The translations under genes were made by a program, and so were the position numbers. The notes under the pieces were generated by a model that searched no databases, was not told where the DNA came from, and saw only the letters and a list, made by a program, of their open reading frames with translations. A DNA stretch of 64,000 nucleotides from an uncultured Trueperaceae bacterium (lineage in GTDB: Bacteria > Deinococcota > Deinococci > Deinococcales > Trueperaceae), in contig CAWFFU010000011.1 in the NCBI GenBank assembly GCA_963815215.1, positions 160,001 through 224,000 of the forward strand, read 5' to 3'. Below, piece after piece: positions 1 to 64,000 of the stretch. Within the stretch, counting starts at the first letter, position 1; each line of letters opens with the position of its first letter.

Positions 1-1335
1 GCAGATAGGCGGTACTTCGGCACCGACGGCATCCGGGGGGTCGCCGGCGAATCCCCCATGACGGGGGCGTTCGCCTTCAGGCTCGGTGTCGCGACCGCCG
101 AGGGGCTGCGCCGCACCGGTACGGCGCGTCCGCACGTGGTGGTGGGCATGGACACTCGACGGTCGGGGCCGATGCTGGCCCATGCCGTGGCCGCGGGTCT
201 GGCGTCACGTGGGGCGGACGTCAGCTGGCTCGGCGTCATGCCCACGCCCGGCGTCTCCTACCTGACGCTCGCCCTCGAGGCGGACGCCGGCGTGGTGGTC
301 AGCGCCAGCCACAACCCTTTCGGGGACAACGGCCTCAAGCTCTTCAACGGCGCAGGCGAGAAGCTGTCGGACGCGCTCGAGGAGGAGATCGAGGCGCTGC
401 TCGAGCTGGACGTGGAGAGCCTCGAGCCCGTGGTGGGCAGCGCCGTCGGTTCGGCGACGCGCTACCGCACCGATGACGGGCACTACCTGCAGCATCTGCT
501 CGCGAACGCTCCGTACCTGGACGGCTTGCGGGTGGCGCTGGACTGCGCCAACGGCGCCAGCCACATGATCGCGCCCCGGCTCTTCGAGAAGATCGGCGCC
601 CGTCTCGACCTGATCCACGCCCGCCCCGACGGCGAGAACATCAACGTCGACTGCGGCAGCACGCATCCGGACACCGTTCGCCGACGCGTGCTCGAGCACG
701 AGCTGGACGTCGGCGTGACGTTCGACGGCGACGCCGACCGGGCCCTGCTGATCGACCGTCGGGGCCGCCTCGTGACCGGGGACCATATCCTGGCCATCTG
801 CGCGCTCACCGGGGGCGAGACCGAGGTGGTGGCCACGCTGATGAGCAACCTGGGCGTGGAGCGCTACCTGCAGGAGCGAGGCGTTCGGATGCATCGCGTC
901 CAGGTCGGCGACCGCTACGTCCACGAGGACCTGAAGCGGCGCGAGCTGCGCCTCGGCGGCGAGCAGTCGGGGCACGTGCTGTTCCTGGACAAGGCGCCCA
1001 CCGGTGATGGCATCCTCACGGCGCTGCAGGTGCTGGCTGCGGTGCGCAAGTCCGGCCGACCGCTCGAGGCATGGATGGACGAGATCCCGGTGTTCCCCCA
1101 GCGGCTGGTGAACGTCCGCGTGGCTGCGGGGGCCAGGGCCCACGTGATCGAGGCCGCGCCGGTGCGCGACGCGCTGGCGGCGGCGCGCGCACTGCTGGGC
1201 GACGACGGCCGCATCAACCTGCGGCCCAGCGGCACCGAGCCGCTGGTGCGCGTCATGGTCGAGGCGGAGGACGAGGAACTGGTGGAGCGGTTGGCGCGTG
1301 AGGTCGCGGCCACCGTCGAGTCGGCGGCGCGCTGA
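1..1335 (+). CDS. glmM: phosphoglucosamine mutase (start just upstream of window)
   Basis: Frame 1 reads RYFGTDGIRG from the window start; SASHNP phosphoserine motif, DGDADR metal loop, GGEQSGH, RPSGTEP. Confidence 0.95.
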   Translation, partial: ADRRYFGTDGIRGVAGESPMTGAFAFRLGVATAEGLRRTGTARPHVVVGMDTRRSGPMLAHAVAAGLASRGADVSWLGVMPTPGVSYLTLALEADAGVVVSASHNPFGDNGLKLFNGAGEKLSDALEEEIEALLELDVESLEPVVGSAVGSATRYRTDDGHYLQHLLANAPYLDGLRVALDCANGASHMIAPRLFEKIGARLDLIHARPDGENINVDCGSTHPDTVRRRVLEHELDVGVTFDGDADRALLIDRRGRLVTGDHILAICALTGGETEVVATLMSNLGVERYLQERGVRMHRVQVGDRYVHEDLKRRELRLGGEQSGHVLFLDKAPTGDGILTALQVLAAVRKSGRPLEAWMDEIPVFPQRLVNVRVAAGARAHVIEAAPVRDALAAARALLGDDGRINLRPSGTEPLVRVMVEAEDEELVERLAREVAATVESAAR

Positions 1336-1388
1336 GCGTATCGCGGTCGCCGGACCGGCGGCTCGCGGCGGACGAGTATAGTGCGTCC

Positions 1389-1592
1389 ATGAGTGAACCT
1401 GCGGGCGGCACGGATTGGACGACCGCCATCGGTTACGGGCTGGGCATCGGTATCTGCTCGGTGGCGTCGCTGGGCGTGTGGCTGCAATACTCGACCCAGA
1501 CCTTCACCGCCACGACCGGCGGGGCCCTGAGCCTGGGCATCGGACTGGTGGTCGGCGTCGGCTGGTTCCTACTGCGTCACCGTAGCGGCTGA
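1389..1592 (+). CDS. small two-TM membrane protein
   Basis: 67-aa hydrophobic ORF; TATAGT 6 nt upstream of ATG (leaderless -10 box). Confidence 0.65.
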   Translation: MSEPAGGTDWTTAIGYGLGIGICSVASLGVWLQYSTQTFTATTGGALSLGIGLVVGVGWFLLRHRSG

Positions 1593-1632
1593 GCCGGCTG
1601 CGCGCCCCGCTGAATGCGAGCCGAGCCGGCCG

Positions 1633-2583
1633 TCACGGCGCCGGCGGCGCGTGGCAGGCCGTCGATCCGCTGTCGTGGAAGGTGCCGCCCGGCACGGGCC
1701 GGAAGGCCCAGTCGTAGCCGCTCTTGCGTAGCGTCAGCTCGAGCACCCCGAAGGTCCCCACCTCGAGCGCCCGGCTGTTCGCCCGACGCCACAGCACGAC
1801 GTACTGAGGGGCTCCACCGGTACCCACCACGAACTCGCGGATCCCCTGGGCGGGATCGAGCCGGCCGTCGGCGTCCTGCAGCGCGAAGCGCTCGTAGTCG
1901 TGGTCGTGACCCGACAGAACGATGTCCACGCCGCCTACCTGCAACGCCGTCCAGAAAGGCGCCATGGCGTTGTCGTTGCCGTGCGGCCCCGAGCTGAAGC
2001 GCGGGTGGTGGAAGAACGCCAGGCTGCACTGGCTGGGGTGCGCCTTCAGGTCGGCGGCGATCCAACGCGCCTCCGGCGAGTCGGGCCCGCAACCGCCCAC
2101 AGCCGGGCAGTTCGAGTTCAGCGCGAGGATGTGCCATGCCCCGAGGTCGAAGCTGTAGTAGCCCTTGCCCGGATCGCCGGCGCGCGCGCCCCAGTAGGCG
2201 AAGTAGCCCTCGGCGCCGTGGTAGTACTCGTGATTGCCCGGCACCGGGTAGGTGATGGCCTTGAAGCGGCCCCAACTGCGCTCGTACGCGGCCCGGAACG
2301 ACGCCAGCGAGCCGTAGGGGTACTGCAGGTCGCCAACGGCCAGCACGGCATCGGGATGGAGGCTGGCCGCCAGGTCTGCGGTGGCCTGCTGCTGGCACGC
2401 CCGCGGTGCCGGCGTGGCGTCGGGCTGGCATACGATGTCGCCAGCAGCCACAACGGTCACCGGCTGCGAGCCGGATTGCGCGCGCGCCCGCCCCGTCAGG
2501 CCCATGGCGGCTGCCAGGAGGGCGATCGCCAGCAGGACAGGCAACGGCGGGGACCGCCGTGCCGCGGTGATCAGGCGTGTCAT
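1633..2583 (-). CDS. secreted calcineurin-like metallophosphoesterase
   Basis: Signal peptide; AAGD, GDLQY, GNHEY, FHHP, GHDH motifs. Confidence 0.9.
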   Translation of the reverse strand: MTRLITAARRSPPLPVLLAIALLAAAMGLTGRARAQSGSQPVTVVAAGDIVCQPDATPAPRACQQQATADLAASLHPDAVLAVGDLQYPYGSLASFRAAYERSWGRFKAITYPVPGNHEYYHGAEGYFAYWGARAGDPGKGYYSFDLGAWHILALNSNCPAVGGCGPDSPEARWIAADLKAHPSQCSLAFFHHPRFSSGPHGNDNAMAPFWTALQVGGVDIVLSGHDHDYERFALQDADGRLDPAQGIREFVVGTGGAPQYVVLWRRANSRALEVGTFGVLELTLRKSGYDWAFRPVPGGTFHDSGSTACHAPPAP

Positions 2584-2654
2584 GGCCGCTACGCTACCGG
2601 GACGGCCGACGCAATGGGTGAGAACGAAGCGCCCGCGGCGCTTAGCATGGGACC

Positions 2655-3263
2655 ATGATCGACATCACGCGCGAACTCTCCGAGGGGCACCCGGTGTGGC
2701 CGGGCGACAGCGACTACTGCCTCGAGCAGGTGAGCAGCATCGATCGCGGCAGCGCCGTCAACGTCATGCGGCTCAGCACCACCACCCATCTGGGCACCCA
2801 CCTCGACGCACCCTGGCACTACGCGAGCTCCGGCGCCCGCCTTGGTGCCGTGGGGCTCGACACGCTGGTGGGAGAGGCGCTGGTGATCGACGCCCGCGGC
2901 GAAGGCACGGTCTCGGCCGACGTGCTCCCGGACGCCCCGCTTCCGCCCCGGGTCCTGCTGCGCACCGGTCAGCCGGAACGCTGGGAGAGGTTCCCGAGCT
3001 TCCGACCCCTCGACCCCGCGCTCATCGAAGCGCTCGGCGGCCGGGGCGTCCGTCTGCTGGGAACGGACGCGCCCAGTGTCGACGCCCTGGACAGCAAGGA
3101 CCTGCCGGCGCACCGTGCTTGCTTCCGGACCGACATCGCCATCGTGGAGGGGCTCGAGCTCAGCCGCGTGGCGCCCGGCCGCTATCGCCTCATCTGCCTG
3201 CCGCTGCGCATGCCGCACGCCGACGCCTCACCGGTGCGGGCGCTGCTCGAGCCGCTCCCCTGA
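2655..3263 (+). CDS. kynB: cyclase family protein (kynurenine formamidase-like)
   Basis: HLGTHLDAPWH motif, GTDAPSVD, IVEGL, DASPVRA. Confidence 0.8.
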   Translation: MIDITRELSEGHPVWPGDSDYCLEQVSSIDRGSAVNVMRLSTTTHLGTHLDAPWHYASSGARLGAVGLDTLVGEALVIDARGEGTVSADVLPDAPLPPRVLLRTGQPERWERFPSFRPLDPALIEALGGRGVRLLGTDAPSVDALDSKDLPAHRACFRTDIAIVEGLELSRVAPGRYRLICLPLRMPHADASPVRALLEPLP

Positions 3264-3290
3264 CAACGCTTGCGACGACCCACACCAAGA

Positions 3291-3322
3291 CACGAGCGGG
3301 CGCCGTTGGGCGCCCGCTCGTG
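3291..3322. terminator. GC-rich hairpin between convergent genes
   Basis: CACGAGCGGGCGCC...GGCGCCCGCTCGTG inverted repeat. Confidence 0.6.
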
Positions 3323-3364
3323 CTCCGTCCTCGCCGCGAGGGCGACGATGGACCGTGGCGAAGA

Positions 3365-3874
3365 TCAGCGCACGACGAGGTAGCCCGCCATGTAGCCGTC
3401 CTGGCCGTTGCCGTCGAAGCCCTTGCTCATACCCCAGTGGGTAGGACCGTCGCAGGGGATGGCGCAGTACCAGCGGTAGTAACCGACCTTGGCGGGCGCC
3501 GTGAAGGTGAACGTGGTCTTGCCGGGTGTGAAGCCGGTCTCCTTGCCGCTGGCGTCCTTGGTGAAGGTGCCGCCCTTGGCGACGAGGTTCATGTTGATCT
3601 CGGGAGCGGTGATGCTGTGGTCGCCGTCGTCGTAGTTGATGACGGTGAGCGTCACCTGCTGGCCGGGCTCCACGACCAGGTCAGAGGGCATGATCGCGTC
3701 GTGGTTGGTGCCGTCGGGGCCGGGCTTGCCGAGCACGCCCGCGACACTGTTGCTGTGCATGACGACCATCGTCAGGCTCACGGGAGCCGGCTTGCTCGCC
3801 GCCAGCGCCGGCATCAGCGCCATGAGAACGAAGGCCGCTACCATCAGGACCGCACCTTTGCGAACGTTTTGCAT
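3365..3874 (-). CDS. secreted cupredoxin-domain protein with CuA-like ligand motif
   Basis: Start MQNVRKG after a GGAG RBS; signal peptide; DHSITAP and WYCAIPCDGPTHWGM motifs. Confidence 0.75.
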   Translation of the reverse strand: MQNVRKGAVLMVAAFVLMALMPALAASKPAPVSLTMVVMHSNSVAGVLGKPGPDGTNHDAIMPSDLVVEPGQQVTLTVINYDDGDHSITAPEINMNLVAKGGTFTKDASGKETGFTPGKTTFTFTAPAKVGYYRWYCAIPCDGPTHWGMSKGFDGNGQDGYMAGYLVVR

Positions 3875-4072
3875 GATGACTCTCCACTTCTGAACTCGGT
3901 TCCGAGCTCGCCTTGACCGCGTTCGGCCAACGAGAGCTATGCTCACTCCGCACGCCCTATCGGCTGTAGGGACATTTGACCCGTCCAGGACATATGTCCT
4001 GGTCATCGTCACGCCTCCGGAGGGGTCCGGCGCCACTCATGGCTCACACGTTCGTGGCGTTAGGCTGCTGCC

Positions 4073-4783
4073 GTGTACGGCACTCGGACGTGGCGCTTCG
4101 TGGCTCTCGGCGCAGCCGTGGGACTGGTCGCCGGGGTGGCTCTGTTCTTGTGGCCGGGTCCGTTGGCGACCGCGGCCGGAGCCCCCTCCCCGCTACCGAG
4201 GCTCTTCCGATCCCCGAGCTACGCGCTGGTGGATCAGCTCGACCTGCCGGTGGCTTCCACCGACTTCCTCGGCAAGGTCCGCCTGGTCGTGACGATGGAC
4301 CCCTACTGCACCACCCTGTGCCCGCTCACGGCCTCCAAGGTTCTGAACCTCGAGCAGGTGCTGAAGCAACGTCACCTCGCGAACGACGTCCAGGTCGTGG
4401 CCTTCGACATCGATCCGGCCACCGGTCCCGGGGACCTTCGGGCCTTCCTGGTCCAGGAGGGTGTCGACCCGAATGCCCGCTGGCTGGCCTACCTCACGGG
4501 CGCCTCCGCCACGGTGCGAAGCGTCGTGCTCGACGGCTACCACACCAGCTACACCCGCGTCTCCAACGCCCAGGCCACGTCGCTCGCACCCAGCACCTAC
4601 CAGGCCCGCATGCGTAACCCGGTAGCCGAGAAGGCGAACGCGCCGTTCGCTGTCATGCATCAGAGCCCGTTGTTCATCGTCGATCGTCACGGCTGGGTGC
4701 GAGCCGTCTTCGACGACGCCAGCACGGCGCCCAGCGAACTGGTAGCAGGGGACGTTGCGCGCCTGGCGGGGGCCGGAGGATGA
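4073..4783 (+). CDS. SCO1/SenC family copper chaperone
   Basis: N-terminal TM; DPYCTTLCP (CxxxC) and distal His (VMHQSPLFIVD). Confidence 0.85.
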   Translation: MYGTRTWRFVALGAAVGLVAGVALFLWPGPLATAAGAPSPLPRLFRSPSYALVDQLDLPVASTDFLGKVRLVVTMDPYCTTLCPLTASKVLNLEQVLKQRHLANDVQVVAFDIDPATGPGDLRAFLVQEGVDPNARWLAYLTGASATVRSVVLDGYHTSYTRVSNAQATSLAPSTYQARMRNPVAEKANAPFAVMHQSPLFIVDRHGWVRAVFDDASTAPSELVAGDVARLAGAGG

Positions 4784-5586
4784 GCACCGCCCCGCGTCCC
4801 AATGGCACCGTCCGCACCGTCCGCACCGTCCGCGCCGCCCAGATCCTGATCGGCCTGCTGCTGGGAGGGGTGCTGGCGTTCGTGGGTAGCGATCTCTACC
4901 ACGGCGTGGCGAACCCTGCCAGGATCGCCGCCGCACGGGCCGAGCGCGGCTACGCGATCCACGACCTGGGTGCGGCCCCTAGCCTGCGCGGCTTCACCGA
5001 TCAGCTGGGGCGGCCCTTCGACCCTTCCACGCTGCGCGGCAAAGTCCAGGTCGTCAGCTTCCTCGATCCCCGCGGCACTCGCGTGAGCCCGGTGATCGGC
5101 GTCAACCTCTTGATGGCGCTGGAGAGCGACCTGAAGACCACCGGAAGGTTCGGCAAGGACGTCGTGTTCGTGTCCCTGAACGTCGACCCGCAGGCCGCCG
5201 ACCCGGCCACCGCCGCGAGCTTCCTGAAGCAGGTGGTGGGCTTCGGCACGGTCCCGGCTCCGGCGGAGCAATGGGTGTTCCTTGGCGCCTCGCCGACCCA
5301 CGTGGCGCAGGTCGTCCGGGAGGGCTACGGTGTCCCCTACCGCCGTCTGGGCGACGGCGCGTTCCAACGTTACGCCGCCCGACAGAAGGCGCAGGGGACC
5401 TACTTCTACGCGCGCGCCTGGAACCCGCTCGCCGAGAGCGGACTGCCGGCCGTGGTAGGCAACAGCACGATCATGATCGTGGGACCCAACGGGCACATCC
5501 GCGCCCGCATCCCGCGCGCCTACCAGGTGTCGAGCGTGGCGGTCGAGCAGACGATCGAGGCGGTGCTCGCGAAGAGCGGCCGCTGA
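4780..5586 (+). CDS. SCO-like protein lacking the copper-binding cysteines
   Basis: FTDQLG...LRGKVQVVSF, SLNVDP and WVFLGA Sco fold; the CxxxC position reads DPRGTRVSP. Confidence 0.75.
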   Translation: MSTAPRPNGTVRTVRTVRAAQILIGLLLGGVLAFVGSDLYHGVANPARIAAARAERGYAIHDLGAAPSLRGFTDQLGRPFDPSTLRGKVQVVSFLDPRGTRVSPVIGVNLLMALESDLKTTGRFGKDVVFVSLNVDPQAADPATAASFLKQVVGFGTVPAPAEQWVFLGASPTHVAQVVREGYGVPYRRLGDGAFQRYAARQKAQGTYFYARAWNPLAESGLPAVVGNSTIMIVGPNGHIRARIPRAYQVSSVAVEQTIEAVLAKSGR

Positions 5587-5796
5587 GCCCCGCGGCGCCG
5601 TCCGAGGTCTCGCCGCGCGCCATCGGGCCGATCCCCCCGCTGCAAGTCCGTCGAGGGCGGACCGTCGTCGGGGATCGGCCGTGTCGGTTTCGTCACAATC
5701 TGCCCGTCCGTGCGGCCTCCGTGACAGCCGTCCGGCCATTCTGACTGCATCCTCGAATCGGACACTCGAAGCACCGTCCGGAGGCGGGGAAGCAGC

Positions 5797-6882
5797 ATGC
5801 GCGATCTGAACCTGGTCAGGAGACGGCGTCGAACACTCTGGAGCTACACGTTCCAGGCGCTCGTCGTGCTCACGCTCCTGGCGCTCGGCTGGCTGCTCCT
5901 CGTCGAGGTCGGAAGCTCGGACTTCGTCCTCGTCCACCTGATGTACGCGCCGATCCTGCTGGCGGCGTTCTGGTTCCGGAAAGCGGGTGCCGTCCTGGCG
6001 GGGCTGCTCGCGGCGTTGCTCGCTGGACCGCTGCTGCCGCGCGACGTCGTTCCCGCCGAGTACGCGAACGGGACCTGGCTGATCCGGGCCCTCTTCTTCG
6101 TCGCGACGGGCGTCCTGTCCGGTCACCTCAGCCATCTGTTGGACGCCCGACTCACCCAACTTCAAGACGTCTACGGCCGCATCACGCACCTCTATGCACG
6201 GACACTTCGCGGCTTCATGCGGCTGCTGGAGTACAAGGACGAGGAGACGATGGCCCACTGCGAGCGTGTCGCCCGCAACGCGCTCACCCTCGGTCACGCC
6301 CTGGGCCTCGACTCGCATCGGCTCGAGACCTTGTACTGGGCAGGCTACCTGCACGATCTCGGCAAGCTCGCCACGCCCGCGAGCGTCCTCTTGAAGGCCG
6401 GGAGGCTCACCGACGCGGAGTACGACATCATCAAACAGCACGCCGCGGTCGGCGCCGACCTGCTTCTGGGCGTTTCGCCGGCCTTCCGCGAGATCGCCGT
6501 CGGCGTGAGACATCATCACGAACGCTGGGACGGCGGAGGCTACCCGGACGGCCTGAGCCAGCGGGACATCCCCATCCTAGGGCGCATCCTGACGGTCGTG
6601 GACATGTTCGAGGCCATGACGTCGGACCGTCCCTACCGGAAGGGCATCCCTGTCGAGGACGCGCGCGCCATCATCGAGGGCGAGGCCGGCGGCCAGATCG
6701 ACCCGGACCTCGCTGAGCTGTTCCTGCGACTGGAGGCCGAAGGCCGCATCCACGTCGAGGGGCGAGACGGGAAGCACACGGGGATCGCTGTGCCGGACCA
6801 CTTCAACCCCGAGGCTCCGATCTTCGCTGATGGGAACGGGCATCCGCCGCGTAAGGTAGCCGTTGGCGGCGCTCTGCCATGA
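5797..6882 (+). CDS. membrane-anchored HD-GYP domain phosphodiesterase
   Basis: N-terminal TMs; HCERV, LHDLGK, HHHERWDGGGYPDGL, SDRPYRK. Confidence 0.9.
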   Translation: MRDLNLVRRRRRTLWSYTFQALVVLTLLALGWLLLVEVGSSDFVLVHLMYAPILLAAFWFRKAGAVLAGLLAALLAGPLLPRDVVPAEYANGTWLIRALFFVATGVLSGHLSHLLDARLTQLQDVYGRITHLYARTLRGFMRLLEYKDEETMAHCERVARNALTLGHALGLDSHRLETLYWAGYLHDLGKLATPASVLLKAGRLTDAEYDIIKQHAAVGADLLLGVSPAFREIAVGVRHHHERWDGGGYPDGLSQRDIPILGRILTVVDMFEAMTSDRPYRKGIPVEDARAIIEGEAGGQIDPDLAELFLRLEAEGRIHVEGRDGKHTGIAVPDHFNPEAPIFADGNGHPPRKVAVGGALP

Positions 6883-6889
6883 TCGTCTC

Positions 6890-7189
6890 ATGAGCGGCGA
6901 ACGAACGCCTCAACACATCGAGGCTCGCATGCTCGAAGGGCTGCGAGACGTCACCCGACTGGCGACCGATCTCGGGGTCGAGAACGTCTTCGCGGTCGAG
7001 CTCTTCATGGCCCAGCAGAGCGTCCAAGACGCCGTAGAGAGCAAGTCCAGGCAGCGCACCGACCAGGCCATGACGGAGATCCGCGAACTCGCCATGCGTA
7101 TCACGCGCACGACCACCAGCCGGAGCGCGATCCGCCGGCCCGCATCACTCATGCAGATCGGGACGACCCGGCGAAGCGTCCGCCGATAG
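6890..7189 (+). CDS. hypothetical protein
   Basis: Helical ORF directly after the HD-GYP gene with GC-typical codon use; no recognised motif. Confidence 0.45.
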   Translation: MSGERTPQHIEARMLEGLRDVTRLATDLGVENVFAVELFMAQQSVQDAVESKSRQRTDQAMTEIRELAMRITRTTTSRSAIRRPASLMQIGTTRRSVRR

Positions 7190-7573
7190 GCTGTCTCAGA
7201 CGAAGTTGATCTGACCCCGCGGAGTTCGTTGAGCCAGGCAGGAGATGGGACGAAGGAGCCCCTGCGGGTTGCCGCCAGGATGACCATGGGCGGCAGGATC
7301 CCGGTCCCGGTCACGGCCGTGGGCCAGGAGATGCCGACGGCGACCGCGAGGCCGACGACCAGAGCGAGCAGAAGAAGACGCTTCACAACACCCCCCAGGC
7401 AGCAACACAAGCTCGCCAGGCGCACCCGGCACCGGAAGGAATCTAAGTAGCCTTACTGCCGGCCAGTAACTCTCCTCAAGGAACCGCGCGGAGCCCATTA
7501 CTGCCACCCCATACGTACGACCTTTCAGCTGACGTCGCCACCGCCGTCACCCGCCCCCACGATTAGAGCGATC

Positions 7574-7610
7574 TTAGGCCAGTTTATGCAATGGCGATAA
7601 ATTGGCCTAA
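7574..7610. promoter_or_regulatory. 14-bp inverted repeat (candidate operator) upstream of AAA ATPase
   Basis: TTAGGCCAGTTTAT-N9-ATAAATTGGCCTAA, one mismatch. Confidence 0.55.
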
Positions 7611-7627
7611 TTTTGCTACACTTAGGC

Positions 7628-8830
7628 ATGGATCCGGTTCGCAACCCCTTCGCGCCCGGAGCAGGAGCCCCACCGCCGGAGCTTGCTGGCCGGGATGAGT
7701 TGCGGGAGAGCATTCGTGTCGCGATCGAGCGGACACGTCGGCGGAAGCCGTCGAAGAGCAGCATCCTGGTTGGTCTCCGGGGCGTCGGGAAGACCGTCTT
7801 GCTGGATCGGATTCGTGATGATGCTGAGGCCGTAGGCATCCAGACGCTTCGGGTTGAGGCACCCGAAGAGCGCTCACTGCCCGCATTGCTGGCCCCCGAG
7901 CTAAGGGTCGTGCTCCTTCGATTGTCCCGGCAGGAACAGGCGAGAGCACTTGCGCAACGGGCCCTGCGGGGACTGGCTGGTTTCGTGGGCGCCCTCAAGC
8001 TCAAGTACCAGGACATCGAAGTAGGTCTCGACTTCGACGCCGAGCCGGGCTTGGCGGACAACGGCGACCTAGAGCATGATCTTCCCGCCCTCTTCGAAGT
8101 GGTGGGCGCGGCGGCACAACAGGCTGATACGGCGCTCGCCATGTTCGTTGACGAACTGCAATACGTCGAGAACGACGAGTTGGCCGCCCTCATCACCGCC
8201 CTGCACCGGGCCGCGCAACGAAAGCTGCCGATCATCCTCGTCGGGGCGGGCCTCCCACAACTGCGGGCCCAAGTTGGTGAGGCAAAATCCTATGCGGAGC
8301 GGCTCTTCGATTTCCCGGCAGTTGGACCCCTGACGCGTAAAGACGTCGACCTCGCCATCGCCAAGCCCATAAGGGATGAAGGCGCAGACATTACCCAGGC
8401 CGCGCTCGACCGCATCGTCGCGGAGACGAAGGGATACGCCTACTTCTTGCAGGAATGGGGCAAGCATTCGTGGGACGTTGCGAGTACCTCGCCCATCACG
8501 GTGGACGACGTGAATGCAGGCTCAATCACCGCGACGGCTGCCCTGGATGCGAGCTTCTTCAGCGTTCGCTTTGACCGACTCACTCCAGCAGAGAAAAGGT
8601 ATCTGCGCGGCATGGCCGAGCTGGGGCCAGGGCCTCACCGATCCGGTGACGTTGCTGAGGCTCTCGGCCGGAAAGTGACCTCTCTGGGCCCCACGAGAGC
8701 GCAATCGATATTCAAGGGAATGATCTGGAGCCCGAACCACGGCGAGACCGCATTCACCGTTCCTTTGTTCGATGAATTCATGCGGCGCATCATGCCCGGG
8801 GACACGTGGCGGACGACGAGAGGTTCGTAG
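7628..8830 (+). CDS. AAA-family ATP-binding protein with C-terminal winged helix
   Basis: NPFAPGAG..PP.LAGR N-terminus, Walker A GLRGVGKT, Walker B MFVDELQ, C-terminal FTVPLFDEF. Confidence 0.85.
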   Translation: MDPVRNPFAPGAGAPPPELAGRDELRESIRVAIERTRRRKPSKSSILVGLRGVGKTVLLDRIRDDAEAVGIQTLRVEAPEERSLPALLAPELRVVLLRLSRQEQARALAQRALRGLAGFVGALKLKYQDIEVGLDFDAEPGLADNGDLEHDLPALFEVVGAAAQQADTALAMFVDELQYVENDELAALITALHRAAQRKLPIILVGAGLPQLRAQVGEAKSYAERLFDFPAVGPLTRKDVDLAIAKPIRDEGADITQAALDRIVAETKGYAYFLQEWGKHSWDVASTSPITVDDVNAGSITATAALDASFFSVRFDRLTPAEKRYLRGMAELGPGPHRSGDVAEALGRKVTSLGPTRAQSIFKGMIWSPNHGETAFTVPLFDEFMRRIMPGDTWRTTRGS

Positions 8831-8851
8831 GGAGCAGGACACAGCCCCTAC

Positions 8852-9421
8852 GTGTCCAGAAACGCAGCCGCTACGCTCTCAAGCGCCCTCACCCGGGCCG
8901 CGCAGTGGGAGCTCATCGCCCGAAACCCGTACACCGCCGGCGCGGTGCTCAGGCCCGTGCTCCCAACCAGCGAGGCCGGCTTCTGGGAACCCAGCGAGGC
9001 GCGCACGTTCATCCAGCATGACGCAGTGCGCGAACACCCGCTTTTCGTCGCCTGCTACCTCACGTTGAATCTCGGGCTTCGCTTGGGCGAACTGCGCGGC
9101 CTGCAGTGGATCGACCTGGTGGATCTCCGCGATCGGGATGGCGCGCCTCTCCCCCACCTTCACGTACAGCGGCAGGCGGTGGACGATCGCAGCATCCCGA
9201 CGCTCACCTCCAGGTTGAAGACGAGGACGTCGAATCGGTTCATTCCGCTTCCGCGAAGCACCATGGCGCTGCTCGAGGAGTGGCGGCTCGCGCAGCAGTT
9301 GCACGGCGAGCAGCCTGAACTCATCATCACGACGGAGCGCGTCTACATCCACCTGCTCCGCGAAGCAACGCATGGAGAGAGCCTCTCGCTCGAGCGGATG
9401 CTCGGAGAGGAGGAGCCTTGA
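8852..9421 (+). pseudogene. decayed tyrosine integrase fragment
   Basis: GLRLGELRGLQWIDL box I and LKTRTSNRFIPLP present; N-terminus, HxxR and LGH segments absent (ELIITT joins directly to ERVYIHL). Confidence 0.8.
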
Positions 9422-9492
9422 GTTGCAGCTGGAAGTCTCGACTCGTAGCTCCGCACGGCAAGAGAGAAGCCCCGTCGGTGACGGGGCTTTCT

Positions 9493-9537
9493 TGGTGCGC
9501 CTGCAAGGATTCGAACCCTGGACCTTCTGATCCGTAG
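9493..9537 (-). repeat. att site: 45-bp duplicate of the tRNA-Arg(ACG) 3' half
   Basis: TGGTGCGCCTGCAAGGATTCGAACCCTGGACCTTCTGATCCGTAG identical to 41322-41366. Confidence 0.95.
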
Positions 9538-10275
9538 GCTGGACGGGGCTTGTCGCTCAAGACAGCCGAATTCCGCTGAGTGCGTGTGAGACAGCGTTTG
9601 TCGCATATGCGAGATCCGCCCCGGTGGGTTGAGAGCGGCCGAAGTCGAGTCGTTTCGGAGAGGTTGACACAACAAGCGACACAACACTTTGCTGGCCAAA
9701 TACCCCGCAGCAACTGGACTTGCGTGGGGACTTCCTTGCTACGGCGTACGTCATCCCAGCGACCAGCCTCGAGGGGCATGACCGCTCTACATGACCAGCC
9801 CATTACGAACCGCGCCAGGAGCGTCCCAGCGCGTCCCGTCACTTCCCAAGAAGTCCAGTCCTGGTCGGCGTTTTTCGTCTCGACGTTGCGACTTCGTTTG
9901 CGCCGCGAGGATCGCATTTCGGGGTCATAAGGTGCACGTAAGGTGCACCGCTGGCGACCTGCCGATCGCCCCCGTAGCCCACGCCCTAGGGGTAGGCGAT
10001 TGGGTCCGGGGCCAGTTTCAAGCAGCCGGTGGCGGTGAATACATGGTGACCCCTCGCGTGTGAACTGCACTGGAGTCATCCCGGCTCATCACGGCGTGTC
10101 CGAGATTGGCGTCCCTCACACCATCACTGGACACCACGTCGTTGCGCCGTACCGGTCGCTACCGTGCCGAATCTCGGACTTGGCTGTCGATTGGCTGTCG
10201 TTCGGCCGGTCGGTGGAACCAGCGGGATGTGTTGGGCGCCAACGAGATACCCTGGCGCCCAACGCGGCGGCCGCG

Positions 10276-10824
10276 CTAGACCACGACCGCTTCCCTGTTG
10301 GCCTTGTCGGCCGCGATGGCCTGCACATCGAGGGTGAAGCGTACGTCCTCACCGACCAGCATCGCGCCGGCCTCCAGCACCTGGTTCCAGGTCAATCCCC
10401 AATCCTTGCGGTTGAGCTTGCCGCTCCCCTCGGCCGCCGCCCGCACGTTGCCGAAGAGGTCGTTGATCGGTTCCTGTACGTCCACGTCGAAGCTCACGGG
10501 ATGCGACGCGCCGTGCATGCTGAGGTTGCCGGTGATGCGGTAGCGCCCGCGTCCCGCCGCCTCGACCGACGTGCTGACGAAGCGGATCTCCGGGAAGCGC
10601 TCGACGTCGAAGAAGTCCGCAGAGCGCAGGTGGCCGTCGCGGTCGGCCACGCCAGTGTCGATACTTCCCGCGTCGATGACCGCTTCGACACGGCTCGGCC
10701 GGTTTCCGTCGGTGCTCTCGACGTCGAGCGTGAAGTCCTTGAAGCGGCCGCGCACGGTGGCGAACCCCATGTGGCGGACCGAGAACTCGATGCTGCTGTG
10801 GGCGGGATCAAGATTCCACTTCAT
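10276..10824 (-). CDS. YceI family polyisoprenoid-binding protein
   Basis: MKWNLDPAHSSIEFSVRHM, RDGHLRSADFFDV, NRKDWGLTWN. Confidence 0.92.
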   Translation of the reverse strand: MKWNLDPAHSSIEFSVRHMGFATVRGRFKDFTLDVESTDGNRPSRVEAVIDAGSIDTGVADRDGHLRSADFFDVERFPEIRFVSTSVEAAGRGRYRITGNLSMHGASHPVSFDVDVQEPINDLFGNVRAAAEGSGKLNRKDWGLTWNQVLEAGAMLVGEDVRFTLDVQAIAADKANREAVVV

Positions 10825-10952
10825 GATTGGTCTCTCCTCCTCCGGAGCACCGCTCCGCCAGCCTGGCGGTGTCAACCGTACTGCCGCGGTGCGCGGACTG
10901 TTGGGCTGAACGCTTGCTGCGCTCGACCGGGTCTGCTCCCCGGCTCGAACAG

Positions 10953-10990
10953 ATCATAGTTTAGAGTGCTATATCTTGTCAAGCACTCTA
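10953..10990. promoter_or_regulatory. sigma70-type promoter for yceI overlapped by a 9-bp inverted-repeat operator
   Basis: Minus strand TTGACA(10982-10977)-18-TATGAT(10958-10953); TAGAGTGCT-N11-AGCACTCTA at 10962-10990. Confidence 0.65.
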
Positions 10991-11020
10991 TTCAACTAGC
11001 TACTATGCTATATTGACTGC

Positions 11021-11371
11021 ATGGCAAGGATCGACCATGACTACTGCCCCGTATACGCATCCATCGACCTTCTCCAGGAGAAGTGGGTCCTGCACATCGT
11101 TCGCTCGCTGCTGCAAGGCCCCCACGGCTTCAACGAGCTGGCGCGGGCCGTGGGCGGCGCCAACGCCACCACACTGTCGCATCGCCTCGAGCGTTTGGAG
11201 GCTCTTGGCGTCATCGACAAGACGGTGGAATCCACCATGCCGCCCCGCACCAGCTACCAGCTCACGGATGCCGGCCGAGAACTCGAGGCCGTGATCCAAG
11301 CCATCGACCGCTGGGGCCGAACCCACATGGAGGAGGACGTCCCGGGCGCCATAGGGGCGGGCACCAGGTGA
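11021..11371 (+). CDS. HxlR/DUF24 (YodB/CatR-like) winged-helix regulator
   Basis: YCPVYASIDLLQEKW with N-terminal Cys; PPRTSYQLTDAGREL. Confidence 0.9.
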   Translation: MARIDHDYCPVYASIDLLQEKWVLHIVRSLLQGPHGFNELARAVGGANATTLSHRLERLEALGVIDKTVESTMPPRTSYQLTDAGRELEAVIQAIDRWGRTHMEEDVPGAIGAGTR

Positions 11372-11459
11372 GAGCGGAGCGAACGCTCGCCCCCACACCA
11401 ACACTCCAAGAAGAATGAGGACGACCGCAACGACCCTCCAAAACCCGGAAGGAAGACGC

Positions 11460-12356
11460 ATGACCACCACGACCCACATCGGTATCCCACCCACCGCAAA
11501 CCGGCTACCGGCCTCCGCCAAGCCCGGACGCGTCCACCTACAGGTCACCGACCTCGAACGGTCTCTCGACTGGTACACGCGCGTACTCGGCCTGCGCGCC
11601 ACCGAACATCGGGACGGCACGGCGACGCTCACCGACCAGGCCGCAGCGACCACGCTGGTCCAGCTCCGCGAACGCCCCGGCGCAAACCCTGCACAGCGCC
11701 GCCTCGGCCTCTACCACTTCGCCCTCCTGCTGCCCGACCGTAGCGATCTCGGCGCCTTCTTGCGCCACCTCTACGTCCAGGGCGAACGCGTTGCATCGGC
11801 CGACCACCTCGTCAGCGAGGCGCTTTACCTCAACGACCCCGACGGCCTCGGCATCGAGGTCTACGCCGACCGACCGCGTGTGACATGGCGCGTCTCGGAC
11901 GGAGAGATCGTGATGGATACGAGGCCCCTCGACCAACGTGACCTCGCCCGCGCGGCGGTGAACACGACCTGGTACGGCATGCCCGCAGACACCAGCATGG
12001 GCCACGTCCACCTGCACGTCGGCGACCTTGAACGCGCAGACGCCTTCTACCACACGGCGCTCGGTTTCGACCGCATCGTGTGGAGCTACCCCGGCGCCCT
12101 CTTCCTCTCGGCCGGCGGGTACCACCACCACCTCGGCCTCAACATCTGGGCCGGCGACGCCGAGTCCGCCCACGACGACGAGGCACGCCTGATCGACTGG
12201 AGCCTCGTGCTGCCCACCGAAGAGGACGTCCATGCCGCGACCACGAGCCTCCGCGACGCCGGATTCACCGTGACTGAAGACGGCGAAGCAGCGCTCACCA
12301 CCGACCCATGGGGCACGACGGTACGCATCGCGCACCCATCACCGCACCAGTCGTGA
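11460..12356 (+). CDS. VOC family catechol 2,3-dioxygenase-like protein (CatE-like)
   Basis: GLYHFALLLP, DHLVSEALYLNDPDGLGIEVYADRP, GHVHLHV, GGYHHHLGLNIW. Confidence 0.88.
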   Translation: MTTTTHIGIPPTANRLPASAKPGRVHLQVTDLERSLDWYTRVLGLRATEHRDGTATLTDQAAATTLVQLRERPGANPAQRRLGLYHFALLLPDRSDLGAFLRHLYVQGERVASADHLVSEALYLNDPDGLGIEVYADRPRVTWRVSDGEIVMDTRPLDQRDLARAAVNTTWYGMPADTSMGHVHLHVGDLERADAFYHTALGFDRIVWSYPGALFLSAGGYHHHLGLNIWAGDAESAHDDEARLIDWSLVLPTEEDVHAATTSLRDAGFTVTEDGEAALTTDPWGTTVRIAHPSPHQS

Positions 12357-12522
12357 AGATGGCCCGTCCCCGCACGCTCGACGCGACGACGCGCCGATCT
12401 GCATCTACCTCGGTGGTTCGCATCTTGCACAATTCACCGAGGCCGCTCGTTCCTCACGTCCGCCGCAACGCTTGACGTAAACTCAGCGTTCAACAGCGGC
12501 AGACGCGGAGGTCGGTGGATCC

Positions 12523-14169
12523 ATGGCAGCAGCGACGATGATCCTGGTCCTCCTGCTTGCAGTCTTGGTGAGCAGGATCCTCGTTTTGCTGTCACCCGTG
12601 AAGCTGCCTCTGCCTATCCTCCAGGTCCTCATCGGAGCTGCCCTCAGTTACATCATCGGCTTCAACGTCCGCCTGGACCCCGACGTCTTCTTCCTCGTAC
12701 TCATCCCACCCCTGCTGTTCCTGGACGGCTGGCGCCTCCCCAAGAACGCGCTGGTCAGAGACTGGCGACCGATCACAACGCTCGCGTTCGGACTCGTCGT
12801 CTTTACCGTCCTCGGCATCGGCCTCCTCGTCCACACGCTTGTTCCAGTAGTCCCCCTCGGCGTCGCGTTCGCCCTGGCCGCCATCCTCTCGCCCACCGAT
12901 CCAGTGGCCGTATCGGCCATCACCGCAGGCGCACCGATCCCTTCCCGGCTGATGCACATCCTCGAAGGCGAAGCCCTCTTCAACGACGCCTCCGGCCTCG
13001 TATGCTTCCGCTTCGCCGTCGCTGCCGTCCTCACAGGCAGCTTCTCGCTAGGCCAAGCCTCGCTCACCTTCCTCGAAGTGGCCGCAGGCGGCCTCCTCAC
13101 CGGAGTTGCGATCGCTTGGGCCGCAAGCTTTGTCTACCACTGGATCACGCGATGGACCGGAGACGAACCGGGCACGCCGATCCTCATCAGCATCCTCATC
13201 CCCTCCGCGGCCTACCTCACGGCCGAGCACCTTGGCGTTTCCGGCATCCTGGCCGCCGCCGCGGCCGGCATTTCGATGCACTACGCCGATCTCATCAAGC
13301 GTTCGTCCGCTATCACCCGCATGCGCCGCAGCGCCATCTGGGAGATGCTCCAGGTCACGCTGAACGGCATCATCTTCGTGCTGCTTGGCGAGCAGCTCCC
13401 CGGTATTCTCGCCAGCGCACCCGATCTCGCTCGCAGCATAGGAGCGGTAACTCCCTGGTGGCTGTTGGCGTACGTGACCGCCGTGACACTCGCACTCGTC
13501 ATCCTGCGGTTCATCTGGGTATGGGCCTCTCTCGAAGGTGCACGCTTGCTGGCCGCGCTGCGTGGCGGGAGGCGCGACCGAGCGCCGTTGCGCTTCATCC
13601 TCACCGCAGCCATGGCTGGCGCCAAGGGTGCCATCACGCTCGCCGGCATCCTGACGCTGCCCACCGTCATGGCCGACGGTTCCACATTCCCAGCTCGCGG
13701 ATTCGCCATCTTCCTCGCCATGGGCGTCGTCCTCCTGTCCCTCCTGCTGGCAAGCGTAGGACTTCCCATCGTGGTTAAGAACCTCGAGGTTCCCGATACG
13801 CTGCCGGCGACCGACAAGGAGCAAGACGCCCGAGACGCCGCCGCCGAAGCCGCTATCCGTCGCATCCAGCAGATCCTGAGCCGATCCACCGGCGAGAACA
13901 CGGACCTATGGGCAGAAGCCGCTAGCAACGTCACAGAGCGGTATCGGCAACGGCTCGACCACGGTACTGCCCAAGACGACGCAGGACGCGTGCGTGCCCT
14001 GGCGGACGCAGAGAGGCAACTCAGACTCGACGCGCTTCATGCAGAACGCGACGAGCTCTACCACCTGCGACTGGCTCGGTACATCGACGACGCCCTGCAC
14101 CGGAAGCTCGTCCGCGAGATCGACCTCATGGAAGCGGGCCTTTCCGCTTCGCCAGCGTGGCGGAGATAG
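12523..14169 (+). CDS. CPA1 family Na+/H+ antiporter
   Basis: IPPLLFLDG, SPTDPVAV, EGEALFNDASGLV; multiple TMs. Confidence 0.92.
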   Translation: MAAATMILVLLLAVLVSRILVLLSPVKLPLPILQVLIGAALSYIIGFNVRLDPDVFFLVLIPPLLFLDGWRLPKNALVRDWRPITTLAFGLVVFTVLGIGLLVHTLVPVVPLGVAFALAAILSPTDPVAVSAITAGAPIPSRLMHILEGEALFNDASGLVCFRFAVAAVLTGSFSLGQASLTFLEVAAGGLLTGVAIAWAASFVYHWITRWTGDEPGTPILISILIPSAAYLTAEHLGVSGILAAAAAGISMHYADLIKRSSAITRMRRSAIWEMLQVTLNGIIFVLLGEQLPGILASAPDLARSIGAVTPWWLLAYVTAVTLALVILRFIWVWASLEGARLLAALRGGRRDRAPLRFILTAAMAGAKGAITLAGILTLPTVMADGSTFPARGFAIFLAMGVVLLSLLLASVGLPIVVKNLEVPDTLPATDKEQDARDAAAEAAIRRIQQILSRSTGENTDLWAEAASNVTERYRQRLDHGTAQDDAGRVRALADAERQLRLDALHAERDELYHLRLARYIDDALHRKLVREIDLMEAGLSASPAWRR

Positions 14170-14534
14170 CGGTGCTTCAGCAAAACGGCAGGCCGTTGCC
14201 TATGGCTCAACCCATGTTGACGAAAGAAGACGTGGCGATTCGATCGGTACCGGAAGAAGGTCGCGGCCGTATAGCAGAATCCCCTTCCGGACGCGCAAGA
14301 CAGGTGTTCTCCGTGGGTGCCATGGCGTTATCGTCTAATGGCCCAGGACGCCGGGTTCTCAGCTCGGTAACCCCGGGTCGAATCCGGGCAACGTCACCAC
14401 CACCCTCAAAGCAAAGCGCATCCGGAGATTGCAATGCGGTTAGCCACCGCTTCGAAGCGTCAGGCTCGCGGTAACGCTGCTGCCATCGCGGTCGCTGTGG
14501 CCCAGATCTGGATCGAACCGGACAGGAGCTCGAC

Positions 14535-16124
14535 ATGATCACGACGACCGGCCGCATCCACCACGTGAGTGCCATATCAAGCGACGCGCAGAAGACCGTC
14601 GACTTCTACGCAACCTTCCTCGGCCTGCGTCTCGTGAAGCAGACCGTCAACTTCGATGACCCCAATACGTATCACCTCTACTTCGGTGACCACATCGGGC
14701 AACCCGGAACCCTCATGACCTTCTTCCCTTGGCCCGGCGCAGACCGCGGCCGGCGCGGCGCAGGTCAGGTGACACGCATCTCACTGTCGATCCCCGAGCA
14801 CGCCCTCGCGTTCTGGGTCGAACGCTTGACGACCGCCAATCTCGCCTACACCTTCGGCAGCCGCTTCAGGGAGCGATCGATCGACTTCCAGGACCCCGAC
14901 GGGCTCGAACTCTCGCTCGTCGCGACGGACACAGGCGATCCGCCACCCAGCTGGCCAAACGCTTCCGTAGGTCCCGATCACGCCGTCCGAGGGATCCACA
15001 GCGCGACGCTCTGGGTCGACGCGATCGGGCCGACCATGTCCCTACTCACCGGCAGGCTCAGCTACGAGGCAGCGGGAACGGAGGACCGCACCACACGGCT
15101 AACGCATCCCAGCGAAGGCCTGGGCCAGCACATCGAAATAAGAGACACGGGTGGCTTCTGGCCCGGGGCCATCGGAAGCGGCGTCGTGCATCACATCGCC
15201 TTCCGGGCCGACACAGATGCCGCCCAAGAGCGCATCCGGGAAGAACTCGTGGCGGAAGGGCTGCATCCCACCCCCGTCCTCGACAGGAAGTACTTCCGCA
15301 GCGTCTACTTCCGAGAGCCGGGTCACGCCCTCTTCGAGATCGCAACGGATCCGCCAGGCTTCGAAGTGGACGAAAGCCTAGATGACCTGGGCAGGCACCT
15401 GACGCTGCCCTCCCAGCACGAATCGATGCGAGACGCCATCGAACGCGCACTTCCCACGCTCACCATCGACCGCACTCGAACGAAACGAGTGGGCGACGGG
15501 GACGCCTCCGAGTTCGTCCACCGCATGCTCTCCAAACCCGGCGCGAAGAGGGTCATCCTCGCATTGCACGGCACTGGCGGAGACGAGAACGACATCATCC
15601 CGCTGGCCGAAGAGCTGGACGCCGAGGCCACCATCCTCAGCCCGCGAGGCCGCGTCAAGGAAGGGACTCAGCTACGGTTCTTCGCGCGGTACCCCGACGG
15701 GACGTTCGACCAGGACAGCCTTGCACGAGAAGCGCACGCCTTGGCCAGCTTCGTGAAACGAAGCCGCGCCAGATACGGCCTGGAAGGGCTCCCACTGATC
15801 GCGCTCGGGTACTCCAACGGCGCGAACATCGCCGCGGCTCTCCTGATGCGCGACCCCGACCTCCTCGACGGCGCCATCCTCCTCCGAGGGATGGTGCCTT
15901 TCGAACCCGAGGAAGCGCCTGATCTACACAACGTACCCGTACTCCTGAGCAGCGGCATCGAGGACGCCACGATTCCAAGGCACGCCTCCGACGCGCTCGA
16001 ACACGTCCTATGGAAGGCCGGCGCGAACATCTCGATCCACCGTGCAGACGGCGGCCACGCGCTAACGGAGAACGATGTCACGGCGGCCCGCGCCTGGCTC
16101 GACAACCTCTCGCTGCACACGTAG
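14535..16124 (+). CDS. ring-cleaving dioxygenase (MhqO-like) fused to alpha/beta hydrolase (MhqD-like)
   Basis: GLRLVKQTVNFDDP, HHIAFR, DRKYFRSVYFREPG, then LHGTGGDE and GYSNGANIA in one ORF. Confidence 0.88.
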   Translation: MITTTGRIHHVSAISSDAQKTVDFYATFLGLRLVKQTVNFDDPNTYHLYFGDHIGQPGTLMTFFPWPGADRGRRGAGQVTRISLSIPEHALAFWVERLTTANLAYTFGSRFRERSIDFQDPDGLELSLVATDTGDPPPSWPNASVGPDHAVRGIHSATLWVDAIGPTMSLLTGRLSYEAAGTEDRTTRLTHPSEGLGQHIEIRDTGGFWPGAIGSGVVHHIAFRADTDAAQERIREELVAEGLHPTPVLDRKYFRSVYFREPGHALFEIATDPPGFEVDESLDDLGRHLTLPSQHESMRDAIERALPTLTIDRTRTKRVGDGDASEFVHRMLSKPGAKRVILALHGTGGDENDIIPLAEELDAEATILSPRGRVKEGTQLRFFARYPDGTFDQDSLAREAHALASFVKRSRARYGLEGLPLIALGYSNGANIAAALLMRDPDLLDGAILLRGMVPFEPEEAPDLHNVPVLLSSGIEDATIPRHASDALEHVLWKAGANISIHRADGGHALTENDVTAARAWLDNLSLHT

Positions 16125-16216
16125 GGCCAAGCCGGGACTATGCTGAGCGCGCCGCAGGAGGGAAGCATGCCTGCTCGCTCGCCGCGCGAACGCGGGCGCG
16201 CACGAAGGGGAGCGTT

Positions 16217-17491
16217 ATGACCGATCACATTTCGTCGGAACGCGCACAAGTCGTCCTGAAGGGCCTAGACGAGCTCCTGCCAGATCTCGAAGCGCTCTAC
16301 AAGGACGTCCATGCCCATCCTGAGTTGTCCATGCAGGAAACGCGGACAGCGGGCATTGCTGCCAAGCAGCTCAGGAGCACTGGATACGAGGTCACCACGG
16401 GGGTCGGCAAGACGGGCGTGGTCGGACTCCTGCGAAACGGTGAGGGACCCACCGTGATGTTGCGCGCCGACATGGACGCGCTGCCCATCGCCGAGAACAC
16501 CGGCCTCGATTACGCCAGCACGATCAAGGCTCCCGACGCCGAGGGAAACACCGTCCCCGTCGGACACATGTGCGGACACGACATGCACGTCGCCTGGCTG
16601 GTCGGGGCTTCAACGCTGCTGTCCCAGGTGCGCGAGGCCTGGAAGGGCACGTTGATGGTCGTGTTCCAGCCGGGGGAGGAGACCGCGCAGGGTGCGCAGG
16701 CCATGATCGACGACGGACTCCTCGATCGCTTCCCGACGCCCGTGGTTGCCCTAGGCCAGCACCTCATGGTCGGGCCGGCCGGGACCGTGGCCGGCAGCTC
16801 CGGGCCGATCACCTCCGCCGCGGACAGCCTAGAGATCCGACTCTTCGGGCGGGGGGCGCACGGCTCGATGCCACAGGCCAGCGTCGACCCCGTCGTGATG
16901 GCCGCGTCTGTTGTCCTGCGGCTACAAACGATCGTGTCACGCGAGGTTGCTGCAACCGATGCGGCCGTGGTGACGGTCGGCGTCCTACAAGCCGGCACCA
17001 AGGAGAACGTCATCCCCGACGACGCCGTCATCAAGCTCAACGTGCGCACGTTCGACGCAGGCGTGCGCGAGCACGTGCTCAGCGCCATCGAACGCATCGT
17101 CCGCGCAGAAGCGCAAGCTTCGCGGGCCCCACGCGAACCCGAGATCACCCCACTCGATCGCTACCCGCTCAACGTCAACGACGAAGCCGCTAGCGAGCGC
17201 GTTGCCGAGGCCTTCCGCCGACACTTCACGGCTGACAGGGTCAAGCACACGGGCCCCGCCCCGGCCAGCGAAGACTTCGGTTGCTTCGGCACGGCATGGC
17301 ATGTCCCCTCGGTGTTCTGGTTCGTGGGCGGCAACGAGCCTGACCTCTACGAGAAGGCCAAGGCCGAGGGCCGGCTCAACGAGCTACCCGTGAATCACAG
17401 CCCGCAATTCGCTCCCGTACTCCACCCCACCCTGGAAACCGGCGTCGAGGCCATGGTCACCGCCGCCCTTGCGTGGCTGGCAGCGAGTTGA
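16217..17491 (+). CDS. M20 family amidohydrolase
   Basis: HAHPELS, LRADMDALP, HMCGHDMH, FQPGEE, ASEDF. Confidence 0.92.
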   Translation: MTDHISSERAQVVLKGLDELLPDLEALYKDVHAHPELSMQETRTAGIAAKQLRSTGYEVTTGVGKTGVVGLLRNGEGPTVMLRADMDALPIAENTGLDYASTIKAPDAEGNTVPVGHMCGHDMHVAWLVGASTLLSQVREAWKGTLMVVFQPGEETAQGAQAMIDDGLLDRFPTPVVALGQHLMVGPAGTVAGSSGPITSAADSLEIRLFGRGAHGSMPQASVDPVVMAASVVLRLQTIVSREVAATDAAVVTVGVLQAGTKENVIPDDAVIKLNVRTFDAGVREHVLSAIERIVRAEAQASRAPREPEITPLDRYPLNVNDEAASERVAEAFRRHFTADRVKHTGPAPASEDFGCFGTAWHVPSVFWFVGGNEPDLYEKAKAEGRLNELPVNHSPQFAPVLHPTLETGVEAMVTAALAWLAAS

Positions 17492-17585
17492 TCGAGCATG
17501 GCACGTCGCAATCCGCTTCGGAACACACGAGCCTGTCACCGCGCGTTCGCCTCGACGCGGTGACGGGGGCAGTGCCAAGGCCATA

Positions 17586-18254
17586 ATGGGCGGCATCGAG
17601 ATCTTCGCGCATGTCCTGGACCTTGGAGGCACGTTCGTCTTCGCGATCAGTGGCGCGCTCGCGGCCGTCAACCGACGCCTCGACCTCTTCGGCATCCTCG
17701 TCCTCGCCTTCGTCGCAGGCAACGTCGGCGGCATCACACGCGACGTCCTGATCGGCGCGGTACCACCAGCCGCCCTTGCCGACGTGAGCTACCTGCTGGT
17801 CTCGGTGCTGGCCGGCATGATCACCTACTTCGCCTACGCCGGCGTCGACCGACTGCGCAACCCGGTCCTGCTGTTCGACGCCGTGGGACTCGCGTTCTTC
17901 GCCGTGGCCGGCGCCCACAAAGCGCTCCAGTTCGGGCTCGGACCCGTCATGGCCGCCTTGCTCGGCATGCTCACAGGCATCGGCGGCGGCATGGCGCGCG
18001 ACGTCCTCACCATGCAAACCCCGCACGTCCTGCGTTCCGACCTCTACGCCGTTGCCGCCCTCGCCGGCGCATCCATCGTCGTCATCGGCCACGCGCTGGG
18101 CCTCTCATACGGGATCGCAGCCCCCATCGGAGGAATTCTCTGCTTCGGGCTGCGGTACATGGCGATCCGACACGCCTGGCACCTCCCTACCGCGAAGCTC
18201 TCTGCCCGCAACCGCGCAGGTGCGGATGACCCGGCCAACGAGGAGCAACCGTAA
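17586..18254 (+). CDS. UPF0126/TRIC family membrane protein
   Basis: FAISGA..A, GGGITRDVLIG-type repeat, DAVGLAFF, TGIGGGMARDVL. Confidence 0.85.
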   Translation: MGGIEIFAHVLDLGGTFVFAISGALAAVNRRLDLFGILVLAFVAGNVGGITRDVLIGAVPPAALADVSYLLVSVLAGMITYFAYAGVDRLRNPVLLFDAVGLAFFAVAGAHKALQFGLGPVMAALLGMLTGIGGGMARDVLTMQTPHVLRSDLYAVAALAGASIVVIGHALGLSYGIAAPIGGILCFGLRYMAIRHAWHLPTAKLSARNRAGADDPANEEQP

Positions 18255-18404
18255 CGCTTCCTAGGCCTCGCGCGCGAGCGAAGCCACCCCTGGAGTCGCC
18301 TCGGTTCCGCACCACCTTGCCGCTGACGCTCAGCCGCAAGGAGCAGACCATGTTGGCACCGAGCGGTGCGGGGGACACCCCCATGGGCGAGGGCAGTAGG
18401 CTGG

Positions 18405-18722
18405 AGCATTCTCGATATTGACCTCCCGTACTTCAACGGCTGCCCCTCCTGGGACCGCGCCTGGGCGGAACTGGGATGCGCCCTGGTCCAAGTCGGGGTC
18501 AGCGCTTGCGTGCGCCTCCGTGACATCGCCGACCTCACTGACGCGGACAACGCCGGCTTCGCGGGATCACCCACCATCCGCATCGAAGGCCGTGACCTCG
18601 AGGGCTACCACGGTCCGGCACGAATGGCACGCCGTCGCTACCTCGACAACGACGGACACGGCTGGCCCGGCCAAGAGGCGTTGCAAGAGAAGCTACGCGC
18701 CGCCCTGGCAGCAAACGCCTAG
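18405..18722 (+). pseudogene. thioredoxin-like small protein, probably degraded
   Basis: YFNGCPSW and FAGSPTIRIEGRDL motifs; no clear start codon. Confidence 0.5.
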
Positions 18723-18870
18723 AAGGTCACGACCCGTTCGGCCTCCAGCGTCCATCGACCAAGTTCGTCCATACTGCCACGATGCACGCCCTCCAGGAGA
18801 TGCGCCTCGGTCATCCCGCGCGCGTCCATGCACGTTCCGCAGACCCTTACCTCCACACCGGCATCGCGGC
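18719..18870 (-). pseudogene. DsrE/YchN family C-terminal fragment
   Basis: VRVCGTCMDARG...SMDELGRWTLEAERVVTF; N-terminal half missing. Confidence 0.7.
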
Positions 18871-19216
18871 TGTTTCCCTCGCAGCGAGGCTCATCTAGGG
18901 CGGCGACAGAGCATCTGCGCCCGCAAGAACCATGGTGCGGCCGCGCCGCAACGAGCCTGAGCGAGTAGTCAGGCATGCATCCCCCGGCACCATGCAGATG
19001 TCGTGGCCGACAGATCCTGGTCGAGCGGGCTCAGACCGCCCAACGCACGCGGACGCGACCGTCGCGTCGGGGACAATTGGCCCTGTCCGTCACCGCGGAC
19101 ACTACCTAGCATGGCGCGCGCCGTGTTCAAGGTTGATTGAACGCAGCGGTTGGGGGTGGATCGGCGTTCGCTCTCGATGCGTCGACCTGCACGTCGCCCA
19201 GAACCAGGAGGGACCC

Positions 19217-19999
19217 ATGGCATCGGTCACGCGAGGAAGCTCGCCCGGCACGCTCCGTGGAGGCTTCGACCCATCGTGGAGGCGCCTGGTATGGGTTGGG
19301 GGTGTGGCTGCGTTGCTGGCGGCAGCCGTGTGGCTCGCGGGGACCGCCCTAGCCTTCGTGTCAACGCCGCCGGCCACAGGCGGCGTCGAGACCCTGCAGT
19401 ACATCGCTGCGCATCGCAGCCTGTACATCCTGAAGCAGGTGCTCTGGTTGGCGCCCCTGGGCCTGACCATGGTGACGCTCCTGGCGTTCTACCCGGTACT
19501 CGAGCGTTTCGACCGCGGCATGGCGCTGCTGGCCGTGGTGATCGGCGTCGTGGCCTGGGGCATCAGCCTGGCATGGCTGACGACAGGTGAGGGCTCGCCG
19601 GTCCTGGTCTTCCTGAGCGACCACTTCATGACGGCCACCAGCGCCGCGCAGCAGGCCCCGTTTGTGGCCGCGGCAGAGGCGCTCATCGCCACCAACGCCA
19701 CGCCCGCGGCGCCCGGCGTGCTCGAGACCATCAGCATCTTGGTGGTGTCCTTGGTGGCACTTAGCGGCGGTCTGCCAAGGAGCGTGGCCTACCTGGGCAT
19801 CGTCACGGGAGCGCTGGGCGTGATCGGCGAGGCGTTGCGCAGCGCGCTCGGCGACGCCTACGCGGTGTACGGCATCCTGCTCCTCGTGTGGCTGGTGGCG
19901 GTGGGTTGGGCACTGCTTCGGGCAGCGCGCGACGCCACGGCAACAACGAACGAGCGATCGCCGAAGGCTGCCGCCAGGGCCTCCCGCCAGAGGCGTTGA
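19217..19999 (+). CDS. multi-pass membrane protein (DUF4386-like)
   Basis: GGAGG RBS; about six hydrophobic segments. Confidence 0.65.
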   Translation: MASVTRGSSPGTLRGGFDPSWRRLVWVGGVAALLAAAVWLAGTALAFVSTPPATGGVETLQYIAAHRSLYILKQVLWLAPLGLTMVTLLAFYPVLERFDRGMALLAVVIGVVAWGISLAWLTTGEGSPVLVFLSDHFMTATSAAQQAPFVAAAEALIATNATPAAPGVLETISILVVSLVALSGGLPRSVAYLGIVTGALGVIGEALRSALGDAYAVYGILLLVWLVAVGWALLRAARDATATTNERSPKAAARASRQRR

Positions 20000-20001
20000 G
20001 C

Positions 20002-20433
20002 ATGGGAAGTCAGGCCACCAGACTGCTGATAGCGGCAGTGCTGGGCCTGCACGGTCTCGGGCACGGCGGTGCCTTCGTCGCGGAGCTGATCGCCCGAAGC
20101 GGCCGTGCCGACACCGGCGCATGGCGCGCCGCGCACCTGTGGGCGGCGCCGTCCCTTCCCGTGTCCGCTGCAACAGCGTTGGCGGGCGTGTTCTGGATTC
20201 TGGCGCTTGTGGGCTTCGTGGCCGCGGCCCTGGCTTTCTGGGGTTGGCTGATACCGCCCTCGACATGGCGGCAGCTCGCTGTCGGTTCCGCCATCATCTC
20301 ACTGGCGGGGATGGTGCTCTTCTTCGGCACCTGGCCGGCGTTCAACACCCTCGCTGCGCTCGCCGTCAACTTCGCGGTGCTGATCACACAGCTCTGGAGC
20401 CATTGGCCGGCACAGGCCGCGTTCGGGCGATAG
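20002..20433 (+). CDS. membrane protein
   Basis: HGLGH motif in first TM; four hydrophobic segments. Confidence 0.65.
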   Translation: MGSQATRLLIAAVLGLHGLGHGGAFVAELIARSGRADTGAWRAAHLWAAPSLPVSAATALAGVFWILALVGFVAAALAFWGWLIPPSTWRQLAVGSAIISLAGMVLFFGTWPAFNTLAALAVNFAVLITQLWSHWPAQAAFGR

Positions 20434-21116
20434 ACACGAGTTTGTCGAGTCTGCAGGAGACAACCAGCCTGCGGCCCAGCCACCCGGTCACCAGATCCAG
20501 CGTCTGGCGCAGCCCTCAGACCTTTGCCCGTCGGCGGGAGGCGCGCTCAGCGCCCGTTACAGTGGCCCTACCTTCAAGCCTCCGCCGGCCAAGCGCGCGG
20601 TTTCGCAAGCCCACTCCCAGGGGCGCCCACATGAGCAGACTACCGATAAGGCCCTCCCGCTCCGGCTGCGGTGGGCGTCGCAACGACGTACCGACTACAT
20701 GCGGCTCGAGCAGCGTGACACCGCGCACCATTGTGCAGTACAGCCAACACCACCCCACATCCGCCGGCCGGATCGGCCATGACACCGTGCGACAAGCTCC
20801 ATTGTCGGGTGGTGGACAATGTGCACATAGTCCGACGATCGACGTTGCCATGGTCGTACGATCAAGAGTCGCGTCCGGGACGTAACAGACTTATGTGCCG
20901 CGCCCTGGACGCAGTAGTCCTCACGCATCGCATCGCGGTCCGGTCGGCCATGACCCGCTGCCCGCAACTCAGCACACGCTTCGTCAGGTGGCGGATGCAC
21001 TTGCCCCGATGTCTGCGTGAGGGCATGTGCGACCAGGCGCATGTCTGCAACACCCCAATCGGTCCGGCGCCGTAGAAGGCCCCTGTAGAATGCGGCGTCG
21101 ATAGACGCGAGACCAT

Positions 21117-24100
21117 TTGAGGGGGTTGGTCGAAGACGTGGAAGTTCCGCATGAGTTGAAGGTGAGCATCCGCCAGGGTCGGGCGATCTTGTTTCTAGGC
21201 GCAGGAGCGTCGGATGGGGCACTTGATGCTGCGGGCCGCGAGGCACCGATGGCGGGTGAAGTGGCGCAATTGTTGCGCGAGAGATTCCTTGGTGGTGAGC
21301 TTGAGCGTGCTGACCTCGCCCAGATCGCTGAAGTAGCGGAGTCGGAGAGTAGCCTGTTTGCAGTCCAAGAGGCGATTCGCGAACGCCTTGAAGGGCTCAG
21401 GCCAGCTGACTTCCACTACTTGATACCTGAGTTTCGGTGGAACTCGATCTTCACCGTCAACTACGACACCATCGTGGAGCAGGCGTATGAGGCTCGTGCA
21501 AACTCTCGTTTGCAGCGTCTTGTCCTGTTCCTGTCAAATGAGGACCAGATTGAAGGTTCTTTGGCGGCCGTACCGAACCCTGTGCCTTTCGTCAAGTTGC
21601 ATGGGTCGATTACGCACGCTAGGGACAGTCGCATACCTCTTATTTTGACGCCAGATCAGTATGTGCGCCATCGGAAAGGGCGAGAAAACCTGTTTCGATT
21701 CCTATTGAGCCGAGCGACCGACTTCCCGATTGTGTTCGCTGGCCACTCCCTCTCCGACCCGGACCTCCGGAGAATACTGGTTGAAATCGAAGAGGAGACG
21801 CCGAGTCGACCCGCCTACTACTTCGTGGCACGTGATGTTCCGAGCGTGTTGGAGCGCTCTTGGGCGAGCCGCAGGGTCTTTGCCCTTCAAGGGACGTTTG
21901 AGGAGTTCCTGCGGCAGATCGACCAAGACATCCCCGAGGCCCAAAGGCGTCTCGCTTCGCTTGCGCCCATCACCGACGTGATCGAGCGGAAGTTCAAGCG
22001 CCATGAAGAGATGACTGACGGGTGTCGGCGCTTCCTGTCTGAGCATGTGGATGTTGTGGACCCGAGTATGAGCGTGAAGGTTGCGAATGCAGCCGCGTTC
22101 TATCGAGGATTCGACGTCGACTGGTATGCGGTTTCGCGTGGACTTGATGTGAAGCGCTCGATCTGCGACCGGATGATCCTTGAGGTCATGCTCCGGCACG
22201 AATCGGATCGCCCAACTCGGGTCGAACTGTACGTGCTGAAGGGGTTCGCCGGTTCAGGCAAGTCTGTGACCCTTAGGAGGATTGCGTGGGATTCCGCTCC
22301 CATTTGCGACGGAACGGTGCTTCACCTTCGTGAATACGGCAGCCTGCAATACGAGGCAATTGTGGAAGTCCTCCGCTTGACCGACGAGCGCCTATTCCTG
22401 TTTGTTGATGACGCTGCCGATAATGTGTCCCAGATTGAAGGCCTGATTGAACAAGCGCGTCGCGACAAGTTGGCTCTCACCATAGTCACCGCAGAGCGCC
22501 AGAACGAGTGGAACACTGTCTGCGACGATCGTCTGTCCCCGTTCCTAACGGATACGTTCGAGTTGCGGAATCTCAATGAAGACGAGATGACCGAGCTTCT
22601 GGGAAAGCTCGAGCAGCACAATTCGCTTGGGTTCATGAGTGAAATGGAGCCCGCTGACCGTCTCGAGTACTTCGGTCGTGTAATGAGGCGCCAGATCTTG
22701 GTCGCTCTGCATGAGGCGACATCCGGCAAGCCGTTCGTAGATATTCTTGTTGACGAGTTCAACCAGATTCGGCCTGAGCAGGCAAGAGACATCTACCTCA
22801 CCGTTTGCGTGCTGAATCGACTCGGAGTCGGAGTCCGTGCAGGGGTGATTTCACGGGTCTTTGGGATTCCTTTTGCGCGATTTGAGCAGGAATTCTTCAA
22901 GCCCCTAGAGCACGTGGTTGAAGTGCGAGAGCACCCGACCCTTGGCGAAATGATCTATGAGGCTCGTCATCAGGAGATTGCCCAGATCGTATTTGAGCGC
23001 ATCCTTACAACCCGTGGTGCCAGATTCGACGAGTACGTTCGGATTCTCCGGGCGCTGAATGTCTCCTACAACACGGACCGCCGGGCGTACCGTGGGCTGC
23101 TCAACAACGCACCGCTTGCTGACCTATTTCCGGAGTACGAAGATGTAACGGAACTGTATCGGATTGCGGAAGAGATTGCACCTGACGACGCGTATAGACT
23201 GCAGCAGCAAGGCATCTACGAGATGAAGAGGCGGCCCCCGGACCTAGCGCGCGCGGGCCGGCTACTGCGTGAGGCAATGGCTCTTGAGCCGCGGAACTCC
23301 TCCATCGTCCATTCGCTAGCTGAGCACGCCCGGCATCTCGCGGAGGAAGCTGGTACCGAGCTAGACAAGAGGCGGTATAGGAGTGAAGCACGGGACCTCC
23401 TCGACTCGCTTATTCATTTCGACGGGCACAAGGGGTACGCGAGGCACACGCTTGTCAAGCTGGCGATGGATGAACTCAAGGAACAACTCGAGGACCCTGA
23501 GACGCCAGATGAACGCATAGAGCGTGCCGTACAGAGAGTTGAGGATCACATCCAAGCGGGGGTTCAGGAAACGCCTGGTGACGAGCTCATGGCTCAAGCG
23601 GAGGCCGACCTTAGCAACTTACTGTCGGACTACGATCGGGCGCTTGAGGCACTTCGAGGAGCACACGTCAAGAACCCACACAACCCGGTGATCGCGGTCC
23701 GGCTAGCCAAGCAGTACCGAGCGGCATCGCGATTCGGCGAGGCGGTAGCAGTTATTGAGCGCTCGCTTGAGTCCAACCCGCATGACAAACGACTTCACTA
23801 CATGGCGGCGATGGTCAAACGACAGCTTTCCGGGATCCCCGATGAACAGGTCATTCACCACCTTCAGAAGTCATTCGTGGCCGGTGACACGAACTACGAC
23901 GCGCAATTCTGGCTCGCCCGGTACCTATTCGAGAGCCTCGATGGCGATCGCCTTGAACGCTCGCGCGTTCTTTTCAGCGAACTGCGTGAGGCACGTATTC
24001 CGTTCGCACAACGTAGGCGGGTGAGAGACTATCTTCGCAACTCCGGCGGCGAGCGAAGGCGCGTTTCGGGCACCTTGATCAAGAAGTCTGACGACTACGG

Positions 24101-24275
24101 GTTTGTGCACGTGGATTCGCTTGGGCAGGACGTCTTTGTCCACGCCAGTAGTTTTGAGGACTCAATTTGGACTGCGATTTCGGTGGGAGATCGCCTGGAG
24201 CTGCAGGTCGGATTCAACTTGAGCGGGGCAGTCGGCCTCAATATCAGCGTGGCCGGTAATGATGGGCCACCGTAG
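21117..24275 (+). CDS. SIR2-STAND NTPase-TPR-cold-shock-domain antiphage protein (Avs5-like); start may be GTG 21138
   Basis: SIR2 motifs LFLGAGAS, TVNYD, KLHGS, GHSLSD; Walker A GFAGSGKS, Walker B LFLFVDD; helical repeats; C-terminal YGFV...DVFVHAS. Confidence 0.85.
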   Translation: MRGLVEDVEVPHELKVSIRQGRAILFLGAGASDGALDAAGREAPMAGEVAQLLRERFLGGELERADLAQIAEVAESESSLFAVQEAIRERLEGLRPADFHYLIPEFRWNSIFTVNYDTIVEQAYEARANSRLQRLVLFLSNEDQIEGSLAAVPNPVPFVKLHGSITHARDSRIPLILTPDQYVRHRKGRENLFRFLLSRATDFPIVFAGHSLSDPDLRRILVEIEEETPSRPAYYFVARDVPSVLERSWASRRVFALQGTFEEFLRQIDQDIPEAQRRLASLAPITDVIERKFKRHEEMTDGCRRFLSEHVDVVDPSMSVKVANAAAFYRGFDVDWYAVSRGLDVKRSICDRMILEVMLRHESDRPTRVELYVLKGFAGSGKSVTLRRIAWDSAPICDGTVLHLREYGSLQYEAIVEVLRLTDERLFLFVDDAADNVSQIEGLIEQARRDKLALTIVTAERQNEWNTVCDDRLSPFLTDTFELRNLNEDEMTELLGKLEQHNSLGFMSEMEPADRLEYFGRVMRRQILVALHEATSGKPFVDILVDEFNQIRPEQARDIYLTVCVLNRLGVGVRAGVISRVFGIPFARFEQEFFKPLEHVVEVREHPTLGEMIYEARHQEIAQIVFERILTTRGARFDEYVRILRALNVSYNTDRRAYRGLLNNAPLADLFPEYEDVTELYRIAEEIAPDDAYRLQQQGIYEMKRRPPDLARAGRLLREAMALEPRNSSIVHSLAEHARHLAEEAGTELDKRRYRSEARDLLDSLIHFDGHKGYARHTLVKLAMDELKEQLEDPETPDERIERAVQRVEDHIQAGVQETPGDELMAQAEADLSNLLSDYDRALEALRGAHVKNPHNPVIAVRLAKQYRAASRFGEAVAVIERSLESNPHDKRLHYMAAMVKRQLSGIPDEQVIHHLQKSFVAGDTNYDAQFWLARYLFESLDGDRLERSRVLFSELREARIPFAQRRRVRDYLRNSGGERRRVSGTLIKKSDDYGFVHVDSLGQDVFVHASSFEDSIWTAISVGDRLELQVGFNLSGAVGLNISVAGNDGPP

Positions 24276-24486
24276 AAGGGGCGCTCGACACAACTTGAGA
24301 ATCCAAGGCAGACGAAGCCTTGGGTCGCCCGTGTGGGCGAAGCAAAGCACGCGATGTCGAACCGCTCACCGTACAAGCCATTGAGGGTTCGTTGGTGAGG
24401 TGTGATGCGGGGCCCCGGAGTTGTGCAGCCTCAAGAGTTCGACAGCACGGCCGGCGGACAACAGCACTTGTCGCACGCCGGGTCCC

Positions 24487-27400
24487 CTACGCGACAGCCC
24501 ATTGCGCTGCCGCAGCCTCCGCCTGCTCCAGCACCGTCCGTGTCGCCTTCTCCTGCTTGTCCGGCGGATACCCGTGCCTGCGGAGGATCCGTTTCACGAG
24601 CACCCGAAGGTGCGCCCGCACGTTCTCCCGAAGCGTCCAGTCGATGGTGACGTTGTTCCGCACCGCCTCGAGCAGCTCCCTCGCGATCACGCGCAGGTTC
24701 TCGTCCCCCAGCACCTTCACGGCGCTGTCGTTGGCGTCCAGCGCGTCGTAGAACGCCAGCTCGTCCTCGCTGAGCCCGAGCGTTTCGCCTCGCGCGTGCG
24801 CCGCGCGCATCTCCTTGGCGAGCGCGATGAGCTCCTCGAGCACTTGCGCCGCTTCGACCGCGCGGTTCTGGTAGCGGCGGAGCGAGCGCTCCAGCATCTC
24901 GGCGAACGAGCGCGCCTGAACCACGTTGCGCCGTCGCCGCCCCGCGATCTCGCCCTTGAGCAGCTTCTGCAGCAGGTCGACGGCGAGGTTGCGTTGCTTC
25001 ATGCCGCGCACCTCGGCCAGGAAGTCGTCGGACAGGATGGAGATGTCGGGCTTCTCGAGCCCGGCCGCGGCGAAGATGTCCACCACCCCGTCGGGCGCCA
25101 CGGCCCTGGAGAGGATCTGCCGAACGGCGTGCTCGACGTCCTCGTCCGTCCGGCCGCTCCCGTCCGCCCCCTTCGCCAGGACGGAGCGCACGGCCTGGAA
25201 GAACCCCACGTCGTCCCGGATCTTCAGGGCCTCGTCACTCGGCACCGCGAGCGCGAACGCCCGCGAGAGCAGCGCGGACCTCCCGAAGGCAGCGTTCCTT
25301 GCCGTCCTTCTGAGCCAGGATGTGCTCCTGCGCTGCCGGGAGGAGCGACAGCCGCTCCTTGGGGCCTCCCGAGGTCCAGAGCGACCAGTCGAACCCGTGG
25401 AAGAGCCCGCAGCAGACCTCGTACTTCTCCCGCATGATCCGCACGGCTTCGTCCTGGTCGATGGCCGTGCTCGCCCTTGCCGCCGCTCGCGGTGTAGGTG
25501 GCGAGCGCCTTCTTCAGCTCGTGCGCCAGGCCGAGGTAGTCGACGACGAGGCCGCCGGGCTTGTCCTCGAACACCCGGTTGACGCGGGCGATGGCCTGCA
25601 TCAACCCGTGCCCCCGCATGGGCTTGTCCACATACATGGTGTGCAGGCTCGGGGCATCGAAGCCGGTCAACCACATGTCCCGCACAAGGACCACCTGAAG
25701 CGGATCCTTCGGGTCGCGGAAGCGGTTGGCCAGCGCCTGCCGGCGGGGCTTGTTGCGGATGTGCTGCTGCCACTCCACGGGATCCGACGCGGACCCCGTC
25801 ATGACCACCTTCATCGTCCCCTCGTCGTCGTCTTCGGCCGCCCAAGCCGGCCGCAGCTTGGCGATCTCGGCGTACAGATCGACGCAGATGCGGCGGCTCA
25901 TGCACACGATCATGGCCTTGCCCTCAAGCGCCTCCAGGCGCTTCTCGAAGTGCTCCACCATGTCCCGCGCGACCAGCTCCAGGCGCTTGCCGGCTCCGAC
26001 GATCGCCTCGAGCTGCGCCCACTTGGTCTTCAGCTTCTCCTTGCGCTCGACCTCCTCGCCCTCCGTCACCTCGTCGAACTCGGGGTCGATGCGCGGCCGC
26101 TCGTCCTCGTCCAGCTCCAGCTTCGCCAGCCGACTCTCGTAGTAGATCGGCACGGTGGCGCCGTCCTCCACCGCGCGCTGGATGTCGTAGATGCTGATGT
26201 AGTCCCCGAACACGGCCCGGGTGCTGGCATCCTCCAACTCGATCGGGGTGCCGGTGAAGCCGATGAACGACGCGTTGGGCAGCGCGTCACGCATGTGCCG
26301 CGCGAAGCCGTCGATGAAGTCGTACTGGCTGCGGTGCGCCTCATCCGCGATCACCACGATGTTGCGACGATCCGACAGCGTCGGATGCGTGTCGCCCCGC
26401 TCCTCCGGGAAGAACTTCTGGATGGTGGTGAAGACCACGCCGCCGGCGTTCACGTCCAGCAGCTCGCGTAGCTGCGCGCGGCTCGCGCGCCTGCACCGGC
26501 GGCTGCCGGAGCAGCTCGCTGCAACGCGAGAACGTCCCGAAGAGCTGATCGTCGAGATCGTTGCGGTCCGTGAGCACCACCAGCGTCGGGTTCTGCATCG
26601 CCGGCTCACGAACCATCCGCCCCGCATAGAACGCCATCGTCAGGCTCTTCCCAGACCCCTGCGTATGCCACACCACGCCCACGCGGCGATCACCGTACTG
26701 CCCGCCGTCAGGGCCCGCCTCGTCACGCTCCCCGTCGAGCAGCTGGGCCGCGCGCAGCGTCTGCCCGATGGCCTCCCTGACAGCGTGGAACTGGTGGTAC
26801 CCCGCCATCTTCTTGACCAGACGACCGCTGCCATCGTCGTCGAAGACGATGAAGTCGCGCACCAGTTCCAGGAAACGCGCCGGCTCGAAGAGGCCCTCGG
26901 TGAGCACCTGCAGCTCCGGCAGCGTCTTGTCGGCAAGCTCCTGACCGCCGATGGTGCGCCACGGCTTGAACCACTCCCGATCGGCCGTCAACGTGCCCAC
27001 CCTCGCCTGCACCCCGTCCGAGACCACCAGCGCATCGTTGAACGCGAACAGCGACGGGATCTCCGCCTTGTACGTCTGCAGCTGCTGGAAGGCCGTCTGG
27101 ATCGTCGCGCCCTCGGACGCAGCGTTCTTCAACTCCATCACGGCCAACGGCAGCCCGTTGACGAACAGGACGACGTCCGGGCGCCGCACATGCTTGTTCT
27201 CCTCGACCGTGAACTGATTGACCGCCAGCAGGTCATTCGAACCGACGTTCTCGAAGTCGACGACCTGCACCTGCGCCCCCCGGACCCCACCCGAGTCCGT
27301 CCGGTACTCGACAGCCACACCGTCGACCAACATCCGGTGCAACGTCCGATTGCGCAACGCGACGTCGGGCCCCTCCAACCGAGTCAGCTTCCGGTAGGCG

Positions 27401-27606
27401 TCGTCGATCGCTTCCGAGGGCAGGTCCGGGTTCAATCTGGCCAGGGCGTCGAGCAACCGTTGCCGAAGGACGACCTGGCCGTAGTCCTCACGCTCACTGC
27501 AAGGCTCGCCCGGAGCGATGTCGGGCCCGCTGACGTAATCCCAGCCGACCTCCTGCAGCCACTCCAGCGCAGCTTCCTCGACATCCGACTCCGCGAACTT
27601 GCTCAT
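24487..27606 (-). pseudogene. hsdR: type I restriction endonuclease subunit R, frameshifted (about 25270, 25470, 26480)
   Basis: [58 protein letters not shown] spread over several frames. Confidence 0.88.
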
Positions 27607-28467
27607 GCGCCCCCCGTCGCCGCCTCCTGGATCTCCTTCAGCGTGCGACCCTTGGAATCCTTCCACTCGGTGCGGCCGTTGCTCGTTCGTCCCAACATCA
27701 CGCCCGCCGCCATCGACGGCGAACCGAAAGTGTAATCCTGCGTCAACCTCAGGACTTCGCCAGCATCAGCCAGCACACCCTTGTCCCGCAACGTCGCCCG
27801 GAGATTCGAGAGGTACGACAAGATGGACGGCGTCTCGCTCTTCACCGCCATCGACCCCTCCCGCACCACGAACCCCTCCACCCCCTCGTAGCCCCGCGCC
27901 TCGATGCCCTTCGCGTGAAGCACCAAGCCACGCTTCCCGGACACCGCCGCGCGCGGCTTATCGAAGAACGTCACCCCCACCACCGGAAGACACAGCAACA
28001 GATCCCCCAAGAACGCCTCCGCGTCCGCCGCATCCGCCTCCGACAACGACGGCAACTGCGGAACGTTGCCGTTGTCCAACTCGCAGCGCTTCGCAGCCGC
28101 AGCCAACTCCACCAAGCGCGACTCCAAGTACTGCACGTGCGCCTTGTTCAGATTCTGATCCTTGCTGATGAACACCGCCGCATGCGTCCAGAAATCCTTC
28201 GCCTTCGCATGGCTATCCAGCCGCGGCAACAACGCATCGCCCTCACCCACATACGCGCGCGGAAGCTGACCCGCTTCACTCAAGCCCCACAACACGTACA
28301 CGCCCGTCCGGCCCAACTCCGAGCGCTTCCGGACCTCCGGGAACAGACGAGCGCGGAAACACCAACCCCTGCCCCGTCCAATTCGACTTCTCCACGATCC
28401 GAAGGCCCTCCGGCTCACCCGACGGGATGAAGATACGAACCGAGAACCCCTGGGTCTTCGCCGTCAC
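27603..28467 (-). CDS. GIY-YIG nuclease with DUF4357 domain (frameshifted near the 5' end)
   Basis: GVYVLWG...[41 protein letters not shown]. Confidence 0.8.
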
Positions 28468-29777
28468 GCCACGCCCTCCATGAGATTTCCCAGCGCCTGG
28501 CACCCGCAGCTCACCCGAAATGAGCTTCGGCAACAAAGTGTCTCGCAGAGCACCTAGGGTTGCGGACTCCACGTTGCGGCGCCAGCTCGCATCGTGCACG
28601 GAGTGGCCGAACAGTTCCTCGAACGCGAGCAGTAAGCCCGCGTGGCGAGGAACAACGGATCTCGGAACGTTCCGGAAAGTGATGCCGTTGGATATGTCCC
28701 ATGGTCGTCGGCCTTGCCGGCCGCTACCCGCCGAAACTCAGAGAAGACTGAAGAAGGAACGGGAGAAGGAGAATCCACTTCGGGAACCGTCAGATGTGAC
28801 CTTGAAGCAGGTCGAATCTGGTTCACCGAGCAACTGCGCCAACGCGGCCCACACACGCAATCAAGCACCCCGACCAGGAGAACGGACGTCCCATGCGTCG
28901 ACGACCATCGCTCATAGCTCGGAATCATCGACGGCATTGATCCGCCATATCGAGCGATGCCGTCAGCGGATGTTGCGCCAGCTTGCAGTAACGGCCTTCC
29001 GCTCGATCGCCTCATGTGGGTACTTCGCATGTCACGACAGTCAATTAAGTCTGCGATCGCGCCGAGCTTGCGAAGTGCTCCACCCGGCGGGATCTCGCCA
29101 AGTCGGAATCGACGAGTCGGTCGGGAAAGAGGTCGGCGAGAGGCTGTGGGAGGCCGGGGTCGCGGCCTTCGGCCTTGGCCCGAACAGGGTCGAAGTCCAC
29201 GAACCACGACTTGAACAGCGCCCGCGCCATCGCCTCCAGCGTCTCGCTCATGCGCCGGTTCAACTCGATCTTGTCGTCCAGCGCGCCGAGGATGCCTGCG
29301 ATGCGCCGCTGCTCCGCGAGTCGACGGGCAAGAGAAGGTGGAACGTCGCTCATGTCGACTCGACGGAATGCGATCGACCGTGCTTCCGTGGATCGTACTG
29401 GGAGCTAAGGTCTCCTGGAACTGCGGCCCGAAGTAGGCATATAGCAGGAAGCGTGAATCGACCTTGCCCTTCCGGGGCCGCAGAGAGTCCGCATGCGCCG
29501 TTCCACGGCAACATCGGAGCCCGGGCGACGGAATTGAGCGGCCTGCCCGAGCCGTGTTTCCGTAGCGAGAACACAACATCACCGGTTCGCGGCTCAACAC
29601 GGTCGGGTCCACGCTCGAAATCGGCCTCCGACAGATGGTCGGTGCCGATTCAGGTCAAGCGACCGTGCTCAACGGCTCGAAATCCCGAGGAATATCGGGC
29701 CAGTCTCGTTCTCGAGGGCGTCGTGTGCGGCCCGTCAAAGATCTCGGCGATAGTCGCCCACGCGTACCTCGGCCCAG

Positions 29778-29788
<11 letters not shown>
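28464..29788 (-). pseudogene. hsdS: type I R-M specificity subunit, heavily frameshifted
   Basis: MAGDW start overlapping the hsdM stop; [58 protein letters not shown]. Confidence 0.85.
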
Positions 29789-31376
<1,588 letters not shown>

Positions 31377-32297
31377 TCAGTCGTAGGCCGGTCGAGGCCC
31401 GAAGGGCCCCGGCTCGTGTTCAGTAGAACTCATGCCCATCCTACGCGCGACGTCGACCGGTGTTCCGCCGGCAGCCCCCGCCATGTCGGTCCCGCGCCCA
31501 CCTGATGACGGCTGCGCGAACTCCTCATGGTGTCCCCCCCATACGTTCCATGCGTGACTCAACCGTACGTCGCCGGCGCTGCGAATCGTTTGAATCGATG
31601 CACACCGCCACTCCGCAGGACGAGCCCATCGGGTTCGCGGGCCGGAGGTGGCTCCGACGGCCATAGCGCTCAGCACGCAATCCCGTGCACGGTATTCGTC
31701 AGACTTCGGTGACGTCGAAGGCGACACCAGTCGACAACAATGGTTATCGCCCGTAGACCACGCGCCACCGGCGGCCACGAGCACAACACTGCCAGATTGT
31801 AGTTGGAACGATCGGTTCACCTACGCGACCGCGCAGCGAGCGACCCCCTTCGTGGCGACCGAGAAGCCTGAGGCACATCGTGGCGGCCATCGGCAAGGAA
31901 AAGGGTGCGGGTCCGTCGAGAGGTGCCCCTAGGAGGCCCTCAGGGCCCCAGGGGCGCTGGGGGTTCCCCTCGGCCAACTCCCCCTCTCCTTCCCGGGCGG
32001 GCGCGTCGCTGAGGCCCTGGAGACGCCAGGTGACGTCCCGCGGGGTGTGCACGGCGATCGAAATCTTGGGCAAGCACCGCGACAGCCAGCACGCCATCGC
32101 CGGCATCATGAACGCCGACGCCTACAGCGGTCCCCGATGCAGACACGCCAGACGCGGCATCTCGAGATGCGCCGGGCTCGCAAAAAGGGCCCGCCCGCCC
32201 TGCGACGACCTGGGCGGGCAGGCGGCCATCAGGCTGACGAGCGAGAGCGCCAACCGATCCCCGGGTTGACGAGGCCGGCGCGAAGGGACCAAACATG

Positions 32298-32327
32298 AGC
32301 CGGTGCCCGCGTTCGCGGGCACCGGCT
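32298..32327 (-). terminator. strong hairpin downstream of the second recombinase
   Basis: AGCCGGTGCCCGCG-TT-CGCGGGCACCGGCT. Confidence 0.6.
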
Positions 32328-32347
32328 GGCACACGTACGGTGCGGCT

Positions 32348-33901
32348 CTACGCGGCGCGCTCGAGGTCCTTGAGGTAGCGCTCGATCGCAGCGTCCGCGT
32401 TGCTGCGGAAGTACTCCTTCAGCACCACCGCAATGGTGTCCCCGAGGAGCTCGGCGGCGATGTAGGCGCCCTCCAGGTTGTAGCGCTTGATGGCCTCGGT
32501 CGCGACCACGCGGCGGGCATCGTGGGGCTTGAAGCTGTGCCCGTGGCACTCGATGCCGAGCGCCTCCACACCCCGCAGAAACGCCGGGTGCGAGATGGGC
32601 TTGTCGGGCTTGTACTCGCTGGCGAACACGTACGGGTGGGTGCGTTCGAAGTCGTCCCCGAGATAGCCGCGCAGGACCTCCCGCCACGCGTCGATCAGGG
32701 CTGACGCTTCCTCGCTGTAGGTGCGCTCATAGACGTTGATGCCGTCGCGGCGGTTCGCGACCTTGAGCTCGCTGCCGGCGAACCGCACCCGCCAGCGGCC
32801 GTCACGCGTGCGCGTGAGGTTGTGACCCCAGCGCATCTCCTGAAAATTGCGGGCCCGCAACGGGGTCTCCACGGCGAGCCCGTAGAACAAGCCGTAGCGC
32901 TTGCGCGCAAACACCTGCCGCTGACGCTTGCTGCCCTCCCCCCGCCAGTAGCGCACGGCGGGTTCCTTGAACGCCCGCCGGGCGACCTCGAGCATGTCGT
33001 CCGGCGTCCAGGCGTCGGGCACACGCCGCTCCGGCGCCCGGCCCTGCTCCCCCGCCGCCAGACGGACCTGCGCGCCGAGGCGGTAGAAGGAGGTCCAGAT
33101 CTCCAGCCCGTCCCCACCCGCTTGCTCGATCCGCTTGCTGGCCGCCAGGTATTTGCTGATCGTGGCTAGTGTGATCGCCGTTTGCTGCACCGAGTCGTAG
33201 CCGCCGTCCGCGTCCTCGGCCAGGTACCAGTCGGCGAACGCGGGGAAGCGCTCCACGTCGACCAGGTCCACCAGGCTGACCTCCGACATGCCGAGCTCGT
33301 CCTTGAGATAGCGGACGAGCGGGCTCACCCGCTTGGCGTGCGCCTCGATGCTGATGGGCTTACACAGGCGCCGCCGCAGGTGCGCCCCCTCGCTCGGCGC
33401 CAGCACTGGCTTCGTCTTCCACGCCTGATAACTCCGCCACTCCTCAGCCAGGGGCTGGGGCCAATCCTCTCGGGCGAGGCGGACACGGATGCGGCGCTTG
33501 GGCCGCGCCTTCAGCACCTGGTTCGGAGTGAGGGAGCGCGCCGCGCGACCGTCACCGTAAACCACATCGCGCACGGCGCGGCAGCACGCCACGAGGTTCT
33601 TGATCGTCTTCTCGCTCGGCTCCACGCGACGCTTCCGGGCGTTCAACAGCTTCGCGCCCAGCTCCACCTTGCCGACCAGCGTCATCACCGGGTCCAACAA
33701 CATTGCGGCGGGTGCCTCGTCGAGGGCCAGGGCGTCACCGGCATGGCCGGCCGCCAGGCACAGGAGCGCCCGCTGGAAGTTGAGCCTGTCGCTATCGCCG
33801 CGGTCCGCGTTCGTCTTGCCCGCCTGGCGGGGGTGCGGCGCCGCCAGAAACTGCATATACGCAGCGCCAAGCGTCTCGGGTTCGGGCTTCTTGCTCTTCA
33901 T
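32348..33901 (-). CDS. atypical tyrosine recombinase family protein
   Basis: AGGAGG RBS; catalytic-type motifs PLRARN, ELKV, PHDARR, LLGD, VLKEYF. Confidence 0.75.
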   Translation of the reverse strand: MKSKKPEPETLGAAYMQFLAAPHPRQAGKTNADRGDSDRLNFQRALLCLAAGHAGDALALDEAPAAMLLDPVMTLVGKVELGAKLLNARKRRVEPSEKTIKNLVACCRAVRDVVYGDGRAARSLTPNQVLKARPKRRIRVRLAREDWPQPLAEEWRSYQAWKTKPVLAPSEGAHLRRRLCKPISIEAHAKRVSPLVRYLKDELGMSEVSLVDLVDVERFPAFADWYLAEDADGGYDSVQQTAITLATISKYLAASKRIEQAGGDGLEIWTSFYRLGAQVRLAAGEQGRAPERRVPDAWTPDDMLEVARRAFKEPAVRYWRGEGSKRQRQVFARKRYGLFYGLAVETPLRARNFQEMRWGHNLTRTRDGRWRVRFAGSELKVANRRDGINVYERTYSEEASALIDAWREVLRGYLGDDFERTHPYVFASEYKPDKPISHPAFLRGVEALGIECHGHSFKPHDARRVVATEAIKRYNLEGAYIAAELLGDTIAVVLKEYFRSNADAAIERYLKDLERAA

Positions 33902-33963
33902 GGACAACCTCCTCTAGGATGTTGTGAGCGCAACGCAGGGGCGCGAGCTCGGGCATTTGGGGA

Positions 33964-34022
33964 TACTTCAGGAACATTATAATCATGAAGAGGTACTTAA
34001 CTTTATGCGTGTTCCTGAAGAT
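33964..34022. promoter_or_regulatory. tandem dyad sites (res/operator-like) upstream of the recombinase
   Basis: Two 29-bp units TACTT...TGAAGA; outer inverted repeat CTTCAGGAACA/TGTTCCTGAAG; AT-rich. Confidence 0.55.
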
Positions 34023-34166
34023 GGCCTTGTCAACTGCGGACAAACCGCGCCAAAGGTGAGCGTCCCAGCGAGGCATCTCGCTGGGACGCTGTGACGTAGG
34101 CGGACAGGCGCGGCCAACGCTGAACAACCCGCCGTCCTGAAACCGCCCAAAACGCGCCTGAATGCG

Positions 34167-34394
34167 TCACCCACGCACTTCCGACGGAACCAGAGCAGCC
34201 GCTTCTGCGCGCAGCTTCGGTGCGAGCAGCGCCTCGATCTCCGCGCGCTGCACCAGCGCCTTCCCGGCGTGCCCGTAGCGCGTGAGGTCGCCCGCCCGCA
34301 TCCAGCGGCGGATCGTGCGCGGGTGGCAACGGGCGTACTCCGCTGCCTCCACGACGGTGAGAAAGGGACTCGAACCGACTTCAGATTGCTCCAC
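34167..34394 (-). CDS. excisionase-like helix-turn-helix protein
   Basis: FLTVVEAAEYARCHPRTIRRWMRAGDL; GAGGAG RBS before GTG. Confidence 0.8.
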   Translation of the reverse strand: MEQSEVGSSPFLTVVEAAEYARCHPRTIRRWMRAGDLTRYGHAGKALVQRAEIEALLAPKLRAEAAALVPSEVRG

Positions 34395-34705
34395 TCCGAC
34401 TCTCCTCTCAGGCCGCCAGGTCGCGCGAGGCCGGCGAGACAGGCGCATTCACGCGAAGCGACTTGAGCTCGCTCCATCAACCGCAACAGCAGTCGCGCTC
34501 AACGCGTCACGAGCCTTCGGCCATCACGACTGACCAGACCTCGAACCCAATCCGGCCAACATTGCGACAGTCCACAGCGTCTCACATCGGCGACGTTGGA
34601 TCCGGCAAACAAACTGGATCGCGTCTGACAAGGACCGCAGCGACCATCGTGACCAGCAGGTCAATCACTCGGCCCTTGTACGCAGCATGATACAGTCAGC
34701 CCAAC

Positions 34706-35884
34706 ATGGCCCGCAAGGGCCGCATCACACGAGAGGACCCGACCGCCATGACCACCCCACCAACCACCCCGCCGAACGCCAGCCAGGCCCTACGCCACCA
34801 ACGGCGGATCGTCAAAGGCGTCGGGCTGCGCTACGTCGCCGACCAGAGCCGCGCCCTCGCCGAACAAGACCCCACCCGCTACAGCTACGTCTCCCACGGC
34901 ACCCTCTCCCGCATCGAACGCAGCCAAGGAGCCTGGTTCCGCACCAACGTCGACATGGGCATGCTCGAGGCCCTCGTCCAGATCCTCTGGAACGGCAACC
35001 ACCACGCCTTCGCGAACGACACCGGACTCCAACTGGTCTTCCCCCACAACACGCAACTGGCAGCCGACCGACCAACGCCGACGGTAGAGCTCCCCTACTA
35101 CCTCGAAGGCGAACACCCCAGCCTCCACCAACGCCGCCGTCGCCTACACGAAGCGCCGGACCAGCACGCCGACTTCCTCTACCAACACCACAGCCACGAC
35201 ATGGAACCAGCCGTCAGCACCCACCACCTGCTCACATGCCAACACGCCACCCATGCACCGGCCGGCCAACTCGCCGTCCTCCAACGCACCACCGGACTCA
35301 CCCTCGCCTGGAGCGCCGGCAACGACACCTACCTCACCGAACAGAACTCCGACCCCTTACCGCTGACCCGCAACGAATCCGTGTACGGCATCGTCGTCGC
35401 CCTCCGACCCCACCGACCCGACCTCGACCGCTCCCGATCTCGAGGAACGGAGGCAGACGACGAAGCACGACAGGAACTCACCGACCTCCTTGCACAAAAC
35501 GCGCCGCGCCAGCGCGAACCCATGAAGCCACTGACCATCAGCTGCCCAGCACAGCTCCAAGAGGCGCTACGAGACGAGGCACGGCGCCTACGAATCCCCT
35601 TGCAGGTCTACCAGGAGACAGCGATCGAAGGACTCCTCAATCGCTACCGCGCCGACGCAAGCCAGCTGCCCGACCCACTAGTCCGACCAAACTCTGACGA
35701 CCCCAACTTCACCGCACGAATGCCGACCAACCTACTCGCACGCCTCGACGCCTTCGTCACCAACGTGCGTCAAATCACCACGCGCACCGACAGGCCAACC
35801 AAGGCCGCCGTCGTGCTCCTCGCCTACCGCCAACTCCTCACAGCAACCCGCGAAACCGAAGCAGAACAGACCCCCGCCGGATAG
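34706..35884 (+). CDS. XRE HTH + degenerate S24-like + tandem RHH-like regulator
   Basis: VSHGTLSRIER HTH; SHDMEP and VYGIVV resemble S24; two beta-alpha-alpha segments at the C-terminus. Confidence 0.6.
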   Translation: MARKGRITREDPTAMTTPPTTPPNASQALRHQRRIVKGVGLRYVADQSRALAEQDPTRYSYVSHGTLSRIERSQGAWFRTNVDMGMLEALVQILWNGNHHAFANDTGLQLVFPHNTQLAADRPTPTVELPYYLEGEHPSLHQRRRRLHEAPDQHADFLYQHHSHDMEPAVSTHHLLTCQHATHAPAGQLAVLQRTTGLTLAWSAGNDTYLTEQNSDPLPLTRNESVYGIVVALRPHRPDLDRSRSRGTEADDEARQELTDLLAQNAPRQREPMKPLTISCPAQLQEALRDEARRLRIPLQVYQETAIEGLLNRYRADASQLPDPLVRPNSDDPNFTARMPTNLLARLDAFVTNVRQITTRTDRPTKAAVVLLAYRQLLTATRETEAEQTPAG

Positions 35885-36159
35885 CGGGAAGGAACTAGCC
35901 AAGCGCTTCACGCGAGGCGCGCCGGTAGCACCAGGAAGGTCGACGCCGATCAGCCAGCGGGCGACAAGCATTGTTATCACCGGCTCCCGTGGGGCCTGAT
36001 AACGCTCGATTGGCGTGCCGGAGTGCGCGGGGACAGGGATGAGCGCAAACTGCACGCGTTTATCCTGTTGTGCCCCAGGGGCGGCTCTTGGAATCGGCCT
36101 GCCCCTGGCCGGGTTGTCCAGCCGACCGTAGCCACACGCAGAAGCCGAGAACACAACAC

Positions 36160-37095
36160 CTAATCGGAGGCCAACTCGAGGTAATGGTCCTCCAGAGACT
36201 CACCGAGGTGGAGTCGGAAGGCGCCTCGGGTTTCGGGGAAATTCTCCGACGTGACCCGATATGCCAATTCATACGTTCCGGGCCCAGGTAGGCGGGGCGC
36301 GAAGCGGGAGGACCTGGTGTGAAGGTGGAACAGCGGATCCGCAGGCGCGTCGTGGCGGACGCAGAAGGCGTCGATATCGCGATATGCCTCCGGCGCTATC
36401 GTGGCGTTCGGGGGGTCGTAGGCGCGCCACGAGACCTCGATTGGCTCCACCGGGACGTCTTGCTCGCGAGTCAAGTCCCGGATGTACTGGATGTAGGCGT
36501 AGCAGTTGAGCGCTGGCTTGCTGCGATGGCGATTTCGTACACGGACATGGAACCAGGTTGCCCGGGGGCCATCGGGCTTCTCTAGCCCTACAGTGGCGGG
36601 AGACGCGAACCCTTCCCCCGCCATGGGAAGCTGGAGGCTGAGCTCGTTTCGCCAATCGCAACGCCACTGGGACTTCACCCGTTTGGCGATAGCCTCGGGT
36701 AGCAGCCGTCGATCAGAGAAGGGGATGGGATTGGCCTGGATGGGTTGCAGCACGCCGTCCAGCGGGATCACGCCGTCCTCTTGCCACAACATCGCGGGGA
36801 CCTCGAGGAACGAAGCGATGGCGAGCTCTTGTTGGCAGAACAGCGATCCACGGTGCCTGTGGGGCGGACCGTCAGCGCCTATAAGTTCTTCTCTTCGGAA
36901 GTCGACGAAGAGGAAGTATTCCGTTTCGACGAGCCTTCGGAAGATGTTCTCCCGAAGCCCCAGCAGCGTCTGCTCCTCAACCGCGATATACGGTTCGTAA
37001 TGGAGCGCTTCTAGCCGCGCAGCGATCTCGTTGGCTAGCTGTTTTTCCCCGGTGTCTTCGCGCTGCCCACAGCTGATGAATACGCGAGCCCCCAC
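36160..37095 (-). CDS. TIR-like/nucleotide-binding domain protein, putative defence effector
   Basis: RVFISCGQ...SLFCQQELAIASFL (Rossmann-like with conserved Glu) plus beta-rich C-terminal domain; TATTCT 5 nt before GTG. Confidence 0.6.
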   Translation of the reverse strand: MGARVFISCGQREDTGEKQLANEIAARLEALHYEPYIAVEEQTLLGLRENIFRRLVETEYFLFVDFRREELIGADGPPHRHRGSLFCQQELAIASFLEVPAMLWQEDGVIPLDGVLQPIQANPIPFSDRRLLPEAIAKRVKSQWRCDWRNELSLQLPMAGEGFASPATVGLEKPDGPRATWFHVRVRNRHRSKPALNCYAYIQYIRDLTREQDVPVEPIEVSWRAYDPPNATIAPEAYRDIDAFCVRHDAPADPLFHLHTRSSRFAPRLPGPGTYELAYRVTSENFPETRGAFRLHLGESLEDHYLELASD

Positions 37096-37182
37096 GCTTC
37101 AGAATAGCGGAGGTTCCAGTGCTAGTCGACTGACGTCGCACAACGTCCCTAATGCGACCCCCTCTTGGCAGTAGCGGCTCGG

Positions 37183-37311
37183 GTGGTGGAGCGTGGCACC
37201 CTCAAGCATGCCCAGCGCATCGCCGCGCATGCCAGCCCCAGAACGACGAAGGTGCACGACCGCACCGATGACAGGAATTCCATAGACGAAGTGGAACGAA
37301 TCTTGCTGTGA
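37183..37311 (+). pseudogene. C-terminal relic of a resolvase-type tyrosine recombinase
   Basis: Translates GTLKHAQRIAAHASPRTTKVHDRTDDRNSIDEVERILL*, matching the ...AHxSPRTTxLYDR...DEVERI end of this family. Confidence 0.7.
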
Positions 37312-37345
37312 TAGGTCGCGCGAGCCCTCCTGGTCGGCTCGTCTC

Positions 37346-37436
37346 GTGAGGAGTGGCTGAGTGGCCGAAGGCGCCCGCCTAAGAAGCGGGAGACTGCGCA
37401 AGTAGTTCGGGGGTTCGAATCCCTTCTCCTCCGCCA
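37346..37436 (+). tRNA. tRNA with serine-type body and AAG (Leu) anticodon
   Basis: Acceptor G(T)GAGGAG/CTCCTCC, G73-CCA; D-arm TGGCTGAGTGGCCGAAGGC; anticodon stem CCCGC/GCGGG with loop CT-AAG-AA; 6-bp variable arm with GCAA loop; GGGGG-TTCGAAT-CCCTT. Confidence 0.85.
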
Positions 37437-37497
37437 GCTGGGGCGCCCCACTAGGGCGCCCCCGGCGCGTTATAGGGTTGCGCCCCACTTGACGAGG

Positions 37498-38130
37498 CTA
37501 TTTCGTGATGATGACAGCTCCGTCGTAGGCCTTCGGCATGGGCGCTGGGTTGGGGAACACCGTGGGGGCGTCGTTGATGAATAGGCCCAGGAGGTCGCCC
37601 TCGGAGAGTGACTCGCCCGAATAGCCGAGGTCCTTGCGCAGGATGTAGAGGAGGCGTTCGAAGCCACCAATGAGGTCACGACCAAGCGCTTCTTGTGGGG
37701 CTTGCTCGTTGAGCCGGGCAGCGGACTGCGTGCGCCACCGAGACCACTCCCGCACAGCGTCATCAGATGCCCAGAGGATGAGGTCTGGCGTAATCTTGGC
37801 GAAAGCGTCCTGCAGCCGGTTGGGGGTCATGACCTTGTTTCCCGAGCCGGGCATCAGGGTCGCCATGAACGTCTTGACAAGCTCGGCGTATACGGGGTTG
37901 CGTTTTTCGCGTAGCTCTTCCTCGATTTGGAGCTTGCTTTGTTGAATTCTCCCGTTCACGTTGGCAATGACTGCAGCGAGAACGAGGGCGCCCGCCGAAG
38001 CTGAGCCGACGAGGATGTTGGGGTCAAAGGGCTTTCCTGAGATCCAGGCATAGACCAACCACGCCGGCGTCAAAGCAAGCAAGACGAGAGCGACGTACGG
38101 AAGGGCACGGATGAGCCAGTTGCCTTGCAT
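37498..38130 (-). CDS. hypothetical two-TM membrane protein
   Basis: Two N-terminal TMs then helical domain (LWASDDAV..W, LRKDLG); start uncertain. Confidence 0.65.
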   Translation of the reverse strand: MQGNWLIRALPYVALVLLALTPAWLVYAWISGKPFDPNILVGSASAGALVLAAVIANVNGRIQQSKLQIEEELREKRNPVYAELVKTFMATLMPGSGNKVMTPNRLQDAFAKITPDLILWASDDAVREWSRWRTQSAARLNEQAPQEALGRDLIGGFERLLYILRKDLGYSGESLSEGDLLGLFINDAPTVFPNPAPMPKAYDGAVIITK

Positions 38131-38346
38131 TTGGCTCAAGTGTACCGGACGCGCGCGCCAGTTGCGGAGGAGCCCGGGTGTGGTCCCGCCGAGAGGTGCG
38201 AGGTAGTCGGTGCGTGCCTTGTAGGAGCGATTATCCAAGGTATGGACCCAGTCAATCTTGGCGGAACCGTGCGACAAGAGAAGTTGTCGGGTGGCCCAAT
38301 ACAGGGCCAACCCGGCACTTGGTATCCAGTTGGGCCCGACCGCTGC

Positions 38347-39090
38347 TCATGCCCCGCGATTCAAGCGAGCCCGATATCCACGCATCTTGCAGGCACTAGA
38401 GCAGTACTCTTGCCGACCGTGCCGTTGCTCGAAGACGTGGTCGCAAGACGGGCACACGCGCAACTTCCCTGGGTGCGCCAGCGAGTGGAGCGTCCATAGG
38501 AGCAAAAAGGCATAGAGGCTGGCCTCGATGCACATGGTCGCTCCGTCCGGCGTGGCGCGGCGCTGATCGGCGGACGCCACGCGCAACGGGCCGGTCACCT
38601 CGCCCTGTCGGGCGCAGAGCTCTAGCTGCCTACCGAGCCACCTCGTCAACACGTGCCGGCGCTCGCTCATCCGTTGCTCGCGTAGCAGCGCGTCGAAGGC
38701 GGTGCCCTCCCGGCCCGCGGGGAAGCCCTCCCCTCGCACCTGGATGTGCTGCGGGTCGGTCGCACGCCTCAGGGCACGGGGCGGGACGCTCTCGACCCCC
38801 TCGGCGATGGTACGGAGCGCGAGCTGGGCGAGGACAATCGCGTCGATCCACGAAACCAGCTCGGGTTGTGTAGGGGGACCGCCCAGCTCACCAAACTGCG
38901 CGGGCAGCGCTTCGAGTGCCTCCCGGTCCAGATCTACGGTGTGTGGTCCAAAGATGCTCGCTGCCCCGGCGGCGTGAGCCAGGCCGACCACGAGCGACGT
39001 ACTACCAGGCCTCAAGCCGGAGGACTGCTCCTCGCGCGCCCACCTTCGAACGGCTATCGGAAAGGCCAGTGTTACGAAATCATCTTCCAT
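38347..39090 (-). CDS. CGNR-type zinc finger domain protein
   Basis: C-terminal CPSC...F...QEYCSSACKMRGYRAR. Confidence 0.7.
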   Translation of the reverse strand: MEDDFVTLAFPIAVRRWAREEQSSGLRPGSTSLVVGLAHAAGAASIFGPHTVDLDREALEALPAQFGELGGPPTQPELVSWIDAIVLAQLALRTIAEGVESVPPRALRRATDPQHIQVRGEGFPAGREGTAFDALLREQRMSERRHVLTRWLGRQLELCARQGEVTGPLRVASADQRRATPDGATMCIEASLYAFLLLWTLHSLAHPGKLRVCPSCDHVFEQRHGRQEYCSSACKMRGYRARLNRGA

Positions 39091-39301
39091 TACGTAACAA
39101 GGCTAGCACCGCTGAAGCAGCAATAGCAGCCCCTCACAGCGGTTCTGTTCCAGACATGCGTAGAGGCGGCACCCGACAAGCCCACCGCATCCGCCGGGAT
39201 CCTGGCCCCATGGACAATCAAATCAGCCCCGCATGGAGAGTCCCCATCCCCAGGTCGCCCTCAACCCCTGTCCCCGCAACGGCAACACCGAGGTGCGCTA
39301 A

Positions 39302-39514
39302 GTGACCAGCCTGTTGACGGCGGAGGAAGTAGCCGCGCGCATGAGCATCACAAAGGCAAGGGCATATGAGCTCGCGCGGCTCGGCATCGTCCCCTGTGTC
39401 AGGCTCGGGCGCCAGGTCAGGTTTGACCCGCTCAAGATCCAGGCGCTCATCGAATCCGGGGGGCAAGCGCTGCCCGGCGGATGGCGGAGTAGCGCCTCCG
39501 AAATCGACGCCTAA
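39302..39514 (+). CDS. xis: excisionase family DNA-binding protein
   Basis: LLTAEEVAARMSITKARAYELARLGIVPCVRLGRQVRF; lies upstream of the integrase. Confidence 0.82.
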   Translation: MTSLLTAEEVAARMSITKARAYELARLGIVPCVRLGRQVRFDPLKIQALIESGGQALPGGWRSSASEIDA

Positions 39515-39711
39515 CGGCGCATCCGGTAGCCGGCGCCCATGTGGACGTATCCGCATGGGCGCCAACATCAATGTGGAGAGCAGCAGTCGCAAACCGACCG
39601 GGACGGACCCCCTTCTACCGGCACCACGATGTCCACATATTGCACATATGCATAGTTTCTGGTAAGCATATCCCCATGAGATTATTACCGCACAGTGATA
39701 GATTAGGGTAC

Positions 39712-39942
39712 GTGCCCGTTCATTGGATGATTCGTCCCCTGCTCGAGCGCCACAACATCTCCACCTATCGGCTCATGCGCGAGTCAGGCCTCGCCCAAGG
39801 CACCGTTTACCGCCTCGTAAACGGAGAGACCCAGAGTCTGAACGTCGAGACCCTGGATCGCGTCATGGCGGCGCTACAGCGCCTCACTGGCGAGCGGCTG
39901 GAGATCTCCGACCTACTCCGCTATGACGAACCCAATCCGTGA
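39712..39942 (+). CDS. XRE/Cro-C1 family HTH regulator
   Basis: ISTYRLMRESGLAQGTVYRLVNG...TLDRV; TAGATT 7 nt before GTG. Confidence 0.82.
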   Translation: MPVHWMIRPLLERHNISTYRLMRESGLAQGTVYRLVNGETQSLNVETLDRVMAALQRLTGERLEISDLLRYDEPNP

Positions 39943-39992
39943 GCCTTCGCCGTCACACTGACAATCTCGGCGCTACAGCCTGAGGAGGAAGC

Positions 39993-41231
39993 GTGAACCA
40001 ATACGAACGGGTGGATGAAGGCGTTAGCGCTCACGGCGGCCAAATCCTGAAGCATGTCCAGGACCCGAAGCGCTGGCTGGTCAAGGTGTTCATCGGGCGG
40101 GATGCCAAAGGCCGGAAGAAGTATGCCTCGAAAGTAGTTCACGGAACGAAGCGCGAGGCGCGGGCGGTGCTGATCGAGTTGCAGCAGCAGAAGCATCATG
40201 GCCGGCTGGCACCGCGCGGGGCCACCCGTCTCGCCGACCTCGTGGAGGAGTGGGAGCAGCACAAGGCCCGCGACGTCTCGCCGCGCACGCTCAAGGGCTA
40301 TGTCGACGCCCTCCACTGGTACGTGCTTCCCACCCTCGGTCGCCGCCGCTTGCAGGACATCAGCCTTCGTGAGATCGACGCGCTCTATGGGGACATGGCC
40401 GCCGGCACCTTGCCGCCTCCCGAGGCCAACGAGGAAGGCCGTATCGAGGGGTGGCAGGGTGGCGCGCTGAGCGCCCGGACCATCCGGCTTACCCACGTCG
40501 CGCTTTCCCAGGCACTCAAGCAAGCGGTCAAGTGGGGGCTCATCGCATTCAACCCGGCCGCCGAGGCGACGCTGCCGACCAACAAGCCAAAGGAAATGCG
40601 ACCCCTGACGCTGACCGAGCGTGAAGCCTTCATCGCCGCCAGCCAGGGCAGCTTCCACCACCCGCTGTTCCTCACGTTGCTAGGTACGGGTCTGCGCCCC
40701 GGAGAAGCCTGCGGCTTGATGTGGTCCGATCTGGACTTCGCCAACGAACGCATCCACGTTCGGCGCGCTGTTACCCGGGGCGCAGACGGCCAGCGCATGA
40801 CCGCTCACCCGAAGACCTCCAAGAGCCGCCGCGCCCTACCGATGTTCGACCTGCGCGACCCGCTGCTAGCCCACCACGCGTGGCAGACCGAGCGCGGCCT
40901 CGATGCCGGCGGCTACGTCTTCACCAACCAGGACGGCGGCATGCTGGCGCCGTGGGCCTTCAACAAGCGCGAGCTCCTACGCATCGGGACGGCCGCAGGC
41001 ATCGACTTCCCCATCACCCCCTACACCTTCCGGCACACCTTCGCGACCGTTCATCTGCAGCTCGGTACCCCTCTGAAGGTCGTGAGCGAGTGGCTCGGCC
41101 ACTCCACCATCCAGCAGACGGCCAACACCTATCAGCATGTCTCCGACGAGATCGCGACCGATTACGCGGAGCGCTACCTTCAGCGCCTCACGGAAGCCAC
41201 GCAATCAGGGGCCAAGACCGCACCAAATTGA
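39993..41231 (+). CDS. int: tyrosine integrase of the island
   Basis: TGLRPGEACGL, PKTSKSRR, YTFRHT, WLGHS, TY; N-terminal arm-binding region; adjacent to tRNA-Arg. Confidence 0.95.
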   Translation: MNQYERVDEGVSAHGGQILKHVQDPKRWLVKVFIGRDAKGRKKYASKVVHGTKREARAVLIELQQQKHHGRLAPRGATRLADLVEEWEQHKARDVSPRTLKGYVDALHWYVLPTLGRRRLQDISLREIDALYGDMAAGTLPPPEANEEGRIEGWQGGALSARTIRLTHVALSQALKQAVKWGLIAFNPAAEATLPTNKPKEMRPLTLTEREAFIAASQGSFHHPLFLTLLGTGLRPGEACGLMWSDLDFANERIHVRRAVTRGADGQRMTAHPKTSKSRRALPMFDLRDPLLAHHAWQTERGLDAGGYVFTNQDGGMLAPWAFNKRELLRIGTAAGIDFPITPYTFRHTFATVHLQLGTPLKVVSEWLGHSTIQQTANTYQHVSDEIATDYAERYLQRLTEATQSGAKTAPN

Positions 41232-41259
41232 GCGACACAACACTGACACAATATGGCAA

Positions 41260-41292
41260 GAGAAGCGGCCCCGGATTCCGGGGCCGCTCTCT
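41260..41292. terminator. hairpin between int and the tRNA-Arg 3' end
   Basis: AGCGGCCCCGGA...TCCGGGGCCGCT inverted repeat. Confidence 0.65.
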
Positions 41293-41321
41293 CGTTCTCG
41301 CCGTCTCTGACGGCCTTTCTG

Positions 41322-41398
<77 letters not shown>

Positions 41399-41423
41399 GC
41401 GCGTTGTGAACGCGGGAGCTGCT

Positions 41424-41516
41424 TGGCGGAGAGGGAGGGATTCGAACCCTCGATGGAGGTTTTGCCCCCATACTCCCTTAGCAGGGGAGCGCCTTCAGCC
41501 GCTCGGCCACCTCTCC
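41424..41516 (-). tRNA. tRNA-Ser(GCT)
   Basis: Cloverleaf with CT-GCT-AA loop, long variable arm, G73-CCA. Confidence 0.97.
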
Positions 41517-41539
41517 CGACTGTACTCCGACCGGACGCT

Positions 41540-41629
41540 TGGCGGAGGGTGAGGGATTCGAACCCCCGGACGGGTCGCCCCGTCAACGGTTTTCAAGACC
41601 GCCGCTTTCGACCACTCAGCCAACCCTCC
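41540..41629 (-). tRNA. tRNA-Ser(TGA)
   Basis: Cloverleaf with CT-TGA-AA loop, long variable arm, G73-CCA. Confidence 0.97.
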
Positions 41630-41713
41630 GGTCAGCGGCAGCTCACGGCCGAACCCTCCGAATGGTGCCGCCACGGCAACCCTTCGGGACCGGCCATCCG
41701 GTCAGCGTCGGGT

Positions 41714-41743
41714 AGTATACCCAGCCATCTTTCCCGGTGTCAA
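41714..41743 (-). promoter_or_regulatory. sigma70 promoter of the tRNA operon
   Basis: TTGACA-18 nt-TATACT on the minus strand. Confidence 0.8.
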
Positions 41744-42504
41744 CGCTCTTCCTCGCGCTCACCGAGCCGCTCCGGCGGCTGTTCGGCGGCCCACATCACC
41801 TGGCTCACCAGACCCCGCAAGGTCGCCACCTCGCGCGATGTGAGCGCCAACCGATCGAACATCCCACGGTAGACACGCATGATCGCCCGCTCACGTTGGG
41901 CGTCGGTGTAGCCGATGTAGTGGAACGCCTCGACGAGCTGACCGTAGAACCGCTCGAGCTGCTCGCGCGGCGCCCGCTCCGCGGTGGACGGCACCGCCGG
42001 ACCCCGCACCGGCTCCCCTGCCGTTGCGGCGGGGCCCTGGCGCGCGAGCCGTACCTCGTACGCCACCAGCAGCACCGCCTGCGCCAGGTTGAGCGAGGCG
42101 TACTCGGCCGTCGGGATCGACACGTAGCCCTGGCACAGATTCAGTTCCTCGTTGCTCAGGCCGTGATCCTCGGGGCCGAACAGCACTGCCACTCCATCGT
42201 CGAGCAGCATCGGCGCCGCCTGGCGCGGGGGCCAGGTGGGGAGCGTGTCGGTGCCGCGTCGCCGCGCGCTGGTGCCGAGGACGAAGCGGCGGTCGGCGAT
42301 GGCCTCTTCCACCGTGTCCACCACCCGCGCCGCCGCGAGCACGTCTCCGGCATGCGACGCCAGCGCGCGGGCGCGGTCGTCGATCCTGCACCGTGGCGCC
42401 ACCAGCACCAGCTCCTGCAGGCCGAAGTTCTTCATGGCGCGCGCGGCCGCGCCAACGTTGGCGGACTCCTTGCTACGGACCAGTACGATGCGGGGTTCTG
42501 CCAC
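41740..42504 (-). CDS. trmJ: TrmJ/LasT family SPOUT RNA methyltransferase
   Basis: NVGAAARAMKNFG, GTSAR, VLFGPEDHGLSNEEL, SLNLAQAV. Confidence 0.85.
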   Translation of the reverse strand: MAEPRIVLVRSKESANVGAAARAMKNFGLQELVLVAPRCRIDDRARALASHAGDVLAAARVVDTVEEAIADRRFVLGTSARRRGTDTLPTWPPRQAAPMLLDDGVAVLFGPEDHGLSNEELNLCQGYVSIPTAEYASLNLAQAVLLVAYEVRLARQGPAATAGEPVRGPAVPSTAERAPREQLERFYGQLVEAFHYIGYTDAQRERAIMRVYRGMFDRLALTSREVATLRGLVSQVMWAAEQPPERLGEREEER

Positions 42505-42624
42505 GACCCAAGCTACCAGGGGCGCGCCGGCCGCACCCTTCGGGCCCCCGGACCGGTATCCCGAGAAGCCGGGATTCGTCGTTGGGGACACGGTTACCCG
42601 CACCCCGCGTGCTAGCGTGTAGGC

Positions 42625-43209
42625 ATGACTCGCCGGTTGTTCTCCAAGCGCCCCGACGACCCGCGGCTTCCGCCCGGGCAGAGCCTCACCCAGGGCTTCC
42701 CGGTGCTGACGTACGGGCCCACCCCACGACTGGCGAAAGAGGACGCGACGCTCACCATCAGCGGCCTTGCGACGGCACGCACCTTCGGCTGGGACGACCT
42801 CATGGCGCTACCGCAGAGCGACGTTCGGCGCGACTTCCACTGCGTCACGCGCTGGTCGAAGTACGACGTCGGTTGGACGGGCGTCCTCACGCGCGACCTG
42901 ATCCAGCAACTGGAGGTCGATCCCACGGCCACTCACGTGATGTTGCGCTGCTACGGCGGCTACACCACCAACCTCGGCCTGGAAGACTTCCTCGCCGACG
43001 GCTGCCTCCTCGCCCACCGCCTGGAAGGCGAGGACATCCCGACCGAACACGGTGGGCCGCTGCGCGCCATCGTCCCCCATCTGTACGCCTGGAAGAGCGC
43101 CAAGTGGGTCTCCGAGCTGTACTTCATGAACCGGAACGAGCCCGGCTTCTGGGAGCGGAACGGTTACCACATGCGCGGCGAACCGTTCGCCGAGGAGCGC
43201 TTCAGCTGA
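42625..43209 (+). CDS. sulfite oxidase-like molybdopterin oxidoreductase
   Basis: RLPPGQ, DFHCVTRWS, EHGGPLR, YAWKSAKW, GFWERNGYH. Confidence 0.9.
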   Translation: MTRRLFSKRPDDPRLPPGQSLTQGFPVLTYGPTPRLAKEDATLTISGLATARTFGWDDLMALPQSDVRRDFHCVTRWSKYDVGWTGVLTRDLIQQLEVDPTATHVMLRCYGGYTTNLGLEDFLADGCLLAHRLEGEDIPTEHGGPLRAIVPHLYAWKSAKWVSELYFMNRNEPGFWERNGYHMRGEPFAEERFS

Positions 43210-43244
43210 CGTCGGGTCGGGCCCCGGACCCACCGACGCACGAA

Positions 43245-43279
43245 GAACGGGCGCCGTCCTCAGCGGACGGCGCCCGTTC
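43245..43279. terminator. hairpin between convergent genes
   Basis: GAACGGGCGCCGTCC...GGACGGCGCCCGTTC. Confidence 0.65.
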
Positions 43280-43301
43280 AAGAGCCTCGCGTTCAGGGGC
43301 C

Positions 43302-43583
43302 TCAGGAGCTCAGGCGGGCTTCCTTGATCGCACTGAGGTGACGCGCCAGGCGCGCCTTCTTGCGCGCGGCGGTGTTCTTGTGGATCGTGGACACCTTGAT
43401 GGCCTTGTCGACCAGGCTCTGCACGACCTTCTGGTACTTGGCCGCGGCATCGAAGTCGCCGGACTCGGCCGCCGCCACCGCCTTCTTGGTGAAGGTGCGG
43501 ATGGTGCTCTTGCGCGCCCGGTTGGCGAGGCGGGCCTTCTCGGATTGGCGATGGTACTTCATCGCGGACGGGTTCCTGGCCAT
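43302..43583 (-). CDS. rpsT: 30S ribosomal protein S20
   Basis: SAMKYHRQSEKARLANRARKSTIRT...IHKNTAARKKARL. Confidence 0.95.
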   Translation of the reverse strand: MARNPSAMKYHRQSEKARLANRARKSTIRTFTKKAVAAAESGDFDAAAKYQKVVQSLVDKAIKVSTIHKNTAARKKARLARHLSAIKEARLSS

Positions 43584-43837
43584 GGTTCTCCTTCGAGTCT
43601 CTCCAGGCGCGCCTTCGCAGGCACGCGGACGTTATCACGACGAACGGTCCGGTACGGGACCGGCAGCCTTTGAATGCTAGCACGGCGCGGCGTCCATGGC
43701 AACGGGCCGGGCGGCGTCCCCCCCGAGTGACGTGTCGCTGCAGACGCTGTCCACGCCCCCGACAGCGTAGACTGCCGAAGCTATGTCCGCTCGGTCTTGA
43801 GGTCCTCTCGGCCGGTGGTTAGCCAGAAGGGATCCCT

Positions 43838-45316
43838 TTGAGTTTCGAACCGTACAACCTCGATGCCCGCATCCAGTCGGGCATCCGAGCGGCGGGCTAC
43901 GTCAGCCCGACCCCGATCCAGGAGCGCGCGCTACCGCCTGCGCTCGAGGGACGGGACGTGCTGGGCCTCGCCCAGACCGGCACCGGCAAGACCGCCGGCT
44001 TCGTCCTCCCCATCCTCCAGCGCTTGCTGAGCGGCCCCCGCGGCCGCATCCGGGCGCTGATCGTTGCGCCCACCCGCGAGTTGGCGGAGCAGATCCACGG
44101 CGAGATCACCAAGCTCGGTCGCCAGACCGGTCTTCGCAGTGCCACCGTCTACGGCGGCGTCGGCTTCGCCCAGCAGGAGGCAGCGCTGCGCGGCCGCGCG
44201 GAGATCATCGTGGTGTGCCCCGGCCGTTTCCTCGACCATCTGGGGCGCGGCAACGCCGACCTCCGGGCGCTCGAGGTCGTGGTGCTCGACGAGGCCGACC
44301 ACCTGCTGGACATGGGCTTCCTGCCCGACGTCCGGCGCATCCTGGCGAAGGTCCCGGACGACGCTCAGCGCATGCTCTTCTCCGCCACCATGCCGTCGGA
44401 GTTGGGCGGCCTGGTCGAGGAGATGCTGGACGACCCCGTGACCGTCGAGGTCGACCGGCGCGAGCCCGCCAAGACCATCGATCAGGCCCTCTACCCGGTG
44501 CACGGCACCGAGAAGACCGACCTGCTCAGGCACTTCCTGAAGGAGCACGACCCGCGCTCGACGCTGGTGTTCACGCGCACGAAGCACCGCGCCAAGAAGC
44601 TGGCGGCGCAGCTCGACCGCGAGAACCACTTCGTCACCGCGATCCAGGGCAACCTGTCGCAGAACAAGCGCCAGAAGGCGCTCGACGGCTTCCGCGACGG
44701 GCACTATCACATCCTCGTGGCGACCGATATCGCCGCCCGCGGGATCGACGTCTCGCGCGTCTCCCACGTGATCAACTACGACATGCCGGACACCGTCGAC
44801 GCGTACATCCATCGCATCGGCCGCACCGGCCGCATGGAACGCAGCGGCCAGGCGCTCACCTTCGTGACGCCGGAAGACGGCGCCATGGTGAAGGCGATCG
44901 AGCAGCGCCTGGGTCGGCGTATCGAGCGGGTCAGCATCGACGGCTTCGGTAAGGGCGCCGACATCTCGACCTCCGACCGGCCCGCCCAGCGCGCGCCCGG
45001 CAGGTCCTCACGAACCGGCAGCGGGCGGCAGCGCTCCAACGGCGCAGGTCGGAGCGGGGCTCCGGGTCGTTCCAACGGAGCGGGCCGTTCCAACGCAGCC
45101 GATCGGTCCACGAGTCGGTCCACGGACCGCTCCAACGACCCTGCGAGCACCAGCGGCGCGCAGCGCAGCACGCAGCCTGTCGACAGCGCCGGCGGGAGCG
45201 GCTCCAAGCCCGCGGCGAACGGCTCGCGCCGCCGTCGGCGGCGCGGCCGCGGCCGCTCGCGCGGCGGCACCGGGCAGGGCGCCTCGGCGCCCGAAGGGGG
45301 CGGCCGGGACCGCTAG
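43838..45316 (+). CDS. DEAD-box RNA helicase (RhlE-like)
   Basis: PTPIQ, AQTGTGKT, PTRELA, DEAD, SAT, HRIGRTGR; basic low-complexity tail. Confidence 0.93.
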   Translation: MSFEPYNLDARIQSGIRAAGYVSPTPIQERALPPALEGRDVLGLAQTGTGKTAGFVLPILQRLLSGPRGRIRALIVAPTRELAEQIHGEITKLGRQTGLRSATVYGGVGFAQQEAALRGRAEIIVVCPGRFLDHLGRGNADLRALEVVVLDEADHLLDMGFLPDVRRILAKVPDDAQRMLFSATMPSELGGLVEEMLDDPVTVEVDRREPAKTIDQALYPVHGTEKTDLLRHFLKEHDPRSTLVFTRTKHRAKKLAAQLDRENHFVTAIQGNLSQNKRQKALDGFRDGHYHILVATDIAARGIDVSRVSHVINYDMPDTVDAYIHRIGRTGRMERSGQALTFVTPEDGAMVKAIEQRLGRRIERVSIDGFGKGADISTSDRPAQRAPGRSSRTGSGRQRSNGAGRSGAPGRSNGAGRSNAADRSTSRSTDRSNDPASTSGAQRSTQPVDSAGGSGSKPAANGSRRRRRRGRGRSRGGTGQGASAPEGGGRDR

Positions 45317-45449
45317 ATCCTTACTTCGGCGCCGGACGGACGGTTCCGTCCGGCGCCGAGGCCCGTCGAGGGGACGGACGGCCCTATGGGGACCGCCCGA
45401 CAACGGACAAGATGGACGCGGTAGTCTGGGGTCGCTGGAGACGTACCGC

Positions 45450-46175
45450 ATGGAAGTGACGCGCCGGCAGGAGACCTTCATCCGCACCCTGGTCGACCTC
45501 TACCGGGAGCATGCCGAGCCCATCCACTACTCGCGTCTCGCCGAGCAGCTCGGGGTGAGCCCGTTCACGGCGTACGACATGTTGCGGCTGCTCGAGGAAC
45601 GTGGCTACGCCCGCTCCGAGTACTACCTCGACGAGGGCAAGCGCCAGCCGGGGCGTTCGACCATCGTGTTCACGCCGACCGCCAAGGCCCACGGCCTGAT
45701 GGCGGAACTCAGTGCCGACGTCCCCCCCGGTGACTGGGAGAGCGTCAAGGAGGCGCTGGTCGAGCGCCTCCGGAGCGGTAGCTTCCCCGATCCCGACCTG
45801 GTGGTAGGGGTCCTGGCGAGCGTTCCGCAGAGCGACACCCCAGTGCTGCGCTACTGCACCGAAGTCGCGACGGTGTTGATGCTCCGGCTGTGGCGGGCCG
45901 GACGCATCGACGACGCCCGTGGCTACCTCCGTGGCTTCCTGCGGCCGGCGAGCGGCGAGACCCGGCAGATGCTGCTCCTGCTCGTGGGCTTCGCCGCCGG
46001 CGTGCTGGCGGGTCCGTCCGCGGACGAGGCCGACGGCTTCGACGAGGTGCTGCAGCACGCGACCGGCTACCTGGGCTTCGTGAGCGCCATGCCGGACGAC
46101 GAGTGCGACCAGCTCGCGGTCAATCTCCAGGAAGCCCTGGGCCCGCTGCTGGACGCACCCGGCCCGAACACCTGA
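45450..46175 (+). CDS. winged-HTH transcriptional regulator
   Basis: PIHYSRLAEQLGVSPFTAYDMLRLLEERG. Confidence 0.7.
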   Translation: MEVTRRQETFIRTLVDLYREHAEPIHYSRLAEQLGVSPFTAYDMLRLLEERGYARSEYYLDEGKRQPGRSTIVFTPTAKAHGLMAELSADVPPGDWESVKEALVERLRSGSFPDPDLVVGVLASVPQSDTPVLRYCTEVATVLMLRLWRAGRIDDARGYLRGFLRPASGETRQMLLLLVGFAAGVLAGPSADEADGFDEVLQHATGYLGFVSAMPDDECDQLAVNLQEALGPLLDAPGPNT

Positions 46176-46493
46176 TCGTAGCTCCCGTCCGGGCACGCCG
46201 CCCGAGGGCGTTGTGCGCTCCCCTTCCCCTTCCGACCGTCCACTCCGCTGCATCGCCGGCCCCCCGCTCGGCCGGGCCTCGGGACAACTAGCCCTGGTCC
46301 GTCGGCGGGCGGCCCCGCTAGTATTGATTGGTTATTTTGGATTCTTGGGTCTTTGTGCCCCCAGGAGCGTGAGCAGCGTGGACACCCACGACGTACCCGT
46401 CCGGCCGCCGCGACGCCGGCCGCGGAGCCGCGCACGCGCCACCCCGGTACCGTCCCCGATCGCTCCCGACATCGGCCTCTCGGGAGGCCCCCA

Positions 46494-48773
46494 GTGATGA
46501 CCGCGCTGATGGACCGGATCGCCGACCTGGCCCTGAAGCGGGGCCGCGTTGTCATCGCCGTCTTCGCCGCGCTCACGCTCCTCGCCGGAGCGGGCCTGGT
46601 GCGGTTGCGGCTCGACAACTCCATCACCGCCATGTACCCCGACAACTCGACGGCGGCGGCGCTGCAGACCCAGGCCGAGAACACCTTCGGCGGCGGCAAG
46701 CTGCTCATCGCGGTGGTGGAAGGCGACATCTACTCGCCGAAGGGGCTCTCCGACCTCCACCGCCTCACCGCCTCGCTCACGGCCGTCGACGGCGTGCGCC
46801 GCGTCACCAGCGCGGCCAACGCCCGCGTCATGACGGACGACGACGGGTTGCTGCGCATCGACGCTCTGGTCGATCCCCAGCATCTCGGACCGGAGGACAT
46901 CGCGCGCATACGCGCCTTCCTGGCCACCTCCGACCTCTACGGCCACGAACGCTTCGTCAACCGGGCCGGCACGGCGGCCTCGATCGTGATGCAGATCGAC
47001 CCCGCGGCCGACGCGGGGCCCGTCCTGCGTTCCATCGACGGGGTGCTCGCCTCCGACTGGCCCGGCCCCGCCCATGTCGCGGGCAACGCCCTCGTCGAAG
47101 TCGAGATGGGCCGCACCGTGCGGCACGACTTCCCGGTGCTGGTGTCGTTGGCCGCCGTACTGATCCTCGCCATGCTCTTCCTCAACTTCCGCAGCGCCCA
47201 GGGCACGGTGCTGCCCCTGTTGACGGTCGTCCTCGGTCTGATCTGGTCGATGGGCGCCATGGGGTGGCTGGGGCAGGGCATCACCACCCTCAACATCGTC
47301 GGCCCGGTGGCCATCCTGGCCGTCGGCAGTTCGTTCTCGCTCCACCTGCTGGGCCGCTACTACTTCGACCTGGCGCACGGTCGCGGCAAGACCGACGCCA
47401 TCCGCCTGGCCGTCCGCGAGACCGGGCTCGGCGTGCTGATCTCGGGCGTGGCCATCACTGCGGCCATGTGCACGCTGTTCCTGTCGTCCATGCCCACCGT
47501 ACGTGTGCTGGCCCTGTTCACGGGCGGTGGCGTGTTCACCTCGCTGGTGGCATCGCTGCTACTCCTGCCCGCCATCCTCGCCCTGCTCCCGGCACCGAAG
47601 CACGTCCCCGACCCGGCTTCCCCGATGTTCCTGGAGCGCCTGTTGCGGCGTCTGGGTACCTTCGTCAGCCGCCGGCGTCGGGCGATCCTGGTCACCGGCG
47701 GGCTGCTGGCGGTGCTCGCCGCGGTCGGAGCGGCGCGCATCGTGCCAGACACCGCGGTGCTCTCCTACTTCGGCAAGAACTCCGCTGTGAGGCAGAGCTA
47801 CGACGTCGTCGAGCGGACCTTCGGCGGCTCGAGCCAGATCGAGGTGCTCGTTACCGGCGACCTCAACGACCCCGGCCTGCTCGCGGCGATGCTCGCCTTC
47901 GAGCGCGGGGTCGACGCGCTGCCGGCCATCGGCTCCAGCACCTCCATCGCCGACGTCATCCAGACCATCCACGGCACCCTCACCGGCCAGAGCGGGCTTC
48001 CGCGGACCCGCCAGGCGGTCGCCCAGGAGCTGCTCGTCTACCAGATGTCCGGCGACGTGAGCGACATCACCCAGTTCATGACCCTCGACGCCAGCCAGGG
48101 GATCGTCGAGATCACCACCAGCGCGCACTCCACGGCGGCGCTCCACCAGGTCTTCGGCGAGGTCCAGAGGATCGCGGCGGCCACCATCGGGAACCGCGCC
48201 GAGCTCGGCTACACCGGCCTGGCGCTCCTCCAGCTCGCCATCGAGAAGGCGTTGCTGCACGACTTCATCCTCAGCCTCACCCTCGCCATCGCCGTGGTCA
48301 TCGTCATCGACAGCCTGGTGCGCTCGCTCTCCGCCGCCCTGGTCACCATCCTGGCACTGCTGCTGACGATCGTGCTGCAGTACGGCGTTCTCGGGTTCCT
48401 CGGCATCCCACTCGACCTCGCCACCATGCTCCTCGGCGCGCTCGCCGTCGGCGTGGGCGACTACGCCATCCACCTGACGGTGCGCTACTTGGAGGAGCGC
48501 CGCCACAGCTCCAGCGCCGAGGCGGCCATGGAGGAGGCGCTGGCGACCTCAGGTCGCTCGATCCTGTTCACGGCCCTCACGCTCGGCGCCGGTTTCGCCT
48601 CGATGATCACCAGCAGTTTCATCCCGATCCGCACGCTCGGATCGCTCATGACGTTCACCGTCGCTTCCATCGGGATCGTGTCCCTCACGCTGCTCCCCGC
48701 TGCGTGCCTGGTCTTCCTCCGGGATCCACGGTCCCCCCGCTCCATCCACCGGGAGGTGTCGCACCGTGCCTAG
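46494..48773 (+). CDS. MMPL/RND family transporter
   Basis: Two repeats of TM + periplasmic loop + TM bundle; GVGDYAIHL motif. Confidence 0.88.
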   Translation: MMTALMDRIADLALKRGRVVIAVFAALTLLAGAGLVRLRLDNSITAMYPDNSTAAALQTQAENTFGGGKLLIAVVEGDIYSPKGLSDLHRLTASLTAVDGVRRVTSAANARVMTDDDGLLRIDALVDPQHLGPEDIARIRAFLATSDLYGHERFVNRAGTAASIVMQIDPAADAGPVLRSIDGVLASDWPGPAHVAGNALVEVEMGRTVRHDFPVLVSLAAVLILAMLFLNFRSAQGTVLPLLTVVLGLIWSMGAMGWLGQGITTLNIVGPVAILAVGSSFSLHLLGRYYFDLAHGRGKTDAIRLAVRETGLGVLISGVAITAAMCTLFLSSMPTVRVLALFTGGGVFTSLVASLLLLPAILALLPAPKHVPDPASPMFLERLLRRLGTFVSRRRRAILVTGGLLAVLAAVGAARIVPDTAVLSYFGKNSAVRQSYDVVERTFGGSSQIEVLVTGDLNDPGLLAAMLAFERGVDALPAIGSSTSIADVIQTIHGTLTGQSGLPRTRQAVAQELLVYQMSGDVSDITQFMTLDASQGIVEITTSAHSTAALHQVFGEVQRIAAATIGNRAELGYTGLALLQLAIEKALLHDFILSLTLAIAVVIVIDSLVRSLSAALVTILALLLTIVLQYGVLGFLGIPLDLATMLLGALAVGVGDYAIHLTVRYLEERRHSSSAEAAMEEALATSGRSILFTALTLGAGFASMITSSFIPIRTLGSLMTFTVASIGIVSLTLLPAACLVFLRDPRSPRSIHREVSHRA

Positions 48774-49536
48774 GCGCCCGTTGCTCTCGTTCTTCGCCGC
48801 GCTGGTCGTGATCGCGGGTCTTCCCTGCGCTCTCGCCCAGAAGTACAGCACCGCCGACCAGGTCATGGACGCCGTGGACGCGAGGCCGGTCCCGTCGGAC
48901 CTCGTCTCCACCATGACCATGACCGTCACCGCCAAGTCCGGCCAGAGCCTGACCCGCAGCATGGACATCTGGTCGGCCGGCGACGGCGACAGGCAGGTCA
49001 TCAAGTTCACCGCGCCGGCCGACATCAAGGGCTCGGGCTTCCTGTCGATCACGATGCCCGACGGCGCCACCCAGTCGATGATCTACCTGCCTGCCCTGGA
49101 CCGCACGCGGCGCATCGCCGGCAGCCAGAAGCAGGAAGCGTTCTTCGGCTCCGACTTCTCCTACGAGGACATCAGCGACCTGCAGAGCGGCACTCGCAAG
49201 AACTACGTCAACGAACTGCTGAAGGTCGAGCCCGGCCCGGTCTACGTGGTGCAGTCCACCCCCAAGGCCGACGCCGAGACCAGCTACGAGAAGCTCGTGC
49301 TCGAGATCCCCGAGGCCAGCCTGCTGCCGCGCCGCATCGAGTTCTACCGGAACGGCGCCCTGCTCAAGGTCATGACCATCAGCGAGACCGCGGAGGTGGG
49401 CGGCTACGTCCTCCCCAGCGAGCTGCGCATGGAGACCGTCGCCCGCGGCTCCTCCACGACCATCCGGCAGAGCGACTTCGCCGTGGAAGAGACCATCCCC
49501 GACGAGGTGTTCACCGAACGATTCCTGAGGAGGTGA
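48766..49536 (+). CDS. outer-membrane lipoprotein-sorting (LolA-like) protein
   Basis: PADIKGSGFL, YLPALDRTRRI, FFGSDFSYEDI, FTERFL. Confidence 0.85.
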   Translation: MPRRPLLSFFAALVVIAGLPCALAQKYSTADQVMDAVDARPVPSDLVSTMTMTVTAKSGQSLTRSMDIWSAGDGDRQVIKFTAPADIKGSGFLSITMPDGATQSMIYLPALDRTRRIAGSQKQEAFFGSDFSYEDISDLQSGTRKNYVNELLKVEPGPVYVVQSTPKADAETSYEKLVLEIPEASLLPRRIEFYRNGALLKVMTISETAEVGGYVLPSELRMETVARGSSTTIRQSDFAVEETIPDEVFTERFLRR

Positions 49537-50798
49537 GCATGCGTCGCACCCTGGGAATCCTCCTGCTCTTCGCCCTCATGGGCCAGACCGCCGCCCAGGT
49601 CACGTACCAGTTGGGAGGCGAGACCCGCACCACCTTCGGCGTCGCCATCGACGGCACGCTGCCGGTGGCGTCGGCCGGCCTGACCCTCCGCGTCAGCGGC
49701 GAAGTCGGCAGCGGAGTGCTGCCGGACGCCAGCTTCGAGGCCGAGCTCGTGGCCCGCTACGACGCCGCCACCGGCAGCGCCGACGTGCACCTCGGCAAGG
49801 CCTTCGCCACGGTCTACCTCGGCGACACCGACCTGATCGTGGGGCAGCAGATCGCCTTCTGGGGAACCACCGACGCCGTCAACCCCGAGGACGTCCTCAA
49901 CCCCCGCGACCTGACCTACCCGGTGGCCGACCCCTCCGAGCAGCGCATCCCCACGCCGATGATCCGCGCCGTCGTCCACGACCGGGCCGACGGGATCAAG
50001 CTCGACTTCGTGCTGGTGCCCGTGTTCCGCGCCTCCGAGCCACCCGCGACGCGCTGGCAACCTGCGGCCGCCGCCGGCGGTCCGCAACTCCCGGCGGGCG
50101 TCGTCATCGTGGGCCAGGCGTCAACCCTCGACCAGGTCCCGGCCGCGGAGCTCGGCAACGTCCAGTTCGGCGCCCGCGCCACGCTGGACCTCGGCGTCCT
50201 GAGCGGCGGCGAGGCCAGCCTGGCCTACGTCCACGGCATCCGCGCCACCCCCACCGTCAGCGCGCAGCTCGTGCCCACACAGACGCCGGGGCAGGTCCTG
50301 CTGCAACCGGTCCTGAGCTACGACCGCTACGATCTCGTGGGCGCCGATGCCTCCGTCGCCACCGACTGGGCGGTGTTCCGCAGCGAGGTCGCCTACACCT
50401 TCACCCACGACCCCGCCGGGACCGACCCCGCCATCGGCAACCCGGTCTTCCAGGCCGTCCTGGAGGTCGAGCACACCTTCGACAGCGGCGCCGTCGCCAC
50501 GCTCGAAGGCATCGTCGAGCACACCAACGCGGACCAGGGGCAGGACAACGCCGTCACCGCCGTCAGCGCGCTGGCGACCATCCACTACGAGGCCAGCGCG
50601 CGCCTGACCGCCGAGGCCGCCTGGTTGCACGACTTCAGCGACGGCAGCGGCATGCTCCGCCCGCGGATGACCTACACGTTCGCCGACGGCGTCCGTGGCG
50701 AGGCCGACCTCGCCGTGTTCTACGGTCGAGACGCCAGCCGCTACGGGGCCTGGCGGGACAACAGCCAGCTCAGGCTCAGCCTCGTCTACGCCTTCTGA
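49533..50798 (+). CDS. putative outer-membrane beta-barrel protein (DUF1302-like)
   Basis: Signal peptide; GQQIAFWGTTD..NP.D.LNP; C-terminal aromatic YAF. Confidence 0.7.
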   Translation: MSMRRTLGILLLFALMGQTAAQVTYQLGGETRTTFGVAIDGTLPVASAGLTLRVSGEVGSGVLPDASFEAELVARYDAATGSADVHLGKAFATVYLGDTDLIVGQQIAFWGTTDAVNPEDVLNPRDLTYPVADPSEQRIPTPMIRAVVHDRADGIKLDFVLVPVFRASEPPATRWQPAAAAGGPQLPAGVVIVGQASTLDQVPAAELGNVQFGARATLDLGVLSGGEASLAYVHGIRATPTVSAQLVPTQTPGQVLLQPVLSYDRYDLVGADASVATDWAVFRSEVAYTFTHDPAGTDPAIGNPVFQAVLEVEHTFDSGAVATLEGIVEHTNADQGQDNAVTAVSALATIHYEASARLTAEAAWLHDFSDGSGMLRPRMTYTFADGVRGEADLAVFYGRDASRYGAWRDNSQLRLSLVYAF

Positions 50799-50834
50799 CG
50801 CGCTCCCCGGCCCCACAGCTCGCGCCGGAGGCCC

Positions 50835-51597
50835 TCACGGGGCGGACGGCGCGAGCTCCCGTAGCATCGTCACGGCCCGCTCCCGCTCGTAGCGATCCAC
50901 GGCCGTCGGCGTCGGCAACGTCAGGGCCTCATGGAGCTGCTCTACGGCGCGCGCCCGGTCGCCTGCGTCGCGCAACGCCGTCGCGTACTGCACCCGCAGG
51001 TTCACGCGGCGTGGAGCCAGGGACACGCCCTTGGCGACCAGCTCCAAGCGCTCCCTCGCGGCGCGCGCCGTAGAGCCAGCCGACACCGCGGTCGCTGACC
51101 CCGAGGTTCCACATGCCGAGGCCGACCAGGGCGTCGGGATCGTCCGGCGCCGCGGCCACCGCCCGCTTCAGCAGATCGCCGATCTCGCCCGCGGTGGAGA
51201 GGTTGTCGAGCGCGCTCGTGCGCAGCGCCATCTCACCCTTGGCCTGCGCCAGCGCCAGCAGCGCCTGCGGCGCATCGGGCAGCAGCGCCACGGCGCGGCG
51301 CCCCGCATCCTGCGCGCGACGCAACCAGATCAGGCGATCGGCGTCGGGAAGATCCCGATAGATGGCCTGCGCGATGGCGGCGTTGGCGGCCAGCGTCTGG
51401 GCAGCACCGTCGTCCTCGGCCGCCGCGAGCTGGTAGGACTCTTCGAACGATCCATTGTCGTACAGGGCGCGCGCTTCCTCGAGGCCGGCCCCCCGGACGG
51501 CGCCCGCCCCAGCGAGCAGGAGCAGCGCCGCAACGAGCGCCACCCCGGACAGCGGGTGTCGATCGGCGCGCCGCGGGCGCACGTTACGACACATCAT
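50835..51597 (-). CDS. secreted TPR-like protein, frameshift near 51050
   Basis: ORFs 50929-51597 and 50835-51086 join into one helical-repeat protein. Confidence 0.6.
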
Positions 51598-51752
51598 GGC
51601 TCATATTACTCCGCCCTCCCCCACCACCCGTGTCCCCGGACGGAACAGCGCTCCGGCGCCCGGCCAGGCGCCCAGCCGGAGGGCGAGCCCGGCTGCGCGC
51701 GCCCGCCGAAGGGCGACCCTGCGGAGCCCTCCCGGCTCCCGCGCACGATATA

Positions 51753-51777
51753 ATGACCACATGGCTAGAATGGTCAT
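51753..51777. promoter_or_regulatory. candidate TetR operator
   Basis: ATGACCA-N11-TGGTCAT inverted repeat upstream of the tetR-ABC operon. Confidence 0.5.
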
Positions 51778-51807
51778 AACGTCATTCCGTTCGAAGAGGC
51801 GCTGAAC

Positions 51808-52418
51808 GTGCCCCGCATCTTCTCCGAGGCCGACCGCCGGGCCCTCCGGCAGGCGCTCATCGACGAGGGGCGCGTCAGCTTCCTTCGTTTCGGGCTGCGC
51901 AAGACGGGCGTGGAGCAGCTCGCCCGGGCAGTGGGCATCGCCAAGGGCACCTTCTACAGCTTCTTCGAGTCCAAGGAGGACCTGTGCGCCGCGATCTTCG
52001 AGCAGGAGGAAGCGCAACGCCACGACGAGCTGGAGGCGATCCTGACGGCGACCGGCGACCCCAGCGAGATCCTGCGAGCCTTGCTGCAGCTGGGCCTGGA
52101 CTACGTCCGGGGCGACTCGCTGGTGACGGCGCTGCGGGAGAGCGGAGAGCTCGCGCAGGTTACCCGCGGGTCGAACCGCGAACGCTGGTCCGAGCACTTC
52201 CGCCACGACACGGACTTCGTGCGCAGCGTCCTGGAGGAGTGCGCCCGCCGGGGGGAAGCTGCGACCTCGACCCCGAGGTCGCGACCGGCGTGTTCCGCGC
52301 CGTCGTGACGCTCGGGTTCCACGAAGCGGAGATCGGACCGGACGTCTTCCCCGCCGCGATCGACCGGATCGTAGCCTGGGTCGCCCAGGGGATGACCGGA
52401 GCGGAGATGAGATCATGA
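51808..52418 (+). CDS. TetR/AcrR regulator, frameshift at or near G run 52250-52255
   Basis: GLRKTGVEQLARAVGIAKGTFYSFFESKEDL; continues in another frame as DLDPEVATGVFRAVV. Confidence 0.8.
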
Positions 52419-53380
52419 CCGGGGCAGCCGCCCGCACGAGGCGCGACGCCGGTGCGATCGAGTCGCCGGCGGCAGATAGCCCCGCCATCGCCACCCATGA
52501 CCTCGCCAAGCATTTCGGCCGCGTCTCTGCCGTGGAGGCGCTGTCGATGTCAGTCGCCCGCGGGGAGATCTACGGCTTCCTGGGCCGCAACGGCGCGGGC
52601 AAGACCACCACCATCCGGATGCTGGTCGGGCTCGTGCGTCCGACGCGCGGGAGCGTGTCGATCTTCGGACGCGACGTGGCCGGGCATCGCAGACGGGTCG
52701 CCGAAGACGTCGGCGTGCTGGTGGAGACCGCCACGTCCTACGGCAACCTCACGGTGCTCGAGAACCTGGAGATCCAGCGTCGCCTCACCAGAGCGCCGCG
52801 GCCGGCGGTCGACCGGGTGGTGGCGTTGCTCGACCTGGAGGAGCTCACCCACCGACGCGCCGATCGCCTGTCGCTGGGGAACAAGCAGCGTCTCGGCATC
52901 GCCCGCGCCATGCTCGCGCGCCCGAGACTCCTCGTCCTGGACGAGCCGGTCAGCGGGCTCGATCCGGTGGGCATCGTGGAGATCCGGCACCTGCTGAGAC
53001 GCCTCGCCGACGACGAGGGCGTGACCGTGTTCCTGTCGAGCCACAACCTCGGCGAGGTCGCGCAGCTCGTGGACCGGATCGGGATCATCCATCGCGGGCG
53101 CCTCGTCGAAGAGATCGACATGAGCGCGGCATCCGGCGAGGTCCGCATCGAGCTCGTCGTGTCGGACGCGGCCGCGGCGCGCGGGGCGCTCGCGTCGAGG
53201 TGGCCGCTCGTCGAGGTCCGCGAGCTGGCGCCGGACAGGCTCGAGGCGGCATGCGGCGACGTCGCGCCGTCGGCCGTGATCCGAACGCTGGTCGAAGCGG
53301 GGATCGAGGTCGGCGCGGCCTGTCCACTGCGCAACGGCCTCGAGACGCACTTCCTGCGCCTGACGGGAGGGGAGCCGTGA
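52415..53380 (+). CDS. ABC transporter ATP-binding protein (BcrA-like)
   Basis: GRNGAGKTT, LSLGNKQRLGIA, LDEP, SSH. Confidence 0.92.
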   Translation: MTGAAARTRRDAGAIESPAADSPAIATHDLAKHFGRVSAVEALSMSVARGEIYGFLGRNGAGKTTTIRMLVGLVRPTRGSVSIFGRDVAGHRRRVAEDVGVLVETATSYGNLTVLENLEIQRRLTRAPRPAVDRVVALLDLEELTHRRADRLSLGNKQRLGIARAMLARPRLLVLDEPVSGLDPVGIVEIRHLLRRLADDEGVTVFLSSHNLGEVAQLVDRIGIIHRGRLVEEIDMSAASGEVRIELVVSDAAAARGALASRWPLVEVRELAPDRLEAACGDVAPSAVIRTLVEAGIEVGAACPLRNGLETHFLRLTGGEP

Positions 53381-54156
53381 TGCTGCTGCAGGCGTTCTAC
53401 TGCGAGCTGCTCAAGCTCAAACGCGCACGGATCACCTGGATCGTGACCGCCGTCTACCTGTTCGCGCCGCTGATGCTGGGGCTCATGATGGCCGTGCTGA
53501 TGCACCCCGATCTCGGCCGCAGCATGGGGCTGCTCACCGCCAAGGCGCAGCTCACCATCGGCGTCGCCAACTGGACCACCTACCTCACCTTCACCGCCGC
53601 CCTGTTCGCGGGCGGCTTGATCGTCCTGGCGGTGGTCGAGGCGTTCGTGTTCGGGCGCGAGTACGCCGATGGCACGGCCAAGAACCTGCTGACGCTGCCG
53701 GTCGGCCGCGCGACCCTGGTCGCGGCCAAACTCGCCGTCTCGGCGGTCTGGTTCCTGTTCATGGCCGTCCTGGTGTACGCGGCCGCGCTGGCCGTCGGCT
53801 TCGCGATCGGCCTTCCCGGTTTCACGCCGGCCCTCCTCGCGCACAGCGTACGTACGGTCGCCAGGCTGATGCTGCAGGTGCTGCTCGCAGGCAGCGCCGG
53901 CGCCTGGCTCGCCGTCGCCGGCCGCGGCTACCTCGCTCCGATCGGCGTGACGGTCCTGCTACTGCTGATCGGGAACCTCTTCTCGCACACCGGCTGGGGC
54001 CCGTGGATCCCCTGGTCGATCCTTCTCATGAGCGCCGGAACGGTGCCCGGCGCGGCTCCCGTCGGCGTCGGCTCGACGCTGGTCCTCGCGCTCTTCTTCC
54101 TGGCCGCCGCGCTCGCTACCTACCTCGCCATGGATCGCTCGGATAACACGCAGTAG
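53380..54156 (+). CDS. ABC-2 type permease (BcrB-like)
   Basis: ELLKLKR, FGREYADGTAKNLLTLPV; six TMs. Confidence 0.88.
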   Translation: MLLQAFYCELLKLKRARITWIVTAVYLFAPLMLGLMMAVLMHPDLGRSMGLLTAKAQLTIGVANWTTYLTFTAALFAGGLIVLAVVEAFVFGREYADGTAKNLLTLPVGRATLVAAKLAVSAVWFLFMAVLVYAAALAVGFAIGLPGFTPALLAHSVRTVARLMLQVLLAGSAGAWLAVAGRGYLAPIGVTVLLLLIGNLFSHTGWGPWIPWSILLMSAGTVPGAAPVGVGSTLVLALFFLAAALATYLAMDRSDNTQ

Positions 54157-54325
54157 GCTCGCGTCCGGCGGCCGGACGGCGGCAGGGCGCGGCAGGGCGC
54201 GGCAGGGCGGGGCGCGGTCGCGGCGGAGGCCGCGTCCGGACGGCGGCCCCGGAACCCGATCCAAGGCCACGTCGGGGATCGCTGAACGCTTCGTTCCGCA
54301 CAAAAGGGTTACGCTTCAGGCAACG

Positions 54326-55786
54326 ATGACGCTCTCCAAGGTAATCCAAGGCGGTATGGGAGTCGCGGTGTCCGACTGGCGGTTGGCGCGTGCGGTCTCG
54401 TCGCTCGGGCAGCTCGGCGTAGTCTCAGCCACCGGCATCGACACGGTTCTGGTGCGGCGCCTCCAGGACGGCGATCCGGAAGGCGTCGTCCGCAGGGCGA
54501 TGGCGGCGTTCCCGTTCCAGGAGCTAGTGGCGTCCGTACTCCGTCACTACTTCCTGCCGGACGGCCGCGCGCCGGGCACCCGCTACAAGCTCGCCCCCAA
54601 GCCGACCGTCGCCGGCCGCCGCTCGTCGCTCCAGCAGGCGCTCAGCATGTTGGGCGCCTACGTCGAGGTCTTCCTCGCCAAGGAGGGGCATTCCGGCTCG
54701 GTCGGGGTGAACCTGCTCACCAAGATCCAGCTGCCGAACCTGGCATCGCTCTACGGGTCGATGCTGGCCGGCGTGAACTACGTCCTGATGGGCGCCGGCA
54801 TCCCGCGTGAGATCCCGGGCGCCCTGGACCGGCTAGCCCAGCACCTGACGGCGTCGCTCAAGCTCGATGTCACCGAGCTGCAGCAGGGCCCAGGGGCCGC
54901 CGCCGGAGCCTCCACCGCGGCCTCCACCTTCGACTTCGTGCCCGCGGACTTCGGGGGCGACGCGCTCGAGCCGTTGCGGCGACCGGACTTCCTCCCGATC
55001 GTCGCCTCCCACTCGCTGGCCGGAGTGCTGAAGAAGAAAGCCACCGGCTCCATCGAAGGCTTCGTGGTGGAGGGGCCCACGGCCGGAGGGCACAACGCCC
55101 CGCCGCGCGTGAAGAGCGTCTTCGACGATCGCGGGCAACCGGTCTACGGCGAGCGCGACATCGTCGATCTCGACAAGATGCGGGAGCTCGGGCTCCCCTT
55201 CTGGCTGGCCGGCGGCTACGGCTCGCCCGAAGGGCTCGAGGATGCGCTCGCGCACGGAGCGGCCGGCATCCAGGTGGGAACGCTGTTCGCGTACTGCCGA
55301 GAGTCCGGGATCGCCGCCGAGTTGAAGGAGCGGGTCCTCAAGCAGGTCGCCGGCGGCGGCGTCGACGTTCGCACCGACCCGCGCGCGTCTCCGACCGGCT
55401 TCCCGTTCAAGGTGGTGTCGCTGCCCGGCAGCGCCTCCCAGGAGGACGTCTACGACGCGAGGCGACGCGTGTGCGACCTCGGCTACCTGCGCGAGGCGTA
55501 CCGCATGGAAGACGGCAGCCTCGGTTACCGTTGCGCGGCCGAGCCCGTCGACGTCTACGTCCGGAAGGGCGGCGACGCCGCCGACACCGTCGGCCGGAAG
55601 TGCCTGTGTAACTCGCTCATGGCGAACGTGGGCCTGGGTCAGGAGCGCCTGGGGGGCCTCACGGAGGCGCCCCTGTTGACGAGCGGCGACGACTTCGCCT
55701 CGGTGGCACGTCTCATCGGCCCCGAGCGGTCCTCGTACACGGCCGCCGATGTGGTGGCGTACCTGCTCGGCGACCTCGAGGCGTAG
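54326..55786 (+). CDS. nitronate monooxygenase family flavoprotein
   Basis: IQGGMGV, MGAGIP, EGPTAGGHN, GIQVGT. Confidence 0.85.
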   Translation: MTLSKVIQGGMGVAVSDWRLARAVSSLGQLGVVSATGIDTVLVRRLQDGDPEGVVRRAMAAFPFQELVASVLRHYFLPDGRAPGTRYKLAPKPTVAGRRSSLQQALSMLGAYVEVFLAKEGHSGSVGVNLLTKIQLPNLASLYGSMLAGVNYVLMGAGIPREIPGALDRLAQHLTASLKLDVTELQQGPGAAAGASTAASTFDFVPADFGGDALEPLRRPDFLPIVASHSLAGVLKKKATGSIEGFVVEGPTAGGHNAPPRVKSVFDDRGQPVYGERDIVDLDKMRELGLPFWLAGGYGSPEGLEDALAHGAAGIQVGTLFAYCRESGIAAELKERVLKQVAGGGVDVRTDPRASPTGFPFKVVSLPGSASQEDVYDARRRVCDLGYLREAYRMEDGSLGYRCAAEPVDVYVRKGGDAADTVGRKCLCNSLMANVGLGQERLGGLTEAPLLTSGDDFASVARLIGPERSSYTAADVVAYLLGDLEA

Positions 55787-55868
55787 GCCGGGACGGCGGC
55801 CCGTCGGCGAGGGTCGGTCCGTGCCGGCACGCATCAGCCGGCAGGGGCCGTCAAGCGCCCTTGCCGCC

Positions 55869-57254
55869 TCACCGGAACTGCGGCGCGCGTCCGTAGCTCG
55901 ACACGTCCAGGCTGAAGGCCAGGCCCTGCCAGGCGGGATCGCCCTCGGCGAGCCATTCCCGGTTCTCGCCGGCGATGCGCCGGAACACGCGTAGCGCCGA
56001 GCGGTCGTCCAGCCCCGACGTGTCGATCCCGAGGTGCTCGGCGAACAGGGCCACGCGGAAGCCGCGAACGAGCTCCGGCGCCAGGACGGCCGCATTCAGC
56101 TCACCGTTGCCGAACAACGAGTAGCGGTGCAGGTTGGCAGAACCGATCGTCGCCCACGTGTCGTCCACCAGCATCAGCTTGGAGTGGACGTACACCGGTG
56201 CGCGGCGACCGTCGGCGGTCGGGCCGGCGATGCCGCAGAGCGTGAAGTTGGCGTGGCGACCTAGCTTCGAGCGCGCCTCGAAGAAGGCGCTGCGTTCCGG
56301 GGCGTCGTACGCGGTGGGGGCCGCGTCCGGCACCGCGGGCATCAGCAGCACGACGTCGATGCCGCGCACGAGCGCGTCATCCAGCGCCTCCACCATCTCG
56401 AGCACGTCCAGGTACTGGTTCTCCAGGTACAGCGTTCGACGGGCCGATCGGATCGCCCAACGGTACTGCTCGAAGATCGTTCGTTCGCCCGCCGCGACGT
56501 CGAACGCCCGTCCACCGACCGGCGCGCGTCCGTCCCGGTAGCGGCCGGGATGGGTGGTGCGCTGGATCTGGACGGTGGCCGTGCCCCGCTCCGCCGGGAC
56601 GGCGCAGGGAAACGGCAGCTCGGCTTCGCCGCTCTCGCCCCAACCGCCGCCGCTTGCCCGGCGCTCGCTCGCTTCGTTCCAGCGCTGCACGAAGTTGTGG
56701 TGCACGTCCGCCACCGCGGGCCCGCTCAGCTCGAGGTAGACGTCATGATGCTGGCCCTCCCCGACGTGTCCGGGAGCGACCAGGGCGTGCGGGTTGAGGT
56801 TGAGGCCGCCCACGAAGGCCACCTCCGCCGGGTCGCCGGCATCGATGAGCCAGCTCTTCTGGTGCTGGCAGAACCCCGGATGAGCGCGGTCCCAGCGCAC
56901 CCGCACCGGAGCCGGAAGGCCTTCGAGCAACGCGATGTGCTCGGGCGCGCCCCAGAACGCATTGCGGCGGTGTCTGGCCGTCTCGGTATCGGGGCGCCAG
57001 AACAGCAGGCGGACGTCCACCCCGCGCGCAGCCGCACGGCCCAGCACGCCCAGCGCGCTACCCCGCCCGCCCGGCATCACGAACTCGGGCCACATGAAGG
57101 TGATCGTCGCCCATACCCGATGCCGCGCCGCCTCGATCGCCTCGCACACTCGCTCGAAGGCGGGTTCGCCATCGATCAGCAGCCGTGCGGCGTTCCCTCC
57201 ACGGACCGGATACGGGCCAGTCGTAACGAAACGAGTTCGAGCCTCGTGGGACAT
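55869..57254 (-). CDS. phospholipase D/cardiolipin synthase family protein
   Basis: Two HKD motifs: HQKSWLID and HSKLMLVD...GSANL. Confidence 0.9.
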   Translation of the reverse strand: MSHEARTRFVTTGPYPVRGGNAARLLIDGEPAFERVCEAIEAARHRVWATITFMWPEFVMPGGRGSALGVLGRAAARGVDVRLLFWRPDTETARHRRNAFWGAPEHIALLEGLPAPVRVRWDRAHPGFCQHQKSWLIDAGDPAEVAFVGGLNLNPHALVAPGHVGEGQHHDVYLELSGPAVADVHHNFVQRWNEASERRASGGGWGESGEAELPFPCAVPAERGTATVQIQRTTHPGRYRDGRAPVGGRAFDVAAGERTIFEQYRWAIRSARRTLYLENQYLDVLEMVEALDDALVRGIDVVLLMPAVPDAAPTAYDAPERSAFFEARSKLGRHANFTLCGIAGPTADGRRAPVYVHSKLMLVDDTWATIGSANLHRYSLFGNGELNAAVLAPELVRGFRVALFAEHLGIDTSGLDDRSALRVFRRIAGENREWLAEGDPAWQGLAFSLDVSSYGRAPQFR

Positions 57255-57517
57255 CACGGCATGCTACAGGGAACACGAGCGACGTCCGTCCGGGGGGGCC
57301 GGGCCCAGATCCATCTCGCCCCAGAGGGGTCGGCGAGTGAGCTGGTACGTCGCTCTGTTACCTCACCCTGTGGGGCGTGACCCCATCCCCGTCTCTTGGT
57401 CCCTTCGTTGAGGTGGAGAAATCGGGGATGTTACCGACGGACAACGAACTTGGGACAACTGACAGCTGACTGACAGTTGTCCCAAGAGACGGACATCTTG
57501 TTCTGGAACTCTCAGGC

Positions 57518-58747
57518 CTACTGGCTGAGCTGACCGATGATCGAGAACATCGGCAGGAACATCCCGGCCACGATGAAGCCGACGATGACACCGAGGAACA
57601 CGATGAGGGCCGGCTCGAGCGCCGCCGTCAGGCTGTCGACGGCCTCGTCGACCTCGCGCTCGTAGAACGACGCGATCTTCTGCAGCATGGTGTCCACGGC
57701 GCCGGTCTCCTCGCCGATGGAGACCATCGAGCTGACCAGCGGCGGGAACACCAGCGGGTACTTCGCGAGCGTCTGGCTGATCTGCTCACCGCGCTGCACC
57801 GCGTCCTTGGTCTCGTCCAGGATGTCCTCGACGATGATGTTGCCGGCCGTGCCCTTGGTGATCTCGATCGACTCGATGATGTTCACGCCCGAGTGCAGCA
57901 GCAGACCGAAGGTGTTGGAGAAGTTGGCGATGGCGGTCTTCTGGATCAGGGGGCCGAAGATCGGCATCTTCAACAGCAGGCGGTCGATGGTATGGCGCCC
58001 GTTGTCGGTGCGGTAGTACAGGTTGATGCCCACCACGATCGCCACGATGACGCCGATGAGGATGTACCAGTCGAAGCGAAGGAAGTTCGACACGCCGATC
58101 AGGATCTGGGTGATGGCCGGTAGCTTCCCGCCGAGCTGGCCCAGGATGCTGGCGAACTGCGGCACGATGCCGGTCAGCAGGAAGTAGGAGACGCCCAACG
58201 CGATGAAGAGCACCACCACGGGGTAGGTCAGCGCGGTGCGGATCTTGCCGCGCAGCTCGGCCTGTTTCTCCTGATAGCTGGCGATGCGCTCGAGGATGCC
58301 GTCGAGGTTGCCCGAGACCTCCCCGGCCCTCACCAGGTAGACGTAGAGGCTGTTGAACAGCCGGGGGAACTTGGCCAGCGAGTTCGACAGCGGCTGCCCG
58401 GTCTCGACGTCCTCACGCACGCGCCGGATCGCGTCCTTGAGGCCATCCTTGGGTGACTGGCGCTGCAGGATGGCCAGCGACTGCACCATCGGCAGGCCGG
58501 CGTTGATGACGGTAGCGAACTGGCGCGAGAAGATGGTGATGTCGCGGACGGTGGGCTTGCTGCCCAGGTCCAGCCACTTCGGTAGCTTGAGCTCGGCGTT
58601 CAGCCCGGCCTTCGGGGCCTTGATCTCGCTGATGAAGTAGCCCTTGTTGCGCAGAGCGGAGGCCACGTCTCGCTGCGACGCCGCCTCCATGGTGGCAGCG
58701 ATCACCTTGCCGGAGCGGTCGCGCGCCTTGTACTCGAATACGGGCAT
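57518..58747 (-). CDS. pilC: type IV pilus assembly platform protein (T2SS F family)
   Basis: FEYKARD, FSRQFATVINAGLP, AGEVSGNLD, ALTYP, GEETG, LEP. Confidence 0.93.
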   Translation of the reverse strand: MPVFEYKARDRSGKVIAATMEAASQRDVASALRNKGYFISEIKAPKAGLNAELKLPKWLDLGSKPTVRDITIFSRQFATVINAGLPMVQSLAILQRQSPKDGLKDAIRRVREDVETGQPLSNSLAKFPRLFNSLYVYLVRAGEVSGNLDGILERIASYQEKQAELRGKIRTALTYPVVVLFIALGVSYFLLTGIVPQFASILGQLGGKLPAITQILIGVSNFLRFDWYILIGVIVAIVVGINLYYRTDNGRHTIDRLLLKMPIFGPLIQKTAIANFSNTFGLLLHSGVNIIESIEITKGTAGNIIVEDILDETKDAVQRGEQISQTLAKYPLVFPPLVSSMVSIGEETGAVDTMLQKIASFYEREVDEAVDSLTAALEPALIVFLGVIVGFIVAGMFLPMFSIIGQLSQ

Positions 58748-58919
58748 CCTGTCTCCTTCGCGCACCATACGGGCGCGCACCATACGGGCGGGGCCCTACG
58801 GAGTCCTCCGCAGTCTACCGAAGGGCGCCTCGCAGATACTGGCGAATTGCTCACTTCGCGTCCCCGGCACGGTCTCCGGCCCTGCGACGCATCCCGTGCG
58901 GGACGCTATGATGGCCCCC

Positions 58920-59570
58920 ATGCCGCGCGAGAGCCAGGTCCGCAGACGCGAGCGCGCCGCCCGGGTCCTGGCCGGCCTGAGGGATCTCTATCCGGACGCC
59001 GCCACCGAGCTCGCCTTCCGCACCCCGTTCGAGCTGCTGGTCGCGACCGTGCTCTCGGCCCAGGCCACCGATGTCAGCGTGAACCGCGCCACGCCCGCGT
59101 TGTTCGCGCGGTTCCCGGACGCCGCCGCGCTGGCGCTGGCGGAGCCCGTCGAGGTCGAACCCTTCATCCAGACCATCGGGCTGTATCACTCCAAGGCGAA
59201 GAACCTGACGGCCGCCGCGCGGCTCCTGGTCGACCGCCACGGCGGCGCGGTCCCTGCCACCCGGGAAGCGCTCATGGCGCTCCCGGGCGTCGGCCGCAAG
59301 ACCGCCAACGTGGTCCTCGCCAACGCCTTCGGTCAACCCACCATCGCCGTGGATACGCACGTGGGGCGGCTGGCCCGCCGCCTGCGTTTCAGCCGCCACG
59401 ACGACCCTGACAGGGTCGAAGCCGACCTCGAGAAGCTGTTCGATCCGAACGACTGGGTGTTCGTGCACCACGGCCTCATCCTGCACGGCCGGCGTGTGTG
59501 CAAGGCGCGCAAACCGGCGTGCGAGCACTGCCCACTGTGCGTCGACTGCCCCGCGTGCGCTGTGCCCTAG
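58920..59570 (+). CDS. nth: endonuclease III
   Basis: LSAQATD, LPGVGRKTANV, VDTHV, C-terminal CxxxxxxCxxCxxxxxC. Confidence 0.95.
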   Translation: MPRESQVRRRERAARVLAGLRDLYPDAATELAFRTPFELLVATVLSAQATDVSVNRATPALFARFPDAAALALAEPVEVEPFIQTIGLYHSKAKNLTAAARLLVDRHGGAVPATREALMALPGVGRKTANVVLANAFGQPTIAVDTHVGRLARRLRFSRHDDPDRVEADLEKLFDPNDWVFVHHGLILHGRRVCKARKPACEHCPLCVDCPACAVP

Positions 59571-59625
59571 GCAGGTGTCGCAGACGGTCCGCGACCGCCG
59601 GAACGGGTCTGCTAGGGTAGTCGGC

Positions 59626-60627
59626 ATGGTTGATCTGGCCATCGTGGGCGCCGGCCCCATCGGCATCGAAACCGCCATCCTCGCCAAGCGCGCCGGGTTG
59701 GACTACCGGCTCATCGAGAAGGGTTGCATCGTCAACGCCATCGCCGGCTACCCGACCTACATGACCTTCTTCACCACCTCCGAGCGGCTCGAGGTGGGCG
59801 GGCACCCGCTGGTCACCGCCACCGACAAGCCGACCCGCAAGGAGGCACTCGACTACTACCGCAAGGTCGTCCAGAACGAACGGCTCGAGCTCGCCTCCTA
59901 CACCGAGGTCAGCGCCATCGAGCGGGCCGACGAGGGCTTCACGGTCCGCACGCGCTCGCTGGCCCCCGGCGACGACGGCGAGAGCGTCCTCGAGGCACGC
60001 TGCGTCGCCCTGGCCACAGGCTACTTCGACAACCCCAAGCCGCTCGGCGTTCCCGGCGAGGACCTGCCGAACGTCAGCCACTACTACAGCGAGGCGCACC
60101 CGTTCTTCGAGCGCAACGTGACCATCGTCGGAGCCGGCAGCTCGGCCGCTGACGCCGCGCTCGACCTGTTCCGCGGCGGGGCGCACGTGAGCATGGTCCA
60201 CCGCGGTGTGGACTTCCGGCACAGCCTCAAGTACTGGATCCGCCCCAACCTGGTCAACCGCGTCAAGGAGGGCTCCATCGCCGCCCACTTCGATACCGTC
60301 GTGCGCGAGATCCGGCCCGACCGCGTGATCGCCGAGACGGGTGGCGTTCGCTTCGAGATCCCCACCGACCAGACCTTCGTGCTGACCGGCTACTATGCCG
60401 CCCCTGAGCTCCTGCGATCGGCCGGCGTGACGCTCGACGGTTCGACCCTCGCCGCCCGGCTCGACGCCGATTCCTTCGAGAGCGACGTCCCCGGCCTGTT
60501 CGTGGTGGGCTCCGCCGGGTTCGGCACGCGCACCAGCGACGTGTTCATCGAGAACGGCATCGTGCACGCCCGCAAGGCCATGGCCGCCATCACCCGGCGG
60601 CTGCAACGCGTCGCCAGCGTCGCCTGA
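59626..60627 (+). CDS. ypdA: YpdA family bacillithiol disulfide reductase
   Basis: GAGPIG, YPTYMTFFTT, EALDYYR, ATGYFD, VFIENG. Confidence 0.88.
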   Translation: MVDLAIVGAGPIGIETAILAKRAGLDYRLIEKGCIVNAIAGYPTYMTFFTTSERLEVGGHPLVTATDKPTRKEALDYYRKVVQNERLELASYTEVSAIERADEGFTVRTRSLAPGDDGESVLEARCVALATGYFDNPKPLGVPGEDLPNVSHYYSEAHPFFERNVTIVGAGSSAADAALDLFRGGAHVSMVHRGVDFRHSLKYWIRPNLVNRVKEGSIAAHFDTVVREIRPDRVIAETGGVRFEIPTDQTFVLTGYYAAPELLRSAGVTLDGSTLAARLDADSFESDVPGLFVVGSAGFGTRTSDVFIENGIVHARKAMAAITRRLQRVASVA

Positions 60628-60739
60628 ATCTGCGCACCGGGCGCGGCTCGGCCGGCACCGGTCGGGCGGCGCCCGTTGCGACGTCCGCGGCAGACCCCGC
60701 GCCGCTCGCCCGTAGACTGGAGCGAGGAGGCACGTGGTC

Positions 60740-61258
60740 ATGAGGAATCGCAATCAGGTCATCGGCATCATCCTGATCGTCGTCGGCATCCTCGTCCTGA
60801 TGGGGCGCATGGCCGGCGCCGGCAACATCGGTTGGCCGTTGTTCGTCCTTCTACCGGGCGTCGCGCTGCTGGCGTGGGCGTTCCTGGGAGGCGAGGAAGC
60901 AACGACGCTGGCCATCCCCGGCAGCATCGTCACCACTGTCGGCCTGATCCTGTTCGTGCAGAACCTCGGCGACTACTTCCAGTCGTGGTCCTACGCCTGG
61001 GGTCTCATCGTGTCGGGGGTAGGCTTCGGGATCTTCCTGCAAGGGGCCCTCACCGCCGATCACGACCGTGAGCGCGAGGGCATGCGCGTCGTGACGGTGG
61101 GTCTCGCGCTGTTCGCCGCCTTCGGCGCCTTCTTCGAGTTCTTCGTGTTCGACAACTGGGCGGGGAGCTGGGTCGGCCGCTGGCTGCTGCCGCTGGCCCT
61201 CATCGCCGCCGGCCTGGTGCTCTGGGCCCGCCGCGGGGGCGACCGCGCCGAACCGTGA
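60740..61258 (+). CDS. LiaF/LiaI-like membrane protein
   Basis: GIILIVVGILVL...WPLF; QSWSYAW. Confidence 0.65.
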   Translation: MRNRNQVIGIILIVVGILVLMGRMAGAGNIGWPLFVLLPGVALLAWAFLGGEEATTLAIPGSIVTTVGLILFVQNLGDYFQSWSYAWGLIVSGVGFGIFLQGALTADHDREREGMRVVTVGLALFAAFGAFFEFFVFDNWAGSWVGRWLLPLALIAAGLVLWARRGGDRAEP

Positions 61259-62268
61259 GGTCCGGCCGCGCACGGCGCGACCTGTTGCCCGCCCTGCTGA
61301 TCGCCGGCGGTGTTCTGTGGCTGCTGGTCCAGATCGGCTTCGTGCCGGTCCGGGTGCTGTCGGCGTTGGCGTTCACCTGGCCGCTGCTGCTGATCGGCGT
61401 GGGCCTCGACCTGCTGCGCGTCCGGCGCCCCTGGGCGCTGCCCTACACCGGGCTCGCGGCGGTCGTGGTGGTGCTGGCGGCGCTCGTCGTCCCCGCCGGC
61501 AGCGCGGGGCCGCAGGCAACCACCTTCCACGCTCCGGTGGGGGCGGCGCGGAGCGCCACCGTGCGCCTCGAGCTGTCGAGCGCGCCCACCCGCGTGTCCG
61601 CCGCAACCGACGGCGCCGCACTGCTCGACGCCCAGATCCAGGGCCGGCCGGCCGCTGCCTTCCAGGTGCGCGGCGATCGTGACAAGACCGTGACGGTGCG
61701 CGCGCAGAACCGCGCGCCCTGGCTCGGCTTCGGCACGAGTCGTTGGCAACTCGCGCTGGGACGCAGCCTCCCGCTCGACCTGACCGTCGAGGGCGGTTCG
61801 GGCAGCGCCACGCTCGATCTCGACGGCCTGCAACTCAGTGGCCTGCGGGCCGACGTGGGTTCCGGCTCGATGACCCTGGCCCTGCCCGGCCAGGTCGATC
61901 GCTACCGCGCCAGCATCGACGGCGGCAGCGGTGCAACACGCGTCACCGTCGCCGCCGGCGCGTCGCTCGATCTGGCGCTCGACCTGGGATCGGGCCCGAC
62001 CGATCTCGCCCTACCGCCCGGCGGGCGCTCGAGCGTGACCCTTCGCGCCGGTAGCGGCCCGGTCACCATCGACGTTCCCGAGACTGCGGCGGTGCGCCTC
62101 GAGGTCCGCGACGACGGGTCCGGTCCGCTCCGGGTAGCGCCCTTCCTGACGAGACAGAGCGGCTCGGGCGACACCGGAGTCTGGGAATCGGCGGCCGGCG
62201 CGGGTCCCGGCGGCGAGATCGCGATCACGGTGATGGGCGCCGGATCGGGCAGCCTCACGATCCGCTGA
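61255..62268 (+). CDS. LiaF-like TM domain plus beta-repeat (adhesin-like) domain protein
   Basis: WPLLLIGVGLDLL then repeated GSG...L.L units. Confidence 0.65.
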   Translation: MRSGRARRDLLPALLIAGGVLWLLVQIGFVPVRVLSALAFTWPLLLIGVGLDLLRVRRPWALPYTGLAAVVVVLAALVVPAGSAGPQATTFHAPVGAARSATVRLELSSAPTRVSAATDGAALLDAQIQGRPAAAFQVRGDRDKTVTVRAQNRAPWLGFGTSRWQLALGRSLPLDLTVEGGSGSATLDLDGLQLSGLRADVGSGSMTLALPGQVDRYRASIDGGSGATRVTVAAGASLDLALDLGSGPTDLALPPGGRSSVTLRAGSGPVTIDVPETAAVRLEVRDDGSGPLRVAPFLTRQSGSGDTGVWESAAGAGPGGEIAITVMGAGSGSLTIR

Positions 62269-62297
62269 GGGAGGCGGGCGGCGGTATGCTGCCCGCC

Positions 62298-63347
62298 ATG
62301 ACACTCGACCTCTCCTTCCTCCGGGAGCTGACCTCCGCGGCCGGCACGTCGGGCTTCGAGGCGCGCCCCGCCGCGGTCTGGCGTTCGCACGCCGAGGCGG
62401 CCGGCGCCCAGCTCGCGACCGACGCCTACGGCAGCGTCTTCGCCACCTTCCGGCCCGGCGGGAAGCCGCGCGTGATGCTCGCCGGGCACATCGACGAGAT
62501 AGGGCTCATCGTCAGCTACGTCGACGACAACGGCTTCCTCTACGTGCGTCCGGTCGGCGGCTGGGACCCGATGCAGCTCATCGGGCAGCGCGTCCGCGTG
62601 CTCGGGCACGCCGGCGACGTGCTCGGGCTGGTCGGCAAGAAGGCCATCCACCTGATGAGTGCCGACGATCGACGCAAGGTGCCCAGCATGGACGACCTGT
62701 GGATCGATATCGGTGCGACCTCCCGCGAGGAGGCCGCGGCCCACGTGCGAGCGGGCGACACCGCGGTCATCGAGCAGCCGTTCCTGGAGCTGCTCAACGG
62801 CCGGGTGGCGAGCCGCGCCATCGACGATCGCATCGGCGCCTACGTGGCGTTGGAGGCGGCCCGCCGCGCCGGCGGCTCGGCCGAGGTGGTCGCAGTGGCG
62901 ACCGTGCAGGAGGAGATCGGAGGGGTGGGCGCGCGGGCCGCGGCATTCGCGCTCGAGCCCGATGTCGCCATCGCCATCGACGTCACGCACGCCATCGACA
63001 CGCCCGGTCTGGAGAAGAAGCTGCACGGAGACGTAACGCTGGGCGGCGGCCCGGTGCTGACCGCCGGTTCCTACGTGCACCGCCGCGTGATGGAGGGCCT
63101 GCGCGCCACCGCCGAGCGCGAGTCGATCCCCGTGAGCATCGGGGTCTCGCCGCGACGCACCGCCACCGACGCCGATCACATCGCTCCGACGCGGGCGGGT
63201 ACGCCCAGCGCCGTGGTTTCGATCCCCAACCGCTACATGCACTCCCCCAACGAGATCGTCGACCTGGCAGACGTGGAACGCACCATCGAGCTGCTCGCCG
63301 CCTTCATCGGCAGCCTCGACGAGGACACGCGCTTCCTGCACGATTGA
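62298..63347 (+). CDS. M42 family aminopeptidase
   Basis: GHIDEIG, DDRIG, QEEIG, IDVTH, RYMHSP. Confidence 0.92.
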   Translation: MTLDLSFLRELTSAAGTSGFEARPAAVWRSHAEAAGAQLATDAYGSVFATFRPGGKPRVMLAGHIDEIGLIVSYVDDNGFLYVRPVGGWDPMQLIGQRVRVLGHAGDVLGLVGKKAIHLMSADDRRKVPSMDDLWIDIGATSREEAAAHVRAGDTAVIEQPFLELLNGRVASRAIDDRIGAYVALEAARRAGGSAEVVAVATVQEEIGGVGARAAAFALEPDVAIAIDVTHAIDTPGLEKKLHGDVTLGGGPVLTAGSYVHRRVMEGLRATAERESIPVSIGVSPRRTATDADHIAPTRAGTPSAVVSIPNRYMHSPNEIVDLADVERTIELLAAFIGSLDEDTRFLHD

Positions 63348-63364
63348 CCCGGCGCGGCGGGCGC

Positions 63365-63859
63365 TCAGCGGCCACCCTCGAAGCCGACCTTCTCCCAGGT
63401 CAGGTAGAGGGCGGCCGCCACCGCCGCCGACAGGTTGAGCGAGCGCGTTCCCGGCCGCATCGGCAGGCGCAGTGGCGTGGTCTCGTCGAGCACGGCCTCG
63501 GGCAGGCCGCGCGACTCCGGCCCGAAGAGCAGCAGCAGGTCGCCCGGCGAGGCCGCCGCCCGCGCCAGTGCATCGGACCCCGCCGGCCCGCCCCCGGACG
63601 GGCCCCGTGTCGAGAGCGCGAGCACGCGGCCCCGCTCGAACAGCGGGGCGAGGTCGGCCCGGAACGCCGGGTAGCCGGCGTGCACCCGGACGTCCACCCG
63701 TTCCCAGTAGTCCATGCCGGCGCGCCGCAGCGCGCCGGCGTCGAGGCGGAAGCCGAGCGGGCGGATGAGGTGGAGAGCGCTCCCGACCGCCAGGCAGGTG
63801 CGCGCGATCTGGCCGGTGTTCCCGGCGATCTCGGGCTCGAGCAGCGCCACGTGCAGCAC
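63365..63859 (-). CDS. trmL: tRNA (cytidine/uridine-34 2'-O)-methyltransferase
   Basis: PEIAGNTGQIAR, LIRPLGF, RRAGMDYW, FGPESRGLP, RSLNLS. Confidence 0.92.
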   Translation of the reverse strand: MLHVALLEPEIAGNTGQIARTCLAVGSALHLIRPLGFRLDAGALRRAGMDYWERVDVRVHAGYPAFRADLAPLFERGRVLALSTRGPSGGGPAGSDALARAAASPGDLLLLFGPESRGLPEAVLDETTPLRLPMRPGTRSLNLSAAVAAALYLTWEKVGFEGGR

Positions 63860-63929
63860 GGCGCCAGTGTGACATACCGGTGCGCGACCCGGCAGCGCGC
63901 TCAGCAGCCGCTACACTGACGCCAGGACC

Positions 63930-64000
63930 ATGCGGCTCATCGTCACCCACGAGCAACCCGATTTCGATGCCCTGGCCAGCCTGGCCCTGGCGGGGCTGCT
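63930..64000 (+). CDS. N-terminus of DHH-domain protein (probably CBS/tRNA nucleotidyltransferase), partial
   Basis: MRLIVTHEQPDFDALASL. Confidence 0.6.
   Translation, partial: MRLIVTHEQPDFDALASLALAGL

Follow-up and report, generated by a model that had tools for sequence, protein, structure and literature searches.

The window, a stretch of 64,000 nucleotides from a Trueperaceae bacterium, contains an island of about 32 kb with a repeat of the tRNA-Arg(ACG) 3' half on either side. The 66-nt direct repeat (88% identical) is located at 9472-9537 and 41301-41366 and covers the 3' half of this tRNA through the anticodon loop. The distal copy at the far island end comprises the 3' half and its downstream hairpin, while the integration site (41301-41398, minus strand) combines the host tRNA-Arg(ACG) at 41322-41398, detected by ARAGORN and Rfam, with the proximal repeat. 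An intact tyrosine integrase (39993-41231, plus strand; Pfam Phage_integrase, 1.9e-22; phrog_1 integrase, 1.3e-65) adjoins the tRNA-Arg. The GC content is 0.55-0.69 within the island and 0.70-0.74 outside. Two host genes, tRNA-Ser(GCU) and tRNA-Ser(UGA) (41424-41629, minus strand; ARAGORN, Rfam), served as comparison. The flank at 41.3-43.1 kb is kept in seven same-genus loci, together with the Ser-Ser-Arg cluster. Repeats at both ends and the integrase next to tRNA-Arg bear out the initial annotation, which had described the candidate tRNA as island-borne.

The candidate tRNA gene (37347-37436, plus strand) lies among decayed genes. A C-terminal remnant of a tyrosine recombinase, 51 codons in length (37156-37308, plus strand), was found by translation and tblastn and ends 38 nt before the tRNA. 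It shares 49-66% identity with plasmid tyrosine recombinases in tblastn, and relatives occur in four other genomes of the class. A histidine stands at the place expected for the catalytic tyrosine. Upstream, an ORF of 311 aa (36160-37095, minus strand) yielded no Pfam, PHROG or PADLOC match. An ORF of 270 aa (37498-38310, minus strand), convergent with the tRNA, was left without an assigned function by domain, PHROG and defence searches. The look-alikes of both in the Atlas belong to unnamed clusters, with TIR families as weak leads, and neither has relatives in viral contigs. A recognizable tRNA-related domain was not found among the neighbors, nor was an extra synthetase. The 3.1 kb module 36100-39200 is missing from 363 other genomes of the class, tRNA-level matches excepted. 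Elsewhere, the island carries a SIR2/ThsA-like ORF, PDC-S14 and a type I RM system. The latter is broken: hsdR and hsdM are each spread over three ORFs, those of hsdR overlapping. The candidate tRNA evidently sits in a patch of decaying mobile DNA.

ARAGORN reported a tRNA of 90 nt at 37347-37436 (plus strand) with the anticodon aag, and Rfam matched it to RF00005 with 43.9 bits (gathering score 29). The sequence reads as a class-II 7/5 cloverleaf. Its 5' acceptor strand (37347-37353) faces a 3' strand extending through the discriminator to the end (37426-37436), with G73 at 37433 and the encoded CCA at 37434-37436. The D-stem is an ordinary one of 3 bp with C11-G24 and U12.G23, closed by a G18G19 loop. 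In the anticodon arm (37374-37390), a perfect 5-bp stem including G30-C40 carries the loop C32 U33 A34 A35 G36 A37 A38, the anticodon AAG occupying 37381-37383. The long variable arm (37392-37407) has a 6-bp stem with two G.U pairs (strands 37392-37397 and 37402-37407) and a GCAA loop; A44 precedes and C48 follows. This layout of a 6-bp stem and a 4-nt loop is the same as in the host tRNA-Ser(UGA). The T-arm (37409-37425) contains G49.U65, G50.U64 and a TTCGAAT loop, and G50.U64 is also present in the host tRNA-Ser(UGA). On inspection by eye, U8, A14, G15-C48, G18G19, A21, U33 and the T-loop are intact.

Among the features of a pseudogene, disrupted stems and lost core positions, only a deviating pair 1-72 was found; the missing promoter match and the lack of homologues, on the other hand, would suit a pseudogene. 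It is the sole non-standard pair flagged by cmscan (RF00005), and all stems below it are intact. The two nucleotides G(-1) and U1 (37346-37347, plus strand) permit either a U1.C72 mismatch or, if U37347 bulges, a pairing of G37346 with C72. The latter appears in the minimum free energy (MFE) fold that includes G37346, at a gain of only 0.4 kcal/mol. The MFE fold of the candidate is cloverleaf-like. Folding z-scores are uninformative, with -0.45 for the candidate and -1.13 for a genuine host tRNA-Ser. At 37440-37462, four nucleotides past the CCA, lies a hairpin rich in G+C, with nine perfect base pairs, a loop of 5 nt and no T-run. It could serve either the tRNA or the convergent ORF as a terminator-like element; the scan for consensus terminators passed it over. 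Membership in a larger known RNA was rejected, as the local Rfam scan (E<=1) gave nothing but the tRNA and, below the gathering score of 70, an sX4 match with 28.3 bits.

The body of the candidate points to serine. Covariance models were built from the host's four tRNA-Ser and five tRNA-Leu. The candidate scored 74.0 bits on the serine model and 37.9 bits on the leucine model, on which the host tRNA-Leu score 93.9-105.9; each model is built from only four or five sequences, and the host tRNA-Tyr reaches 71.8 bits on the serine model. The bacterial serine determinants listed in the literature are the long variable arm, G73, C72, G2-C71, R4-Y69, C11-G24 and G30-C40 (Giege and Eriani, Table 1, PMC9976931). 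All seven are present in the candidate, with G4-C69 at the R4-Y69 position. The table also gives G73 as an antideterminant of LeuRS and TyrRS recognition (PMC9976931), and the leucine discriminator A73 occurs in all five host tRNA-Leu, in contrast to the candidate. The first pair differs from the host genes: G1-C72 is found in four of four tRNA-Ser, U1 opposite C72 in the candidate. The D-arm alone does not fix identity, since its 19-nt string matched five sequences in viral contigs, namely three tRNA-Ser(UGA), one tRNA-Tyr and one tRNA-Leu(UAA) with A73. The genome encodes a single SerRS, a canonical one with an N-terminal arm. A serine-type rather than a leucine-type body of the candidate is thus supported by its sequence features.

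The anticodon is AAG instead of a serine anticodon (NGA or GCU). Compared with each standard serine anticodon, all three positions are changed; compared with AGA or ACU, two are. The initial annotation had described a full cloverleaf with encoded CCA, a serine body with the leucine anticodon AAG, an extra T at 37347 causing a U1.C72 mismatch or a bulge, and two G-U pairs in the T-stem; each of these statements held. Its distinction of a canonical 7/5 serine body from allo-tRNAs was likewise upheld by the branch of 7 + 5 bp and the ordinary D-arm.

The comparison with metagenomes covered two DNA metagenome runs with small shares. A contig of 151 nt from a salt-marsh metagenome run (depth 2) spans 37307-37457 without gaps and with two substitutions. 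T37347 and AAG are unchanged in this contig. The only substitution in the interior of the tRNA, T37403C, replaces a G.U pair in the variable stem by G-C. Since this independent contig repeats both T37347 and AAG without gaps, an error of assembly is unlikely.

Searches for relatives returned ordinary tRNAs. The candidate shares 73% identity with the nearest host tRNA-Ser and 74% with the best match in 40 relatives. In 363 other genomes of the class, the best matches were ordinary tRNA-Ser with 75-76% identity, and no homologue above 76% was found. Phage and plasmid records contained only ordinary tRNA-Ser-like matches (74-80%). A pattern of the serine D-arm plus CTAAGAA gave four matches in 185,579 species genomes, none of them a tRNA. 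In viral contigs, the serine D-arm plus AAG had no match, and the sole match of the corresponding NAG pattern was not a tRNA; a phage origin was rejected on these counts. Neither the window nor the genome holds a second copy or a partial repeat of the candidate. Homologues keeping AAG with covarying stems, which the initial annotation had proposed to look for, occurred in none of the collections searched. In the main text of the literature searched, a 7/5 serine-type AAG tRNA is not reported and the string tRNASerAAG is absent. Sequence comparison thus presents the candidate tRNA as horizontally acquired and as an orphan in every collection searched.

A metagenome scan identified nine further serine-type AAG tRNAs. 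Non-standard pairs among 1-72, 2-71 and 3-70 are present in all nine, while their other helices are 90-98% paired. Including the window tRNA, frayed acceptor tops characterize ten of ten. G2-C71 is kept in none of the nine but in the window tRNA. AAG was imposed on this set by the search pattern, and the set therefore does not demonstrate conservation of AAG. The contexts of the nine loci are heterogeneous and share no conserved partner gene; at one locus, a Fic/Doc gene adjoins the tRNA. Beyond the serine type, the window tRNA has no specific similarity to the set.

No promoter-like site was detected in 35700-37700, and none within 1.65 kb upstream of the tRNA. The same rule found a match for 21 of 40 first-in-operon tRNA calls of the genome and in 18 of 2000 random 300-nt windows. 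The host Ser-Ser-Arg operon has an 11-of-12 promoter match at 41743-41714. The missing match is weak evidence, because 19 of the 40 host tRNA transcription units lack one as well. A Thg1-like 5' repair of the mismatched first nucleotide was rejected after a search of the genome (97% complete) gave no match to the Thg1 family. G49.U65 is one of three pairs acting as EF-Tu antideterminants in E. coli tRNA-Sec, as stated in the paper on serine determinants (PMC9976931).

CUU is rare in the host, as had been stated initially: 3.4 per 1000 codons, or 3.1% of the leucine codons, in 2024 long high-GC3 ORFs. CTT is absent from 679 of these ORFs and present in 1345. Island genes average 10.4 CUU per 1000, and the SIR2-like defence gene alone contains 33 CTT codons. 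CUN usage of the host is normal for a high-GC genome, and tRNA-Leu(GAG) is kept.

From the structure, the serine features, the island location, the orphan status and the missing promoter match, we arrive at a horizontally acquired, serine-chargeable, attenuated or silent Leu(CUU)-to-Ser missense tRNA as the best reading, and give it an even chance. Its processing, charging, decoding and low activity would proceed as follows. If the gene is transcribed, RNase P and 3' nucleases would release a 7/5 tRNA with an unpaired U1.C72 at the first position. The only SerRS of the host, which is blind to the anticodon, would serylate this tRNA, and G73 would keep LeuRS from accepting it. During translation, A34 would decode CUU as serine, along with, perhaps and weakly, further CUN codons. 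Both the frayed end at 1-72 and G49.U65 would lower the use of the tRNA in elongation. The cost to the cell is proposed to be small because CUU is rare in the host. Given the orphan status, the decaying mobile DNA around the gene and the lack of a recognizable promoter, we take the candidate for a passenger of reduced or almost no activity, and not for a device under maintenance. The broken tops of the metagenomic tRNAs would fit persistence only in a crippled state at least as well as a working device.

Several observations speak against attenuation or silence. The body is free of signs of decay, and from a dead gene under neutral drift one would not expect a multi-position change to AAG. The sole difference of the salt-marsh variant within the tRNA strengthens a stem, and the window tRNA retains G2-C71, unlike all nine analogues. 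In the initiator tRNA, a 1-72 mismatch does not abolish function. The context of defence genes would suit a functional role.

An alternative is an actively maintained mistranslator, which would be expressed, perhaps conditionally, charged with serine, and would insert serine at CUU to the benefit of island or host, e.g. through damage to invading DNA that is richer in CUU or through a more diverse proteome under stress. The full serine identity set in an intact body, the multi-base anticodon change without decay elsewhere and the natural-population variant with AAG and an improved stem agree with it, as does the threefold set of island defence genes (SIR2/ThsA-like ORF, PDC-S14, type I RM). 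The rarity of CUU in the host relative to the island genes also suits it. A precedent is an 8/4 allo-tRNA(GAG) that inserted serine at CUC in E. coli and was toxic (PMC5389517). We nevertheless regard active maintenance as unlikely. No collection searched contains a homologue, a promoter match is missing, U1.C72 is mismatched, and every metagenomic analogue has a defective acceptor end. With its 33 CTT codons, the island's own SIR2-like gene would be the prime victim, the adjacent type I RM genes are broken, and the host would not be spared, given CTT in 1345 of 2024 long ORFs. For an anti-phage role, the context is circumstantial and consists of defence genes elsewhere in the island.

A bolder and somewhat less likely proposal unites the window tRNA with the nine metagenomic ones. 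Serine-type 7/5 AAG tRNAs with a deliberately unpaired acceptor end might represent a recurrent class of accessory DNA, either throttled, conditional Leu-to-Ser missense tRNAs or seryl-tRNA-like molecules outside normal elongation. The window copy, the only one keeping G2-C71, would then be the likeliest to be charged and to mistranslate CUU.

The candidate might also act outside decoding altogether, which appears distinctly improbable. Such a tRNA-like RNA could carry a seryl group while the open 1-72 end and G49.U65 hold it off EF-Tu, or it could act on a tRNA-targeting island protein as decoy or regulator; the anticodon would then be a recognition handle and not a codon reader. Frayed tops above paired helices in ten of ten tRNAs, the antideterminant role of G49.U65 in tRNA-Sec (PMC9976931) and the Fic/Doc gene beside one metagenome locus are consistent with this function. 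Toxin-antitoxin systems are reported in the vicinity of allo-tRNAs, some of which possibly take no part in translation (PMC5389517). On the other side, a conserved partner gene is missing from the heterogeneous metagenome contexts, and the neighbors in the window have no recognizable tRNA-related domain. AAG in the metagenome set is a product of the search pattern, and the window tRNA resembles this set only in the serine type.

An origin as by-product of site-specific recombination is very improbable. A near-full-length tRNA copy would have been carried in, or left behind, by an att site of the element represented by the integrase stump 38 nt upstream, the homology to the parent ending at position 2. 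The remnant lies directly upstream on the same strand, the defect affects exactly the 5' terminal nucleotide, and for the island itself the tRNA-Arg 3' half served as att site. However, relatives of the stump had a tRNA within about 1.5 kb in none of five loci from four other genomes of the class, on which the att-site relic was rejected. The genome and the window lack a second or partial copy, and an att copy would bear a serine anticodon, leaving AAG unexplained. An artefact of sequencing or assembly in the anticodon or at T37347 is hardly credible: its sole point in favor is the 14-contig draft state of the genome, the host genes around the island are intact, and the gap-free reproduction of both features in the independent contig essentially refutes it.

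Natural tRNAs in which amino-acid identity and anticodon disagree supply the material for changes of the genetic code and for deliberate mistranslation. Those documented in bacteria, allo-tRNAs and tRNA-ProX, are unusual in architecture or come with a synthetase of their own. A canonical serine tRNA of the 7/5 type that bears a leucine anticodon and is charged by an ordinary SerRS would show an everyday scaffold carrying a missense anticodon in a free-living bacterium. It would offer a simple system for the question how much Leu-to-Ser error a cell tolerates. The frayed metagenomic relatives suggest a rule that such tRNAs survive only if attenuated at the acceptor end, or that the frayed end itself is functional. 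If the gene is silent, it would be a curiosity of island decay.

AAG is the commonest A34 anticodon in bacteria other than ACG, as stated in a preprint that also discusses 'superwobbling' of unmodified A34 across a four-codon box (bioRxiv 10.64898/2026.05.15.725136). The tRNA-Leu(AAG) of Lactobacillales and Mycoplasma described there are leucine tRNAs replacing tRNA-Leu(GAG) (bioRxiv 10.64898/2026.05.15.725136). The candidate shares their anticodon, but has G73 and a serine body in a host that retains tRNA-Leu(GAG). Bacterial initiator tRNA has no Watson-Crick pair at 1-72 (C.A), which lowers its use by EF-Tu. The 1-72 position of the candidate is likewise not Watson-Crick, but the mismatch is U.C, not C.A, and no other initiator features are present. 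In CTG-clade yeasts, a tRNA-Ser(CAG) decodes CUG; this eukaryotic system is fixed in the lineage, with remodelling of codon usage. Both are serine-type tRNAs for a CUN leucine codon, whereas the candidate is an orphan gene in a host with normal CUN usage.

Allo-tRNAs combine a long variable arm, G73 and serine identity with non-serine anticodons, including leucine ones (Mukai et al., 2017, PMC5389517). Their defining traits are an acceptor/T branch of 8/4 or 9/3 and a long, Sec-like D-stem with tetraloop. They occur in accessory DNA, and some copies are degenerate; AAG is absent from the main text of that report (PMC5389517). The candidate agrees in its serine identity (variable arm, G73) and non-serine anticodon. 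It differs in the branch of 7 + 5 bp, as the 8-bp register does not pair, and in the lack of the Sec-like long D-stem and tetraloop. Membership among the allo-tRNAs is ruled out by the 7/5 branch and the ordinary serine D-arm. The tRNA-ProX of Streptomyces and Kitasatospora has a proline body with the anticodons AGC, AUU or AGU, A33 and other odd core bases; as described for this system, a dedicated ProRSx is encoded alongside, and expression in E. coli led to mistranslation (PMC11415595). The candidate differs by its canonical core and by relying on a single SerRS with no extra synthetase nearby. Like tRNA-ProX, it is a natural bacterial tRNA that unites the identity of one amino acid with the A34 anticodon of another.

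The AAG tRNA, a class-II tRNA gene of 90 nt at 37347-37436 (+), is one of five tRNA genes in the window and was typed by ARAGORN as tRNA-Leu with anticodon aag. On the Rfam tRNA model (gathering score 29) it reaches 43.9 bits, the three host tRNAs at 41.3-41.6 kb 58.8-69.9 bits, and 1-72 is its sole pair flagged as non-standard. Sequence and pair list give an acceptor stem of U1.C72 followed by six Watson-Crick pairs, and a D-arm with U8, a 3-bp stem including C11-G24 and U12.G23, and G18G19. The anticodon stem is a perfect 5 bp, G30-C40 included, with the loop C-U-A-A-G-A-A and the anticodon at 37381-37383. The variable arm consists of A44, a 6-bp stem with a GCAA loop and two G.U pairs, and then C48. 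The T-arm has the loop TTCGAAT and a stem with G49.U65 and G50.U64, the latter pair also occurring in host tRNA-Ser(UGA); the 3' end is G73 with encoded CCA. Bulging of U37347 would let G37346 pair with C72, a fold gain of only 0.4 kcal/mol. All sequence details listed in the initial annotation (cloverleaf, CCA, arms, loop, extra T, T-stem G.U pairs) are present. Two salt-marsh metagenome runs cover parts of the window and were compared over 35500-39500. A 151-nt contig from one of them, X1, spans 37307-37457 without gaps and with two substitutions, at a low depth of 2 and from a habitat that may be related to that of the genome's source. The only interior substitution, T37403C, turns a variable-stem G.U into G-C. 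T37347, the first nucleotide, and AAG are both seen independently in X1, from a slightly different strain.

The host genome (3.32 Mb, 14 contigs) has a full ordinary tRNA set. Its four tRNA-Ser (CGA, GGA, GCU, UGA) all begin with GGAG and end with G73-CCA, and its five tRNA-Leu (CAG, CAA, UAG, UAA, GAG) all carry A73. A34 anticodons are limited to Arg-ACG and the AAG tRNA. Odd ARAGORN calls elsewhere in the genome (C3:313226-313303, C11:679125-679219, C4:172112-172201, C11:469096-469184), two 'tRNA-???' with 4-nt or 2-nt anticodons and an over-long tRNA-Gly(CCC) and tRNA-Ala(CGC), may be false positives.

In an alignment of host tRNAs, the AAG tRNA groups with the serine tRNAs. It scores 74.0 bits on a covariance model of the host tRNA-Ser (R1) versus 37.9 bits on one of the host tRNA-Leu (R2); the models are small (4 and 5 sequences), and the automatic structure of R2 over-pairs the anticodon loop. 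For scale, host tRNA-Leu reach 46.8-57.6 bits on R1 and host tRNA-Ser 43.3-49.7 on R2. Host tRNA-Tyr scores 71.8 bits on R1 and 55.9 on R2, so R1 in part rewards any class-II tRNA with this D-arm, and the identity determinants are therefore the decisive features. The bacterial serine set comprises G73, C72, G2-C71, R4-Y69, C11-G24, a large variable region and G30-C40 (Giege and Eriani, Table 1, PMC9976931). All seven determinants in that table are present in the AAG tRNA; the one serine feature absent is pair 1-72. In the same review, G73 of tRNA-Ser counts as an antideterminant for both LeuRS and TyrRS, and the key leucine determinant is A73 (PMC9976931). A single canonical SerRS, N-terminal arm domain included, is encoded in the genome. 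On these well-founded grounds, the AAG tRNA is predicted to be serylated and rejected by LeuRS. The serine-type body claimed by the initial annotation is borne out by model scores and determinants alike. The 19-nt D-arm recurs identically in a viral tRNA-Leu(UAA) with A73 (L070:193-281, IMG/VR contig of 242,596 bp), in one phage tRNA-Tyr and in three phage tRNA-Ser(UGA), and is therefore common to class-II isotypes in phages.

The closest host sequence is tRNA-Ser(UGA), at 73% identity. The best match reaches 74% in 40 relatives and 75-76% across the 363 other class genomes, where the best matches are ordinary tRNA-Ser genes; in none of these 363 does the 3.1 kb module 36100-39200 match beyond tRNA level. 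Phage records (24 matches, all annotated tRNA-Ser) and plasmid records (18 matches) yielded only 74-80%. A pattern with serine-type D-arm and loop CTAAGAA fixed, all stems free and exact spacing required was scanned against one genome each of 185,579 species, which may have masked the window's own genome; it occurred at four places, none an ARAGORN tRNA. The pattern had no match in viral contigs. With no close relative in the genome, phage, plasmid and viral-contig searches, the AAG tRNA is therefore an orphan. Homologues keeping AAG, to which the initial annotation had looked, were found neither in the 363 class genomes nor in the 185,579 species genomes, viral contigs and phage or plasmid records. 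One of the four places lies within a tRNA array of Tenacibaculum sp. TC6 (L016:175-484); the sequence there resembles part of a tRNA (RF00005, 32.6 bits, model positions 8-63) and has the loop CTAAGAA. On either side are Y RNA-like (YrlA) matches below threshold, at 34.4 and 31.7 bits versus a gathering score of 69.

In a metagenome collection the pattern occurs at 24 places, nine of them class-II tRNAs with anticodon AAG by ARAGORN (L018, L022, L030, L032, L034, L035, L036, L037, L038), the AAG being imposed by the pattern; for the remaining 15, Rfam gave nothing at E<=0.1. The nine score 52-71 bits on R1 and 29-43 on R2. Aligned with the AAG tRNA, they give a cloverleaf 89.6% paired, with double-sided changes in 19 of 26 pairs; none of 500 shuffles reached any of the five observed measures, and slid controls were far lower. 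This covariation may be inherited from different ordinary ancestral tRNA-Ser genes. All ten rows have standard pairs at the four lower acceptor positions, and the other helices are 90-98% paired. At the acceptor top, standard pairs occupy 1-72 in 3/9 rows with letters, 2-71 in 3/10 and 3-70 in 7/10, and all nine metagenomic tRNAs have non-standard pairs there. C2 stands opposite C71 in six of the nine, mostly with a pyrimidine at position 1; the 3' strands of these six end tRNA-Ser-like, in CC-G-C or CC-G-CCA, L022 apparently being one base short. Two others retain GG at their 5' end and have T-runs in the 3' strand. One tRNA has G3.U70. G2-C71 is found in none of the nine versus its presence in the window's AAG tRNA. 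Genomic contexts differ (RlmM/malate dehydrogenase, proteasome-like gene, IS200, Fic/Doc, DUF3800, holE, CorA), and the nine have nothing specific in common with the window's AAG tRNA beyond the serine type. A similar short trailer (AAGGGC or close) follows the 3' end at L018, L022, L034, L035 and L037 (5/9). Damage limited to the acceptor top is unlike random decay. It fits three explanations: a filter that lets tRNAs of serine type survive with a leucine anticodon only once their acceptor end has been disabled, a function of the frayed end itself, or copying truncated on the 5' side.

Two 66-nt stretches, 9472-9537 and 41301-41366, form a direct repeat with 88% identity; it takes in the 3' half of tRNA-Arg(ACG), anticodon loop included, and the hairpin downstream of it. 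An intact integrase (39993-41231) and an excisionase-like HTH gene (39302-39514) adjoin tRNA-Arg, and GC is 0.55-0.69 between the repeats versus 0.70-0.74 outside. Repeats, integrase on the tRNA-Arg side and lowered GC agree with the island-borne location first proposed. The Ser(UGA)-Ser(GCU)-Arg(ACG) cluster and its flank (41.3-43.1 kb) are kept in seven same-genus loci. Similarity to the window ends at tRNA-Arg in six of them, marking it as an insertion hot spot. The seventh (L008, G001:C67, aligned 43154-40780) has a related integrase beside tRNA-Arg(ACG), with 81% identity over about 0.5 kb until the locus end; the site has therefore been used repeatedly in the genus.

The island of roughly 32 kb is a composite of several gene groups. 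Metabolic genes are accompanied by an off-type tRNA-Glu(CUC) at 14324-14399 (+), scoring 43.8 bits. This tRNA shows an A7.C66 mismatch, G.U at 2-71 and G where T54 is expected, and occurs at 87-88% identity in three of nine same-genus relatives; the genome encodes an ordinary tRNA-Glu(UUC) as well. A 1052-aa ORF with an N-terminal SIR2/ThsA-like match (21117-24275 (+); PADLOC ThsA 8.2e-13, Dsr2 2e-06) lies in the stretch of lowest GC (0.55-0.59). A type I restriction-modification locus (24487-31376 (-)) embeds a PDC-S14/DUF4357 gene (27603-28418); its hsdR and hsdM each extend over three ORFs, overlapping in hsdR, apparently through frameshifts. The island further holds a second integrase (32348-33907) and several ORFs of unassigned function. 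Beside the AAG tRNA, a 311-aa ORF (36160-37095 (-)) has no family match; its N-terminus resembles TIR-like proteins by eye, and the Atlas gives unnamed clusters at 0.97-0.98 and TIR families at only 0.79-0.85. Directly upstream of the AAG tRNA lies a tyrosine recombinase stump of 51 C-terminal codons (37156-37308 (+)), with His at what we take to be the catalytic-Tyr position. Given this stump and the split hsdR and hsdM, the AAG tRNA lies in a patch of decaying mobile DNA.

A consensus scan found no sigma-70-type site on either strand in 35700-37700; the host Ser-Ser-Arg operon is preceded by TTGACA-18-TATACT, an 11/12 consensus match. By the re-implemented promoter rule, a site lies <=300 nt upstream in 21/40 first-in-operon ARAGORN calls of the genome and in 18/2000 random 300-nt windows. 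With only 21/40 tRNA units having a site, the missing promoter is mild evidence, roughly two-fold, against normal expression. A perfect 9-bp hairpin after the CCA (37440-37462), without a T-run, received no terminator call in the consensus scan.

CTT occurs 3.4 times per 1000 codons in 2024 long high-GC3 ORFs and makes up 3.1% of their leucine codons, confirming the proposed rarity of CUU in host genes; the mean is 1.4 per ORF, and 679 ORFs are CTT-free. In island ORFs the average is 10.4 per 1000, and the SIR2-like gene by itself contains 33 CTT. The host keeps tRNA-Leu(GAG), the normal reader of CUU and CUC. A preprint discusses 'superwobbling' of unmodified A34 across a four-codon box (bioRxiv 10.64898/2026.05.15.725136). 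Were this to apply to the AAG tRNA, misreading could extend to the abundant CUC and CUG codons (41 and 57 per 1000). An 8/4 allo-tRNA(GAG) of serine identity was shown to insert Ser at CUC in E. coli and to be toxic (Mukai et al., PMC5389517). The predicted activity of the AAG tRNA therefore has direct precedent. Absence of a 1-72 Watson-Crick pair is a hallmark that keeps initiator tRNA from EF-Tu. In E. coli tRNA-Sec, G49.U65 belongs to a set of three pairs that act as antideterminants against EF-Tu (PMC9976931). Unpaired 1-72 and G49.U65 should lower elongation use of the AAG tRNA.

The favoured reading, at about an even chance, is that the AAG tRNA arrived by horizontal transfer, combines a serine-chargeable body with a leucine anticodon, and is attenuated or nearly silent. 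The rarity of CUU, and a use limited by acceptor end and missing promoter, would make it tolerable. An actively maintained mistranslator or defence device is doubtful, with the undecayed body, the multi-base anticodon change, the stem improved by the X1 variant and the defence genes of the island context speaking for it. A non-decoding, tRNA-like role is unlikely, and an origin as recombination by-product distinctly improbable. A sequencing or assembly artefact is very unlikely, as T37347 and AAG recur gap-free in the X1 contig. Of the reading in the initial annotation, the identity part is well supported by models and determinants, and the proposed function is a hypothesis.

Literature searches at the level of main texts yielded no report of a 7/5 serine-type AAG tRNA. 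Membership in the allo-tRNAs was considered and rejected, as was a tRNA-ProX-type system. The AAG tRNA belongs with the natural tRNAs whose identity contradicts their anticodon.
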